Shown here: positions 1-64,000 of the stretch, in pieces
Position numbering within the stretch: position 1 is the stretch's first letter
Layout of the letters: the number at the start of each line of letters is the position of its first letter
From: Auanema rhodensis
Lineage: Eukaryota > Animalia > Nematoda
DNA length: 64,000 bases
Direction of reading: 5' to 3'
NCBI GenBank assembly: GCA_964057225.1
Contig: OZ059896.1
Coordinates: 12,834,001 to 12,898,000, forward strand
Notes under the pieces: generated by a model
Databases searched by the model: none
Seen by the model: only the letters and a program-made list of their open reading frames with translations
Told to the model about the DNA's origin: nothing
Program-made: the position numbers and the translations under genes

Positions 1-1010
1 GGTTGAGAATACTGATAGCGTAGTTCACGAAGTAATTCTTTTGCTTTATATACCACAGAACGTGGATCTCCAAATGTGAAGTTGAGATAGTTTTGATATA
101 CTGTGAATATCAAAAATTCGAGTGGTGGCACATATTCTGTTTCGGATAAGATTGCAGGTATTTGTATCAATTCCCATAATTTATCTCTTGCAACCAAAAT
201 TGTAGAATTGCCTGGTTTAACTATTCTTTTTATATAATTGATAGGAAGTCGGTGTGCTAGTTGACCGATGACAAAACTAGGCTCCATTTGTTCGATCCAC
301 ATTTTTGTAATCATCTTGCTTTCTTCTCCTCCTAGAGCATGTAGTAAGAGAATATTCGGATCGCGGAAGTCTTTTAAATTTGCCCAGTAATCTATAGTGT
401 GCTTGGGGTGTGGGTGTTTTCCAAACTACTGAACCATCTCCAAATGTACAGCTTCCCATTTGAGCTTTACAGCCTTCTGCGTTGACAATTAAGTCAGATA
501 CAATAGTATTGTCCTTTAAATTTGTAATAACTCCTCGCTCCATCACAAATTGAGTTAAGTTGGCGCATTAAGTAAAACTGAAGAAACGTTCCGGTTCATA
601 TACTGGCTTAGGAGCTTCATATGTAAGTGGATTAGCGCTCAACAGTTTTTCATTTTTCCATTTCTTGTCTCGAGCAGCTATACGGCATTCTTCTACAGAT
701 ACATATCCATTACCAATGATGGTGTCGTTGTTTTCTCGGAACCAAAATTGATCCGTTACACATAATCGATAGATGCGTGTATAACACTTCCACGCTTCCC
801 ATGTTACGACGGTTTGTTTAGGAATGAACAATTCAACGTTAACTTGATGAGCTTGTTGAATTGCTTTCCGTTGGCATCCTGTTATCTCTGGTGGTGTCAT
901 CAGAAATCCTCCTTTATGAGCTAAACATAGTTGATATGAAGCATTCACAGTGGGAAGCAGAAATGTGCAGATTATTGTTGTGAGCAGGAATGGTAATGCA
1001 ATAGTATTTA
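1..1010 (-). pseudogene. env: env-like glycoprotein of element A (class III fusogen-like), broken by stops, frameshifts and deletions
   Basis: Signal peptide IALPFLLTTIICTFLLPTVNA|SYQLC, then GGFLMTPP..C, WEAWKCY, GCKAQMGSCTFGDGSVVW and basic SRRRRK (ORFs 568-948 and 277-546); aligns by eye with 30497-32975. Confidence 0.75.
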
Positions 1011-1936
1011 TATTGAATCGAGGTTTCCATCGTCTTTGATTGCCTTGATTCTCTTTTGGATAATTGTCGCGATTATTCCTAGAAAAGTTGTCTCGATTTT
1101 CTCTTTGATAATTGTTGCGAGTTTCTCTCTCGAATGATGATGACTCTCCATTGAGTAGTTGTTTCCATAATTTTGTCGAGGGCCAGAGTTCCTGCTGAAT
1201 TTATTTTTGAAATTCCTCCAAGGGTTTCTTGAATTGTTGCCATTGTTCCGTTCGAAATCTCGTGGCTGCTGATGGTTTTACTGCAGAAATCAACTCTTGC
1301 ATAGTTGAGTTTTCTTCATGCTGTTTCTTATAGTTAGCACGAATTGCTTCTTCAAAACGTGCTGTCCTTTTTGCTTCCTCAAAAGTCTTCGGATCTTTTC
1401 CTTGAACAATTATGCCTAAATCAGCGTTCAATCCATTTAAGAAAGCTGATCTTAATATGAGCTCTCTTTCTCGATCAGTTGGGCTCATAATACTGGAAGC
1501 CATTTCTTCCAAGTATGAGGCAAACTGAGTAACAGTTTTCTCTCCTTGCGTCGAGCGTAGCAACTTCGCGATCGTGAAATTCCTTTCCGTGGCAGGGCAA
1601 AGTAACTCTGCCAATTGTGAAACAAGGTCTTTCCAAGGCCCTCGTTCACGAATTTCGGAAGGAATCGAGTTATATGCAGAGATCGCAGAATCATTCTGCT
1701 GAAGCAGCAGAGGAAGAATCGTATTTGGGGCAGTGTGGACTGCCTAGAACTTTTGTTAAGGTTTTGGTCAACTCTGGAGATGCCATTAAATTAGGCGTTT
1801 CCAGAGTTGAATCTCTGTTTGATTGCTCATGTGGTCTCATGTTGAGTAGGAGCTTCAGAGGTAGTTTTTCGCGCTGGGGAGTTTTTTCTTCTTTCGGTGT
1901 TACAGCCAAGTGTGTTGGCGTTTTTTCGTCGTCCAA
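1011..1936 (-). pseudogene. gag: gag of element A (fragmented)
   Basis: CPKYD, MHR-like QGEKTVTQFASYLEEMA and AFLNGL motifs, then an N/R-rich region; frameshifts and a deletion relative to element B. Confidence 0.8.
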
Positions 1937-2901
1937 TGGACTTAAATCGTTGTCAAACGAGTCGTCACTATCGGGAAAAGGAAATCGAGAAATACGATTT
2001 CTCTTGTCTCTTAATCTTTGAGAGATACGGAAAGGCGTATCCGTATAATTATTCTTGGAGGTTGCCGTTTTGGAAAAGGAGGAAAGTCAGAACAATCTAC
2101 AATGTAAAATAGTGGAATAAGTTAGTAAACAAGATAAGAATATGAATAGTTGATAGTGAATAAGCTAGTGAATAACATGAAAAAAAAATTGAAGAAGAAA
2201 AAAAAAGATATATAATAATATGGGTTGAAGATTAATTAATTAATGAATTCATAGAAAAACAAACTATAGAGAGGACAAAAAAAAAGTGTGAATATAATTA
2301 ATTGTTAAGATGATGATAGGATATGATTATGTGACAATGTGATTCATAAATTAGAGAAGTGAGTATGGCGGACAAATCAAAATCTCAATTGTTACTGAAT
2401 AACAATGAATTACCAAACAAGGCATCTTTCAAATTCCAAAGTCTTTGTTTCAACTTGAATCAACAATCAAAAAATTATGAGAGGAAGGTTTAAATTCAAA
2501 TATGACAAATGATACAGCGGATGTTATTTTCTTACAGTGGCCATTCTGTTAGTACAAACTTGTAATCTTTATCAAAAATATCGCAAATTGACTTTATTAA
2601 GGTCCAATTTTGCTTATATCAAACAGCTTTTCCATTTCCAAAAAATATATATTTTTCGCCACAATGAAAAATCAAAAATACAACTGCGCAGAAACAAAAA
2701 GAAATCGAAAAGTTGGCCAATTCAGTATCTCACCCTTGCGCAAAATATCAACCCTGTTTATTAAAAAAATGAGTGAGACCCTTCGTACTGAATTGGAAAG
2801 AGAGGTGGTAGCCCAGGGAAATAGCTCAAAAAAATATATTCTCTTTAACTGAATGATAATTCATAATTTAATCGAGTTCGAAAAACGTAAAAAGATTCTA
2901 A

Positions 2902-2914
2902 GGTGGAACCTCCA
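2902..2914 (-). promoter_or_regulatory. primer binding site, tRNA-Gln (TGGAGGTTCCACC)
   Basis: Directly inside the LTR; complementary to GGTGGAACCT-CCA; identical to the PBS at 35241-35253. Confidence 0.85.
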
Positions 2915-3316
2915 TGTAATATCCTTGATTTGGATATTAATGTTCCATGTTATTGACCCTTAGATTGATGTGTTGTAAAGGAAACAATAAGATTTGAGGA
3001 AGAGAGAAAGATTTATTATAAATAAAAAAACATTTAAACAATAAACAAATAAAGATAAAGATAAGTCCGCCAACTGAAGATTCAGTTGAATGGCAAACTT
3101 ATATAGCGAATGTTATCAGCATTTTCCACGAAAGGTTATAAGTTGTCAATGACAATTATAACTATCTCAGAAAATGCTGAGGCTGCAAAGTATAACTGAT
3201 AACATAATACACTAAGACAAGAAACTAGAATTATAAAATATAAAATATAAAACACAGAATAAAGAAATACATAAAAATTATAGAAAGAATAAAGTAAAGA
3301 ATTATAAAGTATAACA
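2915..3316 (-). repeat. 5' LTR of element A (about 402 bp)
   Basis: TGTAATA...TATAACA termini, adjacent PBS, AATAAA on the minus strand near 3013-3018, and BEL env sequence resumes at 3317. The partner LTR is not in the window. Confidence 0.7.
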
Positions 3317-4040
3317 GTGTTGGATAATTATATGGTTCGAATTCAGAAATACGAGAGCGATGATTCATAGTTTCACAAGTTTGATCACAAGATCCCATAT
3401 GAGCACATCGAAAATTAACGGTTAGTTTAGGCAAAGTAGCCTTTGTAAAAAATTTTGTGGTTTTCTTACATTCAAAACTTGTATATAATTTTCGAATTTA
3501 AATATAACCAATAGAATGATTTTTAAATTTTATATCCATATATAACGATTCAGATAATGTGTAGAAACCGAATGAATAACGTGATGATCGGTACAAGCAG
3601 TAGCATTATTGATAAAAAATATTGTAAGTATACTGATAATTGATAATCGAGAACCTCTTTTCCAAAATGGAGGATATAATTTAGGTTCTATATGTGGAAT
3701 ATTCTCAGATGAAGTTGGAGGAGGTTCAATAACTCCTAATTCAATATCATTCTGTTCCGGAGTATGAGGTCTAAGTGTGAAAAAAGAAGATATGTAACGA
3801 ATATCATTAGACCAGGAATTATATCGATATTGATGGAATCCTATGCGTATACAACAACAAAGGATGCCAAATAAACAACAAAGTGGTAAGAACAATGACC
3901 ACATGGCAAGATGAGGAGCACAATGTGGGTTTCCAAGCAAATGTATGGATAAAAACTTTGCCTCATCACATACTATAGAATTTGCAGATGCTACGGGTAA
4001 AAATATCGATATTATTGTAAAAATTAAAATTGCAGACGTC
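3317..4040 (-). pseudogene. env: phlebovirus Gn/Gc-like (class II) env remnant of BEL 1, internally deleted and interrupted by element A
   Basis: Signal AILIFTIISIFLPVASA, NPHC plus TM, second signal IISILTIFFINNATA|C, then FECKKTTKFFT..RCAHMGSCDQTC..EFEPYNYP. This Cys pattern is typical of nematode BEL (Cer13/Atlas-type) Gc. Confidence 0.7.
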
Positions 4041-7000
4041 ATTGCTGATTTGAAATTCTTTCGCGAAGCGTATGTGATGTGATCTTGTAAAGGTAAAGTG
4101 TGAACACGTTTTTCGTTTGTTTCAGTAGATGGTTTTACGTCGTTTTGGTCAATGGTAGTCAAAATTATGGTTAATTTATTTCTTTGTATTGCTTTTTTCA
4201 TTGCATTTTTAGTAATTCCCACCATTCTTTCCCAAGAACCTCCTTTCCATGGAGACTTAGGTGTGTTAAAGAGCCAATTTATGTTATTTTTGGCTAGATG
4301 GACTACAATATCAGCTGGAGTGAAATTAAATTCAGCTGATTTTTGTATTGTCTCAATTAATTGAGCTCCGAGAATAAAATTACCCCCACAATCACTTCGC
4401 ATTGTGGTTGGTAAACCTCGTTGGGCTATGAAACGAGTGAAAGTGTTCATAAATGAAGTCGCTGTTTGATCATAGACCATTTCAAGATGAATGGCACGTA
4501 TGGTTAAGCAAGTAAAAAGACATACATAGACCTTATGTCCACTTTTAAGCATAATAGGTCCAAATAAGTCGCAACCAGTGTTAAGAAATGGTTTAGTTAA
4601 TATCACTCTATCTTTAGGCAATGAAGGCATATCAGGAGTGCCAAATGGTAAAGATTGATATTTATTGCATAAATGACATTTCTTTAAAGTTTGTTTTATA
4701 ATTGCTGCAGCGCGAGCAATAAAATAAGTTTGACGAAGATGTGTGATCAAAAATTCTTTTCCTTGATGAAAAGATGCGCGATGAGCGTCCATAATTATGT
4801 GTTGAGTGAATAATGAGTTGCGAGGAAGATAAATTGGGTTTTTTGTATCATAGGATAGTAAAGAATTTTGTAATCGGCTTCTTACTCGAATTATCTCGTT
4901 ATCATCATGATAGAAATGATAACCAGGATATTGTCGTCGTAAATAATCAATAATGAGATGATCTTGAGCTTGTCGAATTAAAATAGTACGTATTATCTTC
5001 AAATCAGTTGTTAAAACGGGATATGATGTTGATATTTGTGAAATATTCCGTAATTTATGTCCATTTTGATTTTTAAATGTTTTTAAATGCCAAATTTTTA
5101 TAATTTTAGCCAAACGGGCTAACAAACGTAAAGTTGCAAAATGACCGTTGTGATAAGCTAGGTTATGTTCCAAGGGTACAGATATAGCTTGAGCTATAAG
5201 TAATGATACAGGTGAAACATGCATCACTTGCAAGGAACCATATGGTATTAAAGCTTGAACGGTTCTGTTAAGAATCCACTGTGGTCCAAGAAGCCACATA
5301 GATTCCTGAAGTTGATATTTATTGGCTCCTTGTGAACCAATGTCAGCCGGATTATAATCCGTAGTAACATGGTAAAATTGAACATTAATCGAATGTTCTT
5401 CTAATACACGGGTCATATGTTGTACATTTTGAACTTGTTTTGCTATGAAGTCAGGTAATTGCTTATTTGTTAAAATCCATGATAACGCAATGCTGCTATC
5501 ACTTACAATATTTAGTTTTTTACATGGTAATTCCATTAATATTGTGTGAGAAAGTCTCATAGCTAATCGAATAGCTAAGAGTTCCATGCGTGGAATTGTA
5601 ATTGGTGTTTTAGGAGATAAGCGGCTTTTACCTGCTAGAATAGAACTCATTTTGTTGTTTGTCTGTATGTAAGCACACACAGCTAACGCTGTTGAACTAG
5701 CGTCAGCAAAGACCCATAATGTACCTTCTTCAATAGATGGTGATAGTACACGAGGTACAGTAACCTTAGCATAATTAATCTCGTTAATTATTGATGTCCA
5801 AGAGGCTGATAATTCAGAAGGTATAGTATCATCCCATTCTGTTTTAAGTGCAAAATTATCTCTAAGAATAACCTTCAAGGGTAAAATTAATGGATTTGTT
5901 ATGCCCAAAGGATCATAAACTGAATGTAATTGTTGTAATGCGTTTCGTTTGGTTACTGTTGAGAGTTCCGGTATATTGAATCGAATTGAAAGGGAATCAC
6001 TTAGAGCATTATAAGGTACTCCAAGAATTTTTAGTGCACAATCATAGAGAATATCATCTTTATGAAGGTGCTGAAGAGCTTCTGACTTATTTAATGCGAA
6101 TTCACGAACATGCATCGAAATATTTTGAAATAATTGTTGTGTAAGTGAACATTTCTGTTGAGCTTCATCTATACTATCAGCAAATAATAGAATATTATCT
6201 ACATATAATGTATTTAATATTTCATCTGATAAGTCAGTATTCAAAGAGCTTAAATACCAATTTACACTCATGTTTAGAATGCTAGGTGAGGCAGTCAATC
6301 CAAATGGTATGCGTTTGAATCGAAAAACCTTAGTATTACTTGAGTTACAACTTCCTTGAGGATCCTTTACCCAAAAGAAACGGCAAAGATCCCGATGTTG
6401 CTTCTGTAAGCCTACTTGTAAAAAGGCTGATTGAATATCACAAGTAATAATGATTGGTTTTATTCTTGAAGCAATTAGAATGTTGAAAATATTGTTCACA
6501 AAACTTTTTCCAGTATATAGTATGTCGTTAAGGGATAATTTACCCTTAGGTTTAGCTGAAGCATCGAAAACAACTCGTAAAGGTTTATTCGGCTTGTTTG
6601 TATTCCATACCCCATGATGTGGAATATAATGACATATAATATCAGAATTATGATTATTGTTGGAAGTTTCAAAAGGAACTTCTTCAATGATACCGTTATC
6701 GATATAATCATCAATAATTTTCCTGTACATTTCCAATTTCGAAGGATTTGCTTGTAAACTTTTGAACAATGCCAAAAATCGATAAAAGGCTAAACCTTTA
6801 TTATTTGGTAATTGATGATAATTTGATTTCAATGGTAAAGGAGCTTCAATACGATGATTGGTTAGTGTCAACTGTTTTGAATAATCTTCGTAATAATCAA
6901 TAGTTGTGTCAATTCCAGCTTCAGAAGTATTAATTCCTAAGCTATGAATTTCAAATATGTATCGAAGCATATCATTATGTTGTAATGGTTTATCATTAAT

Positions 7001-7756
7001 TGTTATTAACGTAACAGAATGATTTTGATATGGTATTTCCCCATACAAGGTATAACCGAAACTGGTATTCTGCATTCTTAATGTAGAGGGTAACTCAAGT
7101 TCAGAATTCATATGAACGAATAACTTATAGCGATCTAATCCAATTAGAATATCTGGTTTAAATACCTGACCATCAATCATTGGATTAGCTAAAGTTATAT
7201 TGTTTCTTTTAATAAATGAACGATCATTATTGTCTAAAAGTGGAGCTCTTAATGATGTAGCTATGAATGGTTTCGTAAGCATGTTGGTTATGATGATACT
7301 GCCATTAGAAGTATGAAAAATAGTTTTCACTTCTTTACATTCATGTGTTTCGCTGAGGCCACCTATTCCAAAGAATGTGCGATGTTGAACTTTGTTAATA
7401 GGCAATTGAAGATCCTTAGCTATATCACTACGTATGAAAGACCGCATAGAGCCACTGTCAATCACTACCTTTACTGTGATATATTTATTTTGTGTGTAAC
7501 TGAATATATGTGTCATAGCTGTTTTCAATACAATTTGACTCATCTCGATATCATGGGTATCCTCGGTATGTGTAAGCAATTTTAATTGTGTATTCTTAGG
7601 TTCAGTAACTATTAATGTTACTGGTAGATGATTGAAAAATGCTGGTTGTACTGTAGGTACTGTTTGTGATACAGTTGGTGTAGAAATGATGTCATTTTTA
7701 TTTTGTGAGACTGTAAGGTCTGGAGTTTGTTGTCCTGCACTTTCTGTTATGATCAT
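3530..7756 (-). CDS. pol: BEL/Pao Pol polyprotein (aspartic protease, RT, RNase H, integrase with deleted C-terminus) running into the env remnant
   Basis: IDSGSMRSFI; RVVFDASAK, DIQSAFLQV, RIPFGLTASP, LYVDN; YDPLG; FADASSTA; H-H-C-C zinc finger, GCDLFGP, RSDCG, WERMVG. Confidence 0.92.
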   Translation of the reverse strand: MIITESAGQQTPDLTVSQNKNDIISTPTVSQTVPTVQPAFFNHLPVTLIVTEPKNTQLKLLTHTEDTHDIEMSQIVLKTAMTHIFSYTQNKYITVKVVIDSGSMRSFIRSDIAKDLQLPINKVQHRTFFGIGGLSETHECKEVKTIFHTSNGSIIITNMLTKPFIATSLRAPLLDNNDRSFIKRNNITLANPMIDGQVFKPDILIGLDRYKLFVHMNSELELPSTLRMQNTSFGYTLYGEIPYQNHSVTLITINDKPLQHNDMLRYIFEIHSLGINTSEAGIDTTIDYYEDYSKQLTLTNHRIEAPLPLKSNYHQLPNNKGLAFYRFLALFKSLQANPSKLEMYRKIIDDYIDNGIIEEVPFETSNNNHNSDIICHYIPHHGVWNTNKPNKPLRVVFDASAKPKGKLSLNDILYTGKSFVNNIFNILIASRIKPIIITCDIQSAFLQVGLQKQHRDLCRFFWVKDPQGSCNSSNTKVFRFKRIPFGLTASPSILNMSVNWYLSSLNTDLSDEILNTLYVDNILLFADSIDEAQQKCSLTQQLFQNISMHVREFALNKSEALQHLHKDDILYDCALKILGVPYNALSDSLSIRFNIPELSTVTKRNALQQLHSVYDPLGITNPLILPLKVILRDNFALKTEWDDTIPSELSASWTSIINEINYAKVTVPRVLSPSIEEGTLWVFADASSTALAVCAYIQTNNKMSSILAGKSRLSPKTPITIPRMELLAIRLAMRLSHTILMELPCKKLNIVSDSSIALSWILTNKQLPDFIAKQVQNVQHMTRVLEEHSINVQFYHVTTDYNPADIGSQGANKYQLQESMWLLGPQWILNRTVQALIPYGSLQVMHVSPVSLLIAQAISVPLEHNLAYHNGHFATLRLLARLAKIIKIWHLKTFKNQNGHKLRNISQISTSYPVLTTDLKIIRTILIRQAQDHLIIDYLRRQYPGYHFYHDDNEIIRVRSRLQNSLLSYDTKNPIYLPRNSLFTQHIIMDAHRASFHQGKEFLITHLRQTYFIARAAAIIKQTLKKCHLCNKYQSLPFGTPDMPSLPKDRVILTKPFLNTGCDLFGPIMLKSGHKVYVCLFTCLTIRAIHLEMVYDQTATSFMNTFTRFIAQRGLPTTMRSDCGGNFILGAQLIETIQKSAEFNFTPADIVVHLAKNNINWLFNTPKSPWKGGSWERMVGITKNAMKKAIQRNKLTIILTTIDQNDVKPSTETNEKRVHTLPLQDHITYASRKNFKSAMTSAILIFTIISIFLPVASANSIVCDEAKFLSIHLLGNPHCAPHLAMWSLFLPLCCLFGILCCCIRIGFHQYRYNSWSNDIRYISSFFTLRPHTPEQNDIELGVIEPPPTSSENIPHIEPKLYPPFWKRGSRLSIISILTIFFINNATACTDHHVIHSVSTHYLNRYIWI

Positions 7757-7806
7757 GCTTGTGGACGATATAGGTTTTACAGGACTCTTTGTTTCACGAT
7801 CTAAAT

Positions 7807-9116
7807 TTAGACATAACTGTTATGCTCATTTTTGCATTTCGGGCATTTCGGTCGAGAACAATCACGACTGCGATGTGAAGTAAAGAAACAAAACCAGCAT
7901 ACTTCTTTGTTCTTTAAGATTTCACGTTTTTTCTGTGGTGTGTCATAAGTACGGCAATAATAAGATGGATGTCCTTCTTTACCACAAAAAACACAAGTCC
8001 AAATCTTTTTAGTGGATTTGTCGAAAGTTTTATCAACATGTTTTCCACGATTTGGTGAATTATGTGAGTCATGTTCTGAATTTCGTTTTCTAGTGTCCAT
8101 TAAACTGAATTCATAAATTCGTGAAGAGAGATGTGGATAAATGTCATCCATTGATTGATCTAGAGGATCTGGTTGACGATATAGTTCACTCATTATATAA
8201 TGAGGAAATTTTTCAGCGCAAATAGTAAAAAAAAATGCAGGACAAATATGACTTCCAGCGGCTGTAATTTGACGATCATAGCTTTGGATCAAATCAAATA
8301 ATTGCTTACAGCTTTTTGCATCAGAAGCAGGAGATAAATTTTTCATTTTCCTCAATAATTGAAGTTTATCTGTAGCATATCTCATATATGCATCTTCAAG
8401 TGCTTTTCTCAGTAAGAGATAGTCGTTTTCATTAGGTTCAATTCCCCTTATAACGACCAAAGCTTTATCGGATAAGCCTTCGAGTAAAATATTCACTTTA
8501 TCAAGTATGGAATATTGTGAATTTTGATGTATCATGTTATTAAATCTTGACCAATAGAGTTTGAAATTTTCGGGTGTACCATCGAAAGTCGGTATTTGTG
8601 TTACCGGACGTTGAATGTGATTGCTTGTTTGTAAGAATTGTAATAAATTGTAATAAATTTGTGTTGTTTCGGTACCAGTGCTTTCGATTACTTTTTCGTT
8701 CTTTTTCTCGGGAAGTAGTGATTCCACGAATGCAATTGCTGTTTTAATATGACTGATACGTTCAAGGAGTAATAATCTTTGTTCGTCAGCTATATTGTAA
8801 GTTTGACGATTGTTTGGATTTTCTTCAAGTTCTTTGTATAATGCTTTCATTTCGTTTCGAAGTTCCTTATCAGAATCTTTGAAAACGGTTTGGTATTTTC
8901 TATGTTTCTGTTCACTGTGTCGAGAGCAGTAGAGAGCTCGTTCAATACCAATTCATGATTGCGTAAAGTTGATTGCAGTAAAATAATTCTATCGTATGTT
9001 ATTTCTGAATCAGATACCCCGGCGGGTTCGTTGTCGAGAAGATTTGCGTAACGTTTGAGCAAAACGGATAAGAAGTCGTATGAACGACGAATTTCGTCAA
9101 CAAATGAGGAGGCCAT
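7807..9116 (-). pseudogene. gag: BEL/Pao Gag (frameshift near 8848)
   Basis: IPTFDGTPENFKLYWSRF (DUF1759-type motif); knuckles CVFCGKEGHPSYYC, CWFCFFTSHRSRDC, CPKCKNEH. Confidence 0.88.
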
Positions 9117-9385
9117 TTCTAACGCTGTGTGAGGCGTAATAGGTAAGCTTCTATAGCTGATAATGATGAATAAAATTCAAAAAATGAGAGAGAACAAGAA
9201 GTGAAAGTTGTACAAAGTACAACAAATGAGTATGAGATATACGACTTGTCGTATCTTGGAGCGTTATTATGCTCCGAAATTATATCGATTACTGCAGGCA
9301 AATTCACGCCTGAGCTGATGGACTTAAGAGTCGCCACCAAATTAAATGATAAAGTACCTGTTGAAGCAGTGACCTGAGTCGTGAT

Positions 9386-9398
9386 GGTCGATGCACCA
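9386..9398 (-). promoter_or_regulatory. primer binding site, tRNA-Gly (TGGTGCATCGACC)
   Basis: 1 bp inside the LTR end; complementary to GGTCGATGCA-CCA, the tRNA-Gly(GCC) 3' end as I recall it. Confidence 0.85.
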
Positions 9399-9399
9399 A

Positions 9400-9705
9400 T
9401 GTCGCTTCGGCGAAGGTATTCCGTGTGATAGTTTTCCGCTGAGAATCGAATAACAAATAATCAGTGGTAGAATGCTTTATTAAAGAACTAACAATTCAAC
9501 AAAATATAGATCGTCTATAGTCCGTTGAGGTTTGGTTGAGGTATATCTTGTATTTTTCGATCCCAAAGATGAAGATATAGGAAGGCGGGCCGAAAAGTAC
9601 AATCTGAAATAGACAAAGTAAAGAAAAACGATAAAAACAAAACTGAAATGGAACAAAACATAGAAAAAAAGATAAAAAAAGAAAAAATAATCGCTAACCG
9701 CGACA
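9400..9705 (-). repeat. 5' LTR of BEL 1 (306 bp)
   Basis: Perfect 6-bp inverted termini TGTCGC...GCGACA, AATAAA (minus) near 9477-9482, adjacent PBS; the tRNA-unit flank resumes at 9706. Confidence 0.82.
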
Positions 9706-9758
9706 AAAAGGGAGGATTGAATCTCATATATGACAATTCTCTTGTGAGATATTACAGT

Positions 9759-9830
9759 GGTTCCGTGGTGTAGTGGTTAGCACTCAGGACTCTGAATCCT
9801 GCGACCCGAGTTCAAATCTCGGCGGAACCT
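9759..9830 (+). tRNA. tRNA-Gln-CTG: tRNA-Gln (anticodon CTG), intact
   Basis: 72 nt, GGTTCCG/CGGAACC acceptor stem, A box TGGTGTAGTGG, CAGGA-CTCTGAA-TCCTG anticodon arm, GTTCAAATC T-loop, oligo-T terminator at 9836-9841. Confidence 0.97.
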
Positions 9831-10610
9831 TCAACTTTTTTATGTTTCTTTAGTTTTTGTCTGGAACTTTGAGTATTCGAAAATAAATATTTACTACACT
9901 AGCAAGCGGAAGAAAACCTTATACTAGTTCATTGTTTTTTTTTAAATTTGTTTCGGTATATTTATTTTTTCACTCTCAAATCGGCAAGCACCTGCTGCAC
10001 ATGTGCGAGTATTCGAGTAACCGATGCCCAAACGAGCCACGCTTAGAAAATGAGGCTGACATAACACGTTTTTCACTCCTACCCAGATTGATTGCTTTAG
10101 AGACATTCCTGTCTTATCTCATTATATTCTCTATTTTGATTTTTCTAAATTTTCATTAATGTATAATTCAAACTGTAATTTCTTGTGATCAGATTGTTAA
10201 TCGTTATATCTGTGAACGTTTCTCGCAAAATAGTAAGTAGAGTGTTCAGTTGTGCCCACTCAACAAAGAAAGTAGAAGAACACATATATTTAGAGCAAAA
10301 AAAGTGCGGAAAAGTCGTTATCTCGTTAACATCAGTTTCACTGCCCAAAACTCTGTTTCTTAATGTCCGAGGTCATATGATGAAATCTAATTTCGCACTT
10401 AGTTGTTGAAAATCAAACAAGATTCTTCTCAATTGACCACAACTACAGCACCAAACTTGGAAAAGTACAATCAGCTGAGTTCAAACTTCGAGAAAGTTAA
10501 AATTTCGAATCTCCTCTCAATCATTTTGTTCCTCCTTCTTTCTTTTTTGTTTTACACAAAAGGGAGGATTAAATCTCATATATGACAATTCTCTTGTGAG
10601 AAATTACAGT

Positions 10611-10620
10611 GGTTCCGTGG
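10611..10620 (+). pseudogene. 5' 10 nt of a second tRNA-Gln copy, cut inside the A box
   Basis: GGTTCCGTGG with about 50 bp of conserved upstream flank, followed by unrelated sequence. Confidence 0.85.
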
Positions 10621-13600
10621 GCCTTTAAACATTGACCCAAGTCACAAAGACCCAATCATTACCCCATCCTCACCCGTTGCTGGAAATATCACAAGCACCC
10701 CTGGACACAATACCCCATTATGACCCTATCATGTACACCCCTATTTTGTTTAGAACGAACACAATTTAAGTAACCGGTATCATTTCCTTTATCCCCTGCA
10801 TCCTTTGATTATTTACATATATTCAACAAAGGGTTAGCATAAATCATTAATTTTTCTTTATTCGTGTTTTAGGTTCACTTTTGATGAGATTCTTCCAAGC
10901 ATTCCATATCATGAAGTATTCCAAAAAGGTACAACAATTACTTACATTGTTCAGAAAGATGCTTTCAAGCATATTTTGGATATAACGCAAGATTGGTACA
11001 GTTCCTGGTCAGGATGCGGTTGTATGTTTTCAAAAGTTTTATTAAAACTAAATTCCTTGTTAAAGATAATGAGAAAAAAATGCTAGTCTCTAACAAAACT
11101 AAAACTAATCCCAAAAATCTTATTTTTGACGACAATTCCCAAACGTATATAGCCGTTGATTTCGAAAATGATGTGAAACTGAAAATTTTCAAAAACCAAC
11201 ACCCGAAAAATTGTTTTCTGAGACGAGAAGTAGATAATACTGCATTTAAAAAAAATTTTTTATTTTTAGATTGCTTACATCGCGAATAAGAACGTTGTAT
11301 TGACTCCCATCATTTTTTCGTATACTGCAACGGTATTTTGTTATAAATAGTTTTTTTTTAATTATTTAAAGCCTATGAAGAATGACGTTTTTGTACATTG
11401 GGCTAATTGTGAAAAGCGAATTTTGCCGTCTTTATCCATCGATGTAAAATCAGCAATGGAATATCGCACTACTGCTGAGACAAAAAGATCTATTTCTGCT
11501 TTTCATGAATCTCCAATAAGTACGAAACAAGCACGTATATTTGTTTTTTTTCAGTTTCACTTATATTATTTTAGATAAACAGTTTATCACGCAATGTGAA
11601 AAACCATGTTAAGTCCAGATGTGGAAGACGAGAATTAACAGATTCATCGAAATTAATGGATCGCTTTATTAATCATAACTCCCATTTAGAAGATATGCTC
11701 CCCATTAACATGAATCGGCCTGAGAATGGAGGTTAAAAATTACAGAACTTTTAGATATGAATAAGATATGGTCAGACATTGATATGAAATTTATAATTGG
11801 ATACCCTGTTGCGATGAAATGTTTCTTGAAAGATCTACCTACTAACTGCGAGTTAAATGAGCATAGAGAAATGGTTGAGCGTTTCATGACAATGGAAGAA
11901 TCAGATGCTGATACTATTTTCAGTTAGTTATTGTTCATTACATAAGCATATTCAACACTTAGACAAGCACTTGCAATGGGTAAACAAATCAGGTTCATTG
12001 CCTGTAATTGGTTCAAGTTTGTTAATTGATACTACTTTTGATTTGAGTGATATGTATCTTACTATTGCATTGGGATTGAGTGAAACATTCTTGTGAGTAT
12101 TATTTTTAATATTATATATAGCATACTTTGTAGAACCAAATCTTCTGGAAAAAATTGTGGCATTATATTAGCTGTGTTGTTTCATACAAAGAAGAATAAA
12201 GAAGCGCATGAATATTTTGCTCAATATTTAAATTTGAAACTCTACTCTTTTTCGACTGAGAAACGCATTGGCACTATTCTTACAGATGGTGAAGAAGCTC
12301 TTTCTGTGTACAAATCGGTAATTGATTCTATCAAGACTATTTTAAAGTTGCTCCAGGGACTAGTCATGAAAGATGCACTACATATCCGCTGCGATATGCA
12401 TCGTTTACAAAACGTTAAAGAAATTGTTGGTCCTGGAGAGCAGTTCGATAAAATTAAAAATGTGCTGTATGGGTATAAAGAAAAAGTTGCTTCCGAAAAG
12501 TTGCTTTTATTATTGAACAAGTTTTTCAGACATCAGAAGAACTGATATTACTGAAAGGTATCCTTGGAAGTCTAAATTGGAACTCGTATGAACGGCGTTG
12601 GAATAACTTCAGAGATGGTTGCGAAGGACGTCTACGAGATTGGTGATACTGGAGTCATGTTCAAATTAAACTTATCAAATTTAGGCTTGACAACGAACTT
12701 ATTAGAAAGTAGAAACAACTATTTGAAAAACCACATAACTAGTTCACTACCTGCAGACCGTGTCGCTGATATTTTATTACATCTACACAAAGGTAGGTGT
12801 TCGATAATATTGGAAAGTCATTCCTAATTATAGAGGAGGTGAAAAATCGCATCAAAGTAATCCGGAATATTTCTGATACAATCACCACTCATAACGTTAT
12901 CAATTACTACCAATGGAAAGCGATGAGCAAAATGGAGAAAAACCATATTTTAAAAAATTTTGGATTAGAAGACTACTTCAACATAGGCAAATACATTGAA
13001 TACCCTTCATGGATTCTCAAAGGTTAGAATCATTTAGAAATTTGAACATGGTATAGTTTTCAAGCCGATGGCAAAACTACGGAGGATGCTTTTCTGTCTT
13101 CTATTGAAAAACTTGTTGTTCACAACACTGACAATAATGCAAAAATCTCATTTGTCATAGAGGATGATAATTTCACAAAGTCGGTGGTGAATTAACATTG
13201 TAATTTCAGTTTGTTAATTACATTTAGTGTTGCTGCCGTTATACTTAAAGAAAATCAGCTTCGTTGTTACTCAATTGAATGTATGAAAAATATCAATTAT
13301 TCTTATTTTTTTCGCAAACATATGTATTCAAGCATAACTTAAGATATGTAATATTCTTTTTCTTATTAGGTTTGTTGTTATGGAACGTGTTGCACGTTTT
13401 TTACTCCTACCCAGATTGATAAGTGCAAAATTAGATATCATCATATGACCTCGGACATTAAGAAACAGAGTTTTGGGCAGTGAAACTGATGTTAACGAGA
13501 TAACAACTTTTCCGCACTTTAAACAGTTTATCACGCAATGTGAAAAACCATGTTAAGTCCAGATGTGGAAGACGAGAATTAACAGATTCATCGAAATTAA

Positions 13601-16600
13601 TGGATCGCTTTATTAATCATAACTCCCATTTAGAAGATATGCTCCCCATTAACATGAATCGGCCTGAGAATGGAGGTTAAAAATTACAGAACTTTTAGAT
13701 ATGAATAAGATATGGTCAGACATTGATATGAAATTTATAATTGGATACCCTGTTGCGATGAAATGTTTCTTGAAAGATCTACCTACTAACTGCGAGTTAA
13801 ATGAGCATAGAGAAATGGTTGAGCGTTTCATGACAATGGAAGAATCAGATGCTGATACTATTTTCAGTTAGTTATTGTTCATTACATAAGCATATTCAAC
13901 ACTTAGACAAGCACTTGCAATGGGTAAACAAATCAGGTTCATTGCCTGTAATTGGTTCAAGTTTGTTAATTGATACTACTTTTGATTTGAGTGATATGTA
14001 TCTTACTATTGCATTGGGATTAAGTGAAACATTCTTGTGAGTATTATTTTTAATATTATATATAGCATACTTTGTAGAACCAAATCTTCTGGAAAAAATT
14101 GTGGCATTATATTAGCTGTGTTGTTTCATACAAAGAAGAATAAAGAAGCGCATGAATATTTTGCTCAATATTTAAATTTGAAACTCTACTCTTTTTCGAC
14201 TGAGAAACGCATTGGCACTATTCTTACAGATGGTGAAGAAGCTCTTTCTGTGTACAAATCGGTAATTGATTCTATCAAGACTATTTTAAAGTTGCTCCAG
14301 GGACTAGTCATGAAAGATGCACTACATATCCGCTGCGATATGCATCGTTTACAAAACGTTAAAGAAATTGTTGGTCCTGGAGAGCAGTTCGATAAAATTA
14401 AAAATGTGCTGTATGGGTATAAAGAAAAAGTTGCTTCCGAAAAGTTGCTTTTATTATTGAACAAGTTTTTCAGACATCAGAAGAACTGATATTACTGAAA
14501 GGTATCCTTGGAAGTCTAAATTGGAACTCGTATGAACGGCGTTGGAATAACTTCAGAGATGGTTGCGAAGGACGTCTACGAGATTGGTGATACTGGAGTC
14601 ATGTTCAAATTAAACTTATCAAATTTAGGCTTGACAACGAACTTATTAGAAAGTAGAAACAACTATTTGAAAAACCACATAACTAGTTCACTACCTGCAG
14701 ACCGTGTCGCTGATATTTTATTACATCTACACAAAGGTAGGTGTTCGATAATATTGGAAAGTCATTCCTAATTATAGAGGAGGTGAAAAATCGCATCAAA
14801 GTAATCCGGAATATTTCTGATACAATCACCACTCATAACGTTATCAATTACTACCAATGGAAAGCGATGAGCAAAATGGAGAAAAACCATATTTTAAAAA
14901 ATTTTGGATTAGAAGACTACTTCAACATAGGCAAATACATTGAATACCCTTCATGGATTCTCAAAGGTTAGAATCATTTAGAAATTTGAACATGGTATAG
15001 TTTTCAAGCCAATGGCAAAACTACGGAGGATGCTTTTCTGTCTTCTATTGAAAAACTTGTTGTTCACAACACTGACAATAATGCAAAAATCTCATTTGTC
15101 ATAGAGGATGATAATTTCACAAAGTCGGTGGTGAATTAACATTGTAATTTCAGTTTGTTAATTACATTTAGTGTTGCTGCCGTTATACTTAAAGAAAATC
15201 AGCTTCGTTGTTACTCAATTGAATGTATGAAAAATATCAATTATTCTTATTTTTTTCGCAAACATATGTATTCAAGCATAACTTAAGATATGTAATATTC
15301 TTTTTCTTATTAGGTTTGTTGTTATGGAACGTGTTGCACGTTTTTTACTCCTACCCAGATTGATAAGTGCAAAATTAGATATCATCATATGACCTCGGAC
15401 ATTAAGAAACAGAGTTTTGGGCAGTGAAACTGATGTTAACGAGATAACAACTTTTCCGCACTTTAAACAGTTTATCACGCAATGTGAAAAACCATGTTAA
15501 GTCCAGATGTGGAAGACGAGAATTAACAGATTCATCGAAATTAATGGATCGCTTTATTAATCATAACTCCCATTTAGAAGATATGCTCCCCATTAACATG
15601 AATCGGCCTGAGAATGGAGGTTAAAAATTACAGAACTTTTAGATATGAATAAGATATGGTCAGACATTGATATGAAATTTATAATTGGATACCCTGTTGC
15701 GATGAAATGTTTCTTGAAAGATCTACCTACTAACTGCGAGTTAAATGAGCATAGAGAAATGGTTGAGCGTTTCATGACAATGGAAGAATCAGATGCTGAT
15801 ACTATTTTCAGTTAGTTATTGTTCATTACATAAGCATATTCAACACTTAGACAAGCACTTGCAATGGGTAAACAAATCAGGTTCATTGCCTGTAATTGGT
15901 TCAAGTTTGTTAATTGATACTACTTTTGATTTGAGTGATATGTATCTTACTATTGCATTGGGATTAAGTGAAACATTCTTGTGAGTATTATTTTTAATAT
16001 TATATATAGCATACTTTGTAGAACCAAATCTTCTGGAAAAAATTGTGGCATTATATTAGCTGTGTTGTTTCATACAAAGAAGAATAAAGAAGCGCATGAA
16101 TATTTTGCTCAATATTTAAATTTGAAACTCTACTCTTTTTCGACTGAGAAACGCATTGGCACTATTCTTACAGATGGTGAAGAAGCTCTTTCTGTGTACA
16201 AATCGGTAATTGATTCTATCAAGACTATTTTAAAGTTGCTCCAGGGACTAGTCATGAAAGATGCACTACATATCCGCTGCGATATGCATCGTTTACAAAA
16301 CGTTAAAGAAATTGTTGGTCCTGGAGAGCAGTTCGATAAAATTAAAAATGTGCTGTATGGGTATAAAGAAAAAGTTGCTTCCGAAAAGTTGCTTTTATTA
16401 TTGAACAAGTTTTTCAGACATCAGAAGAACTGATATTACTGAAAGGTATCCTTGGAAGTCTAAATTGGAACTCGTATGAACGGCGTTGGAATAACTTCAG
16501 AGATGGTTGCGAAGGACGTCTACGAGATTGGTGATACTGGAGTCATGTTCAAATTAAACTTATCAAATTTAGGCTTGACAACGAACTTATTAGAAAGTAG

Positions 16601-17280
16601 AAACAACTATTTGAAAAACCACATAACTAGTTCACTACCTGCAGACCGTGTCGCTGATATTTTATTACATCTACACAAAGGTAGGTGTTCGATAATATTG
16701 GAAAGTCATTCCTAATTATAGAGGAGGTGAAAAATCGCATCAAAGTAATCCGGAATATTTCTGATACAATCACCACTCATAACGTTATCAATTACTACCA
16801 ATGGAAAGCGATGAGCAAAATGGAGAAAAACCATATTTTAAAAAATTTTGGATTAGAAGACTACTTCAACATAGGCAAATACATTGAATACCCTTCATGG
16901 ATTCTCAAAGGTTAGAATCATTTAGAAATTTGAACATGGTATAGTTTTCAAGCCGATGGCAAAACTACGGAGGATGCTTTTCTGTCTTCTATTGAAAAAC
17001 TTGTTGTTCACAACACTGACAATAATGCAAAAATCTCATTTGTCATAGAGGATGATAATTTCACAAAGTCGGTGGTGAATTAACATTGTAATTTCAGTTT
17101 GTTAATTACATTTAGTGTTGCTGCCGTTATACTTAAAGAAAATCAGCTTCGTTGTTACTCAATTGAATGTATGAAAAATATCAATTATTCTTATTTTTTT
17201 CGCAAACATATGTATTCAAGCCTAACTTAAGATATGTAATATTCTTTTTCTTATTAGGTTTGTTGTTATGGAACGTGTTG
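10621..17280 (+). mobile_element. Dada-like (MULE-related) DDE DNA transposon inserted in the tRNA-Gln A box; 3'-truncated, internally triplicated
   Basis: Starts exactly after tRNA nt 10; subterminal ACCC repeats; intron-containing transposase motifs. Confidence 0.72.
10873..13392 (+). pseudogene. spliced DDE transposase, Dada-like (exons repeated at +1944 and +3888)
   Basis: IDTTFDL (12028), AVLFHTKK, LTDGEEAL (12285), HIRCDMH (CxxH, about 12390), TTNLLESRNNYLK (about 12690), and a degenerate C-terminal C-x3-C..RKH finger (about 13265-13320); short GT..TTTAG introns. Confidence 0.8.
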
Positions 17281-17408
17281 CACGTTTTTTACTCCTACCC
17301 AGATTGATAAGTGCAAAATTAGATATCATCATATGACCTCGGACATTAAGAAACAGAGTTTTGGGCAGTGAAACTGATGTTAACGAGATAACAACTTTTC
17401 CGCACTTT
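11576..17408 (+). repeat. near-perfect tandem triplication, 3 x 1944 bp
   Basis: Identical ORF sets at 12093, 14037 and 15981; I saw only three substitutions among the copies. Confidence 0.97.
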
Positions 17409-17906
17409 TTTTGCTCTAAATATATATGTTCTTCTACTTTCTTTGTTAAGTGGGTACAACTGAACACTCTACTTGCTTTTTCGAGAGAAACGTTTACAGA
17501 TATATCGATTAACAATCTGATCACAAGAAATTACATTTTGAATTATACATTAATGAAAATTTAGAAAAATCAAAGTAGAGAATATAATGAGATAAGACAG
17601 AAATGTCTCTAGAGCAATCAATCTGGGTAGGAGTAAAAAACGTGTTATGTCAGCCTCATTTTCTAAACGTGGCTTGTTTGGGCATCGGTTACTGGAATAG
17701 CTCGCACATGTGCAGCATGTGCTTGCCGATTTGACAGTGAAAAAATAAATATACCGAAAAAAACTAAAAGAAACAATAAACTAGTATAAGGTTTTCTTCT
17801 GCTTGCTAGTGTAGTAAATATTCATCTTCGAAGACTCAAAGTTCCAGACAAAAACTAAAGAGAATCTGTGAAACATATATCGGCCAAAACAAAATACAAA
17901 AGTTGA

Positions 17907-18248
17907 AGGTTCCGCCGAGATTTGAACTCGGGTTTTTGAAGATAGAGGGCTCTTCAAATAGCCTCCCAGGTTCACACTTTCTATTCTATGCCCTGTTTAC
18001 ATAAAAGACTATTATAAAAAGAAAGATTCATTAAGATAACATACATATACTACATCATACGCTACAAAGACTGGAATAATTATAAGAAGACTAGATAGAC
18101 ATTGCCAAGTAAACTAAAGATGGTTATACGAAAGGGCAAGTAGGAAAACGGTGGTTCAGACTAGATGAGTCATACGATATTCCGCCGAGATTTGAACTTG
18201 GGTCGCAGGATTCAGAGTCCTGAGTGCTAACCACTACACCACGGAACC
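17907..18248 (-). pseudogene. tRNA-Gln(CTG) copy disrupted at its 3' end by an insertion
   Basis: 18180-18248 holds tRNA nt 1-69 (lacking the final CCT); 17907-17933 holds the duplicated 3' end, followed by the normal downstream flank. Confidence 0.9.
17934..18179. mobile_element. 246-bp insertion flanked by a 24-bp direct duplication of the tRNA T-arm; origin unknown, LTR-like composition
   Basis: TTCCGCCGAGATTTGAACT(C/T)GGGT at 17910-17933 and 18180-18203; absent from the intact unit. Confidence 0.7.
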
Positions 18249-18310
18249 ACTGTAATCTGTCACAAGAGAATTGTCATATATGAGATTCAATCATCCCTCA
18301 ACGCACCCAT

Positions 18311-20072
18311 GTGGACTACCCAGCAACTTGGTTGGAATTATACCAAGGTAGCTATAAAAGGATGTTGGTCAAATACCCTCAAGCCCATAAGACCATGAAA
18401 GCTCATGAAATCGACCAACTTGTCACCAAAGACATTGGCGAAGAACATCCGCCCACAGTTGCAAAACTGATCAAGGGCATTTTGGACTATTGCGATGAGA
18501 GAGATCTCATGGTGAACACAGGCGAAGTTGAGGAATATACTCAACTTATCCAACTTCGCCGAGATGATCTCGATGACTATCAGAGTTTATTTGACTCTAC
18601 AGAACATGACTCAACAACATTGAAAAATCACATGAACAGAATGAAATACTCCAGAAAAAACTTAGAGATGAGTTTCTTTTCTGGAATACAAAAACATTTG
18701 AACATCACACCAGATAGAGCACGACGACACAGAACACAAAGTACAAGTTCTGATGAAATCGGTTCCACACAAAGACAACTTGCTCAAAAACGAGTGTACA
18801 CTATTCGAGCAAACAATAGTGACGTTATGATCGCATCTCCTCAGCACGATATTTCAATGCTTGAACCAAACAGTACCTCCACTCTTTTGAACGATGACCT
18901 AATGCCGATATCAGAAAATGATCTTGTTCATTCTTTTAACAATCTGAGTACTGGTTCTAATAGCTTGGAAAGATCTAGAGCGGATGCTGACAATGTTGGA
19001 GCCCCACTTGGAGCAGCTAATAAGCGGAAAGCTCTCTCACCATTCAGACACGCGCACTACTATTCTTGACCAATTACAGTCGAACAACATACAAACAATG
19101 CTCCCCATCATTGGTCAACTATGCAACAGAACATAGCACGACAATCTTTGATCCCACCTACTGTACAAACATCAATACTCACGCCTCGTCTTCCAACAGT
19201 TAAAATACCACATTTCAACGGTAATCCAGAAGACTTTCTTGGATTTTGGGAGTTGTTCACAGCAGTTGTTGATGTTTAACCCTTGTCAGAGATTGAAAAG
19301 TTTTCCATTTTGCTCGACAAACTTTCTGGTCAAGCGGAAGAATGTTTACTGTCTCTTCGATACTACATACGATCCGCAAAGCTGATCAAGCTGAGCCCCA
19401 AAAGCATTGCAACTTGAAGAAGCCGATAAAAACGCAATGAGTCAGAGAAATAGCAACACTGTTCATATTGCAGCTGGACAACTACACACTAGTCGGCGAG
19501 AACAGGTCAATAACCAGAAGTGCAATCTCTGTCTTGGCAATCATTCTCCCACCAAATGTTATTCTATTCAATCGGTAGAAGAGAAGAAGAAGATAGCTGT
19601 ATCCAAACAGCTATGCTTCAATTGTTTTTCAAAGACACACTCAGCCATTGGATGTCACGCACCGAATTGTCACCGCTGTGACAAAACACATCATGAGTCT
19701 CTGTGTCAACGCGATTCTCGCTCCCGGAGTAATAGTAGGACTAGAACTCACTCGAAGGATAGGATGAATCGGCATCCACCACAAACGTACAAAGGTTTTG
19801 AGGCTAATACAAGAAGATCACCTCATCGGAACAACGAAAACAACAGAGAAAACCGCAGTGCGTCTATAAAACAATATAGAGCTCACTCCTCACGCCAACA
19901 TATCTTGACTGCTACTGCACTCACTAACCCTTACGACCACATTTCAAATACACCAGGACCAGTCAATGACAAGGCCTTTGAATTCAGAAGAAACCACGTT
20001 GGAGTAGTCAGTGTGACAGTATTTGATTGCCACGGTAACCCACATCATGTATACGCCTTGTTGGATTTGTGA
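18311..20072 (+). pseudogene. gag: BEL 2 gag and start of protease
   Basis: Coiled-coil N-terminus, DUF1759-type motif at about 19190-19350, CNLCLGNHSPTKC / CFNCFSKTHSAIGC / CHRCDKTHHESLC. Confidence 0.85.
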
Positions 20073-21063
20073 TCACAACTAGCCACCGTACGTAGAGAGT
20101 TGATCAACCGCTTGTACGCATGAGAATGGAAACCGCGGGAGAACAATCTTTTCTTGAAGACACTCAAGCTATTATGATCGATCTCTACAATAACGATGGA
20201 GCGTGCATATCTGCCCCATGCATTATAATGGATAAGGTTTTCTTTCAGCCATTTAACCGCAACACTGTTCATATTGCAGCTGGACAACTACACACTAGTC
20301 GGCGAGAACAGGTCAATAACCAGAAGTGCAATCTCTGTCTTGGCAATCATTCTCCCACCAAATGTTATTCTATTCAATCGGTAGAAGAGAAGAAGAAGAT
20401 AGCTGTATCCAAACAGCTATGCTTCAAATGTTTTTCAATGACACACTCAGCCATTGGATGTCACGCACCGAATTGTCACCGCTGTGACAAAACACATCAT
20501 GAGTCTCTGTGTCAACGCGATTCTCGCTTCCGGAGTAATAGTAGGACTAGAACTCACTCGAAGGATAGGATGAATCGGCATCCACCACAAACGTACAAAG
20601 GTTTTGAGGCTAATACAAGAAGATCACCTCATCGGAACAACGAAAACAACAGAGAAAACCGCAGTGCGTCTATAAAACAATACAGAGCTCACTCCTCACG
20701 CCAACATATCTTGACTGCTACTGCACTCACTAACCCTTACGACCACATTTCAAATACACCAGGACCAGTCAATGACAAGGCCTTTGAATTCAGAAGAAAC
20801 CACGTTGGAGTAGTCAGTGTGACAGTATTTGATTGCCACGGTAACCCACACCATGTATACGCCTTGTTGGATTTGTGATCACAACTAGCCACCGTACGTA
20901 GAGAGTTGATCAACCGCTTGTACGCATGAGAATGGAAACCGCGGGAGAACAATCTTTTCTTAAAGACACTCAAGCTATTATGATCGATCTCTACAATAAC
21001 GATGGAGCGTGCATATCTGCCCCATGCATTATAATGGATAAGGTTCTTTCAGCCATTTAACCG
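19453..21063 (+). repeat. 806-bp tandem duplication inside BEL 2
   Basis: 19453-20258 repeated at 20259-21063; both copies share the TGA next to the protease catalytic motif. Confidence 0.95.
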
Positions 21064-22542
21064 TTAAGACTGACAAATGCTGATCAGCGTTTTATACGCC
21101 AAAACATTGGCTACTTATCACGCAAATTGAATGATCCTATAGAGGTTGATATCATCTTGGGCATTGCTGAGGTCCATGCGAGTACCATCTATGATGAACC
21201 AATTATGCAATTGCCAAGCTGCAATCTAGTCGCTCATCCCACTTTTTTTGGATATACACTATCGGGAAGGTATGACTTAGATACCAACAACCCCACATAC
21301 GCGGATAGTGTAATCGCATGCACAACAAAAATACATGACGATGTTGACAAAAATGTGGAATCCATGGAATCTATTGGGATTCGAGACAACATATCAATCG
21401 AAGAAGAAGAACAAGGGGTACTGAGCCAGTTCAATGAACAAGTAAAAAAGACATGTGAAGGCGTACACGTATCCTTTCTGTGGAAAGAAAACAAACATGC
21501 ACTGGCCGATAACTACAGTATCGCATTAGCAAGACTGCGACAACAATTCAATCACGCAAAGAGCAATCCCGAGAATACAATGAAATTTTTTAACAACAAT
21601 TGGAGAGTAATATCATTGAAGACGCACCAATTCACCCTGATAGCTCCCCAACTTATTATATACCGCATCAAGCGGTAGTTAAGTTGTCGAGTAACACTAC
21701 CGAAGTACGTATAGTACTTGATGCATCCTCTCATCGATGAGGAAAATTATCATTGAATGATGTTATACATCAGGGTCCCACAATTTTACTAAATCTATCA
21801 GGTCTATTGTTACGGTTTCAGGTTTGGAAAATACATAATCATCAGTGACGTTGAGAAGGCCTTTCACTTGGTACATCATAATAACACCGAAAAATACGCC
21901 ACTCGATTTCTTTGGCTTCACGATCTTTCGCTACCACCTGAACAAGATAATATACGGGTGTTGCGATTTAACAGAGTACCATTCGGAGTCAATGCTTCTC
22001 CATTCCTCCTAGCTGGCGCAATTCAATTTGGGCTGAAATCCCATTCAGACACACAACTTACGTTGTATCATAGATAATCTTTATGTAGACAATCTCATTC
22101 TCACCTTTGATGAGACCTCACAAGGAGTAATATTATACAGAAAGTGTAAGTCTGCGTTCAACGATATGAAGATGAACTTGAGAGAATTTTGTACTATGAC
22201 ACGAACACTATGAAATGCATTCCAAAACAGGACAAAGCAGAGAACGTACTGCAAAAAGTTTTGGGAGTTTATTGGGACTCACACCAAGACACATTTAGTC
22301 TTGCACTTCAAATGGATTATACAGGTAACAGTATAACCAAGCGACTTGTACTCAGTAGAGCACACAAAACATTTGATCCAGTAGGATGGTTGAGTCCTTT
22401 AATCTTATTATCAAGACACTTCTTACAAAAACTGTGGGCACTCCGTTACGGGATGAACCAATCTCTCCCGACCTTCAACGTGAATGGAAACAGATATGCA
22501 GTTCGGTTCATGAATACCGATACCACGTACCTCGAAACATGT
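20800..22542 (+). pseudogene. pol: BEL 2 pol (protease-RT), fragmented
   Basis: DIILG, TFFGYTLSG, YYIPHQAV, RVPFG, YVDN, KVLGVYW motifs spread across frames. Confidence 0.85.
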
Positions 22543-23439
22543 ACCTACTACAACACGTTTTGGTGTATGAGACGTGAATAATATATTATTAGGTGAATCC
22601 AAGCGGCCTCCTTCTATGAAATAAGAGCGCATTTTCACTGATGTCATGGGGTAGTGTATTCGATCCTTTGCGAGTTTATCTTCTATAGCCATAGCTAATC
22701 CAGCGTTCAGATCAAACTCTTGAATAAGCAAGTGCACATCGTTGATATCTATTTTCAGGTTTGGAAACTCCTCCTTCATTGCAGCATCCTTGCTTTCATT
22801 ATTCCAGCCTAGAGTGTCAATTAAAAAGTTATCACGGTTTGGATATGCAGTTAGCTCCATTTTTGAATAGTTTACAATCAGTCGCTCTTGATTAAATAGG
22901 TCGATACTGACGGGAGCAGCCATCTCACACAATATGCCATTTTTTACAAGCGTTTGACGCGTTCTAAATCCAGCACTGGATGCATTATCTATATATCTAT
23001 CAGCAAAATAGCCTGATATGGCAAGTTTGCTCTCTTTAACATCGTTGCTATACATTAAAATATTCTCGATATATGTTTTATAGGCATGATTCACGGTAGA
23101 GTCATACACGCTAACATCGCCAATTTTCAAATGATACGAATGTATTAAACTGGCAGCAAATCGTTGATATGGTGCAAAAACAAGGTTGTCTGGTACTGGA
23201 TCACCGTTTGTGGTTACAATTTTAAATTTTACATTCAACCAACATCTTCTCAGATTGAGGAATGATTTGGAATTTTGAGCTATAACAAATTCCCATGGTC
23301 CTTGAGGAAGAAAAGTATTTTTCAAAGGGACTTGTACAGTACGAGTGGATTCAACACCTAATGCCGACGCAGGTATATCACCATAGTTGATATTAGGTAA
23401 AAGGGCTTGTGCTGATTTTGAATCTATCAATTTAGCCAT
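22543..23439 (-). pseudogene. MCP: Maverick major capsid protein (double jelly-roll), C-terminally truncated
   Basis: GPWEFVI..SFLNLRRCWLNVKFKI, HAYKTYIENILMY, DLFNQERLI, IHYPM, PKRVVVG; then switches to antisense BEL 2 sequence. Confidence 0.88.
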
Positions 23440-23892
23440 TTAAATGTGAAACGACCGCTCACGAGTGATGCACAACCGCTTATGAGGTTTTGTGGTTTTG
23501 CGTCGTCGCCGTTTGCCCAAGCCGGTAAGATCTCGTATAGCTTGCCGGCCGGCTGTTTTAAGAGTTTCCTTGATATTATCGCCTTTCAGCACCCCATTGA
23601 CAATTTCATTACCAGTTTCCAGCAACTGTCCGCCAAGAGGTGAATTTACAACTGGACTATTGCTTACAGCACTGGATAAGGCGTTTCTTCCGGCATTGAT
23701 GAGATTTTGGGCTATAGGTGATTGAATGATGCGTGGTAGAAATGATGCCAAAGTTGCCAAAATACCACCCAAACCATGACCCCTCTGCATTCCACGTTGA
23801 AACATCATTCCGCTAAATGGGGCGCCACCCATTTGCTGATTTAAAAGTGTTGTCCATTGAATAGAGTTGACATCCAAAAGGAGGTGCGGCAT
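23440..23892 (-). CDS. Maverick core-like protein with adenain-type cleavage motifs
   Basis: QQMGG, QRGHGLGG, LTGLG followed by KRRRRK; stop codon abuts the MCP start. Confidence 0.75.
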   Translation of the reverse strand: MPHLLLDVNSIQWTTLLNQQMGGAPFSGMMFQRGMQRGHGLGGILATLASFLPRIIQSPIAQNLINAGRNALSSAVSNSPVVNSPLGGQLLETGNEIVNGVLKGDNIKETLKTAGRQAIRDLTGLGKRRRRKTTKPHKRLCITRERSFHI

Positions 23893-23943
23893 ATCGAACC
23901 GCACGCGCGCAATACAAAAGTTACACTAGATCATTCTACTAAA

Positions 23944-24398
23944 ATGTATTCGTCTGAAATAGTATCACTATTGCAATCTGTTCCCAGCACTCGGAAACTG
24001 TTCCTCGGTGTATATAGCGCTGATACTCTACCCAAAACGCGTCGAAAAAACTTTGCACTTGTCGTAAATACTGACACACATGATAAGCCAGGCACACATT
24101 GGCAGGTCATCTTTGTCCGTAACAAGCAAGCCTATTTTTTCTGTAGCTTGGGATATAAAATGAACAAGTACATCAAAATTATCTGGCCAAATATAAAAAG
24201 GTAAAAATTAATACTTGCAAACCACAACGTTTAATTGAATACACTTGTGGTGGCTATGTGGTATTTGTAATACTAATGTTGTCGGCTGGTAATTCATTTG
24301 AAAGCATTTGTTCATTTTTTAAACTATTGAAAAATGATGATGTCTTTATTAAAGCGTTTATGCATAAAGTATTCGACTATAAATTGGCTACTATATAA
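23944..24398 (+). pseudogene. PRO: Maverick adenain-like cysteine protease (frameshift near 24178)
   Basis: FLGVYSADTLP, VVNTD..PGTHW, YFFCSLG, then in the shifted frame PQ..YTCGGY and NDD. Confidence 0.88.
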
Positions 24399-24651
24399 GA
24401 AATTTGTCATTAATAACCTGCTACATTACGTGGTCAGTTATGAATATTCCTTGTCACTGTGAATTATGTGTCAAATACACGTTGGAGCAATCTAAACCAG
24501 CGCCTTTATACAGGAGAATATTGAAATGTATTTGAGTGCCATTTATTAAAGGTATAGCATTGGGATTGGGCTTTTGTACAACACTAGTCATATTATTGCT
24601 CATTATATAAAAGTGGGTTGATGGCGTGTGGTCGTTTTTCATTTTCCTCTA

Positions 24652-25116
24652 ATGGAACTTTTATGTAACAAATATTGTGGTACATGCAAGGAAATATTTT
24701 CTTCAACCAAGCATTTTAGTGATCACGTTTTGAAAAGGCATGCAGGGATTCAACCCGTATGTAACAATTATATCAGCAATGCTGACTTTATTCAAAAATA
24801 TGGACATTTGGATGGTGTTCGTAGACGTTTGTGCCCTCATTGTAGTGAAACTTTTGGAACAAGATTCAATTGTGAGCGTCATATTCGGCGTATTCATAAT
24901 AATAATGGAACGAATGGTGAAGATGGTGATGGAAATGATACCAGCAAACCCTTTGAAAAAGCTGAGGAGTTTGTACATTCAACCCAATCAAAAAGATGCC
25001 GCAGCAATAGTGACGGAGAACATTCACAACACGAGCCGAGCGACAAACAAAACTGCCCTAAACTATCTTTTAAACCTTCGAAAATAAAAATGTGGTATTG
25101 TATAACTGTTGAATAA
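24652..25116 (+). CDS. two-finger C2H2 zinc-finger protein (Maverick cargo)
   Basis: CGTC-x12-H-x4-H and CPHC-x12-H-x4-H; TATATAAAAG at 24604; AATAAA overlapping the stop. Confidence 0.75.
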   Translation: MELLCNKYCGTCKEIFSSTKHFSDHVLKRHAGIQPVCNNYISNADFIQKYGHLDGVRRRLCPHCSETFGTRFNCERHIRRIHNNNGTNGEDGDGNDTSKPFEKAEEFVHSTQSKRCRSNSDGEHSQHEPSDKQNCPKLSFKPSKIKMWYCITVE

Positions 25117-25121
25117 AACGT

Positions 25122-25757
25122 TTATTTCATATTTTTAACATGCAATGTAACAACTGTAGAACCATAATTAAATTGCATAGGACGACCAAATTCATCTAAA
25201 ATTTCAATACGTATGGTATCGAGTGTTTGTCTAGTGATTGGTACATAACGAATAGGATTAAATGTTTTGGCAATCATTTTACCAAATTCAGTAGGAGGTG
25301 GTACAGGTAAACATGCAAGTAAATTAGCTTTCACATTACCAAGAATGGAATATTCTACAATATCACAATATATATACATTGTATTAATGTTATTTGAAAA
25401 ATCAATGGGACGCCTAGCTATTATTGTATCGTTGATGTTTTTATTTTCAAAACCAAGAAAATATGCAAAATCATCACCAAGCGTTGCATTCATTAATACT
25501 CGCTTGCTTGTTACAAACTCTATGCGCTGCAATGTTTTGTTAAACTGAAATGTGGCGTCTGCGAGCATTTCCTCCACTAGCTTAGCCTCAGCCTGGCGAT
25601 TATTATACCATTTTTTTACATCTTCATCTTTATCTATTAAACTTTTTATACGTGCTTCTTCCTCAGCTCCAAGAGGCTTTGTATTGTTGGCGATAAATGA
25701 TTCTCTTCCAGCATTGATTCCGCGTATTATTTCATCACCATTTGCATAGTTGCCTTT
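25122..25757 (-). pseudogene. mCP: Maverick minor capsid (penton) protein, C-terminal part
   Basis: LAYFLGF-like FAYFLGF, MYIYCDIV, YVPI, IRIEILDEFG, VVTLH; joins in frame with 35635-35856 once the Gypsy insertion is removed. Confidence 0.88.
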
Positions 25758-25761
25758 AGGC

Positions 25762-26142
25762 CGTTACATATCGTTTCTTCCCGTCTTTTCATGGTCGGAA
25801 GATATATGTACTTCTACCTTGTTCCTTAGGTAGGCAGACCCGAACGCCCTGATTTCCTTATTAAGACAAATACTTAAAGAGAAAAGGATTCATTATCAGA
25901 TAACAAGAAAATACAATATAAGAATTACATTAAGAAAGAATATAAAGATATATAATAAAGTATTAAATAGAGAATATATATAGATGATATAGAGATGAGA
26001 CTCACATGACTATAAGACAACCTATCTGGGTTAGACCAGAAGCAAGAGTGCCATGTGTGTCCCATGTTGTAGGCGGGGCTTGTTCAGGCTCCCGCTATTT
26101 GAATAGCGCGCACATGTTCACCATGTGCTAGCAGATGTGACA
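25762..26142 (-). repeat. 3' LTR of element B
   Basis: Matches 35254-35634 with one mismatch seen. Confidence 0.97.
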
Positions 26143-26158
26143 TCCCCCCACCTTAAAA
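26143..26158 (-). promoter_or_regulatory. polypurine tract (AAGGTGGGGGGA)
   Basis: Purine run directly preceding the 3' LTR TG on the minus strand. Confidence 0.85.
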
Positions 26159-26740
26159 GTTGAACGTCCTCGTTCAAAAACAAAATTAATTAATTCACTT
26201 TTTAAGATAGTTGGATGTTGGAAAAAAAATCATGGTGTAGTCGATAAAAAAAAATGTATACAATACGATTTGAAAGTTTAGCTATTGTCTCTTCAAGTTT
26301 GTTGAATTTAAAATGTAGTATCGAGTAGATTCTATTCCATTCACTTGAGTAGTGAAATGCTTGCAAACGAGAGCTTTGCTTCTAAACCATTCGACTGTGA
26401 TATAGTCGTTCATTTTCTTGAGTTGTACAGGTACGGTGTTACCCTGAGAATAGGTCGAGCCCGTTCTGTACAAAAAAATGAAAACTCGTTTAACCCGTAT
26501 GACTAATGTCCATAAGGTGAATACAAGTAATGATTAAGCATAAAAAAATAGCAAGATTCACAAGAGAATGTTGAAAAAAAAAATCTACTCAATGAGAGTT
26601 GGAGTAATAAAACAAAACCTTGTAAAACAATAGCAGACTTCTCAGAGAAAATCAATCAACAACAAAGAAGTGTTACAATCAGAAATGGCACAAAATAAAA
26701 AAAAAATTCAACAGTTTGATTTTGTTAAAAAAAACTACCT

Positions 26741-28017
26741 TCAAGAAATTGTGATAACCGGAATAGATGTTGTCCGTTGGTAAGGTTTGACGAAATCCTT
26801 GTGTACTCTTCTGCTTTTTCCTTTATCTGTTTGAACCACGACGAAAGATCTTTGAACTGCTGTAACTAAATAAGGCCCTTCGAATGAAGGTGTTAGTTTG
26901 TTTCGAGTAGAATTCACTTTTATCATAACTAAGTCATTAATCTGAATTTCTTTATTTTGTGTTCTATTTCGTGTATTGTACCGTTGTTCATTCTTCTTTG
27001 TGCATGTTTCAATTCTATCTTTTACTATATTAGATGTGCTTTCATTTTGTATTAGCGATCTATTGACAAAATCTTCTGTAGGATTGGCTGGTTCTTCAGT
27101 TTGAAGATTATTTCCAGGCAATTGATGGTCAATAGTAAGTCTTGCATCCCGACCAAATAATACAACATATGGACTAATAGATGTTGATGAGTTTGGTAAC
27201 GTATTGATCGCAAACATAACTTTGGGTAGGTGTATATCCCAGTTAGTTTGTTGTTCATTCACGAATGAAGAGAGAGCTTCTTCCAAAGTTCTATGAAGTC
27301 TCTCAACTTGTCCATTAGCATTTTTATAATATGGTAGCGTAGTAGTGTGTTTAATTCCAAATTGTTTACACATAGCTTGAAATTCAGATGACAAAAAGCT
27401 ACTACCATTATCGGTTATCATACTCATTGGTGGTCCATATATGAAAACAAATCTAATTACAAACGCTTTTGTGATTTCAGTAGCCGTTTGTGTTATTAAT
27501 GGGCAAGTTGTTCCCCATTTACTAAAAGCATCTTGAATACTCAAGATGTATCGATGTCCATCATTAGTGCGAGGTAAAGGACCTAGTATATCTACATGAA
27601 TACGATCAAATGGCTTTTCGGGTATAACAAATCTTCCCATAGGTTGAATATACGATTGGTGTGGGTTAGATTTCCTACTTGCACATTTTGTACAACGATT
27701 AATAAATTCAGTTATTTGTGGAACCATATTAGTCCAAAAGAATCGTCGTCGAATCGCATCAGTAGTTTTATTTATACCTAGGTGTGCACCAATTTTGGAA
27801 TCTTCGTGAAAAAATTTGATGACAACATCAGTTATTTTGTCGTTTCGAGGCAAAATAATAGATGGTTTTGAATAATTTTTCGCTTGTTTTGCATGTAATA
27901 TGCTTTCTCGTTCTTCATACCGGTCTGATATATTAGCCGGACAGTTATCATTATTAATTTAAGAAAGTGCTTCGCGAATCCAGGGAACTCCAGCTTGAAC
28001 TTTCCGTATTTCTTCAC
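26741..28017 (-). pseudogene. int: Gypsy integrase (frameshifted from RT/RH)
   Basis: H..AHLG..C..C, HVDILGP, ITDNGS, VERLHRTL, FEGPY. Confidence 0.92.
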
Positions 28018-29380
28018 AATTTAGTTGGTCAATAGAAGAAATAGTTGTGATATGAGCAATAAAAGCATCAACAGGTTTTACTTTGTCCTTTGGTTTAGTA
28101 GGACGACTGTCATTTGCTTCGTTTCCTATATACCTGGAGAGAGCATCACAGACACTGTTTAATTTGCCAGGACGATATTCAATCTTCATGTTGAAATCTT
28201 GTATCATTAGTTGATACTTGGCTAATCTACCTATGAGATCTTTACGCGACATTAAACTGGTTGATGGTCGGTGATCTGTGATAACTGTGGTAGGTACTCC
28301 TAATACATAGGTACGGAATTGTTGAAGAGCAAAGACTAAACCGAGTGCTTCAACTTCAATAGGAGGATATTTCCGTTCCGCTGGAGTCAACTTTCTACTA
28401 GCGAACGCAACGATCATACTGCCATCACTTTCTATAACAAAAGGTTGGTCTGCTTTAGGAGGTTTCAGTACAGGGGCAGTACACAGTAATGTTTTTAAAG
28501 TTTTAAATGCGTCTGCATGTTCCGATTTCCACTCAAAAGGAGTATCCTTATGTGTTAACTTATACAATGGCTTATCTATTCCGGCATAGTTTTGAATAAA
28601 CCGTCGAAAATAGTTAGTCATACCTAGAAAGGATCTGACAGCCGTAACTGTACTTGGATTTGGAAATTCGGAAACAGCCTGTATCTTAGCAGGATCTGGT
28701 TTAACACCATTTCTACCTATTACAAAACCCAAAAACTTTACTTCAGTGGCTGCAAAGCAACATTTAGATAACTTAATTTTCAACCCTAGTTCAGTGACCT
28801 TTTTCAGCACTTCTTGTATATCTCTTAAATGTTCTTCAGCTGAGTTCGAAATTATTAGCAAATCACCTAGATATACAAACAGTTTGCATCTAACAAGTGA
28901 TTGCAAGTATCGTACTGCGGATTGAAAAGTGTGTGGCGCTCCACACAATCCCATAGGCATTCGGCAATACTGATAGGTACCTGATGGAGTGGTAAAAGCA
29001 GTTAGGTATCTATCTGAGCGTTTCAACGGTATTTGGAAGAAACCAGAAATGAGATCAAAATTCGAAAAGAACTGAGCTCCAGCCGCTAAGTCTATGATAT
29101 CAGGAATGTGTGGGATGCTGTATGTTTGTTTCTTAGTAACACTATTCAATGCTCTAAAGTCAGTAGCGAACCGGAAAGAATTATCTTTCTTTTTAACAAG
29201 AACAACCGGACTAGTGAAAGTAGCCGTCGAATTTTCGATTATACCTTGCGACAACATTTCTTTCACTTGCCGTTCTACTTCTTCTTGCTTACCCAATGGT
29301 ACTCTGTAAGATCTACTTTTTGGAAAATCCATATCAGATCTTATAGGAATGGCATGTTCAACTGGTCCGCAAAAGAGGTT
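27959..29380 (-). pseudogene. pol: Gypsy reverse transcriptase / RNase H, inactivated
   Basis: SPVVLVKKKD, DFRALN, DLISGFFQI, MPMGL; catalytic YxDD reads YLGD; RNase H lacks the GAVL strand after ESDGS. Confidence 0.92.
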
Positions 29381-29650
29381 CAGGTGGAACTTAATCGTTC
29401 ATAATTTCTTTAGATGCTATAAGTCCTGAACCAATGTGGTCATTTTTATTAATTTTAATTGGCTTTGAAGAATTGTTTGATACTACCATAGTAATAGGAA
29501 AAGGTCCTATGGCGGCATCTGAAATTGAGATAGGACCTGTGCTAGATTTTAAAAGAGCATATTGATCAAAATCTAATTCTGGTCCTGTTTGCAAAGATAT
29601 GTGGGAGGTACTATGTGGTGGAACTGTTACTGTGGACAAACTTATGATAT

Positions 29651-30496
29651 TTACTGTTTTAGTTGTGGTTTTATATGCAAAACAACCAGGTTTACTAAGG
29701 TTGTTTCCATATTACCAACAATCAACTTTCCTTTACATAGTTTTAATGTAGTAAATATCTCTCTTTCTTCCAACGTACGCATAAAATCAGTACCAAGTAA
29801 CATTTGTCCTGGACAGTCATTGTCTTCAGATATTAAAAATTCGTGTTCCACTTGGTAACCTGCTATACCCACATCTAACTTGCATTTTCCCACAAAGCGA
29901 AACTCTGATCCATTTGCAGTGGATGCAGATCTAGAATATTTTGTAAAATATTGTCTTCCAATATATGCCAATGTGGAAAACGGAATATATGAGACCGTAG
30001 CTCCAGAATCCCATAATTCTAACAGTCCTCTACCTTCAATGTCAATATGAACAAACGGTAACATGTGTCCATCTTTCTTTGTTGTTGTGTGACATACAAA
30101 AGGTATGGCTAAAAGAATGTAAGTTATGATGGTGGGAAAATAGCTCCGCATCAATTCATCACTAACTGTTTCATGAATCTCATCTCCCTCAAGTGGTGGA
30201 GCTGTTGGGCTCAACATGATATGGTTTATTTTTAACATAGAAGTAGGGGAGAGATAACATTTTATAGTGAAATATAATGCTATCATTAGACATAATATCA
30301 GAGTTATACAACCGATGGTAATGAGTGTTCGTTCAATTGAACCTATACAAAAGTCAATGAACAGATCTCAATTGGAGAAAACAATTTTCCTGGCATCTCT
30401 TATAAGTTTACTTCCTTTGAAGATGAAAGAGGAAATTTGAGGCCAATCATGTGAACGAGAAATTACGCGGAGAAGATCATGGTGAGGTGAAGTAGA
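29651..30496 (-). pseudogene. env transmembrane anchor, cytoplasmic tail (PTAPP) and aspartic protease, in frame with gag-env
   Basis: Same frame as ORF 30497-34102 across stops at 30497-30499 and 30368-30370; TLITIGCITLILCLMIALYFTI, LWDSGATVSYI, MLLGTDFM. Confidence 0.85.
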
Positions 30497-33400
30497 TTAA
30501 CTATAACCATAAGTTAATCCAATAGATAAGGCTAAGGATTTTTCAGTCGAATTTTCAAACAAATTCCGCCCTGTTAATCGAAGTTTACTTTCTGAATGAA
30601 TACTATCTACTTTATGTGTGTCACCTTTATAATCTCTCCATGTTCCATTTTCATACCAAATCTCTGTCTCTTTGTGTTCACAATTGATCTCATGTCCTTC
30701 AGTGCTCAAATCGTAGCTATCGATAGGAGCAAAGAATAATTGTTTATCGTGTGTTAAAACAGGGGTCTCTGCATAACATTTATCATTGTAAGAATGATTA
30801 CGATAAATGAAATGTGGTTCTATTTCCTGACAAGTTGTTATTTTTAAAACATTTCTTCCAACAAATCGGGCAACGATATCATCCCGCTGAAGCATAGCTC
30901 GTACTCCTATTGTAGGATGTATACGTAATATAGCTTGCCAGCTTTTTACAGTTTCCATTTGAGATTTACAGATGATATGAAACTGTTGATGAAATTCGTC
31001 AATTATGGAGAGACGCGCTTTCTCAAACCCATAATTCAACTTATTATCTATTATCGTTTTAGTTTTATGCTCTGATTTGTGGAGAACATTGTCATATACT
31101 TCTGCTACATACAACTCTCGACCTCTCTCGTACGCATTAGGGGTAGGAGTTGTTAAACTACGAATTGTAGTTTTGGTGGCAGTTATTGGGGTTACAGTAG
31201 TATGCTGTACCATATTTTTATCAGTTGTGATTTGAGTTTTAACCCAACTTATGAATTCTAAAACTACTGTTTTATTGAATTTGGGATTTTCCTGTGGGTA
31301 TTCGATGGACTGTGGAGGAAATCCATAATATGCTGTACTATTCTTTGTATAAAGGTTGTGATAGTCAGGCAGCTTAGATATAATTGCTAAATCTTGCTCT
31401 TGGTTGTTTCCAACAGTAGCATCAGCTTTTTGTTGTCGACTGACTTGCATGTCACAAGATATTTGTTCTTTTCCCAATTGTTGTTGGATCATGAATAACA
31501 TGCCTTGAGCAGTTGCAATAATTTCAGATTGATTCATATTTCCACTGCGTGGTAATATAGATGGATATAAGGCTCTTACCAACTGTTCGATTGATGGAAC
31601 TGTTTGTGTACCATCAAGAATTGTGGCTTGATATACTACTGCGTGAGCCATTCCTCGAAAGAAGTCTTCTATGGATGTTGTAGATTTCATCAACGATCTT
31701 TTTAACCGAGGAACTTCTATACGACGAGCTACTTGAGTGATAAGATCATCCAATTTCATGCTAATCATCTGTCTAGTAGCCAGTTTAATTTCCTCTATAC
31801 CCATACATTGTAAAATCAAAAGATTGGGATCTTTGAAATTATTAGACTTTGCCCAGTTAGTTATATGATCTTTTGTCAATCCTAAACTAACAATTGTGTC
31901 AATGAACAGTGGATTATCTATCGCGAATTGGAGCAAACTTTCATAAGATGATGTAGCTGCATATCTCATATATTTTGCGTAAAACTTAGTGATAGATGCA
32001 GATCCAAAAATGAAAGTAGGTCTTAGAAAGGGAAACGCATATGGTTGGGATTTCGCATTAACAAAAAGATAATCATCACTGAAAGAGCGATGTTTTTGAG
32101 GTAATACATTACGTTTATTTCTGCGTCTATCAGCATTAAGCAAAGTATTGGAAAGATCAAGCAAATTATAAACACGGGGATATGCTGTGAATCGGATAAT
32201 TGCCTCAGAAGATGATTCAAAAACAGCGAATTCGAAACAAGATTGAACGTGAGCGGATGTGGAATGATTTTGGAGAACAAAAGCGCTTTCAATAGAGTGA
32301 ACTAGAAGAATATGATCACCCAACATGGCGGAGAAGGGGCCAAGTTTTTGATAGTGACAGACAACTGATGGGATAGGTGGTTGCCAGATAACTGCACCTT
32401 CACCAGTTGCACAAAACCCTTCATTTCCTTTACAATTATCAGTATTTATAAATAAATCTGATACAATGTGATCTTCTTTCAATCTAGTTATTATCCCTCG
32501 CTTCAATACAAATTGTTCAATTTCTACACATTCTTCAGTGGACCACGAGCGAGTTGGATTATGCTCGTTTAATGGTGTTTCAAAAACTGAATGCAGTTTG
32601 GCATTCATGATTTTATCATTCCACATACGATTTCTATGTGCTCGAACACAATCTTTTTTATCTACTGTTTCAAAATGAGAGAATGTGGTGTTACGATCTC
32701 TCAAAAACATGAAATCTCTCACACAACTTTTATACTTTTTCACATAGCATTTCCATGCTTCCCATGACTCTATCTCAGCCTTTGGTAGATATATTTCTAC
32801 CTCAACACTGTGAGCCTTTTCGATTTCTGCCTTATGGCAGCCTGTGACTACAGGAGGTGTTACTAATATACCCCCTTCAGATTGAGCGCAAATCTGATAT
32901 TTTGCCGACCCAAAGGAAAGGCATGAGAGTGCCAATAAAGTCAGGCACAACGTGACCGGTGGCATGAATGGGGTCGCTACGTTGTATACCCTTGAGTTAC
33001 CATTCCCATTGGCTGATGGTCTTTGTCTTCTTGGGGAACTAGGCCTAGGGTTCCAAGACGAGCTATTGGCATTTCTGCCATTCGCAAATGGGCGGTTTCC
33101 CGGGTTAGGACGCCTATTCATATTCCCGTTCTGCGAGTTATTATTATTATAACGTACGGCAGAAGGTCGCTCTCTCTCTCGCTCATAATCATTAGAGCCA
33201 TTATTGTGCTGAGTCCAGTTATTATTTTTTTTATAATTTTTATAATTTTTATTATTATTATTATTCCTACTTCTTTCTCTTTGTTCACTAAAGCTTAATT
33301 TATGCTGTAAAGCATTTATGAGCTCCTTCAAGGTGCTGGTGTCTTCATTTCTTTTCATGAAGCTATTTCGAACGTCTTCTTCAAACCTAGCTAATTTCTT

Positions 33401-34102
33401 AGCTTGTTCATAAGTGACGGGGTTTTTAGTTAAAACCGCAATACCCAGTTCCTCTTTTAAACCATTTAAAAATGCCGTTTTCAACATTGGTTCCCGCTCG
33501 GGATCCATTGGTGACATTATGGTGCTTGCCATTCTCTCCAATTCCATACTAAAATCAAGAACAGATTTATCTCCTTGTTGTACTCGATGAATAAGCGCTA
33601 TGGTGAAATTTTTATCTGTTTTAGGCGCTAAAAGCTCAGTGAGCTGATCCATCAAAACAATCCATGGGCCATTAGTTCTTATGCCACTAGGAATACTATT
33701 ATACAAGGAGAGAGCTGTTTCGTTTGATTCCAAAAGAAGAGGTAAAATTAATAGTCTCTCAGGTAAGCTTAGAATCATAAGATTAAAAAATCTATTTAAA
33801 GATTCAACAAAAGAACGAAAGCTACGAGAGCCGTCATACCTGGGACAGAGATAGCAATTTAAAATAGTTGCCATATTTCTAGAGGGTGGAGCAACATTAG
33901 AATTAGGAGATGGAGAGGTAGGAGTCATTTTTCTTTCAAAAGCTTTAGTTATAGCAGCGGCCCACCGACTTGGTGATCTATTTCGTACTGTAGTAGGTGC
34001 CCGAGGTGTTTCCTCAGTGATGGCCTTTCTGCTTTTACTTCTCGTTCTAATTGTTAGAGAAGAAGAGTGAGAAGAAGAAGAGGAATCACCTTCTTCTCTC
34101 AA
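30497..34102 (-). CDS. gag-env: Gag fused through an internal signal peptide to a class III (herpes gB/chuvirus G-like) envelope ectodomain
   Basis: Gag: CPRYDG, QGDKSVLDFSMELERMA, AFLNGL. Signal VTLCLTLLALSCLSFGSA. Cys-rich ectodomain with furin-like RRRNKR and RLKR, and IC..WQAILRIHPT.GVRA.L.RDDIVARFVG..C..CY..TPV. The true start codon is uncertain (frame open from 34249, first ATG near 33929). Confidence 0.82.
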   Translation of the reverse strand: MREEGDSSSSSHSSSLTIRTRSKSRKAITEETPRAPTTVRNRSPSRWAAAITKAFERKMTPTSPSPNSNVAPPSRNMATILNCYLCPRYDGSRSFRSFVESLNRFFNLMILSLPERLLILPLLLESNETALSLYNSIPSGIRTNGPWIVLMDQLTELLAPKTDKNFTIALIHRVQQGDKSVLDFSMELERMASTIMSPMDPEREPMLKTAFLNGLKEELGIAVLTKNPVTYEQAKKLARFEEDVRNSFMKRNEDTSTLKELINALQHKLSFSEQRERSRNNNNNKNYKNYKKNNNWTQHNNGSNDYERERERPSAVRYNNNNSQNGNMNRRPNPGNRPFANGRNANSSSWNPRPSSPRRQRPSANGNGNSRVYNVATPFMPPVTLCLTLLALSCLSFGSAKYQICAQSEGGILVTPPVVTGCHKAEIEKAHSVEVEIYLPKAEIESWEAWKCYVKKYKSCVRDFMFLRDRNTTFSHFETVDKKDCVRAHRNRMWNDKIMNAKLHSVFETPLNEHNPTRSWSTEECVEIEQFVLKRGIITRLKEDHIVSDLFINTDNCKGNEGFCATGEGAVIWQPPIPSVVCHYQKLGPFSAMLGDHILLVHSIESAFVLQNHSTSAHVQSCFEFAVFESSSEAIIRFTAYPRVYNLLDLSNTLLNADRRRNKRNVLPQKHRSFSDDYLFVNAKSQPYAFPFLRPTFIFGSASITKFYAKYMRYAATSSYESLLQFAIDNPLFIDTIVSLGLTKDHITNWAKSNNFKDPNLLILQCMGIEEIKLATRQMISMKLDDLITQVARRIEVPRLKRSLMKSTTSIEDFFRGMAHAVVYQATILDGTQTVPSIEQLVRALYPSILPRSGNMNQSEIIATAQGMLFMIQQQLGKEQISCDMQVSRQQKADATVGNNQEQDLAIISKLPDYHNLYTKNSTAYYGFPPQSIEYPQENPKFNKTVVLEFISWVKTQITTDKNMVQHTTVTPITATKTTIRSLTTPTPNAYERGRELYVAEVYDNVLHKSEHKTKTIIDNKLNYGFEKARLSIIDEFHQQFHIICKSQMETVKSWQAILRIHPTIGVRAMLQRDDIVARFVGRNVLKITTCQEIEPHFIYRNHSYNDKCYAETPVLTHDKQLFFAPIDSYDLSTEGHEINCEHKETEIWYENGTWRDYKGDTHKVDSIHSESKLRLTGRNLFENSTEKSLALSIGLTYGYS

Positions 34103-35240
34103 AAATTCAAAAGGAGAGAGGTAGGTGGATGGAGTATTTAAGTTTTTAGAATTAAATTCAAAAACTTGGCGTACCTCTGGTGATCCTTGTTCCTGATCTT
34201 TGCTTTCCTCGCTGATGTCCGAGTCCGACAGGGTGGCTGGTGAATAAAGTTAGATGAATATAAGAGCGCGTACTGGAAGCAACTAGACTCCAGTAAAAAC
34301 GTTTGTGACAATGGCGTCTGATGAAGGAGGATCGTTGAAGCTTCAAGCTCCGCCTCCAGCCATGTGTCACGACACCAGATGTTAGCGCTTATGGTAAACA
34401 ACCATTGACCGTCTGTCGTGATATTTGAATATTATAATCACTAATGTCAGCTTAGAGACAAATAAGGAATCACAGATGGTGCCTTAAGCCTGTTTGAAAA
34501 CTTTTGAATTTTAACAGCTGGTATTGACTACACATGCCGAACAGCTGGTACGCGTGGGCCAACTATTTGAATGTGAGTAAGCTTAAAGTAAACAAAAATG
34601 TCTCATCTCGTATATTAAGTTCAATTTTATAAAGTTTATTAAGATTTGTAGAAATAATTTCAAAATAAATCTTAATTAAGATAATTTTTAATTTAATTTC
34701 AAAAGATTGAGAAGGTAATTTAAGATTGATATAGGAATTTAAATTTGGTAATCTGTCAATAATATAGGAAAAAGGAAACGTTGGCAGACGTAGAGTGGAC
34801 TTGGGTGGGTAGGAATTTAAATATTCTTATTATCTCTGAACTAATAAGAAAAGAGTTAACAGGAGTCGAACCCTGATGAACCCTTGGATGTGAATCAAAA
34901 TCAAAAAGTCGTAAATTAAATTATCCCAACAGCCTCCAGCTTCCAAACAACTCAGCTAAAAAGTGAGCTCTGTTGCCACACTGGACATTCACATCATAAA
35001 GTAATGAATCAAAATAGCACGCGTGCATAACAAAAAGGTAACGCTCGTCAAAACTATTGTCTGATAGTTTCCCCAAACGTCTCAGACACCTCCCAGTTTT
35101 CGTTGAGCGGAGGAGAAGTGGTAGCCAAAATAATTTTTGGGGAAATCATGGTGCACGGCTCGGTTACTCCTCACTGTTGGGCAATTAAGTCCAAAAGTCT
35201 CGTAAACTTGCTGTCAATAAATTAACAGTAAAGTGAGCAA

Positions 35241-35253
35241 GGTGGAACCTCCA
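35241..35253 (-). promoter_or_regulatory. primer binding site, tRNA-Gln (TGGAGGTTCCACC)
   Basis: Abuts the 5' LTR. Confidence 0.88.
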
Positions 35254-35634
35254 CGTTACATATCGTTTCTTCCCGTCTTTTCATGGTCGGAAGATATATG
35301 TACTTCTACCTTGTTCCTTAGGTAGGCAGACCCGAACGCCCTGATTTCCTTATTAAGACAAATACTTAAAGAGAAAAGGATTCATTATCAGATAACAAGA
35401 AAATACAATATAAGAATTACATTAAGAAAGAATATAAAGATATATAATAAAGTATTAAATAGAGTATATATATAGATGATATAGAGATGAGACTCACATG
35501 ACTATAAGACAACCTATCTGGGTTAGACCAGAAGCAAGAGTGCCATGTGTGTCCCATGTTGTAGGCGGGGCTTGTTCAGGCTCCCGCTATTTGAATAGCG
35601 CGCACATGTTCACCATGTGCTAGCAGATGTGACA
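35254..35634 (-). repeat. 5' LTR of element B (381 bp)
   Basis: TGTCACA...TGTAACG; direct repeat of 25762-26142. Confidence 0.97.
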
Positions 35635-35856
35635 AGGCAAGTGTAGAATAAATTTTCTATTGGAAAAACGTAGTGTATAAGATAAATCTTTTTGAACATT
35701 TAATATAGAACAAGGAAAAATGATGTCTGTCAGCCCAATGCAATATCTATTATTGCGTAGCCTTAGTGTTTCAGGTAATCTGGTAAGAAACACTGATGAT
35801 GTATTACTTTTTTCAGAATCAACTGATGATGGAAGAGTAATGTAAAAATCGTCCAT
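35635..35856 (-). pseudogene. mCP: Maverick minor capsid protein, N-terminal part
   Basis: MDDFYITLPS..NTSS.F.TRLP..L..YCIGLTDIIFP, the typical Polinton penton start. Confidence 0.88.
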
Positions 35857-35935
35857 GACAAACCACCACTTGATACGTGTACACTATTGCAAATGAAATC
35901 ATTTGCATTTTAGGTACATTTACGAGTGGTTGATT

Positions 35936-36581
35936 ATGGTTTTCAGCTTCAAACTACCCAGTCAGACAACTGTAATAGGTGCTACCCAATGCGTTAAAAC
36001 AACTCTCATGAAGCACATATGCGAAAATACTGAAAAGTTTTTCAACGTCCCCATTGAGAATATTCTGGTTCAGTCAATGTGGGTCATCGTCAGGTGTACC
36101 AATAAATGATGAGCGTTTAATAATTATTCAAGGGCCTCCTGATCCTGATTTGATAAAAGAACAAAAGGGAGTAAATACTATACTAGTGCTGGATGATTTG
36201 ATGAACTTTTTTTCATCGAATAAAGCAGCAAAGGAATTACTCAACAACATTTTTACAGTGTGGGCACATCACTGGAATTTGGCAGTGTTTAATCTTGTGC
36301 AAACGGCATTTCAACTGGACAGGACCAGTCGAATCAATAGTATATATATAATACTGATGAAAAGTCATTCAGATATATTACAAATACGTAATTGTCTGCA
36401 GCAATTATTTGGGCCACGTTTCAAAAATGCTCTAGAAGCGTATGATGATGCAATGTCTACTCCCTATAGTCATTTACTGATTGACAATCATCCTTTAACA
36501 AGTGAGAAGCAGCGTATACTATCTGATATAACAGCGGAGAACCCTATTGTTTATGTTGCCAGAAATGTGTTTAGTGTTTAA
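35936..36581 (+). pseudogene. ATP: Maverick A32-like packaging ATPase (frameshift near 36064)
   Basis: Degenerate Walker A GATQCVKTT, Walker B ILVLDDLM, HHWN..NLVQ, SRINS.YI, PYSHLLID.HP. Confidence 0.9.
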
Positions 36582-36593
36582 AGTGCTTGTTCA

Positions 36594-36902
36594 ATGAGTG
36601 GTCGTATTTTGTCAAATTTCAACTTTTTGTCTTCTTGCGCCAAAACTCCTTGTTCTGTTTCCTCATTTTCTTTTGCACAAATTGAAATTATTGTTGAAAT
36701 TGTATTTAATATTGTGAAAAATAATAATTTTCTTTTAACTAACAAGGAATATAAAACCCTCTTGCCCATATCTTCATTATTACGTCAAATAGCTTTGATA
36801 CGCACACCGGAAAAGGCTAAATCATTATTGGCAACGCTTTCACACAAACAATTGAAAACAATAGTTACATGTGGTATCGCCTATTTTGGTTTTAAATCAT
36901 GA
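36594..36902 (+). CDS. Maverick small hypothetical protein
   Basis: Tightly packed ATG ORF between the ATPase and the next gene; IVEIVFNIVK resembles conserved small Polinton ORFs. Confidence 0.6.
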   Translation: MSGRILSNFNFLSSCAKTPCSVSSFSFAQIEIIVEIVFNIVKNNNFLLTNKEYKTLLPISSLLRQIALIRTPEKAKSLLATLSHKQLKTIVTCGIAYFGFKS

Positions 36903-37615
36903 AGCTCAACCATAAGTATCGACTAATTCCTGTCGACGAGGAAACAATTAATATAGACAAGTTTGATGCAGAGCTCAAGCTTTTACGAGAAAATAGAGCT
37001 ATACCCGACTATAAAAAGGCTGAACTATACGAAGACTTGATTGCTCGTCTCAAAAACTATAGAGAAAGTATAGATGCGCCTATATCAGTACAAGTGGAAA
37101 ATGCTGATCCACCTCTATTGCCAGAATACAAGTTGCCAAGAAAGTATAACAATTTGTGGGAGAGATTTCCAGAGGTGCGCACAAACAAGAGTAATCAACT
37201 TGTGATTAATAATGAGGCTGTACCAAACACGAATATTACAAAAATTTTAGATTTTGTATTGGATAAAACAAAAACGGAGCCCAATGGATTTTCAGTCTTG
37301 TCAAAGTTTTTAGCCAGTAAAGGCGTACCTAGTTCTAACAAGAAACAAACTAGAAGAGAGTCGGCTGACAATGATTCAGTTGACGTTGTAGCTAGAGCTG
37401 AACCGGCTGTTACAGACTTGGACTCTACTATATTACCTAGAACGCCTCGTCATTGTAAAGCTGTTATTCGATATTCACCATCACCGGTTCGTACACTCAA
37501 AAGTAAAAGGTCAAAGACTTTTGATACTGCCGCCGAATCATATTACACACCACGGGAAGGAGACTCACAGAATGGCCAAGGTCGTAAAAGGTTCTACATT
37601 AGATTATGGAAATGA
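36899..37615 (+). CDS. Maverick hypothetical protein (238 aa)
   Basis: KYRLIP start, NQLVINNEAVPNTNI, C-terminal QNGQG protease-site-like motif; overlaps both neighbours. Confidence 0.7.
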   Translation: MKLNHKYRLIPVDEETINIDKFDAELKLLRENRAIPDYKKAELYEDLIARLKNYRESIDAPISVQVENADPPLLPEYKLPRKYNNLWERFPEVRTNKSNQLVINNEAVPNTNITKILDFVLDKTKTEPNGFSVLSKFLASKGVPSSNKKQTRRESADNDSVDVVARAEPAVTDLDSTILPRTPRHCKAVIRYSPSPVRTLKSKRSKTFDTAAESYYTPREGDSQNGQGRKRFYIRLWK

Positions 37616-38639
37616 TATTTTGGCGAGCATTTATTACGATATAAAACACCCAGCTTCATATACATCAGCCAAGAATTTATCATCGCAAGCACGAAAACAT
37701 GGCATTTCAAACGTACAAGTTGATGATTTTTTGCAAGATTCTGAAACTTTTACACGGCATAAACCAACCAGAATGCGTATGCAGACTAAAAAGACTAGAG
37801 GATGTGGTCGATTTCTAACAGTGCAAGCAGATTTGGTTGATATGCAAAAATATAAAAAATTAAACGACGGCTATGCTTACATGTTGACCATGATTGATGT
37901 TTATACACGCATGTTATATGTTAGGCCTTTGAAAACTAAAGGTGGTATAGAGGTTGCTAGTGCATTTGAAAGTTTATTCAAGAATTTTAAACCAATTCAG
38001 TTGATTACTGATAATGGCACAGAGTTTTATAATAGTCATTGTGAAAAACTATTCAAAAAGTTTGCCATACTGCACGGATCTACAAGTTGACCACAAAAGG
38101 CTGCAATGGTGGAGCGAGCAAATAGAACTTTAAAAACACGCATGATTAAATATCTCTATTACAAGAATAATCATCGATGGATTGATATCCTAGATGATTT
38201 GGTTGAAGGAATAAACAAATCTTATAATCGGTCAATTAAAATGCGGCCCATTGATGTTAAAGCAAATATATTCATTGAAGAATATGCATCAGCTGTTAAA
38301 AGCCGCTTTAAAATTGGTGATACTGTTCGCATAAGCAAAAATAGGCGTACTTTTGAAAAAAGCTACGAGTCTGGATATACAATGGAGCTATTCACAATTG
38401 ATGAGGTTGTAACCGGAAACCCAACCGTGTATAAACTTGTAGATTATAATGGTGAACGTATAAAAGGAATATTCTACGAACCTGAACTTGTCTTGGCTAC
38501 TAATAAAAGTAACAAGTACTATATAGAAAAAGTTTTAAAAGAGCGTACTCGAAGCGGTAAACGTCAAGTATTTGTAAAATGGAGTGGATATCCCGACAAC
38601 TTTGATGAATGGATAGATGCAGAAAATTTAAATGTATAA
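37572..38639 (+). pseudogene. INT: Maverick retroviral-like integrase with C-terminal chromodomain (one in-frame TGA at 38088-38090)
   Basis: YYD..HPASY, QADLVDM, IDVYTR, TDNGTEF, VERANRTLK, FKIGDTVRI, IEKVLK..VKWSGYP..FDEWI. Confidence 0.93.
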
Positions 38640-38935
38640 TTTTTCAATGTTATAAACAATTGTAATTATAATAAATGATTTATTTGATATATCGAATAAT
38701 GTAACAATAAAAAACCAGCAAAATACAAACAACAATTCAACCTGCAAAAAAAAAAAATGTAGACTATTCAAATTTTCAAATTCTTACCAGTTGGTTGATC
38801 ATTCGTTCTTAATTGATGAGCCATTGATGGATATTTGCAAGAGCTGGAAAAAAAAATGTTACGGCTGAGAATATAAAAATGCCACATAACAAAACAAGAA
38901 TAAAACGCCAATTGTACTATTTGTGCTTGTTGTAG

Positions 38936-39521
38936 TCAAAATGAAGGATCAAAGCGGATAAACATGTTCAGGTTGAGTGCTTCAGGACTTAGTTCAAAGT
39001 AGAATACATTCTGCTTATAACCAAAAGTCTTTACAGTAGCCTCATCTGCATATATAACAATATAGCCCATATTGTTCAACAATTGCTTGCACGTCATGGT
39101 GTTATAAGAGCGCATCTAAAAAAATTATAAAATTGAAAATAAATGAATATGCAAGCTTACATTAATAGAAAAGTTTTCGGGCTTATAGTGACGAAACTCC
39201 TTCAAAAGACCCAACGCATCATTCCTTCCTCTACACTTTATACAGAGGTTGAAACAGTGATACTCGTCTATAACCTGCAATGATTCCCTACAAGTTTTGC
39301 AGAGACAAATTGGTCTCATTAGTACACTCCTTGGTGGAGTGCTCTCTCTCAGAATCTCCATCTGCTTTATTGGTGAATCTAAATTAAAGATTTAAAAAAT
39401 ACAAGTTAAGGTTCATACCAAAACTTGTGAAATTTGGTGCTGGTGTGGGTGGTCGTGGTATTTCAGGTTCAGGCGATTTGCGCACAACATTTGTCACATC
39501 AGCAAGTACAGCACGCTTCAT
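38936..39521 (-). CDS. predicted 3-exon, 166-aa Maverick accessory protein with D-box, CDK sites and a Cys/His cluster
   Basis: Exons 39521-39419, 39378-39161, 39115-38936; introns of 40 and 45 nt (GTATGA..TTTAG, GTAAGC..TTTTAG) keep the frame open. Confidence 0.7.
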
Positions 39522-40329
39522 TTCCGCTAAAGATCCAACTTTCTAAAATATAAGGCAAACTTGCAGAGAGGAGCAGTCTATGGCGATTGGCAAAGAGTGG
39601 CAGGAGATGGTGAAACGTCGGATTCTCGGATAGTTGGCAGAGCTGAAATGTAAATGTAGCAAAATTGCCAACCTTTTATACAAAGATTTTTGTAAAGTAC
39701 AACCCATTGTGTTACAATCAAGTTTGCTGATGAAATTTTTTTATTAATTAGATTTTACAGCATATTTATGCAGATATACTCATCTCGTCGACAGTTGCCA
39801 GCCGTTGGCGCACTCTGAACCTGTAAACAATCTGCATATTAATTAGTTTTTACATCTCTTTAAACATTATTGTTTACCGTTTGTGCCATAAACAACAGCC
39901 ATCTCTGTAAAACATTTAGGCTTTTTAAACTTTGCTTAATAGCTCATATATTATTCATAGTATACTTTTACACCCATATTGTAGCACAAAAGATATGACT
40001 GCCAACGTTTTATATGTAAAAATATTTCATTCTTGAATATTTAATAATGATTATATTACGAAAGTAAAACTTTTGAAATGTTAAAATGTTTATACTATAT
40101 TTAAACCCCCACAGTGCAGTTATTAGTGTTTATTAATCCTCAATATGCGTGGCAACTGTTTGTTAATCTTATTGTATTTACCTTCAATGTGTGCTCTATT
40201 TAGTTATTGTATTGTTATATTAGTAAAATAAAGTTTAAAACTAATCTTTTATTATAATTTGAAACCTTTACTTGTTAGAATAAATATAATTAATAACAAT
40301 TTGTAATTTCAAAAATTAATAATTTAATG

Positions 40330-40473
40330 TCGTTCTTATCGAATTAACCTTCGATATGTGTTCCATTAAATTTTGGTATTTCATATCGTTCTTATCGAAT
40401 TAACCTTCGATATGTGTTCCATTAAATTTTGGTATTTCATATCGTTCTTATCGAATTAACTTTCGATAAGAAC
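40330..40473. repeat. 56-bp tandem repeat (about 2.5 copies) ending in a 12-bp hairpin
   Basis: TCGTTCTTATCGAATTAAC at 40330, 40386 and 40442; GTTCTTATCGAA-6nt-TTCGATAAGAAC at 40444-40473. Confidence 0.85.
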
Positions 40474-40944
40474 CATTGAATTCCATTGAATTACCCATAA
40501 CAAGTACAGTGAACAAAATTATCTACATGCAAAAATTTTATTGATCTTTAAAAATAAAAACAGTAAAAAAACACAATATTATAGCATAATAAACAAAATA
40601 AGTAAACAAAATAAGTAAACAAACATAATTAATAAATATAATAAATAAATAAAGTAATAAAATTTTAAAACAAATTAATATATTTAAAATTTAAATATAA
40701 TTTATATATATAAAGGTTAAATATAATTTGAATATAATTTATGAATATAAAATTTGAATATAATTTAAATATTTAAAATTTAGATTTTTTTTTTCACTTA
40801 ATATATTTAAAAATTAATTCAAAATATATAATTATATATATACATTTGAAAAAGCATATTTAAACTTGATTTTAAAAAAAAATTTAAATCATGCTAGAAA
40901 TCATGATTTTTAAATTTAAAAAAGGAGAATTCATGAACCATGAT

Positions 40945-41097
40945 CCCAAAATATGATTTTAACAGCTGACGCTCAAAAATATGTTTTTGACAGCTGACGC
41001 GCCCCAAAAGTATGTTTTTAGCAGCTGACGCCCCCAAAAGTATGTTTTTGACAGCTGTTTGGGGGCGTGGTTAGTAAATTTTGCACGGCTCTCTACT
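40945..41097 (-). repeat. Maverick terminal region: four subterminal repeats of about 30 bp and the AGTAGAGAG end
   Basis: AAAA(G)TATG.TTTT..CAGCTG(ACGC) x4, then GGGGGCGTGG, ending CTCTCTACT at 41097. Confidence 0.82.
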
Positions 41098-44000
41098 CAT
41101 CTCTTTATCTTTAACGGGAAGCGAGTTACATACCATGTGCACATCACGTGTACAATTAATTAGCATAAATTAAAGTTCACGTAAATTTCAAAGTCATGGT
41201 TACCATGAACCAATATCGATTAAAATGTGTTCTCAGACTAATATGGACATGGGTAATCTAATTTTGAGAACCGCATTTCTTTATCTTTCACGGGAACCGA
41301 GTTACATACCATGTGCACATCACGTGTACAATTAATTCGCATAAATTAAAGTTCACGTAAATTTCAAAGTCATGGTTACCATGCACCAATATGAATAAAA
41401 ATTTGTTATTAGACTAAAATGGACATGGGTAATCTAATTTTAAGAACCGCATTCTTTTATCTTTCACGGGAAGCGAGTTACATACCATGTGCACATTACG
41501 TGTACAATTAATTAGCATAAATTAAAGTTCACGTAAATTTCAAAGTTATGATTACCATGAACCAATATCGATTAAAATTTGTTATTAGACTAATATGGAC
41601 ATGAGGAATCTAATTTTGAGAACCGCATTTCTTTATCTTTCACGGGAAGCGAGTTACATCCCATGTGCACATCACGTGTACAATTAATTAGCATAAATTA
41701 AAGTTCACGTAAACTTCAAAGTCCTGGTTACCATGCACCAATATCAATAAAAATTTGTTCTTAGATTAATATGAACATGGGTAATCTAATTTTGAAAACC
41801 GCATTTCTTTATCTTTCACGGGAAGCGAGTAACATACCATGTGCACATCACGTGTACAATTAATTAGCATAAATTAAAGTTCACGTTAATTTCAAAGTCA
41901 TGGTTACCATGTATCAATAAAAATTTGTTATTAGACTAATATAGACATGAGGAATCTAATTGTGAAAACCGCATCTCTTTATCTTTAACGGGAAGCGAGT
42001 TACATACCATGTGCACAACACGTGTACAATTAATTAGCATAAATTAAAGTTCACGTTAATTTCAAAGTCATGGTTACCATGCACCAATATCAATAAAAAT
42101 TTGTTCTAAGATTAATATGGACATGGGTAATCTAATTTTGAAAACTGCATTTCTTTATCTTTCACGGGAAGCGAGTTACATACCATGTGCACATCACGTG
42201 TACAATTAATTAGCATAAATTAAAGTTCACGTAAACTTCAAAGTCATGGTTACCATGCACCAATATCAATAAAATTTTGTTATTAGACTAATATGGACAT
42301 GGGTAATCTAATTTTGAAAACCGCATTTCTTTATCTTTCACGGGAAGCGAGTTACATACCATGTGCACATTACGTGTACATTCAATTAGCATAAATTAAA
42401 GTTCACGTAAATTTCAAAGTTATGATTACCATGAACCAATTTCGATTAAAATTTGTTATTAGACTAATATGGACATTAGGAATCTAATTTTGAGAACCGC
42501 ATTTTTTTATCTTTCACGGGAAGCGAGTTATATACCATGTGCACATCACGTGTACAATTAATTAGCATAAATTAAAGTTCACGTTAATTTCAAAGTCATA
42601 TTACCATGCACCAATATCAATAAAAATTTGTTCTCAGACTAATATGGACATGGGTAATCTAATTTTGAGAACCGCATTTCTTTATCTTTCACGGGAAGCG
42701 AGTTACATACCATGTGCACATCACGTGTACAATTAATTCGCATAAATTAAAGTTCACGTAAATTTCAAAGTCATGGTTACCATGCACCAATATGAATGAA
42801 AATTTGTTATTAGACTAAAATGGACATGGGTAATCTAATTTTGAGAACCGCATTCTTTTATCTTTCACGGGAAGCGAGTTACATACCATGTGCACATTAC
42901 GTGTACAATTAATTAGCATAAATTAAAGTTCACGTAAATTTCAAAGTTATGATTACCATGAACCAATATCGATTAAAATTTGTTATTAGACTAATATGGA
43001 CATGAGGAATCTAATTTTGAGAACCGCATTTTTTTATCTTTCACGGGAAGCGAGTTACATACCATGTGCACATTACGTGTACATTCAATTAGCATAAATT
43101 AAAGTTCACGTAAATTTCAAAGTTATGATTACCATGAACCAATTTCGATTAAAATTTGTTATTAGACTAATATGGACATTAGGAATCTAATTTTGAGAAC
43201 CGCATTTTTTTATCTTTCACGGGAAGCGAGTTATATACCATGTGCACATCACGTGTACAATTAATTAGCATAAATTAAAGTTCACGTTAATTTCAAAGTC
43301 ATGGTTACCATGTATCAATAAAAATTTGTTATTAGACTAATATAGACATGAGGAATCTAATTGTGAAAACCGCATCTCTTTATCTTTAACGGGAAGCGAG
43401 TTACATACCATGTGCACAACACGTGTACAATTAATTAGCATAAATTAAAGTTCACGTAAACTTCAAAGTCATGGTTACCATGCACCAATATCAATAAAAT
43501 TTTGTTATTAGACTAATATGGACATGGGTAATCTAATTTTGAAAACCGCATCTCTTTATCTTTAACGGGAAGCGAGTTACATACCATGTGCACATCACGT
43601 GTACAATTAATTAGCATAAATTAAAGTTCACGTTAATTTCAAAGTCATGGTTACCATGCACCAATATCAATAAAAATTTGTTCTAAGATTAATATGGACA
43701 TGGGTAATCTAATTTTGAAAACTGCATTTCTTTATCTTTCACGGGAAGCGAGTTACATACCATGTGCACATCACGTGTACAATTAATTAGCATAAATTAA
43801 AGTTCACGTAAACTTCAAAGTCATGGTTACCATGCACCAATATCAATAAAATTTTGTTATTAGACTAATATGGACATGGGTAATCTAATTTTGAAAACCG
43901 CATTTCTTTATCTTTCACGGGAAGCGAGTTATATACCATGTGCACATTACGTGTACATTCAATTAGCATAAATTAAAGTTCACGTAAATTTCAAAGTTAT

Positions 44001-47000
44001 GATTACCATGAACCAATTTCGATTAAAATTTGTTATTAGACTAATATCGACATTAGGAATCTAATTTTGAGAACCGCATTTTTTTATCTTTCACGGGAAG
44101 CGAGTTACATACCATGTGCACATTACGTGTACAATTAATTAGCAGAAATTAAAGTTCACGTAAATTTCAAAGTCATATTACCATGCACCAATATCAATAA
44201 AATTTTGTTATTAGACTAATATGGACATGGGTAATCTAATTTTGAAAACCGCATTTCTTTATCTTTCACGGGAAGCGAGTTACATACCATGTGCACATTA
44301 CGTGTACATTCAATTAGCATAAATTAAAGTTCACGTAAATTTCAAAGTTATGATTACCATGAACCAATTTCGATTAATATTTGTTATTAGACTAATATGG
44401 ACATGGGTAATCTAATTTTGAAAACTCTATTTCTTTATCTTTCACGGGAAGCGAGTTACATACCATGTGCACATCACGTGTACAATTAATTAGCATAAAT
44501 TAAAGTTCACGTTAATTTCAAAGTCATGGTTACCATGTATCAATAAAAATTTGTTATTAGACTAATATAGACATGAGGAATCTAATTTTGAAAACCGCAT
44601 CTCTTTATCTTTCACGGGAAGCGAGTTACATACCATGTGCACATTACGTGTACATTCAATTAGCATAAATTAAAGTTCACGTTAATTTCAAAGTCATGGT
44701 TACCATGTATCAATAAAAATTTGTTCTAAGATTAATATGGACATGGTTCATCTAATTTTGAAAACTCTATTTCTTTATCTTTCACGGGAAGCGAGTTACA
44801 TACCATGTGCACATCACGTGTACAATTAATTAGCATAAATTAAAGTTCACGTTAATTTCAAAGTCATGGTTACCATGTATCAATAAAAATTTGTTATTAG
44901 ACTAATATAGACATGAGGAATCTAATTTTGAAAACCGCATCTCTTTATCTTTCACGGGAAGCGAGTTACATACCATGTGCACATTACGTGTACATTCAAT
45001 TAGCATAAATTAAAGTTCACGTAAATTTCAAAGTTATGATTACCATGAACCAATTTCGATTAAAATTTGTTATTAGACTAATATGGACATTAGGAATCTA
45101 ATTTTGAGAACCGCATTTTTTTATCTTTCACGGGAAGCGAGTTATATACCATGTGCACATCACGTGTACAATTAATTAGCATAAATTAAAGTTCACGTTA
45201 ATTTCAAAGTCATATTACCATGCACCAATATCAATAAAAATTTGTTCTCAGACTAATATGGACATGGGTAATCTAATTTTGAGAACCGCATTTCTTTATC
45301 TTTCACGGGAAGCGAGTTACATACCATGTGCACATCACGTGTACAATTAATTCGCATAAATTAAAGTTCACGTAAATTTCAAAGTCATGGTTACCATGCA
45401 CCAATATCAATAAAATTTTGTTATTAGACTAATATGGACATGGGTAATCTAATTTTGAAAACCGCATTTCTTTATCTTTCACGGGAAGCGAGTTACATAC
45501 CATGTGCACATCACGTGTACAATTAATTAGCATAAATTAAAGTTCACGTAAACTTCAAAGTCATGGTTACCATGCACCAATATCAATAAAATTTTGTTAT
45601 TAGACTAATATGGACATGGGTAATCTAATTTTGAAAACCGCATTTCTTTATCTTTCACGGGAAGCGAGTTACATACCATGTGCACATTACGTGTACATTC
45701 AATTAGCATAAATTAAAGTTCACGTAAATTTCAAAGTTATGATTACCATGAACCAATTTCGATTAAAATTTGTTATTAGACTAATATGGACATTAGGAAT
45801 CTAATTTTGAGAACCGCATTTTTTTATCTTTCACGGGAAGCGAGTTACATACCATGTGCACATTACGTGTACACTTAATTAGCATAAATTAAAGTTCACG
45901 TAAACTTCAAAGTCATGGTTACCATGCACCAATATCAATAAAATTTTGTTATTAGACTAATATGGACATGGGTAATCTAATTTTGAAAACCGCATTTCTT
46001 TATCTTTCACGGGAAGCGAGTTATATACCATGTGCACATTACGTGTACATTCAATTAGCATAAATTAAAGTTCACGTAAATTTCAAAGTTATGATTACCA
46101 TGAACCAATTTCGATTAAAATTTGTTATTAGACTAATATCGACATTAGGAATCTAATTTTGAGAACCGCATTTTTTTATCTTTCACGGGAAGCGAGTTAC
46201 ATACCATGTGCACATTACGTGTACAATTAATTAGCAGAAATTAAAGTTCACGTAAATTTCAAAGTCATATTACCATGCACCAATATCAATAAAATTTTGT
46301 TATTAGACTAATATGGACATGGGTAATCTAATTTTGAAAACCGCATTTCTTTATCTTTCACGGGAAGCGAGTTACATACCATGTGCACATTACGTGTACA
46401 TTCAATTAGCATAAATTAAAGTTCACGTAAATTTCAAAGTTATGATTACCATGAACCAATTTCGATTAATATTTGTTATTAGACTAATATGGACATTAGG
46501 AATCTAATTTTGAGAACCGCATTTTTTTATCTTTCACGGGAAGCGAGTTACATACCATGTGCACATCACGTGTACAATTGATTAGCATAAATTAAAGTTC
46601 ACGTTAGTTTCAAAGTCATGGTTACCATGTATCAATAAAAATTTGTTATTAGACTAATATAGACATGAGGAATCTAATTTTGAAAACCGCATCTCTTTAT
46701 CTTTAACGGGAAGCGAGTTACATACCATGTGCACATCACGTGTACCATTAATTAGCATAAATTAAAGTTCACGTTAATTTCAAAGTCATGGTTACCATGC
46801 ACCAATATCAATAAAAATTTGTTCTAAGATTAATATGGACATGGTTCATCTAATTTTGAAAACTCTATTTCTTTATCTTTCACGGGAAGCGAGTTACATA
46901 CCATGTGCACATCACGTGTACAATTAATTAGCATAAATTAAAGTTCACGTTAATTTCAAAGTCATGGTTACCATGTATCAATAAAAATTTGTTATTAGAC

Positions 47001-50000
47001 TAATATAGACATGAGGAATCTAATTTTGAAAACCGCATCTCTTTATCTTTCACGGGAAGCGAGTTACATACCATGTGCACATTACGTGTACATTCAATTA
47101 GCATAAATTAAAGTTCACGTAAATTTCAAAGTTATGATTACCATGAACCAATTTCGATTAAAATTTGTTATTAGACTAATGTGGACATTAGGAATCTAAT
47201 TTTGAGAACCGCATTTTTTTATCTTTCACGGGAAGCGAGTTATATACCATGTGCACATCACGTGTACAATTAATTAGCATAAATTAAAGTTCACGTTAAT
47301 TTCAAAGTCATATTACCATGCACCAATATCAATAAAAATTTGTTCTCAGACTAATATGGACATGGGTAATCTAATTTTGAGAACCGCATTTCTTTATCTT
47401 TCACGGGAAGCGAGTTACATACCATGTGCACATCACGTGTACAATTAATTCGCATAAATTAAAGTTCACGTAAATTTCAAAGTCATGGTTACCATGCACC
47501 AATATGAATGAAAATTTGTTATTAGACTAAAATGGACATGGGTAATCTAATTTTGAGAACCGCATTCTTTTATCTTTCACGGGAAGCGAGTTACATACCA
47601 TGTGCACATTACGTGTACAATTAATTAGCATAAATTAAAGTTCACGTAAATTTCAAAGTTATGATTACCATGAACCAATATCGATTAAAATTTGTTATTA
47701 GACTAATATGGACATGAGGAATCTAATTTTGAGAACCGCATTTCTTTATCTTTCACGGGAAGCGAGTTACATCCCATGTGCACATCACGTGTACAATTAT
47801 TTAGCATAAATTAAAGTTCACGTAAACTTCAAAGTCCTGGTTACCATGCACCAATATCAATAAAAATTTGTTCTTAGATTAATATGAACATGGGTAATCT
47901 AATTTTGAAAACCGCATTGCTTTATCTTTCACGGGAAGCGAGTAACATACCATGTGCACATCACGTGTACAATTAATTAGCATAAATTAAAGTTCACGTT
48001 AATTTCAAAGTCATGGTTACCATGTATCAATAAAAATTTGTTATTAGACTAATATAGACATGAGGAATCTAATTTTGAAAACCGCATCTCTTTATCTTTA
48101 ACGGGAAGCGAGTTACATACCATGTGCACATCACGTGTACAATTAATTAGCATAAATTAAAGTTCACGTTAATTTCAAAGTCATGGTTACCATGCACCAA
48201 TATCAATAAAAATTTGTTCTAAGATTAATATGGACATGGGTAATCTAATTTTGAAAACTGCATTTCTTTATCTTTCACGGGAAGCGAGTTACATACCATG
48301 TGCACATCACGTGTACAATTAATTAGCATAAATTAAAGTTCACGTAAACTTCAAAGTCATGGTTACCATGCACCAATATCAATAAAATTTTGTTATTAGA
48401 CTAATATGGACATGGGTAATCTAATTTTGAAAACCGCATTTCTTTATCTTTCACGGGAAGCGAGTTATATATCATGTGCACATTACGTGTACATTCAATT
48501 AGCATAAATTAAAGTTCACGTAAATTTCAAAGTTATGATTACCATGAACCAATTTCGATTAAAATTTGTTATTAGACTAATATCGACATTAGGAATCTAA
48601 TTTTGAGAACCGCATTTTTTTATCTTTCACGGGAAGCGAGTTACATACCATGTGCACATTACGTGTACAATTAATTAGCATAAATTAAAGTTCACGTTAG
48701 TTTCAAAGTCATGGTTACCATGTATCAATAAAAATTTGTTATTAGACTAATATAGACATGAGGAATCTAATTTTGAAAACCGCATCTCTTTATCTTTAAC
48801 GGGAAGCGAGTTACATACCATGTGCACATCACGTGTACCATTAATTAGCATAAATTAAAGTTCACGTTAATTTCAAAGTCATGGTTACCATGAACCAATT
48901 TCGATTAAAATTTGTTATTAGACTAATGTGGACATTAGGAATCTAATTTTGAGAACCGCATTTTTTTATCTTTCACGGGAAGCGAGTTATATACCATGTG
49001 CACATCACGTGTACAATTAATTAGCATAAATTAAAGTTCACGTTAATTTCAAAGTCATATTACCATGCACCAATATCAATAAAAATTTGTTCTCAGACTA
49101 ATATGGACATGGGTAATCTAATTTTGAGAACCGCATTTCTTTATCTTTCACGGGAAGCGAGTTACATACCATGTGCACATCACGTGTACAATTAATTCGC
49201 ATAAATTAAAGTTCACGTAAATTTCAAAGTCATGGTTACCATGCACCAATATGAATGAAAATTTGTTATTAGACTAAAATGGACATGGGTAATCTAATTT
49301 TGAGAACCGCATTCTTTTATCTTTCACGGGAAGCGAGTTACATACCATGTGCACATTACGTGTACAATTAATTAGCATAAATTAAAGTTCACGTAAATTT
49401 CAAAGTTATGATTACCATGAACCAATATCGATTAAAATTTGTTATTAGACTAATATGGACATGAGGAATCTAATTTTGAGAACCGCATTTCTTTATCTTT
49501 CACGGGAAGCGAGTTACATCCCATGTGCACATCACGTGTACAATTATTTAGCATAAATTAAAGTTCACGTAAACTTCAAAGTCCTGGTTACCATGCACCA
49601 ATATCAATAAAAATTTGTTCTTAGATTAATATGAACATGGGTAATCTAATTTTGAAAACCGCATTGCTTTATCTTTCACGGAAAGCGAGTAACATACCAT
49701 GTGCACATCACGTGTACAATTAATTAGCATAAATTAAAGTTCACGTTAATTTCAAAGTCATGGTTACCATGTATCAATAAAAATTTGTTATTAGACTAAT
49801 ATAGACATGAGGAATCTAATTTTGAAAACCGCATCTCTTTATCTTTAACGGGAAGCGAGTTACATACCATGTGCACATCACGTGTACAATTAATTAGCAT
49901 AAATTAAAGTTCACGTTAATTTCAAAGTCATGGTTACCATGCACCAATATCAATAAAAATTTGTTCTAAGATTAATATGGACATGGGTAATCTAATTTTG

Positions 50001-53000
50001 AAAACTGCATTTCTTTATCTTTCACGGGAAGCGAGTTACATACCATGTGCACATCACGTGTACAATTAATTAGCATAAATTAAAGTTCACGTAAACTTCA
50101 AAGTCATGGTTACCATGCACCAATATCAATAAAATTTTGTTATTAGACTAATATGGACATGGGTAATCTAATTTTGAAAACCGCATTTCTTTATCTTTCA
50201 CGGGAAGCGAGTTATATATCATGTGCACATTACGTGTACATTCAATTAGCATAAATTAAAGTTCACGTAAATTTCAAAGTTATGATTACCATGAACCAAT
50301 TTCGATTAAAATTTGTTATTAGACTAATATCGACATTAGGAATCTAATTTTGAGAACCGCATTTTTTTATCTTTCACGGGAAGCGAGTTACATACCATGT
50401 GCACATTACGTGTACAATTAATTAGCATAAATTAAAGTTCACGTTAGTTTCAAAGTCATGGTTACCATGTATCAATAAAAATTTGTTATTAGACTAATAT
50501 AGACATGAGGAATCTAATTTTGAAAACCGCATCTCTTTATCTTTAACGGGAAGCGAGTTACATACCATGTGCACATCACGTGTACCATTAATTAGCATAA
50601 ATTAAAGTTCACGTTAATTTCAAAGTCATGGTTACCATGCACCAATATCAATAAAAATTTGTTCTAAGATTAATATGGACATGGTTCATCTAATTTTGAA
50701 AACTCTATTTCTTTATCTTTCACGGGAAGCGAGTTACATACCATGTGCACATCACGTGTACAATTAATTAGCATAAATTAAAGTTCACGTTAATTTCAAA
50801 GTCATGGTTACCATGTATCAATAAAAATTTGTTATTAGACTAATATAGACATGAGGAATCTAATTTTGAAAACCGCATCTCTTTATCTTTAACGGGAAGC
50901 GAGTTACATATAATGTGCACATCACGTGTACAATTAATTAGCATAAATTAAAAATCACGTAAACTTCAAAGTCATGGTTACCATGCACCAATATCAATAA
51001 AATTTTGTTATTAGACTAATATGGACATGGGTAATCTAATTTTGAAAACCGCATTTCTTTATCTTTCACGGGAAGCGAGTTACATACCATGTGCACATTA
51101 CGTGTACATTCAATTAGCATAAATTAAAGTTCACGTAAATTTCAAAGTTATGATTACCATGAACCAATTTCGATTAAAATTTGTTATTAGACTAATATGG
51201 ACATTAGGAATCTAATTTTGAGAACCGCATTTTTTTATCTTTCACGGGAAGCGAGTTACATACCATGTGCACATTACGTGTACACTTAATTAGCATAAAT
51301 TAAAGTTCACGTAAACTTCAAAGTCATGGTTACCATGCACCAATATCAATAAAATTTTGTTATTAGACTAATATGGACATGGGTAATCTAATTTTGAAAA
51401 CCGCATTTCTTTATCTTTCACGGGAAGCGAGTTACATACCATGTGCACATCACGTGTACAATTAATTAGCATAAATTAAAGTTCACGTAAATTTCAAAGT
51501 CATGGTTACCATGTATCAATATCAATAAAAATTTGTTCTAAGATTAATATGGACATGGTTCATCTAATTTTGAAAACTCTATTTCTTTATCTTTCACGGG
51601 AAGCGAGTTACATACCATGTGCACATCACGTGTACAATTAATTAGCATAAATTAAAGTTCACGTTAATTTCAAAGTCATGGTTACCATGTATCAATAAAA
51701 ATTTGTTATTAGACTAATATAGACATGAGGAATCTAATTTTGAGAACCGCATTTTTTTATCTTTCACGGGAAGCGAGTTACATACCATGTGCACATTACG
51801 TGTACATTCAATTAGCATAAATTAAAGTTCACGTAAATTTCAAAGTTATGATTACCATGAACCAATTTCGATTAAAATTTGTTATTAGACTAATATGGAC
51901 ATTAGGAATCTAATTTTGAGAACCGCATTTTTTTATCTTTCACGGGAAGCGAGTTACATACCATGTGCACATTACGTGTACACTTAATTAGCATAAATTA
52001 AAGTTCACGTAAACTTCAAAGTCATGGTTACCATGCACCAATATCAATAAAATTTTGTTATTAGACTAATATGGACATGGGTAATCTAATTTTGAAAACC
52101 GCATTTCTTTATCTTTCACGGGAAGCGAGTTACATACCATGTGCACATTACGTGTACATTCAATTAGCATAAATTAAAGTTCACGTAAATTTCAAAGTTA
52201 TGATTACCATGAACCAATTTCGATTAAAATTTGTTATTAGACTAATATGGACATTAGGAATCTAATTTTGAGAACCGCATTTTTTTATCTTTCACGGGAA
52301 GCGAGTTACATACCATGTGCACATTACGTGTACACTTAATTAGCATAAATTAAAGTTCACGTAAACTTCAAAGTCATGGTTACCATGCACCAATATCAAT
52401 AAAATTTTGTTATTAGACTAATATGGACATGGGTAATCTAATTTTGAAAACCGCATTTCTTTATCTTTCACGGGAAGCGAGTTATATACCATGTGCACAT
52501 TACGTGTACATTCAATTAGCATAAATTAAAGTTCACGTAAATTTCAAAGTTATGATTACCATGAACCAATTTCGATTAAAATTTGTTATTAGACTAATAT
52601 CGACATTAGGAATCTAATTTTGAGAACCGCATTTTTTTATCTTTCACGGGAAGCGAGTTACATACCATGTGCACATTACGTGTACAATTAATTAGCAGAA
52701 ATTAAAGTTCACGTAAATTTCAAAGTCATATTACCATGCACCAATATCAATAAAATTTTGTTATTAGACTAATATGGACATGGGTAATCAAATTTTGAAA
52801 ACCGCATTTCTTTATCTTTCACGGGAAGCGAGTTACATACCATGTGCACATTACGTGTACATTCAATTAGCATAAATTAAAGTTCACGTAAATTTCAAAG
52901 TTATGATTACCATGAACCAATTTCGATTAATATTTGTTATTAGACTAATATAGACATGAGGAATCTAATTTTGAGAACCGCATTTTTTTATCTTTCACGG

Positions 53001-56000
53001 GAAGCGAGTTACATACCATGTGCACATCACGTGTACAATTGATTAGCATAAATTAAAGTTCACGTTAGTTTCAAAGTCATGGTTACCATGTATCAATAAA
53101 AATTTGTTATTAGACTAATATAGACATGAGGAATCTAATTTTGAAAACCGCATCTCTTTATCTTTAACGGGAAGCGAGTTACATACCATGTGCACATCAC
53201 GTGTACCATTAATTAGCATAAATTAAAGTTCACGTTAATTTCAAAGTCATGGTTACCATGCACCAATATCAATAAAAATTTGTTCTAAGATTAATATGGA
53301 CATGGTTCATCTAATTTTGAAAACTCTATTTCTTTATCTTTCACGGGAAGCGAGTTACATACCATGTGCACATCACGTGTACAATTAATTAGCATAAATT
53401 AAAGTTCACGTTAATTTCAAAGTCATGGTTACCATGTATCAATAAAAATTTGTTATTAGACTAATATAGACATGAGGAATCTAATTTTGAAAACCGCATC
53501 TCTTTATCTTTAACGGGAAGCGAGTTACATATAATGTGCACATCACGTGTACAATTAATTAGCATAAATTAAAGTTCACGTAAAGTTCAAAGTCATGGTT
53601 ACCATGTATCAATAAAAATTTGTTATTAGACTAATATAGACATGAGGAATCTAATTTTGAAAACCGCATCTCTTTATCTTTAACGGGAAGCGAGTTACAT
53701 ATAATGTGCACATCACGTGTACAATTAATTAGCATAAATTAAAAATCACGTAAACTTCAAAGTCATGGTTACCATGCACCAATATCAATAAAATTTTGTT
53801 ATTAGACTAATATGGACATGGGTAATCTAATTTTGAAAACCGCATTTCTTTATCTTTCACGGGAAGCGAGTTACATACCATGTGCACATTACGTGTACAT
53901 TCAATTAGCATAAATTAAAGTTCACGTAAATTTCAAAGTTATGATTACCATGAACCAATTTCGATTAAAATTTGTTATTAGACTAATATGGACATTAGGA
54001 ATCTAATTTTGAGAACCGCATTTTTTTATCTTTCACGGGAAGCGAGTTACATACCATGTGCACATTACGTGTACACTTAATTAGCATAAATTAAAGTTCA
54101 CGTAAACTTCAAAGTCATGGTTACCATGCACCAATATCAATAAAATTTTGTTATTAGACTAATATGGACATGGGTAATCTAATTTTGAAAACCGCATTTC
54201 TTTATCTTTCACGGGAAGCGAGTTACATACCATGTGCACATCACGTGTACAATTAATTAGCATAAATTAAAGTTCACGTAAATTTCAAAGTCATGGTTAC
54301 CATGTATCAATATCAATAAAAATTTGTTCTAAGATTAATATGGACATGGTTCATCTAATTTTGAAAACTCTATTTCTTTATCTTTCACGGGAAGCGAGTT
54401 ACATACCATGTGCACATCACGTGTACAATTAATTAGCATAAATTAAAGTTCACGTTAATTTCAAAGTCATGGTTACCATGTATCAATAAAAATTTGTTAT
54501 TAGACTAATATAGACATGAGGAATCTAATTTTGAGAACCGCATTTTTTTATCTTTCACGGGAAGCGAGTTACATACCATGTGCACATTACGTGTACACTT
54601 AATTAGCATAAATTAAAGTTCACGTAAACTTCAAAGTCATGGTTACCATGCACCAATATCAATAAAATTTTGTTATTAGACTAATATGGACATGGTTCAT
54701 CTAATTTTGAAAACTCTATTTCTTTATCTTTCACGGGAAGCGAGTTACATACCATGTGCACATCACGTGTACCATTAATTAGCATAAATTAAAGTTCACG
54801 TTAATTTCAAAGTCATGGTTACCATGCACCAATATCAATAAAAATTTGTTCTAAGATTAATATGGACATGGTTCATCTAATTTTGAAAACTCTATTTCTT
54901 TATCTTTCACGGGAAGCGAGTTACATACCATGTGCACATCACGTGTACAATTAATTAGCATAAATTAAAGTTCACGTTAATTTCAAAGTCATGGTTACCA
55001 TGTATCAATAAAAATTTGTTATTAGACTAATATAGACATGAGGAATCTAATTTTGAAAACCGCATCTCTTTATCTTTAACGGGAAGCGAGTTACATATAA
55101 TATGCACATCACGTGTACATTCAATTAGCATAAATTAAAGTTCACGTAAATTTCAAAGTTATGATTACCATGAACCAATTTCGATTAAAATTTGTTATTA
55201 GACTAATATGGACATTAGGAATCTAATTTTGAGAACCGCATTTTTTTATCTTTCACGGGAAGCGAGTTACATACCATGTGCACATTACGTGTACACTTAA
55301 TTAGCATAAATTAAAGTTCACGTAAACTTCAAAGTCATGGTTACCATGCACCAATATCAATAAAATTTTGTTATTAGACTAATATGGACATGGGTAATCT
55401 AATTTTGAAAACCGCATTTCTTTATCTTTCACGGGAAGCGAGTTACATACCATGTGCACATTACGTGTACATTCAATTAGCATAAATTAAAGTTCACGTA
55501 AATTTCAAAGTTATGATTACCATGAACCAATTTCGATTAAAATTTGTTATTAGACTAATATGGACATTAGGAATCTAATTTTGAGAACCGCATTTTTTTA
55601 TCTTTCACGGGAAGCGAGTTACATACCATGTGCACATTACGTGTACACTTAATTAGCATAAATTAAAGTTCACGTAAACTTCAAAGTCATGGTTACCATG
55701 CACCAATATCAATAAAATTTTGTTATTAGACTAATATGGACATGGGTAATCTAATTTTGAAAACCGCATTTCTTTATCTTTCACGGGAAGCGAGTTATAT
55801 ACCATGTGCACATTACGTGTACATTCAATTAGCATAAATTAAAGTTCACGTAAATTTCAAAGTTATGATTACCATGAACCAATTTCGATTAAAATTTGTT
55901 ATTAGACTAATATCGACATTAGGAATCTAATTTTGAGAACCGCATTTTTTTATCTTTCACGGGAAGCGAGTTACATACCATGTGCACATTACGTGTACAA

Positions 56001-59000
56001 TTAATTAGCAGAAATTAAAGTTCACGTAAATTTCAAAGTCATATTACCATGCACCAATATCAATAAAATTTTGTTATTAGACTAATATGGACATGGGTAA
56101 TCAAATTTTGAAAACCGCATTTCTTTATCTTTCACGGGAAGCGAGTTACATACCATGTGCACATTACGTGTACATTCAATTAGCATAAATTAAAGTTCAC
56201 GTAAATTTCAAAGTTATGATTACCATGAACCAATTTCGATTAATATTTGTTATTAGACTAATATAGACATGAGGAATCTAATTTTGAGAACCGCATTTTT
56301 TTATCTTTCACGGGAAGCGAGTTACATACCATGTGCACATCACGTGTACAATTGATTAGCATAAATTAAAGTTCACGTTAGTTTCAAAGTCATGGTTACC
56401 ATGTATCAATAAAAATTTGTTATTAGACTAATATAGACATGAGGAATCTAATTTTGAAAACCGCATCTCTTTATCTTTAACGGGAAGCGAGTTACATACC
56501 ATGTGCACATCACGTGTACCATTAATTAGCATAAATTAAAGTTCACGTTAATTTCAAAGTCATGGTTACCATGCACCAATATCAATAAAAATTTGTTCTA
56601 AGATTAATATGGACATGGTTCATCTAATTTTGAAAACTCTATTTCTTTATCTTTCACGGGAAGCGAGTTACATACCATGTGCACATCACGTGTACAATTA
56701 ATTAGCATAAATTAAAGTTCACGTTAATTTCAAAGTCATGGTTACCATGTATCAATAAAAATTTGTTATTAGACTAATATAGACATGAGGAATCTAATTT
56801 TGAAAACCGCATCTCTTTATCTTTAACGGGAAGCGAGTTACATATAATGTGCACATCACGTGTACAATTAATTAGCATAAATTAAAGTTCACGTAAAGTT
56901 CAAAGTCATGGTTACCATGTATCAATAAAAATTTGTTATTAGACTAATATAGACATGAGGAATCTAATTTTGAAAACCGCATCTCTTTATCTTTAACGGG
57001 AAGCGAGTTACATATAATGTGCACATCACGTGTACAATTAATTAGCATAAATTAAAAATCACGTAAACTTCAAAGTCATGGTTACCATGCACCAATATCA
57101 ATAAAATTTTGTTATTAGACTAATATGGACATGGGTAATCTAATTTTGAAAACCGCATTTCTTTATCTTTCACGGGAAGCGAGTTACATACCATGTGCAC
57201 ATTACGTGTACATTCAATTAGCATAAATTAAAGTTCACGTAAATTTCAAAGTTATGATTACCATGAACCAATTTCGATTAAAATTTGTTATTAGACTAAT
57301 ATGGACATTAGGAATCTAATTTTGAGAACCGCATTTTTTTATCTTTCACGGGAAGCGAGTTACATACCATGTGCACATTACGTGTACACTTAATTAGCAT
57401 AAATTAAAGTTCACGTAAACTTCAAAGTCATGGTTACCATGCACCAATATCAATAAAATTTTGTTATTAGACTAATATGGACATGGGTAATCTAATTTTG
57501 AAAACCGCATTTCTTTATCTTTCACGGGAAGCGAGTTACATACCATGTGCACATCACGTGTACAATTAATTAGCATAAATTAAAGTTCACGTAAATTTCA
57601 AAGTCATGGTTACCATGTATCAATATCAATAAAAATTTGTTCTAAGATTAATATGGACATGGTTCATCTAATTTTGAAAACTCTATTTCTTTATCTTTCA
57701 CGGGAAGCGAGTTACATACCATGTGCACATCACGTGTACAATTAATTAGCATAAATTAAAGTTCACGTTAATTTCAAAGTCATGGTTACCATGTATCAAT
57801 AAAAATTTGTTATTAGACTAATATAGACATGAGGAATCTAATTTTGAGAACCGCATTTTTTTATCTTTCACGGGAAGCGAGTTACATACCATGTGCACAT
57901 TACGTGTACACTTAATTAGCATAAATTAAAGTTCACGTAAACTTCAAAGTCATGGTTACCATGCACCAATATCAATAAAATTTTGTTATTAGACTAATAT
58001 GGACATGGTTCATCTAATTTTGAAAACTCTATTTCTTTATCTTTCACGGGAAGCGAGTTACATACCATGTGCACATCACGTGTACCATTAATTAGCATAA
58101 ATTAAAGTTCACGTTAATTTCAAAGTCATGGTTACCATGCACCAATATCAATAAAAATTTGTTCTAAGATTAATATGGACATGGTTCATCTAATTTTGAA
58201 AACTCTATTTCTTTATCTTTCACGGGAAGCGAGTTACATACCATGTGCACATCACGTGTACAATTAATTAGCATAAATTAAAGTTCACGTTAATTTCAAA
58301 GTCATGGTTACCATGTATCAATAAAAATTTGTTATTAGACTAATATAGACATGAGGAATCTAATTTTGAAAACCGCATCTCTTTATCTTTAACGGGAAGC
58401 GAGTTACATATAATATGCACATCACGTGTACAATTAATTAGCATAAATTAAAGTTCACGTAAAGTTCAAAGTCATGGTTACCATGTATCAATAAAAATTT
58501 GTTATTAGACTAATATAGACATGAGGAATCTAATTTTGAAAACCGCATCTCTTTATCTTTAACGGGAAGCGAGTTACATATAATGTGCACATCACGTGTA
58601 CAATTAATTAGCATAAATTAAAGTTCACGTAAACTTCAAAGTCATGGTTACCATGAACCAATTTCGATTAAAATTTGTTATTAGACTAATATGGACATTA
58701 GGAATCTAATTTTGAGAACCGCATTTTTTTATCTTTCACGGGAAGCGAGTTACATACCATGTGCACATTACGTGTACAATTAATTAGCATAAATTAAAGT
58801 TCACGTAAATTTCAAAGTTATGATTACCATGAACCAATTTCGATTAAAATTTGTTATTAGACTAATATGGACATTAGGAATCTAATTTTGAGAACCGCAT
58901 TTTTTTATCTTTCACGGGAAGCGAGTTACATACCATGTGCACATTACGTGTACACTTAATTAGCATAAATTAAAGTTCACGTAAACTTCAAAGTCATGGT

Positions 59001-62000
59001 TACCATGCACCAATATCAATAAAATTTTGTTATTAGACTAATATGGACATGGGTAATCTAATTTTGAAAACCGCATTTCTTTATCTTTCACGGGAAGCGA
59101 GTTACATACCATGTGCACATCACGTGTACAATTAATTAGCATAAATTAAAGTTCACGTAAAGTTCAAAGTCATGGTTACCATGTATCAATAAAAATTTGT
59201 TATTAGACTAATATAGACATGAGGAATCTAATTTTGAAAATCGCATCTCTTTATCTTTAACGGGAAGCGAGTTACATATAATGTGCACATCACGTGTACA
59301 ATTAATTAGCATAAATTAAAGTTCACGTAAAGTTCAAAGTCATGGTTACCATGCACCAATATCAATAAAATTTTGTTCTTAGACTAATATGGACATGGGT
59401 TATCTAATTTTGAAAACCGCATTTCTTTATCTTTCACGGGAAGCGAGTTACATACCATGTGCACATCACGTGTACAATTAATTCGCATAAATTAAAGTTC
59501 ACGTAAATTTCAAAGTCATGGTTACCATGCACCAATATGAATAAAAATTTGTTATTAGACTAAAATGGACATGAGGAATCTAATTTTGAGAACCGCATTT
59601 TTTTATCTTTCACGGGAAGCGAGTTACATACCATGTGCACATTACGTGTACAATTAATTAGCATAAATTAAAGTTCACGTAAATTTCAAAGTTATGATTA
59701 CCATGAACCAATATCAATAAAAATTTGTTCTAAGATTAATATGGACATGGTTCATCTAATTTTGAAAACTCTATTTCTTTATCTTTCACGGGAAGCGAGT
59801 TACATACCATGTGCACATCACGTGTACAATTAATTAGCATAAATTAAAGTTCACGTTAATTTCAAAGTCATGGTTACCATGTATCAATAAAAATTTGTTA
59901 TTAGACTAATATAGACATGAGGAATCTAATTTTGAAAACCGCATCTCTTTATCTTTAACGGGAAGCGAGTTACATATAATGCGCACATCACGTGTACAAT
60001 TAATTAGCATAAATTAAAGTTCACGTAAAGTTCAAAGTCATGGTTACCATGTATCAATAAAAATTTGTTATTAGACTAATATAGACATGAGGAATCTAAT
60101 TTTGAAAACCGCATCTCTTTATCTTTAACGGGAAGCGAGTTACATATAATGTGCACATCACGTGTACAATTAATTAGCATAAATTAAAGTTCACGTAAAC
60201 TTCAAAGTCATGGTTACCATGCACCAATATCAATAAAATTTTGTTATTAGACTAATATGGACATTAGGAATCTAATTTTGAGAACCGCTTTTTTTATCTT
60301 TCACGGGAAGCGAGTTACATACCATGTGCACATTACGTGTACACTTAATTAGCATAAATTAAAGTTCACGTAAACTTCAAAGTCATGGTTACCATGCACC
60401 AATATCAATAAAATTTTGTTATTAGACTAATATGGACATGGGTAATCTAATTTTGAAAACCGCATTTCTTTATCTTTCACGGGAAGCGAGTTACATACCA
60501 TGTGCACATCACGTGTACAATTAATTAGCATAAATTAAAGTTCACGTAAATTTCAAAGTCATGGTTACCATGTATCAATAAAAATTTGTTATTAGACTAA
60601 TATAGACATGAGGAATCTAATTTTGAAAATCGCATCTCTTTATCTTTAACGGGAAGCGAGTTACATATAATGTGCACATCACGTGTACAATTAATTAGCA
60701 TAAATTAAAGTTCACGTAAAGTTCAAAGTCATGGTTACCATGTATCAATAAAAATTTGTTATTAGACTAATATAGACATGAGGAATCTAATTTTGAAAAT
60801 CGCATCTCTTTATCTTTAACGGGAAGCGAGTTACATATAATGTGCACATCACGTGTACAATTAATTAGCATAAATTAAAGTTCACGTAAAGTTCAAAGTC
60901 ATGGTTACCATGTATCAATAAAAATTTGTTATTAGACTAATATAGACATGAGGAATCTAATTTTGAAAACCGCATCTCTTTATCTTTAACGGGAAGCGAG
61001 TTACATATAATGTGCACATCACGTGTACAATTAATTAGCATAAATTAAAAATCACGTAAACTTCAAAGTCATGGTTACCATGCACCAATATCAATAAAAT
61101 TTTGTTCTTAGACTAATATGGACATGGGTTATCTAATTTTGAAAACCGCATTTCTTTATCTTTCACGGGAAGCGAGTTACATACCATGTGCACATTACGT
61201 GTACATTCAATTAGCATAAATTAAAGTTCACGTAAATTTCAAAGTTATGATTACCATGAACCAATTTCGATTAAAATTTGTTATTAGACTAATATGGACA
61301 TTAGGAATCTAATTTTGAGAACCGCATTTTTTTATCTTTCACGGGAAGCGAGTTACATACCATGTGCACATTACGTGTACACTTAATTAGCATAAATTAA
61401 AGTTCACGTAAACTTCAAAGTCATGGTTACCATGCACCAATATCAATAAAATTTTGTTATTAGACTAATATGGACATGGGTAATCTAATTTTGAAAACCG
61501 CATTTCTTTATCTTTCACGGGAAGCGAGTTACATACCATGTGCACATCACGTGTACAATTAATTAGCATAAATTAAAGTTCACGTAAATTTCAAAGTCAT
61601 GGTTACCATGTATCAATAAAAATTTGTTATTAGACTAATATAGACATGAGGAATCTAATTTTGAAAATCGCATCTCTTTATCTTTTACGGGAAGCGAGTT
61701 ACATATAATGTGCACATCACGTGTACAATTAATTAGCATAAATTAAAGTTCACGTAAAGTTCAAAGTCATGGTTACCATGTATCAATAAAAATTTGTTAT
61801 TAGACTAATATAGACATGAGGAATCTAATTTTGAAAATCGCATCTCTTTATCTTTAACGGGAAGCGAGTTACATATAATGTGCACATCACGTGTACAATT
61901 AATTAGCATAAATTAAAGTTCACGTAAAGTTCAAAGTCATGGTTACCATGTATCAATAAAAATTTGTTATTAGACTAATATAGACATGAGGAATCTAATT

Positions 62001-64000
62001 TTGAAAACCGCATCTCTTTATCTTTAACGGGAAGCGAGTTACATATAATGTGCACATCACGTGTACAATTAATTAGCATAAATTAAAAATCACGTAAACT
62101 TCAAAGTCATGGTTACCATGCACCAATATCAATAAAATTTTGTTCTTAGACTAATATGGACATGGGTTATCTAATTTTGAAAACCGCATTTCTTTATCTT
62201 TCACGGGAAGCGAGTTACATACCATGTGCACATTACGTGTACATTCAATTAGCATAAATTAAAGTTCACGTAAATTTCAAAGTTATGATTACCATGAACC
62301 AATTTCGATTAAAATTTGTTATTAGACTAATATGGACATTAGGAATCTAATTTTGAGAACCGCATTTTTTTATCTTTCACGGGAAGCGAGTTACATACCA
62401 TGTGCACATTACGTGTACACTTAATTAGCATAAATTAAAGTTCACGTAAACTTCAAAGTCATGGTTACCATGCACCAATATCAATAAAATTTTGTTATTA
62501 GACTAATATGGACATGGGTAATCTAATTTTGAAAACCGCATTTCTTTATCTTTCACGGGAAGCGAGTTACATACCATGTGCACATCACGTGTACAATTAA
62601 TTAGCATAAATTAAAGTTCACGTAAATTTCAAAGTCATGGTTACCATGTATCAATATCAATAAAAATTTGTTCTAAGATTAATATGGACATGGTTCATCT
62701 AATTTTGAAAACTCTATTTCTTTATCTTTCACGGGAAGCGAGTTACATACCATGTGCACATCACGTGTACAATTAATTAGCATAAATTAAAGTTCACGTT
62801 AATTTCAAAGTCATGGTTACCATGTATCAATAAAAATTTGTTATTAGACTAATATAGACATGAGGAATCTAATTTTGAGAACCGCATTTTTTTATCTTTC
62901 ACGGGAAGCGAGTTACATACCATGTGCACATTACGTGTACACTTAATTAGCATAAATTAAAGTTCACGTAAACTTCAAAGTCATGGTTACCATGCACCAA
63001 TATCAATAAAATTTTGTTATTAGACTAATATGGACATGGTTCATCTAATTTTGAAAACTCTATTTCTTTATCTTTCACGGGAAGCGAGTTACATACCATG
63101 TGCACATCACGTGTACCATTAATTAGCATAAATTAAAGTTCACGTTAATTTCAAAGTCATGGTTACCATGCACCAATATCAATAAAAATTTGTTCTAAGA
63201 TTAATATGGACATGGTTCATCTAATTTTGAAAACTCTATTTCTTTATCTTTCACGGGAAGCGAGTTACATACCATGTGCACATCACGTGTACAATTAATT
63301 AGCATAAATTAAAGTTCACGTTAATTTCAAAGTCATGGTTACCATGTATCAATAAAAATTTGTTATTAGACTAATATAGACATGAGGAATCTAATTTTGA
63401 AAACCGCATCTCTTTATCTTTAACGGGAAGCGAGTTACATATAATGTGCACATCACGTGTACAATTAATTAGCATAAATTAAAGTTCACGTAAAGTTCAA
63501 AGTCATGGTTACCATGTATCAATAAAAATTTGTTATTAGACTAATATAGACATGAGGAATCTAATTTTGAAAACCGCATCTCTTTATCTTTAACGGGAAG
63601 CGAGTTACATATAATGTGCACATCACGTGTACAATTAATTAGCATAAATTAAAGTTCACGTAAACTTCAAAGTCATGGTTACCATGAACCAATTTCGATT
63701 AAAATTTGTTATTAGACTAATATGGACATTAGGAATCTAATTTTGAGAACCGCATTTTTTTATCTTTCACGGGAAGCGAGTTACATACCATGTGCACATT
63801 ACGTGTACAATTAATTAGCATAAATTAAAGTTCACGTAAATTTCAAAGTTATGATTACCATGAACCAATTTCGATTAAAATTTGTTATTAGACTAATATG
63901 GACATTAGAAATCTAATTTTGAGAACCGCATTTTTTTATCTTTCACGGGAAGCGAGTTACATACCATGTGCACATTACGTGTACACTTAATTAGCATAAA
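41098..64000. repeat. satellite DNA, 176-bp monomer (170 and 175-bp variants), about 130 copies, runs off the window
   Basis: CGGGAA recurs at 41115, 41291, 41467, 41643, 41819 and 41989; head-to-tail throughout. Confidence 0.99.

Follow-up and report, generated by a model that had tools for sequence, protein, structure and literature searches.

A decayed, partial LTR retroelement of the likely nematode GAG-ENV-POL kind in Auanema rhodensis

Introduction

The left end of a 64 000-nucleotide stretch of the Auanema rhodensis genome (contig OZ059896.1, positions 12,834,001 to 12,898,000; hereafter the window) raises the question of what kind of retroelement carries an envelope gene directly behind gag, and whether such an order was inherited or arose locally. 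A first-pass annotation compared this element (A) with a second one in the same window (B) and took their common gag–signal–env fusion as an old lineage trait. Our best explanation, in which we have high confidence, is that A represents the 5' portion of a decayed Ty3/gypsy LTR retroelement, in which an internal signal-like stretch joins gag to a gB-type env, and that it is likely to be of the nematode GAG-ENV-POL kind that has already been published.

Layout of the window and of element A

Nested mobile elements fill the first 41 kb of the window and the remainder is a 176-bp satellite; the array at 41000–64000 holds ∼130 copies, including 170- and 175-bp variants. Element A lies on the minus strand, starts at 3316 and leaves the window through its left end. 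Its parts, together with its target site, are as follows.

2915..3316, minus strand: 5' LTR of A, 402 nt, from TG at 3316 to CA at 2915, with AATAAA at 3017
2902..2914, minus strand: primer-binding site (PBS) of tRNA-Gln type, adjoining the LTR; 12 of 13 letters as in the end of the tRNA-Gln(CTG) gene of the window
2087..2901, minus strand: long, AT-rich leader
1721..2086, minus strand: N-terminal piece of Gag, rich in S/T/P/E, in a frame different from that of the capsid part
1282..1719, minus strand: capsid domain of Gag (Retrotrans_gag, PF03732, E 8e-6)
1012..1281, minus strand: R/N-rich linker without a zinc knuckle; two frame breaks in the window copy
1000..1011, minus strand: INTI motif ahead of the signal, a putative viral-protease site
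940..1002, minus strand: internal hydrophobic signal ending in VNA; cleavage predicted by eye from small residues at -3/-1
399..939, minus strand: N-terminal part of a class III gB-type Env, with a premature stop at 568–570
398..399, minus strand: deletion junction in env; ∼0.5 kb of env gone in the window copy
3..398, minus strand: middle part of Env, leaving the window; 33% identity to B residues 796–911
3318..3485, minus strand: target site of A, the phlebovirus-G2-like env of a BEL/Pao element (PF07245, E 1.1e-9)

The element thus opens with an LTR and a tRNA primer site, followed by a Gag of Ty3/gypsy type (PF03732, with Arc/PNMA capsid matches by family profile); the R/N-rich linker is likely to be nucleocapsid-like. 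Env stands directly behind gag with a signal, as judged by hydropathy.

The outer edge of the LTR is marked by a broken phlebovirus-G2-like frame that stops at 3318, and contigs from other samples have loose ends at 3316/3317, assignable neither to the flanks nor to a 3' LTR junction. The interrupted env frame and the loose ends together indicate that the LTR edge is correct and that A lies inside the env of another element; The target was the env gene of a BEL/Pao element, and A decayed after it had landed there. The host element (3318–8952, minus strand), which is partly deleted, has a phlebovirus-like Gn/Gc env, with A in the Gc part, and a pol at 3530–7819. A class III env element is therefore nested within a class II env gene; empty-site contigs exist. 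A second BEL/Pao-like element at 18284–22581 (plus strand), assigned by eye, is degraded and contains an 806-bp internal tandem duplication.

Element B and its surroundings

Element B served as the comparator.

25762..35634, minus strand: element B, whole; LTRs identical at 380 of 381 positions, with a 4-bp target duplication
30497..34249, minus strand: gag-signal-env of B, one frame of 1250 codons
29651..30367, minus strand: transmembrane segment (TM) and protease (PR), after gag-signal-env
27959..29398, minus strand: reverse transcriptase and RNase H (RT/RH), after TM-PR
26741..27958, minus strand: integrase (IN), followed by the polypurine tract and the LTR; RT-RH-IN order of Ty3/gypsy

The interval between protease and RT (29391–29711, minus strand) gives a weak dUTPase-like match (PF04797, E 0.008). 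The Env of B contains RRNKR at 32111–32125 (minus strand), which we take to be a furin-like site, and its tail between TM and protease carries a late-domain-like motif, PTAP, at 30197–30208 (minus strand). Contigs covering B show two joints, 30108/34175 in all four runs and 26993/30075 in three, which suggest that a short non-autonomous derivative of B exists with most of gag, env and pol gone. A further run, X13, which may be RNA, also matches portions of B and was left out of the evidence.

B interrupts a Maverick/Polinton-like region (22423–25763 and 36012–38639); frames of this region include an integrase with a chromodomain and ATPase-like, protease-like and capsid-like proteins, and the empty-site joint without B occurs in three runs. 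An inverted duplicate (9759–10401 and 17308–18248) contains tRNA-Gln(CTG) genes beside an LTR-like repeat ∼65% like the LTR of B, with three 1944-bp tandem copies between its arms.

Comparison of elements A and B

The two elements had been described as having dissimilar LTRs, an identical 13-nt PBS, homologous Gag and Env N-terminal parts and a signal at the same position, and each of these statements was borne out. No collinear match between the LTRs was found by blastn. All that they have in common is one AT-rich stretch of ∼75 nt, the source of their highest local score (48, where 200 shuffles reached at most 46). The leaders do not align (score 29; shuffled mean 27). The window contains just two copies of the 10-mer TGGAGGTTCC, at 2914 and 35253, each adjoining a 5' LTR, and from its start A and B are identical over 15 letters. 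The first 13 letters of the PBS differ at one position from the 3' end of the tRNA-Gln(CTG) gene of the window plus CCA, and the primer is therefore likely to be another Gln isoacceptor. We rejected the identical PBS as evidence of kinship, since the tRNA forces these letters and the same 12-mer occurs in two Caenorhabditis elements.

The proteins tell more. A tblastn comparison of B with A gave 39% identity over 486 residues (E 2e-109) and 32% over 108 residues (E 6e-11). The Gag capsid parts are 56% identical over 144 codons and the Env N-terminal parts 42% over 177 codons, with eight of eight cysteines in common. The N-terminal piece of Gag in A has no alignment to B above chance (score 48; shuffle maximum 58). 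The proposed cleavage motifs, LPTVNA|SYQLC at 957–925 in A and SFGSA|KYQIC at 32917–32888 in B, each directly follow the most hydrophobic 15-mer of their frame, so that the signals stand at an equal place as judged by hydropathy. Neither the signals (score 32; shuffle maximum 40) nor the linkers (score 54; shuffle maximum 53) were counted as aligning above shuffles; both are alike in character and composition only.

Decay and selection

In the window copy of A, the last 60 codons of the linker, the signal and the start of Env form a single open frame (568–1200). The copy as a whole is broken at five places: near 1720, 1278 and 1124, at the stop 568–570 and at the deletion 398/399. Because A is not one open frame, its gag–env fusion can be read in the window copy only through these breaks. 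The intact continuous frames on which the published catalogue of such elements is based are absent from this copy, which describes the copy and not the family. At the deletion, B residues ∼643–792 have no counterpart in A, and contigs from X1 and X4 bridge the point with extra sequence. Contigs of four DNA runs from three studies match A, mostly at 95–99% identity (their depth was not taken as copy number), and the other-sample contigs differ from the window at every break that they cover, X10 having no coverage of 1–980; the breaks therefore look private to the window copy. Contigs from X2, X4 and X10 depart from the sequence of A at 1087, in the linker ahead of the signal, which suggests that env-less derivatives of family A exist and that the gag–env junction is missing from some members. 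No RNA run covering A was listed.

In the 15 coding rows among the 40 substitutions listed, of 111 between contigs and A, three fall on third, four on first and eight on second codon positions; this small, filtered sample gives no sign of selection on A since its insertion. The comparison of A with B reaches further back. Identities at first, second and third codon positions are 0.63/0.69/0.34 in the Gag capsid and 0.55/0.67/0.38 in the Env N-terminus, four-fold sites that agree number 9 of 28 in the former and 8 of 33 in the latter, and dN is 0.45–0.56. The dN/dS ratio was rejected as a statistic because synonymous sites have reached saturation, with a dS that is infinite or above 1 in each of the seven segments. 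With second positions best kept and third positions near random, both gag and env have been under long purifying selection. Purifying selection is thus seen on both sides of the junction; across the junction itself, where linker and signal do not align above chance, the codons do not show it.

Env class and element type

A profile of the B Env and 39 relatives matched herpes gB (E 1e-11) and glycoproteins of rhabdovirus size (E 1e-3), and the relatives match Monjiviricetes_fusion. An AlphaFold2 model of the B Env (mean pLDDT 69.7, pTM 0.46) is confident in an N-terminal β region and a long helix and poor in the middle insert; it matches HSV gB with E 4e-11 at low TM-scores of ∼0.2. Env is a class III gB-type fusogen, in B by profile and fold and in A by homology to B. 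A BEL/Pao element with a gB-like env was considered and rejected for both A and B, which have Retrotrans_gag and an env after gag. Neither has the marks of BEL elements (a DUF1759 Gag, Peptidase_A17 and an env after integrase), and BEL features are confined to the neighbour at 3530–8952.

Relatives and the gag–env junction

A HMMER protein search with the Gag-to-Env stretch of B found 153 proteins, of which 150 were listed. Word-index protein searches returned no relatives, either with the A frame 568–1200 (207 candidates) or with B residues 120–720 (7985 candidates, against 153 proteins by HMMER), and an IMG/VR scan gave seven pattern matches, none of which was confirmed. Among the 150 listed, 32 have gag ahead of env in one protein, and in all 32 a hydrophobic stretch lies between the two (13-mer hydropathy 1.87–2.99). 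None of the 32 has pol between gag and env; PR, RT or IN stands behind env in 13 of them, with integrase in five of these. In 11 of 12 long relatives examined, a TM-like helix lies 50–120 residues ahead of PR. The Gag and Env pieces of A both match 22 of the 150 listed. Among 20 relatives looked up, 14 had a species name and all 14 are nematodes; proteins with gag ahead of env come from Caenorhabditis, Diploscapter, Ancylostoma, Bursaphelenchus and Aphelenchus.

How would such a chain be processed? A working family would likely encode one long polyprotein, with reverse transcription likely to be primed by tRNA-Gln. The Gag portion would remain cytoplasmic, and the internal hydrophobic stretch would direct Env to the ER, whose lumen is where signal peptidase of the host would cut to expose the Env N-terminus. 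The TM helix would bring the chain back out, leaving PR-RT-IN on the cytoplasmic, inward side. Two cuts by the viral protease would then detach Gag from the remaining signal stub, and Pol from the tail of Env. We infer all of these processing steps and any infectivity.

A short motif, [VI]-N-x-[IVLA], may mark where the viral protease acts. Of 34 junctions, 14 have it within the 24 residues that precede the hydrophobic core, where 2.1 are expected from the same proteins and at most seven were seen in 2000 shuffles. This count is to be read as a lead, since the motif was defined after inspection of the same sequences and a number of the proteins that carry it are closely related. It is present ahead of the signal in A and absent there in B, which carries it after TM and at the protease end. 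By analogy, the motif [VI]-N-x-aliphatic is likely to be a candidate viral-protease site ahead of the signal; we did not find it described at that place in the literature searched.

In flaviviruses, an internal signal stands behind the capsid protein in the capsid–anchor–prM segment; the viral protease cuts it from the cytoplasm and signal peptidase from the lumen. The junction of A and B may work in a like manner, with a capsid, an internal signal and two proteases on opposite sides of the membrane, although flaviviruses are unrelated RNA viruses. Tentatively, since we regard it as slightly short of an even bet, we propose that cleavage at the motif ahead of the signal would release Gag on the cytoplasmic side, that signal peptidase would release Env and that cleavage at the same motif in the Env tail would release Pol, all from a polyprotein that passes through the ER membrane two times. 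The literature searched contained no description of signal peptidase acting on a retroelement polyprotein of this kind.

The hydrophobic stretch could instead stay in place as an anchor that is not cut, or Env could begin there through an initiation of its own, leaving Gag tethered to Env or made apart from it. Some gB-type ectodomains are indeed described as flanked by two TM segments and not by a signal (Chary & Hayashi, 2026; PMC13524379). We consider this unlikely: the stretch is short, with small residues just ahead of the first Env cysteine in A, in B and in most of the 32 relatives, a pattern typical of cleaved signals, and between 1200 and the signal A lacks a Met from which Env might be started separately. 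The alternative touches the processing of the element and not its identity.

Pol behind env

In B, PR-RT-RH-IN lie behind env, and the 13 relatives named above carry PR, RT or IN there; A is cut by the window edge before this point. In X1 and in X4, a single contig covers the linker, the signal and env of A and extends 1448 nt beyond base 1 of the window. In B the distance to PR from the homologous point is about the same, 1430 nt. On the strength of B and the relatives, we infer that pol (TM, PR, RT and IN) lies behind the env of A, beyond the window. Family A might alternatively be a non-autonomous gag-env element without pol that borrows its enzymes from B-like elements; its pol is indeed outside our view, and deleted derivatives are known in both families (the departure at 1087 in A and the two joints in B). 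This is very improbable, given that the sister element B has pol behind env, that the unrelated LTR and leader of A make B proteins an unlikely helper and that the contigs run on for about the distance that leads to PR in B.

Age and inheritance of the gag–signal–env order

Gag and env trees were built from 23 of the 32 relatives, hand-picked for longer matches, together with A and B (25 rows; median identity 21–23%). Identities in gag and env are correlated (Mantel rho 0.25, reached in none of 2000 permutations), a value that is descriptive because kin share labels. Matching groups appear in the two trees, whose deep parts are poorly resolved, with P0003 switching place. A and B are sisters in both (gag 100/99, env 95/83) and form a long branch of their own, the closest other relative having at most 30% identity.

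As sisters in both trees, A and B are one witness and not two, and the argument for age therefore rests on the wider set. The earlier argument, that two diverged families with the same junction point to an old trait, is accordingly kept in its outcome, through the 32 of 150 listed relatives and the matching trees, and loses its two pillars, the independence of A and B and the identity of the PBS. On these sequence comparisons, the reading of the gag–signal–env order as an old, inherited trait of the lineage is supported. That the junctions of A and B had separate origins, or came from recent env swaps and not by descent, we regard as extremely improbable in view of the sister positions and the groups that recur in both trees, even though linker and signal cannot be aligned, the same Env family stands after integrase in six of the 150 listed and GAG-ENV-POL elements are reported as non-monophyletic across phyla (PMC13524379).

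The six proteins with env after integrase are P0040, P0088, P0095, P0104, P0114 and P0137. The two that were scanned, P0040 and P0088, are BEL/Pao elements with a gB-type Env, so that a pool of gB-type env genes is common to both LTR superfamilies.

Relation to known elements and significance

Nematode 'NERV' elements, attributed to Sacco et al. in 2022, are reportedly Metaviridae-like with a continuous gag-env-pro-pol ORF. By this description they resemble A and B in their nematode hosts, in having env ahead of pol and in the single frame; that work may already cover the signal and the cleavage sites.

The layout itself is in print. The paper of Chary and Hayashi (eLife 2026, PMC13524379) lists 36 nematode GAG-ENV-POL elements with an HSV/gB-type ENV, termed 'errantiviruses', with a Gln primer site in eight of the 36 nematode rows and in eight of the 11 Caenorhabditis rows; the exact 12-mer primer site of A and B occurs in Clat_4 and Ctro_1. 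The paper agrees with an old gag-env-pol order in nematodes, for which it cites Sacco et al. 2022. The novelty of the gag-env order that the first-pass annotation implied is therefore unsupported. A and B share with these elements the gene order, the gB-type Env, the Ty3/gypsy RT-RH-IN (in B) and the tRNA-Gln primer, and the cysteine pattern of the 'Nematoda_C1' Env rows resembles theirs by eye. The relative P0020 has a cluster mate on a C. brenneri contig of 12,007 nt, which is also the length stated in the same source for Cbre_errantivirus_2. A and B differ in forming a long branch of their own, A being moreover decayed and partial. A fused gag-signal-env chain or its processing is not mentioned in the parts of PMC13524379 searched ('fused' gave no matches), the sole paper on the gag-env-pol layout found in the literature searched.

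Atlas virus-type belpaoviruses of nematodes (PMC9094657) are similar in having Env within a single polyprotein with internal processing sites, and differ in being BEL/Pao elements of Gag-Pol-Env order with a class II phlebovirus-like Gc in place of a class III gB-like Env. A itself sits in an element of this belpaovirus type. Cer1 was rejected as a model, since the ORF proposed as env-like in it is the CERV protein (PMC10309623).

Family A is new and divergent, and likely of a published kind. To a specialist the window copy will be unsurprising, as it is dead and its layout is in print. Together with B it extends the nematode GAG-ENV-POL elements by a divergent branch of two families, and the gag and env trees confirm that the fused order was inherited. 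The candidate protease motif makes the placement of Env in the ER, between a cytoplasmic Gag and Pol, testable; if the proposed processing is true, a single polyprotein would build an enveloped particle with fixed ratios of Gag, Env and Pol.

Follow-up and report, generated by a model that had tools for sequence, protein, structure and literature searches.

A fossil, probably MULE-type DNA transposon with its left end in the A box of a nematode tRNA-Gln gene

The stretch of DNA analysed here (the window, 64 kb in length) contains, at positions 10621-13385, what is very probably a fossil copy of a very divergent MULE-type DNA transposon, and not of a Dada element. On its left side it borders immediately on nt 9-10 of a single tRNA-Gln(CTG) gene, the A box of which is destroyed. 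This copy is immobile and non-coding: it bears three frame-breaking lesions, and its right terminal inverted repeat (TIR) is gone. A preliminary description had read the locus as an intron-containing DDE transposon that starts on the left at nt 9-10 of tRNA-Gln and has lost its right end; this part holds, while the accompanying assignment to Dada does not. The features of the locus are collected in Table 1.

Table 1. Features of the tRNA-Gln units, the element and its surroundings (window positions)
Feature	Position	Strand	Basis or remark
Upstream flank, conserved, of the unit A tRNA-Gln	9703-9758		repeated within 10554-10620
tRNA-Gln(CTG) gene, unit A, intact; reference for the cut copy	9759-9830	+	ARAGORN; Rfam RF00005, 67.4 bits
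Spacer of the tRNA-Gln repeat unit, very high-copy	9847-10401	+	inverted copy at 17308-17861 (94%); word depth, four runs
Unit B: tRNA nt 1-10 (10611-10620), preceded by 57 nt of the upstream flank of tRNA-Gln	10554-10620	+	self-comparison
Left TIR, about 120 nt, with most of the ACCC cluster	10621-10740	+	repeat count, X4 contig, analogy to L001
MULE-like transposase pseudogene, 13 exons	10720-13195	+	tblastn of P0001 along the whole length, and splice model
Exon 1	10720-10769	+	ATG at 10720
Exon 2	10873-11018	+	
Exon 3	11066-11229	+	
Exon 4	11270-11332	+	
Exon 5	11372-11519	+	
Exon 6	11575-11731	+	
Exon 7	11746-11922	+	
Exon 8	11963-12092	+	
Exon 9	12134-12485	+	
Exon 10	12530-12643	+	
Exon 11	12644-12792	+	
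Exon 12	12834-13022	+	
Exon 13	13065-13195	+	stop codon 13193-13195
3' subterminal region, up to the expected start of the right TIR	13196-13385	+	stop codon 13193-13195; X4 joint at 13385
Scar replacing the right TIR	13386-13520	+	self-BLAST
Tandem triplication of a 1,944-bp unit (11576-13392 of the element together with the scar; block 11576-13519)	11576-17407	+	99.9% identical
Inverted tRNA-Gln unit A'	17308-18298	-	its tRNA is interrupted after nt 69

tRNA-Gln units and the junction

Unit B repeats the upstream flank and the start of the tRNA gene of unit A. In a self-BLAST of the window, 10554-10620 aligns with 9703-9768 at 95.5% identity over 67 nt (E 8e-24), a repeat that, as judged by this comparison of sequences, is far above chance. 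The ten tRNA nucleotides of unit B read GGTTCCGTGG; beyond them the similarity ends, 10621 being a G where the tRNA has a T. Since three G occupy 10619-10621, the break can be placed anywhere from nt 8 to nt 10 of the tRNA, in the A box/D stem. The junction between tRNA and element is present with zero mismatches in contigs from independent public runs, spanning 10572-10783 in run X1 and 10554-10783 in run X4. These contigs, together with the 67-nt alignment, bear out the earlier observation that the second tRNA copy ends at nt 10, inside the A box. Empty sites are found as well, as contigs in which a B-like upstream flank is followed by an uninterrupted tRNA, as with the loose end TGTAGTGGTT at 10620 in X4.

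The spacer at 9847-10401 and 17308-17861 belongs to a satellite-like tRNA-Gln array, its word depth in the four public runs being 100-1000x that of the element. Spacer variants also occur in public runs, as units skipping 10079-10249 or 10191-10544. Although ARAGORN and Rfam report an intact gene, the second tRNA-Gln of the window (17907-18248, minus strand) is cut after nt 69 by 246 bp ending in CAAAAA. After this insert, nt 46-72 of the tRNA occur again, giving a 24-nt duplication on its flanks, and the insert resembles a retroposed fragment that made a long duplication of its target. Just past the inverted tRNA-Gln unit, an 806-bp unit is tandemly duplicated with 99% identity (window 19453-21063).

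The transposase pseudogene and its sole relative

When 1.84 billion cluster representatives were searched exhaustively by HMMER, the core exon matched a single protein, P0001, of 629 residues, from Auanema sp. JU1783 (40% identity, E 1.5e-10). The nematode host deduced in the preliminary description agrees with this origin. Word-indexed protein searches with P0001, whole or restricted to residues 225-545, retrieved nothing beyond P0001 itself; a PDB sequence search gave no match, and a metagenome scan for relatives found none. The lineage is very divergent, and is so far known only from the window copy and from Auanema sp. JU1783.

The matches of P0001 to the window in tblastn are collinear and cover all exons, and it is with guidance from this sole relative that the 13-exon model was built. 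Eleven introns are of GT..AG type, with lengths of 39-103 nt, and one more has collapsed. IDTTF is found at 12025, TDGEEAL at 12282, CDMH at 12390 and TTNLLESRN at 12690, so that the intron-containing DDE transposase described earlier is recovered with its motifs. The first three of these lie in a single open stretch of 310 aa formed by the spliced exons 6-10, and TTNLLESRN is located in exon 11. Three lesions break the frame. The sole good donor of exon 5 (11519) is in phase 1 vs a phase 0 start of exon 6 (11575); the intron at 11732-11745 is reduced to 14 nt, with a stop codon inside; and a frameshift occurs near 12643, at the very point at which an intron and about 12 further codons are present in the Auanema gene. 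No indel variants at the three lesion sites are present in the four public runs. A domesticated gene is rejected as a reading, given the three breaks in the frame and the absence of the gene's words from the RNA runs listed.

Essentially the whole Auanema element is contained in a contig of 3,319 bp (CALQYR020003942.1, hereafter L001). Its TIRs are 121 bp long and identical at 113 of the 121 positions, all mismatches falling within the outer 22 nt. Six GTACAC(C/T) subterminal repeats are found at each end, and the tips read GG(TG/CC)TAGTTAC. A second small annotated gene (2744-3142 of L001, 104 aa, no Pfam match) separates the transposase from the right TIR. The two elements share collinear exons, the 40% core identity, a first exon of 17 aa, the position of an intron after a conserved W, subterminal repeats that are alike in motif, and the tip GGCCT. 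In Auanema nothing is broken, and the 629-aa ORF, both 121-bp TIRs and the second gene are all present, whereas the window copy is broken and possesses neither a right TIR nor a counterpart of the second gene.

Superfamily assignment

Several lines of evidence, namely embeddings, an ESMFold-based comparison, motifs and the TIR architecture, point to a MULE, a call that should be read as a predicted kinship and not as an alignment statistic. In the ESM Atlas, P0001 and the core exon of the window have as neighbours almost exclusively PF10551 MULE, ZSWIM1-3 RNaseH-like or Transposase_mut proteins (score 0.95), and the best ten named neighbours are all MULE. Among predicted structures, every neighbour in the ESMFold-based comparison is a MULE/FAR1 protein, the TM by the hit reaching 0.83. 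Both sets of neighbours are leads drawn from embeddings and predicted models. In P0001, the putative catalytic residues are D302, D376 and E503, with C398xxH401, hence a spacing of D-74-D-127-E. The window and P0001 have in common a D-72/74-D spacing, a CxxH lying after the second D and before the E, and an E within TTNxxESxN. An E in the latter context is typical of MULE/IS256.

When P0001 and the translations of nine exons were scanned with Pfam, no transposase family emerged, the MULE models PF10551 and PF00872 giving no match at E up to 1. Neither a SWIM nor a WRKY finger is detected in P0001, the N-terminus of which has a sub-threshold match to DUF7747. A single-sequence AlphaFold model, with a pLDDT of 32, is not usable. 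Following the earlier suggestion of splicing the exons and comparing them with Dada and with MULE, a splice model was made; the motif contexts differ from those of Dada, and the Pfam MULE model found no match. Mutator-like elements (MuDR, PF10551; the nematode Tm1 of Meloidogyne, PMC3169594) resemble the present element in their long TIRs with subterminal repeats, their DDE spacing and their CxxH; in contrast to them, the window and P0001 sequences are too divergent for the Pfam model. Long TIRs of about 100 bp or more, by which MULEs are recognised, are found in L001 (121 bp), and the left end of the window copy has a like architecture. A TSD of 8-11 bp also marks MULEs; neither of the two copies comes with both of its flanks.

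Membership in the Dada superfamily, as put forward in the preliminary description, is extremely improbable. The likeness consists of introns, of a DDE transposase with a C/DxxH motif, and of a location inside a tRNA gene's A box, where many Dada families also insert; DDE with C/DxxH is, however, common to Dada, MuDR, hAT, P and Kolobok. In the Dada alignment (Dataset S1, PMC3706591), the catalytic residues stand in KMDSTKK, YVDRDCC, DVWH and STSLESFH, and these contexts differ from the I/VDTTF, T/HDGE, CDxH and TTNxxESRN of the window and P0001. Dada transposases exceed 1000 aa (about 1000-1400) and carry two zinc fingers, a CCCC at the N-terminus and a CCHC at the C-terminus (PMC3706591, PMC8869645), whereas the protein found here has about 630 aa, and CCCC/CCHC fingers are absent from P0001, which has 12 scattered Cys in its 629 residues. 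Dada elements, which measure 4.7-11 kb, are devoid of TIRs and have subterminal inverted repeats of 7-9 bp only, and a family's many copies occupy one site of one small-RNA gene, with 6-7-bp TSDs (PMC3706591, PMC8869645). In contrast, the TIRs of L001 reach 121 bp and the nearest neighbours are MULE. The Dada-like identity is thus contradicted by motif contexts, fingers, size, TIRs and neighbours alike.

Ends of the element, its target and its later history

Eight ACCC motifs occur in the 125 nt at 10621-10745, vs 0.17 expected. No other ACCC-like cluster, in either orientation, exists in the 64-kb window, nor does a GGGT cluster marking an inverted TIR. A TIR search between the two ends of the window copy likewise returned none, as expected with the right TIR missing. 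A 687-nt contig of X4 runs through 13257-13385 and continues with the reverse complement of 10740-10674. This joint of 13385 with 10740, one contig joint in one run from a related organism, may be the appearance of an intact right TIR. It would set the inner TIR boundary at 10740 and, therefore, the length of the TIR at about 120 nt, with the tip at 10620/10621, close to the 121 nt of L001. Read from 10620 onwards, the tip GGCCT is the same as that at the right end of L001; the placement of the tip is based on the analogy in length to L001 and on a 5-nt match.

Because the ACCC cluster, the inner boundary and length given by X4, and the GGCCT tip agree, the junction with the tRNA is most likely a true transposon terminus and not a random breakpoint. 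A rearrangement breakpoint, at which the element would have been joined to a 5' fragment of tRNA-Gln by an event like the one that removed its right end, is improbable. The locus is heavily rearranged, having lost the right TIR and acquired a 28-nt piece of spacer, units in inverted orientation and a triplicated block, and the adjacent tRNA-Gln is broken too. However, the break falls at the expected TIR tip, 120 nt from the inner boundary; the tip itself matches that of L001; and the ACCC cluster begins exactly at the junction. The deletion breakpoint that the preliminary description had named as a refuting outcome is disfavoured by these same features.

Taking the junction as a true terminus, it may be asked whether the site was chosen. 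Possibly, although we lean against it, the element belongs to a MULE lineage specific for tRNA genes, a functional analogue of Dada, the transposase of which would recognise the A box/D-arm or the Pol III machinery, the copy in the window being a fossil of a tRNA-Gln family. The terminus does lie inside a 72-nt gene and not in the spacer, which is about ten times as long, and the tip of the left TIR of L001 (positions 1-8, GGTGTAGT) equals nt 9-16 of tRNA-Gln, exactly where the tRNA of the window breaks. However, an 8-mer shared anywhere between the TIRs and the tRNA arises in 24% of shuffles, so that this one, taken as a match at any place, is not significant, curious as its position is, and the window's own TIR has no 7-mer in common with the tRNA. 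The Auanema contig ends at the element and provides no flanks. Furthermore, the case consists of one junction of one element that is about single-copy: nowhere in the stretch is the depth lower than over the element, which follows one contig path per run in the four public runs, with about two further copy-equivalents of the TIR region in X1. The size of the tRNA-Gln array, with a spacer depth 100-1000x that of the element, makes an accumulation without targeting plausible. No tRNA-targeting MULEs were found in the literature searched, in which the only target-specific DNA transposons named are Pokey, some CryptonV families and Dada.

At the right end, the scar is composed of a 7-nt filler, a copy, 28 nt in length, of spacer 10065-10092, which is also 100% identical to 17617-17644 in inverted orientation, and an inverted copy of the spacer 10301-10401. 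The loss of the right end reported earlier is thus confirmed, the 28-nt copy and the inverted tRNA-Gln spacer following after 13385-13392. The triplicated block has a depth of 242 vs 69-110 in X1, where 11576 is also the first position of a contig. In X3 and X4, contigs cross 11576 unbroken, and the triplication would therefore be young and lineage-specific. At 13287-13385, the four runs agree with one another against the window (the base at 13313 is missing, TATG is inserted after 13320, 13329 is T and 13334 is C), through either a strain difference or an error in the window assembly.

A history compatible with these data may be proposed. The element would have been a cut-and-paste Mutator-type (MULE) DNA transposon of roughly 2.9 kb, the transposase of which, as in known MULEs, may have bound the repeated ACCC motifs in the 120-bp TIRs and integrated the element by staggered cuts. 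Its insertion would have taken place behind nt 9-10 in a single tRNA-Gln(CTG) gene of the repeat array. A later rearrangement, possibly of fold-back type, would have replaced the right TIR and the remainder of the tRNA with spacer debris and an inverted tRNA-Gln unit, and 1,944 bp would thereafter have been triplicated in the lineage of the window.

Target-specific DNA transposons are rare. If this MULE lineage does target tRNA genes, it would represent a second, independent origin of the strategy of Dada, with a small transposase of about 630 aa. It is a rather unlikely conjecture that, in rhabditid nematodes with giant tRNA arrays, Mutator-type transposons have independently evolved a Dada-like integration into tRNA genes, the fossil being specific for nt 9-10 of tRNA-Gln and one of several such families. 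The locus itself documents mobile DNA in a tRNA array and a new, very divergent nematode lineage, probably of MULE type, and corrects the assignment to Dada.

Follow-up and report, generated by a model that had tools for sequence, protein, structure and literature searches.

The 64,000-nucleotide stretch of DNA analyzed here (the window) carries on its minus strand what is very probably a recent, defective Ty3/gypsy element of the GAG-ENV-POL kind already described in print, likely of nematode origin. Its intact relatives encode Gag, a gB-type class III fusogen, protease, RT, RNase H and integrase in a single chain, which probably passes through the ER membrane and is cleaved by the signal peptidase of the host. 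Between 34249 and 29651, an ORF count found two internal stops in the coding frame vs about 105 expected from composition, and 113 and 170 in the remaining two frames, in agreement with the single frame of ~1480 codons and two stops (30497 and 30368) described in the initial annotation. Gag is followed in this frame by a signal, an ectodomain, a membrane helix and a protease, with RT, RNase H and integrase coming after. Pfam matches and hydrophobic stretches (~32980-32900 for the signal and 30328-30263 for the helix) bore out both the order and the positions proposed earlier. The linker behind Gag lacks a CCHC motif, as the earlier description of an N/R-rich region without a zinc knuckle had it, and the DSG protease was recovered as a WDSG motif at 30013. 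All domains of the main element share one frame, the broken protease-RT linker excepted. The Retrotrans_gag match (Pfam E 0.0015, residues 179-266) is below the cut-off, and the composition of the basic linker suggests that it is likely a nucleic-acid-binding part. Features that go beyond the initial annotation are the LTRs, more breaks within pol, and an insert of 350 residues within the ectodomain (Table 1).

Table 1 Features of the main element and of a second, related element (window coordinates).
Feature	Position	Strand	Basis or remark
Target-site duplication GCCT, left	35635..35638	(-)	
5' LTR, 381 nt	35254..35634	(-)	One mismatch to 3' LTR
Primer-binding site, tRNA-Gln type	35236..35253	(-)	First 12 bases complementary to tRNA-Gln 3' end
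Gag, first ATG at 33928, capsid domain	33350..33928	(-)	Pfam and relatives
N/R/Q/K-rich basic linker	32981..33349	(-)	48% N+R+Q+K, no CCHC
Internal signal sequence (predicted)	32900..32980	(-)	Hydrophobic core
Class III fusogen ectodomain (predicted), up to first stop	30500..32899	(-)	Profile and model
Ectodomain insert, 350 residues, partly helical, partly Thr-rich	31130..32179	(-)	Model pLDDT 49
First internal stop, TAA	30497..30499	(-)	Upstream of membrane anchor
Second internal stop, TGA	30368..30370	(-)	Upstream of membrane anchor
Transmembrane helix	30263..30328	(-)	Hydrophobic stretch
Inner tail	30065..30262	(-)	INHI protease-site-like motif (30229) and PTAP motif (30208)
Aspartic protease, frame shared with Gag and Env	29750..30064	(-)	gag-asp_protease E 2e-7 (Pfam)
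Protease-RT linker, broken	29379..29749	(-)	Shifts out of frame, shorter than in relatives
Reverse transcriptase and RNase H	27962..29398	(-)	RVT_1 E 4e-33, RNase H E 1e-21
Integrase: zinc finger, core, GPY	26741..27958	(-)	Pfam E 7e-15
Polypurine tract	26143..26152	(-)	
3' LTR	25762..26142	(-)	Paired with 5' LTR
Target-site duplication GCCT, right	25758..25761	(-)	
Second, more decayed element of a related family	1..2914	(-)	Primer-binding site identical to main element's, at 2914; runs off window's left end

The ends of the element are those of a Ty3/gypsy LTR retroelement, with LTRs, primer-binding site, polypurine tract and target-site duplication all present, and the order protease-RT-RNase H-integrase together with a gypsy-type RT are Ty3/gypsy features as well. 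The LTRs start with TG and end with AACG instead of CA. Supplement 1 of PMC13524379 gives a tRNA-Gln 3' end for two Caenorhabditis elements, and the primer-binding site begins with 12 bases that are its reverse complement; of the 36 nematode rows in that supplement, 8 have a tRNA-Gln primer site and two have the identical 12-mer. A leader of 1325 nt precedes Gag; neither it nor the region after integrase contains an ORF of 100 codons, and env profiles detected no env 3' of integrase in the main element.

The main copy is young, recently inserted and was already defective at insertion: the LTRs differ at one position, vs 6.7 mismatches expected had the three nonsense changes arisen in place (P 0.009). 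The RT active-site motif is damaged, RNase H is partly missing and a stop lies at 27961, although some of these breaks could be assembly errors. Because of the stops before the anchor and the broken pol, this copy cannot make the chain alone and was probably copied with the proteins of an intact sibling.

The class III fusogen claimed in the initial annotation held up in both profile and structure comparisons. A Glycoprotein_B match of the window's own sequence (Pfam E 0.00026, residues 1069-1160) is below the curated cut-off, and an env family profile matched herpes gB at E 1.7e-14 and rhabdoviral glycoprotein-type chains at E 6e-5. The AlphaFold model of the ectodomain (pLDDT 72, with two conserved parts above 85) has a gB-like domain arrangement that includes a long central helix. 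Every PDB match listed by Foldseek was a gB (best E 5.9e-10), and the top viral matches were G of Beihai rhabdo-like virus 3 and of Midway nyavirus. Against prefusion EBV gB, 372 residues aligned at Z 14.1 and rmsd 5.9; whole-model TM-scores were low (0.17-0.26). A class III (gB/mononegaviral G) fold is thus supported for the modeled ectodomain. A word-based search with the ectodomain returned nothing at E 0.001 among 7001 candidates, and searching solved structures with the sequence alone yielded a single match, to an unrelated protein (E 0.058). An F-type fusogen was considered and rejected: ESM Atlas scores, mostly to baculovirus-F clusters, were all below 0.9 and were read as a generic fusogen signal. 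The ectodomain insert contains two furin-like sites, RNKR (32122) and RLKR (31708), and its length is unexceptional (20-514 in 87 relatives); modeled on its own, it gave a low-confidence structure (pLDDT 49).

By RT, the closest relatives with a name come from nematodes (57-64% identity); the nearest are from Auanema, and all of the nearest named ones are nematode. Full Gag-Env-protease-RT-RNase H-integrase chains were found in 21/267 proteins, several of which are gene models that might splice around stops. A gB or Monjiviricetes fusion domain lies before the protease in 18 of the 21 relatives scanned and after integrase in none. Among gypsy-type relatives we encountered none of the findings that the initial annotation had named as speaking against it, namely no class III fold, an env absent or placed after integrase, or stops separating the domains. 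In 45/52 relatives the hydrophobic core of the internal signal persists immediately after Gag and in its frame, and exactly one membrane helix lies between env and protease in 67/74. A second helix before the protease was rejected (a weak second segment appears in only 5/75 rows). In a quick tree that leaves out the sequences of PMC13524379, the RT of the main element groups with nematode gag-env-pol elements, falling in a 13-row clade (SH-aLRT 100) nested in a 45-row clade (92), far from BEL/Pao rows. Env precedes pol in 34 of the 45 rows; of the 42 rows with env before pol, 8 lie outside this clade, which agrees with the statement in PMC13524379 that this order is not monophyletic.

These features suggest how an intact chain might be handled. 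Gag would stay in the cytosol, held at the membrane by the signal, as the ectodomain enters the ER lumen; host signal peptidase would cut the chain at the internal signal, and a furin-like protease would cut the ectodomain. The single anchor would bring the chain back to the cytosol, leaving Pol attached to Env's inner tail and packaged along with Env. P[TS]AP in the tail may recruit ESCRT for budding, and the element's protease would release Gag and Pol at sites on either side of the env cassette. P[TS]AP occurs in the tails of 10/72 relatives vs 0.2 expected and is absent from 62/72, whereas PPxY (1/72 vs 1.2 expected) and YPxL (4/72 vs 3.2 expected) are not enriched in these tails. The protease-site motif, [VI]N-x-[VIL], was picked after inspecting the sequences, and the Gag-side candidate of the main element, YNVA, does not fit it. 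Judged from sequence, the flanking motifs and P[TS]AP suggest a one-chain assembly route, and the two together may be a small novelty. A fuller version is tentative, and we think it somewhat improbable as a whole: one chain would yield an enveloped particle, with signal-tied Gag, Pol as the tail of Env, ESCRT recruited via P[TS]AP and paired protease sites, lineage-specific inserts in the furin loop would be swappable receptor-binding parts, and the fusogen would work without gH/gL-like helpers.

A single chain yields Gag, Env and Pol in equal amounts, which is unusual and counts against the one-chain reading. Equal Gag and Pol amounts are known to be atypical for LTR elements, and this favors the alternative that Env and Pol come from spliced or truncated messages, with the single frame only storing the genes and the full chain a minor product. 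The 1325-nt leader would have room for splice sites; however, a signal in frame behind Gag and one anchor before the protease are the topology of a single chain, and we regard this alternative as improbable. Far less probable is that the host retains the 1250-codon front frame because its product, Gag plus a secreted fusogen lacking an anchor, would keep related elements from entering. In vertebrates, some truncated env genes act in this way, the first stop lies just past the folded ectodomain, and none of the five frame-breaking lesions lies in the first 48% of the coding span (P 0.039, calculated post hoc). Yet LTRs that differ at 1/381 sites leave little time for selection, the case concerns a single copy, and both Gag and env carry breaks in the window's second family. 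Finally, the main element is inserted inside a Maverick-like capsid gene (PHROGs was uninformative on the flanks) and nematode Mavericks are described as encoding a gB-like fusogen, MFUS-1 (10.1101/2022.07.12.499685), but local acquisition of env from the surrounding element or by nested insertion can be dismissed, as it is refuted by relatives from many nematodes that are collinear for Gag, env and pol, the env borders have neither a second target-site duplication nor a frame change, and env profiles match nothing in the Maverick-like flanks.

We compared the element with known systems. In flavivirus and alphavirus structural polyproteins, the capsid is followed by an internal signal that directs the envelope protein into the ER; their fusogens are class II, with no homology to the env here, so the analogy is one of topology only. 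The capsid-envelope polyprotein of the initial annotation stood insofar as relatives are one-chain and keep the internal signal, whereas in relatives the chain extends through RT and integrase and thereby exceeds a purely structural polyprotein. The class III fusion fold of the env here is also that of herpesvirus gB, nyamiviral and chuviral G and Maverick MFUS-1, but these are stand-alone glycoproteins with an N-terminal signal, at 8-13% identity. Tas-like BEL/Pao elements with a gB-like env carry the same env family. Their env lies after integrase (9/267 proteins), Pao marker domains were found in 6/6 scanned, and P[TS]AP is present in 0/9 tails; the main element has neither a Pao-type pol nor a 3' env. 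Mosquito chuvirus-type BEL/Pao elements with gB-like env are cited in PMC13524379.

The layout had been implied to be new, with env otherwise placed 3' of pol; that statement is incomplete and the layout is already in print. Chary and Hayashi (eLife 2026, PMC13524379) tabulate 36 GAG-ENV-POL elements of nematodes whose env is of the gB type, crediting Sacco 2022, and describe "ancient errantiviruses" with HSV/gB-type ENV in Nematoda, Bryozoa and Platyhelminthes; non-canonical nematode endogenous retroviruses, or NERVs (Sacco et al. 2022, J Gen Virol, doi 10.1099/jgv.0.001739), are cited there for a flipped env/pol order. The main element has in common with the listed ones a pol of Ty3/gypsy type, an env that lies between gag and pol, and a gB-type ectodomain between signal and anchor; judging from its relatives, its host is probably a nematode like theirs. 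It differs in that the main copy is broken and its nearest named relatives (Auanema) are outside the 36 rows; it lacks the intact full-length RT and integrase used for listing there, which bears on the copy and not on the family. The locus itself is of little weight, since the family is in print and this copy of it is broken; the main element extends the family to the lineage closest to the Auanema elements. In NERVs, gag, env, pro and pol reportedly form one uninterrupted frame, and the env reportedly resembles the glycoproteins of nyamiviruses, in line with Midway nyavirus G among the best viral Foldseek matches. They are also said to carry extra ORFs (a small protein and a helicase), which are not evident in the main element. 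PMC13524379 was the only paper that came up on gag-env-pol retrotransposons. We found no publication on a signal-peptidase-cut gypsy env polyprotein of nematodes; Sacco 2022, outside that search, may print a processing model. PMC13524379 calls particle making and cell entry of gag-env-pol elements unknown; the terms "polyprotein", "late domain" and "ESCRT" are absent from its main text, and the processing route is undiscussed there. A one-chain assembly route is open to specific and cheap tests by way of the signal that relatives conserve, the one anchor, the protease-site-like motifs around env and P[TS]AP in the tail.

The second element in the window has Gag, linker, signal and the start of env in one frame, with 55% identity to the main element in Gag and 40% in the N-terminal part of env. 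Two families thus lie within one 36-kb stretch.

The main element, a minus-strand Ty3/gypsy copy at window 35634-25762, is a defective new member of the already described GAG-ENV-POL kind. Only two internal stops, at 30499 and 30370, interrupt the 1533 codons of its minus-strand frame 34249-29651, versus about 105 expected from composition and 113 and 170 in the other two frames. Pfam ordered its domains as Gag (weak), herpes gB (weak), protease, RT, RNase H and integrase. The initial annotation had described such a two-stop single frame with Gag, env and protease, together with a hydrophobic signal and a transmembrane helix, and our hydropathy analysis located both stretches; the feature is real and was correctly read. 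The LTR pair differs at one position, and the element also has a primer site of tRNA-Gln type, a polypurine tract and a target-site duplication of GCCT.

Features of the window by coordinate and strand
Feature	Coordinates	Strand	Basis or content
Putative signal (hydrophobic stretch)	32980-32900	-	hydropathy
Putative anchor (hydrophobic stretch)	30328-30263	-	hydropathy
5' LTR, 381 nt	35634-35254	-	
3' LTR, 381 nt	26142-25762	-	
Second gag-signal-env element, related family, more decayed	1-2914	-	single frame through Gag, linker, signal and env start
Maverick/Polinton-like element split by insertion	22423-25761 and 35635-38639		likely minor capsid halves either side
BEL/Pao element	3530-8952	-	open gag 381 aa, pol 1429 aa
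Decayed BEL/Pao-like element	18284-22581	+	zinc-knuckle and protease region duplicated internally
Inverted-repeat region	9709-18298		two inverted tRNA-Gln(CTG) genes at ends
Satellite array	41024-64000		about 130 copies of a 176-nt unit, 170- and 175-nt variants

The proposal that the ectodomain is a class III, gB-like fusogen was supported by both profile and structural comparisons. Searching 1.84 billion representatives with 800 ectodomain residues yielded 242 matches at E 0.001, the best 150 of which were listed; an 80-row profile (the window, the relative protein P0121 and 78 matches chosen by coverage and length) detected herpes gB chains (E 1.7e-14) as well as four chains that bear the name Glycoprotein (about E 1e-4). 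The AlphaFold model (mean pLDDT 72) was high at residues 1-260 and 600-760 and low between. Foldseek with this model returned gB alone among the PDB rows listed (best E 5.9e-10) and, among viral models, ranked the glycoproteins of Beihai rhabdo-like virus 3 and Midway nyavirus first; TM-scores were low (0.17-0.26 in most rows). A second structural aligner matched prefusion EBV gB with Z 14.1 (rmsd 5.9, 372 residues). By its modelled fold, the ectodomain is a class III fusogen.

Between the env halves, relatives carry 20 to 514 residues, which form several lineage-specific groups; no between-group similarity was detected among these furin-loop inserts of the fusogen. The window insert (31130-32179) has a counterpart in an Auanema protein (26% identity, E 4e-13), and structure prediction gave it no confident fold. 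The furin-loop inserts of the window and its relatives are possible receptor-binding parts.

Among the best 120 of 544 RT matches, the closest relatives were Auanema, Heterorhabditis, Caenorhabditis and Diploscapter proteins (52-64% identity). In 21 hand-chosen RT relatives scanned with Pfam, a gB or Monjiviricetes fusion domain preceded the protease in 18 and followed the integrase, an arrangement the initial annotation had named as contrary to its reading, in none. C. nigoni and C. brenneri proteins are collinear with the window Gag, both env halves, protease and pol. Across the 267 proteins analysed, 21 join Gag, Env, protease, RT, RNase H and integrase in a single chain, and Sacco 2022 reportedly described one continuous frame. 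Env lies downstream of integrase in 9/267, and all six of these that were scanned carry BEL/Pao markers. The relatives P0127, P0129, P0145, P0148 and P0210 have two or three tandem protease-like domains after env. A quick 139-row RT tree placed the window in a 13-row clade (SH-aLRT 100) nested in a 45-row clade (92), mostly of env-before-pol rows (34); of the other 11, 10 start too late for env to show and 1 joins Gag to RT.

The novelty implied by the initial annotation did not hold, as the layout is already in print for nematodes. Chary and Hayashi (PMC13524379) report HSV/gB-type env alone, in the order GAG-ENV-POL, in elements of Nematoda, Bryozoa and Platyhelminthes, and credit the nematode order to Sacco et al. 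2022. Their supplement 1 lists 36 nematode elements, every one gB-type, of which 8 have a tRNA-Gln primer; the main-element primer-site 12-mer equals that of 2 of these tRNA-Gln elements. The words polyprotein, late domain and ESCRT are absent from the main text of that paper. Word searches turned up no paper that treats how gag-env-pol elements are processed; figures and Sacco 2022 may cover it.

The part of the finding most worth testing is how such a chain might assemble. In 45/52 relatives, simple hydropathy revealed an internal hydrophobic core ahead of the ectodomain; in 67/74, it placed exactly one membrane helix between env and protease. With one signal and one anchor, the chain is predicted to leave Gag and Pol on the cytosolic side of the membrane and env on the lumenal side. 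Family members often lack a zinc knuckle, the pattern being present in 12/52 linkers. The motif [VI]N-x-[VIL], picked after inspection of the sequences, stands directly before the signal in 15/49 rows (0.7 expected from shuffles) and directly after the anchor in 27/73 (1.2 expected), window counted; in the window itself, only the position after the anchor has the motif, which is similar to IN*NV, the protease site of Ty1 (PMC6952103). Besides the window, 10/72 relatives (0.2 expected) have P[TS]AP between anchor and protease; it occurs in 0/9 Pao-type env tails and 0/20 env-less pre-protease stretches. These motif counts are not independent, because relatives share ancestry. The conserved signal, single anchor and two motifs suggest a route in which signal peptidase would probably release env from the chain, Pol would be packaged as the tail of env, ESCRT would help budding and the element's own protease would carry out maturation; as a whole, this one-chain assembly route is tentative and on balance unlikely.

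In the main element, both frame stops precede the anchor, the protease-RT linker is out of frame and shorter than in relatives, the RT active-site motif is damaged, RNase H is missing a stretch and pol has a further stop at 27961. An in-place origin of the three nonsense changes predicts 6.7 LTR mismatches versus the 1 seen (P 0.009), so the copy was probably already defective at insertion. LTR conversion may instead explain the low mismatch count, and assembly error, rather than a real pre-insertion defect, may lie behind some of the breaks.

The main element has split a gene, the right half of which strongly resembles a virophage-type minor capsid cluster, a lead given that the cluster's Pfam family is on 59% of its members. 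The Maverick-like flanks encode an integrase with a chromodomain (Pfam) and ORFs that, by their motifs, are candidates for a packaging ATPase, a cysteine protease, a core protein and a major capsid protein. Nematode Mavericks encode their own gB-like fusogen (10.1101/2022.07.12.499685); none was seen in these flanks, and the env is part of the retroelement itself. The BEL/Pao element at 3530-8952 has no env match. The second gag-env element is 55% identical to the main element in Gag and 40% in the env start, where the window's left end cuts it off, and has the same tRNA-Gln primer site. The inverted-repeat region contains three 153-codon frames 1944 nt apart, and its tRNA-Gln(CTG) genes match the primer type of the two gag-env elements.

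Follow-up and report, generated by a model that had tools for sequence, protein, structure and literature searches.

A transcribed, spliced orphan gene in the cargo slot of a decayed Maverick encodes a D-box-type motif

Can a small gene stranded at the end of a broken virus-like element encode a protein whose lifetime is set by the division cycle of its host? The question is raised by a locus of the nematode Auanema rhodensis, for which a preliminary description of the DNA had proposed an intact, spliced Maverick gene whose product bears an APC/C destruction box (D-box) and CDK sites. In nematode Mavericks, the region between the integrase and the terminal inverted repeat is described as a cargo region of 2–5 kb that bears introns and is high in GC, and the cargo moves among nematode species, a selfish toxin having originated from it (Widen et al., 10.1101/2022.07.12.499685, in excerpt). 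We analysed a 64,000-nucleotide stretch of contig OZ059896.1 (positions 12,834,001 to 12,898,000, forward strand), hereafter the window, to which all coordinates refer.

Results

The gene lies between the integrase and the likely end of a decayed Maverick

A decayed Maverick/Polinton occupies ~22430 to 41097 of the window with its right part, which comprises genes for the major capsid, a pX-like protein, a protease, a C2H2 protein, the minor capsid, an ATPase and an integrase with chromodomain, as well as two unnamed ORFs. Its main features are as follows.

22423..23925, minus strand: pX-like and major capsid genes, the major capsid gene interrupted at ~22430 by a BEL/Pao element
23845..24395, plus strand: adenain-like protease, split across two frames
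35623..35883, minus strand: 5′ part of the minor capsid gene, with the 3′ part at 25122-25763, interrupted by a Gypsy element (LTRs at 25762-26142 and 35254-35634)
35897..36581, plus strand: packaging ATPase, split across two frames
37392..38639, plus strand: Maverick integrase (rve and chromodomain), convergent with the cargo gene, with an in-frame stop at 38088-38090
41089..41097, plus strand: CTCTCTACT, the likely right-hand terminus of the Maverick, directly next to a 176-bp satellite

We take CTCTCTACT at 41089-41097 to be the Maverick terminal motif; its partner terminal inverted repeat was not found within the window, and no polymerase was recognised among the window's ORFs. In 99 integrase-bearing Polinton-like loci (19 viral loci and the best 80 of 348 metagenome loci), tblastn at E < 1e-5 found relatives of the ATPase (31), major capsid (28), protease (31) and minor capsid (49). 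For the integrase, 179 relatives passed a limit of E 1e-10; among the 120 listed, identity reached 50%. From the integrase to the likely end, the slot at 38640-41097 measures 2.46 kb and holds the cargo gene; GC in the three 1-kb bins of 38001-41000 is 32, 36 and 20%, versus 35–38% across the core genes.

Several other features of the window deserve mention in their own right. Between the protease and the minor capsid gene lies a C2H2 zinc-finger ORF (24622-25113, plus strand), possibly spliced, whose weak Pfam matches fall below the cut-off and which has no relative in the 99 loci. Short tandem repeats of 56 and 30 bp occupy 40322-41057, just inside the likely Maverick end, and 131 copies of the 176-bp satellite adjoin that end and fill 41098-64000. 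The interrupting Gypsy element (25762-35634, minus strand) is a young Ty3/Gypsy with 381-bp LTRs that are 99.7% alike and a 4-bp target duplication. One ORF, at 30497-34249 (minus strand), combines gag with a stretch resembling a signal peptide and an ectodomain weakly similar to glycoprotein B (Pfam E 0.00026, under the cut-off), and this envelope-like part sits between gag and protease/pol, not 3′ of pol. A second, broken element (1-2086, minus strand) has by eye the same gag-then-envelope-like layout, Pfam matching gag only. Two divergently oriented BEL/Pao elements, at 3530-9460 (minus strand) and 18284-22581 (plus strand), flank an array at 10010-17699 of about three tandem 1,944-bp units, 99.9% alike and lying within 392-nt inverted arms. 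Each unit contains a 153-aa frame that has no Pfam match and by eye is like a Mutator transposase exon. The right BEL/Pao element, the one that interrupts the Maverick major capsid gene, contains an 807-bp internal duplication (19453-21063).

RNA contigs show a transcribed and spliced gene

Spliced together, three exons on the minus strand (39521-39419, 39378-39161 and 39115-38936) give a frame of 166 codons uninterrupted by a stop. The two introns predicted for this frame, both GT..AG, are 40 and 45 nt long and have 18–20% GC, whereas the exons have 37–47% GC. The features of the gene, all on the minus strand, are listed here in the direction of transcription.

39674..39680, minus strand: TATA-like box TATAAAA, from sequence, with a presumed promoter role
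39522..39721, minus strand: 5′ leader under RNA contigs, holding TTTCAG (39648-39643) and TTTTAG (39548-39543), both read through
39419..39521, minus strand: coding exon 1, Pro-rich, with ATG at 39521 (sequence and RNA contigs)
39489..39515, minus strand: D-box-like RAVLADVTN, residues 3-11 (sequence, published consensus)
39379..39418, minus strand: intron 1, 40 nt, GT..AG (joint in X12, loose end in X13)
39161..39378, minus strand: exon 2 of the 166-aa frame, seen in RNA as 39378-39292 and 39248-39161
39365..39376, minus strand: full CDK site SPIK, residues 36-39 (sequence motif)
39326..39343, minus strand: STPPRS, residues 47-52, with the full CDK site TPPR (48) and the core of a Cdc4/SEL-10 phosphodegron
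39233..39307, minus strand: Cys/His cluster, residues 59-83, predicted from spacing to be a zinc site of the 166-aa form
39249..39291, minus strand: unpredicted 43-nt intron within the coding frame, GT..TTTCAA, 40% GC (joints in X12 and X13)
39238..39240, minus strand: stop codon of the 66-aa form (translation after removal of the 43 nt)
39116..39160, minus strand: intron, 45 nt, GT..AG (joints in X12, X13 and X14)
38936..39115, minus strand: final coding exon of the 166-aa frame, which ends in the stop 38938-38936 (sequence and RNA contigs)
38742..38787, minus strand: 3′ UTR intron, 46 nt, GT..AG (joint in X12)
38679..38684, minus strand: AATAAA poly(A) signal, just beyond the last RNA-covered base (38696) and just short of the end of the convergent integrase

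We aligned four public runs to this region: X12, X13 and X14, which belong to one study and which we had guessed to be RNA, and X16, an RNA-Seq metagenome from another study. Four splice joints were seen in the contigs, and such joints identify X12, X13 and X14 as spliced RNA. Cover in all four runs is limited to 38696-39721, with X16 covering only 38837-38982, where there is no joint, and with one X14 contig reaching upstream past the TATAAAA, to 39721. None of the four runs covers 35900-38692 (ATPase and integrase), a weak negative given that the runs had been found with the cargo gene. The junction at 39116-39160 is present in three of the four runs (X12, X13 and X14); the one at 39379-39418 is bridged by X12, and X13 carries a 15-letter loose end that equals the start of exon 2. 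The three-exon model is thus correct as sequence and both of its predicted introns are spliced in RNA contigs, the junction support coming from one study, at contig depth 3–7, and from a copy ~2% off the window's letters. Apart from the 43-nt piece, the introns are 40–46 nt long and AT-rich, with ends of the TTTTAG/TTGCAG type, features that point to a nematode host. SL trans-splicing at the TTTTAG of the leader, which had also been suggested, is unsupported, since X12 and X13 read straight across it; contigs cross both candidate acceptors, at 39543 and at the TTTCAG, and no trans-splicing was seen at 39543.

The cargo gene is therefore real, transcribed and spliced. The RNA copy differs from the window at ~2% of positions (8 of 437 letters in the longest contig), and given this difference it may represent an allele or another copy. 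Separately, 11 DNA runs (four organism labels, three studies) contain 0.39–0.59 of the words of 38800-39800, with which close relatives, relabelled samples and transfer are all compatible.

A 43-nt splice truncates the frame in the RNA sampled

Both contigs that span 39249-39291 (X12 and X13) skip these 43 nt, with no ambiguous letters and no compensating gap. The removal loses C64, H75 and C76, shifts the frame and brings in the stop at 39240-39238, leaving a 66-aa form that retains the D-box-type motif and both CDK sites and from which the zinc motif is gone. On this point the RNA goes against the preliminary description, which had spoken of an intact product: what X12 and X13 show is the truncated 66-aa frame, not 166 aa. 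No contig of the retained (166-aa) form was seen, although contigs cannot prove its absence.

The 43-nt piece has 40% GC, versus 18–22% in the other three introns. Moreover, the long frame stays open for 103 codons through this piece and the next junction, for which base composition gives a chance of 0.0007, and the two other frames over the same stretch contain 8 and 11 stops. In C. elegans, TTTCAA acceptors are usable and non-AG acceptors are favoured in the germline (PMC4484395, in excerpt). Because of this GC content, the long open frame and the known use of TTTCAA, we read the intron as a likely cryptic one that arose within coding sequence, its letters GT..TTTCAA being read from the window, and the gene is a likely case of a non-AG acceptor in natural use. 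A genomic deletion in place of the intron is unlikely because the piece starts with GT, ends with TTTCAA and has a length similar to that of the other introns.

The product originally selected was presumably that of the 166-aa frame, including a small alpha/beta domain that would bind zinc. The 43-nt splice would then strip off the effector domain and leave only a 66-aa timer peptide, or an RNA open to nonsense-mediated decay, so that full-length protein from the copy sampled as RNA may be scarce or absent. We give little credence to a more elaborate version, in which a regulated, possibly germline-type non-AG splice would switch an APC/C-directed timer between a zinc-domain effector lost at mitotic exit and a 66-aa minimal APC/C decoy consisting of just a high-affinity D-box and CDK sites.

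The N terminus carries a D-box-type motif and two CDK sites

The extended D-box consensus is given as RxxLx[D/E][hydrophobic]xN[N/S], and the high-affinity 'super' D-box of Hsl1 as RAALSDITN (PMC6927175 and PMC12401543, respectively, both in excerpt). RAVLADVTN, at residues 3-11, satisfies consensus positions 1-9 (position 10 is V, not N or S) and equals the quoted Hsl1 box at 6 of 9 positions. In 200,000 shuffles of the 166-aa sequence, an extended D-box arose with a frequency of 0.0015, at least two full CDK sites with 0.018 and both together with 0.00003, for a motif set that was partly picked after the sequence had been seen. The D-box-type motif that had been proposed is thus borne out, and so are SPIK and TPPR (residues 36 and 48) as full CDK sites above shuffle expectation.

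RAVLADVTN is the sole extended D-box match in the six-frame translation of the window (82,190 codons), and none occurs in the 120 integrases listed. Across the 99 related loci, three matches in 1,105,798 codons translate into ~0.2 expected per window; the argument therefore depends on where the motif lies, near the start (residues 3-11) of a real gene. One of these three, RASLADVQN, lies just upstream of the zinc-binding region in a Polinton-like integrase ORF (locus L092, 1995, plus strand) and is probably a chance match. No RNA differences inside the D-box are listed in X12 or X13, in copies that are ~2% diverged. As a motif, then, the D-box of the cargo protein is better than chance, and from its sequence a degron role is plausible.

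The surroundings of the motif are those of a candidate degron region. Lysines K2, K15 and K39 lie near it, 10 of residues 1-56 are Pro, and this composition suggests that residues 1-56 are disordered. STPPRS equals the core of the SEL-10/Cdc4 degron without its two hydrophobic positions (shuffle 0.018; consensus from 10.1101/378398, in excerpt). KEN, ABBA, PIP and LxCxE were absent from the 166-aa translation in our motif scan. For ABBA the scan used a pattern that we assumed, and we also assumed the STP within STPPRS to be a Polo-box-like motif (shuffle 0.11). A possible separase-type ExExxR at residues 18-23 was rejected for its low information. As to the zinc-binding motif proposed earlier, Cys/His residues do cluster in the 166-aa frame (at 59, 61, 64, 75, 76, 80 and 83) and include a paired CxxC at residues 61-64 and 80-83; the cluster is cut out of the RNA forms observed in X12 and X13, and the paired CxxC is lost with it.

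The intact frame is expected by chance

The gene had also been singled out for staying open while most core genes carry lesions. The core lesions are confirmed, but openness is what chance predicts: given 3–5 small lesions in the ~4,492 coding bases of the core genes, the probability that a frame of 501 nt has none is 0.57–0.72. We rejected on this basis the argument that intactness among broken genes means selection. Of five scorable coding differences between RNA and window, three are synonymous and two non-synonymous (neutral P 0.12, not significant), a count that excludes 2–5 further differences near the ends of contig pieces.

These results bear on the possibility that the gene is decaying cargo without a current role, its D-box a chance match or a captured host remnant (for instance a cyclin-like N terminus) and its cryptic splice a sign of decay. 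The chance-expected intactness, the lack of a significant purifying signal, the frameshift in the RNA observed and the ~0.2 extended D-box matches expected per window all fit this explanation, as does the only named Atlas look-alike of exon 1 (a Cyclin_N cluster at 0.79), which is a lead only. Decay accounts less well for a real gene that carries a D-box at residues 3-11 and two full CDK sites as well (joint shuffle frequency 0.00003), and for a promoter, splice sites and poly(A) signal that are working or present while the adjacent core genes are without RNA cover. On balance we consider it unlikely, although it is the rival that we take most seriously.

The cargo protein has no detectable relatives

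Searches for homologues of the three exons found none. Exons 2 and 3 had no match among 1.84 billion protein representatives (50% identity); neither of two longer candidate proteins was homologous to exon 2; exon 2 was found in none of 399 metagenome stretches; and tblastn with the three exons against the 99 integrase-bearing loci gave 0 of 99 (best E 1.3). Pfam and PHROGs contained no family under E 0.03, the best being phrog_5101, which matched the Pro-rich part of exon 1 at E 0.03, and the Cys spacing matches no Pfam family. GCN5, from a PDB sequence search (best E 0.86), was rejected as chance. In the Atlas, exon 2 fell near unnamed small bacterial and viral clusters (0.93–0.94, recognition below threshold, a lead only) and exon 1 near unnamed plant clusters (0.90–0.93) in addition to the Cyclin_N cluster, all below the reliability marks. 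A single-sequence AlphaFold prediction, in which exon 1 was not included, had a pLDDT of 35 throughout and is unreliable.

One origin for the folded part, suggested by the look of the C-terminal part, was tested with a profile of Vsr-like domains; the motif filter kept 68 of 79 loci, and 57 sequences were left once duplicates had been removed. This profile scored 5.6 bits against the 166-aa protein, as high as or higher than all but 2 of 3,000 shuffles scoring below it and none of 361 real control slices reaching it, and VSR domains are known in some nematode pPolBs (PMC10748475, in excerpt), which would allow the folded part to derive from the Vsr-like (PD-(D/E)xK) nuclease domain of Polinton polymerases, catalytically changed and placed under a cell-cycle degron. 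The idea is post hoc, however, having been chosen by eye, and the match spans only the 32 residues 106-137 (one helix-Gly-strand unit); hhalign gave a probability of 1.2%, global hhalign produced no alignment, with a score equalled by 16 of 200 shuffles, and the DG and HG motifs invariant in the Vsr-like alignment are missing from the 166-aa translation. We regard a Vsr origin as very improbable. The gene is a new orphan cargo gene in an already known slot, split by introns and overlooked both by ORF callers and by 1.84 billion protein representatives.

Discussion

Our leading reading, which we hold tentatively and on the strength of sequence motifs, is that the gene is orphan cargo of a broken Maverick whose predicted protein is a host APC/C substrate, destroyed at mitotic or meiotic exit via its N-terminal D-box. 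Host RNA polymerase II would transcribe the gene from its own TATA promoter, independently of the core genes, and residues 1-56 would be disordered and act as a timer. Within them, the D-box would serve as the docking site for Cdc20/Cdh1 and APC10, with lysines 2, 15 and 39 as ubiquitin acceptors; phosphorylation by CDK at S36 and T48 would modulate turnover or provide a back-up for it, possibly by way of SEL-10. The preliminary description went further in coupling Maverick activity to host mitosis or meiosis. For this copy such coupling is inapplicable in cis, given the stop in the integrase, the cut capsid genes, the absence of a recognised polymerase from the window and the lack of observed core RNA; because its core genes are broken, it cannot time its own transposition.

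The same description left a choice between a cell-cycle-timed regulator and an APC/C decoy. Timed turnover is a fair reading of a D-box and CDK sites that exceed shuffles, whereas a decoy would have to work without KEN and ABBA, and it is their absence that makes a timed substrate the likelier of the two. We nevertheless considered that the 166-aa protein or the 66-aa form might serve as a competitive D-box decoy that damps the APC/C and thereby keeps cells in a state favourable to DNA replication, an effect that several viruses reach by different routes. The likeness to the high-affinity Hsl1 box (PMC12401543, in excerpt) would suit such a role, as would the makeup of the 66-aa form, which is almost purely D-box and CDK sites, and APC/C inhibitors have evolved convergently in viruses, with raised nucleotide pools as a benefit (PMC13524340, in excerpt). 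Against it, Acm1 employs three degrons at once (PMC12401543, in excerpt) where the cargo protein lacks KEN and ABBA, the three lysines near the D-box are substrate-like, and the RNA level is apparently low, contig depth (3–7) being a poor measure of it. A decoy thus appears improbable to us, and we continue with the timed APC/C substrate.

How does such a gene compare with known systems? It is like the wasp proteases and krma kinases carried as Maverick cargo in its position between integrase and end, its 2.46-kb slot, its spliceosomal introns and the lack of core RNA, Widen et al. having likewise seen no Maverick core-gene transcription (10.1101/2022.07.12.499685, in excerpt). It differs from that cargo in being smaller (166 or 66 aa, versus 430 aa for Cwal-KRMA-1), in occupying a slot that is not GC-rich and in having no detectable relative, the last distinction being drawn from description; cell-cycle motifs are unmentioned for wasp and krma in the excerpted text.

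With the APC/C substrates (cyclins, securin and Hsl1) the predicted protein shares an extended D-box near the N terminus, a Pro/Ser-rich setting and nearby lysines and CDK sites. Unlike them it has no cyclin box, no KEN and no sequence relative, is encoded by a virus-like element, and its degradation is a prediction from sequence. The pseudosubstrate inhibitors Acm1 and Emi1 are similarly small proteins with a strong D-box, from which the cargo protein differs in its single degron, KEN and ABBA being absent. In the long form a Cys-rich region comes after the D-box, an architecture that is loosely Emi1-like, but the protein has no Emi1-type tail, which we counted against a decoy.

Two viral comparisons are also instructive. 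Like the 'Oncoid' genes of adintoviruses and Polintons, the cargo gene encodes a small accessory protein with short cell-cycle motifs beside paired CxxC; unlike them it has a D-box and no LxCxE and sits beside the integrase, Oncoids having LxCxE for Rb and lying typically upstream of PolB (Starrett et al., PMC8502044, in excerpt). If the decoy reading held, the protein would join the small viral proteins that target the APC/C: Orf virus PACR, CAV apoptin, adenovirus E4orf4, HPV E2 and HCMV UL21a/UL97 are described as mimicking APC11, binding APC1, or sequestering or inactivating coactivators (PMC13524340, in excerpt). We found no sequence likeness to these proteins, for which the excerpted text does not mention a D-box. 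In the open-access literature, as far as it is available in excerpt, we found no report of a D-box or an APC/C link in a Maverick/Polinton; Jeong et al. mention uncharacterized ORFs without describing them, and the term 'cell cycle' is absent from the excerpted text (PMC10748475).

If the D-box is incidental, the gene is one more orphan in a known slot. If instead the cargo is wired to the APC/C, Mavericks would engage the host division cycle directly, which would offer a handle on when they act in the germline. And were the splice-switched timer true, no earlier D-box mimic from a Polinton-class element would be on record in the literature searched, and the gene would be raw material for a selfish cell-cycle toxin.
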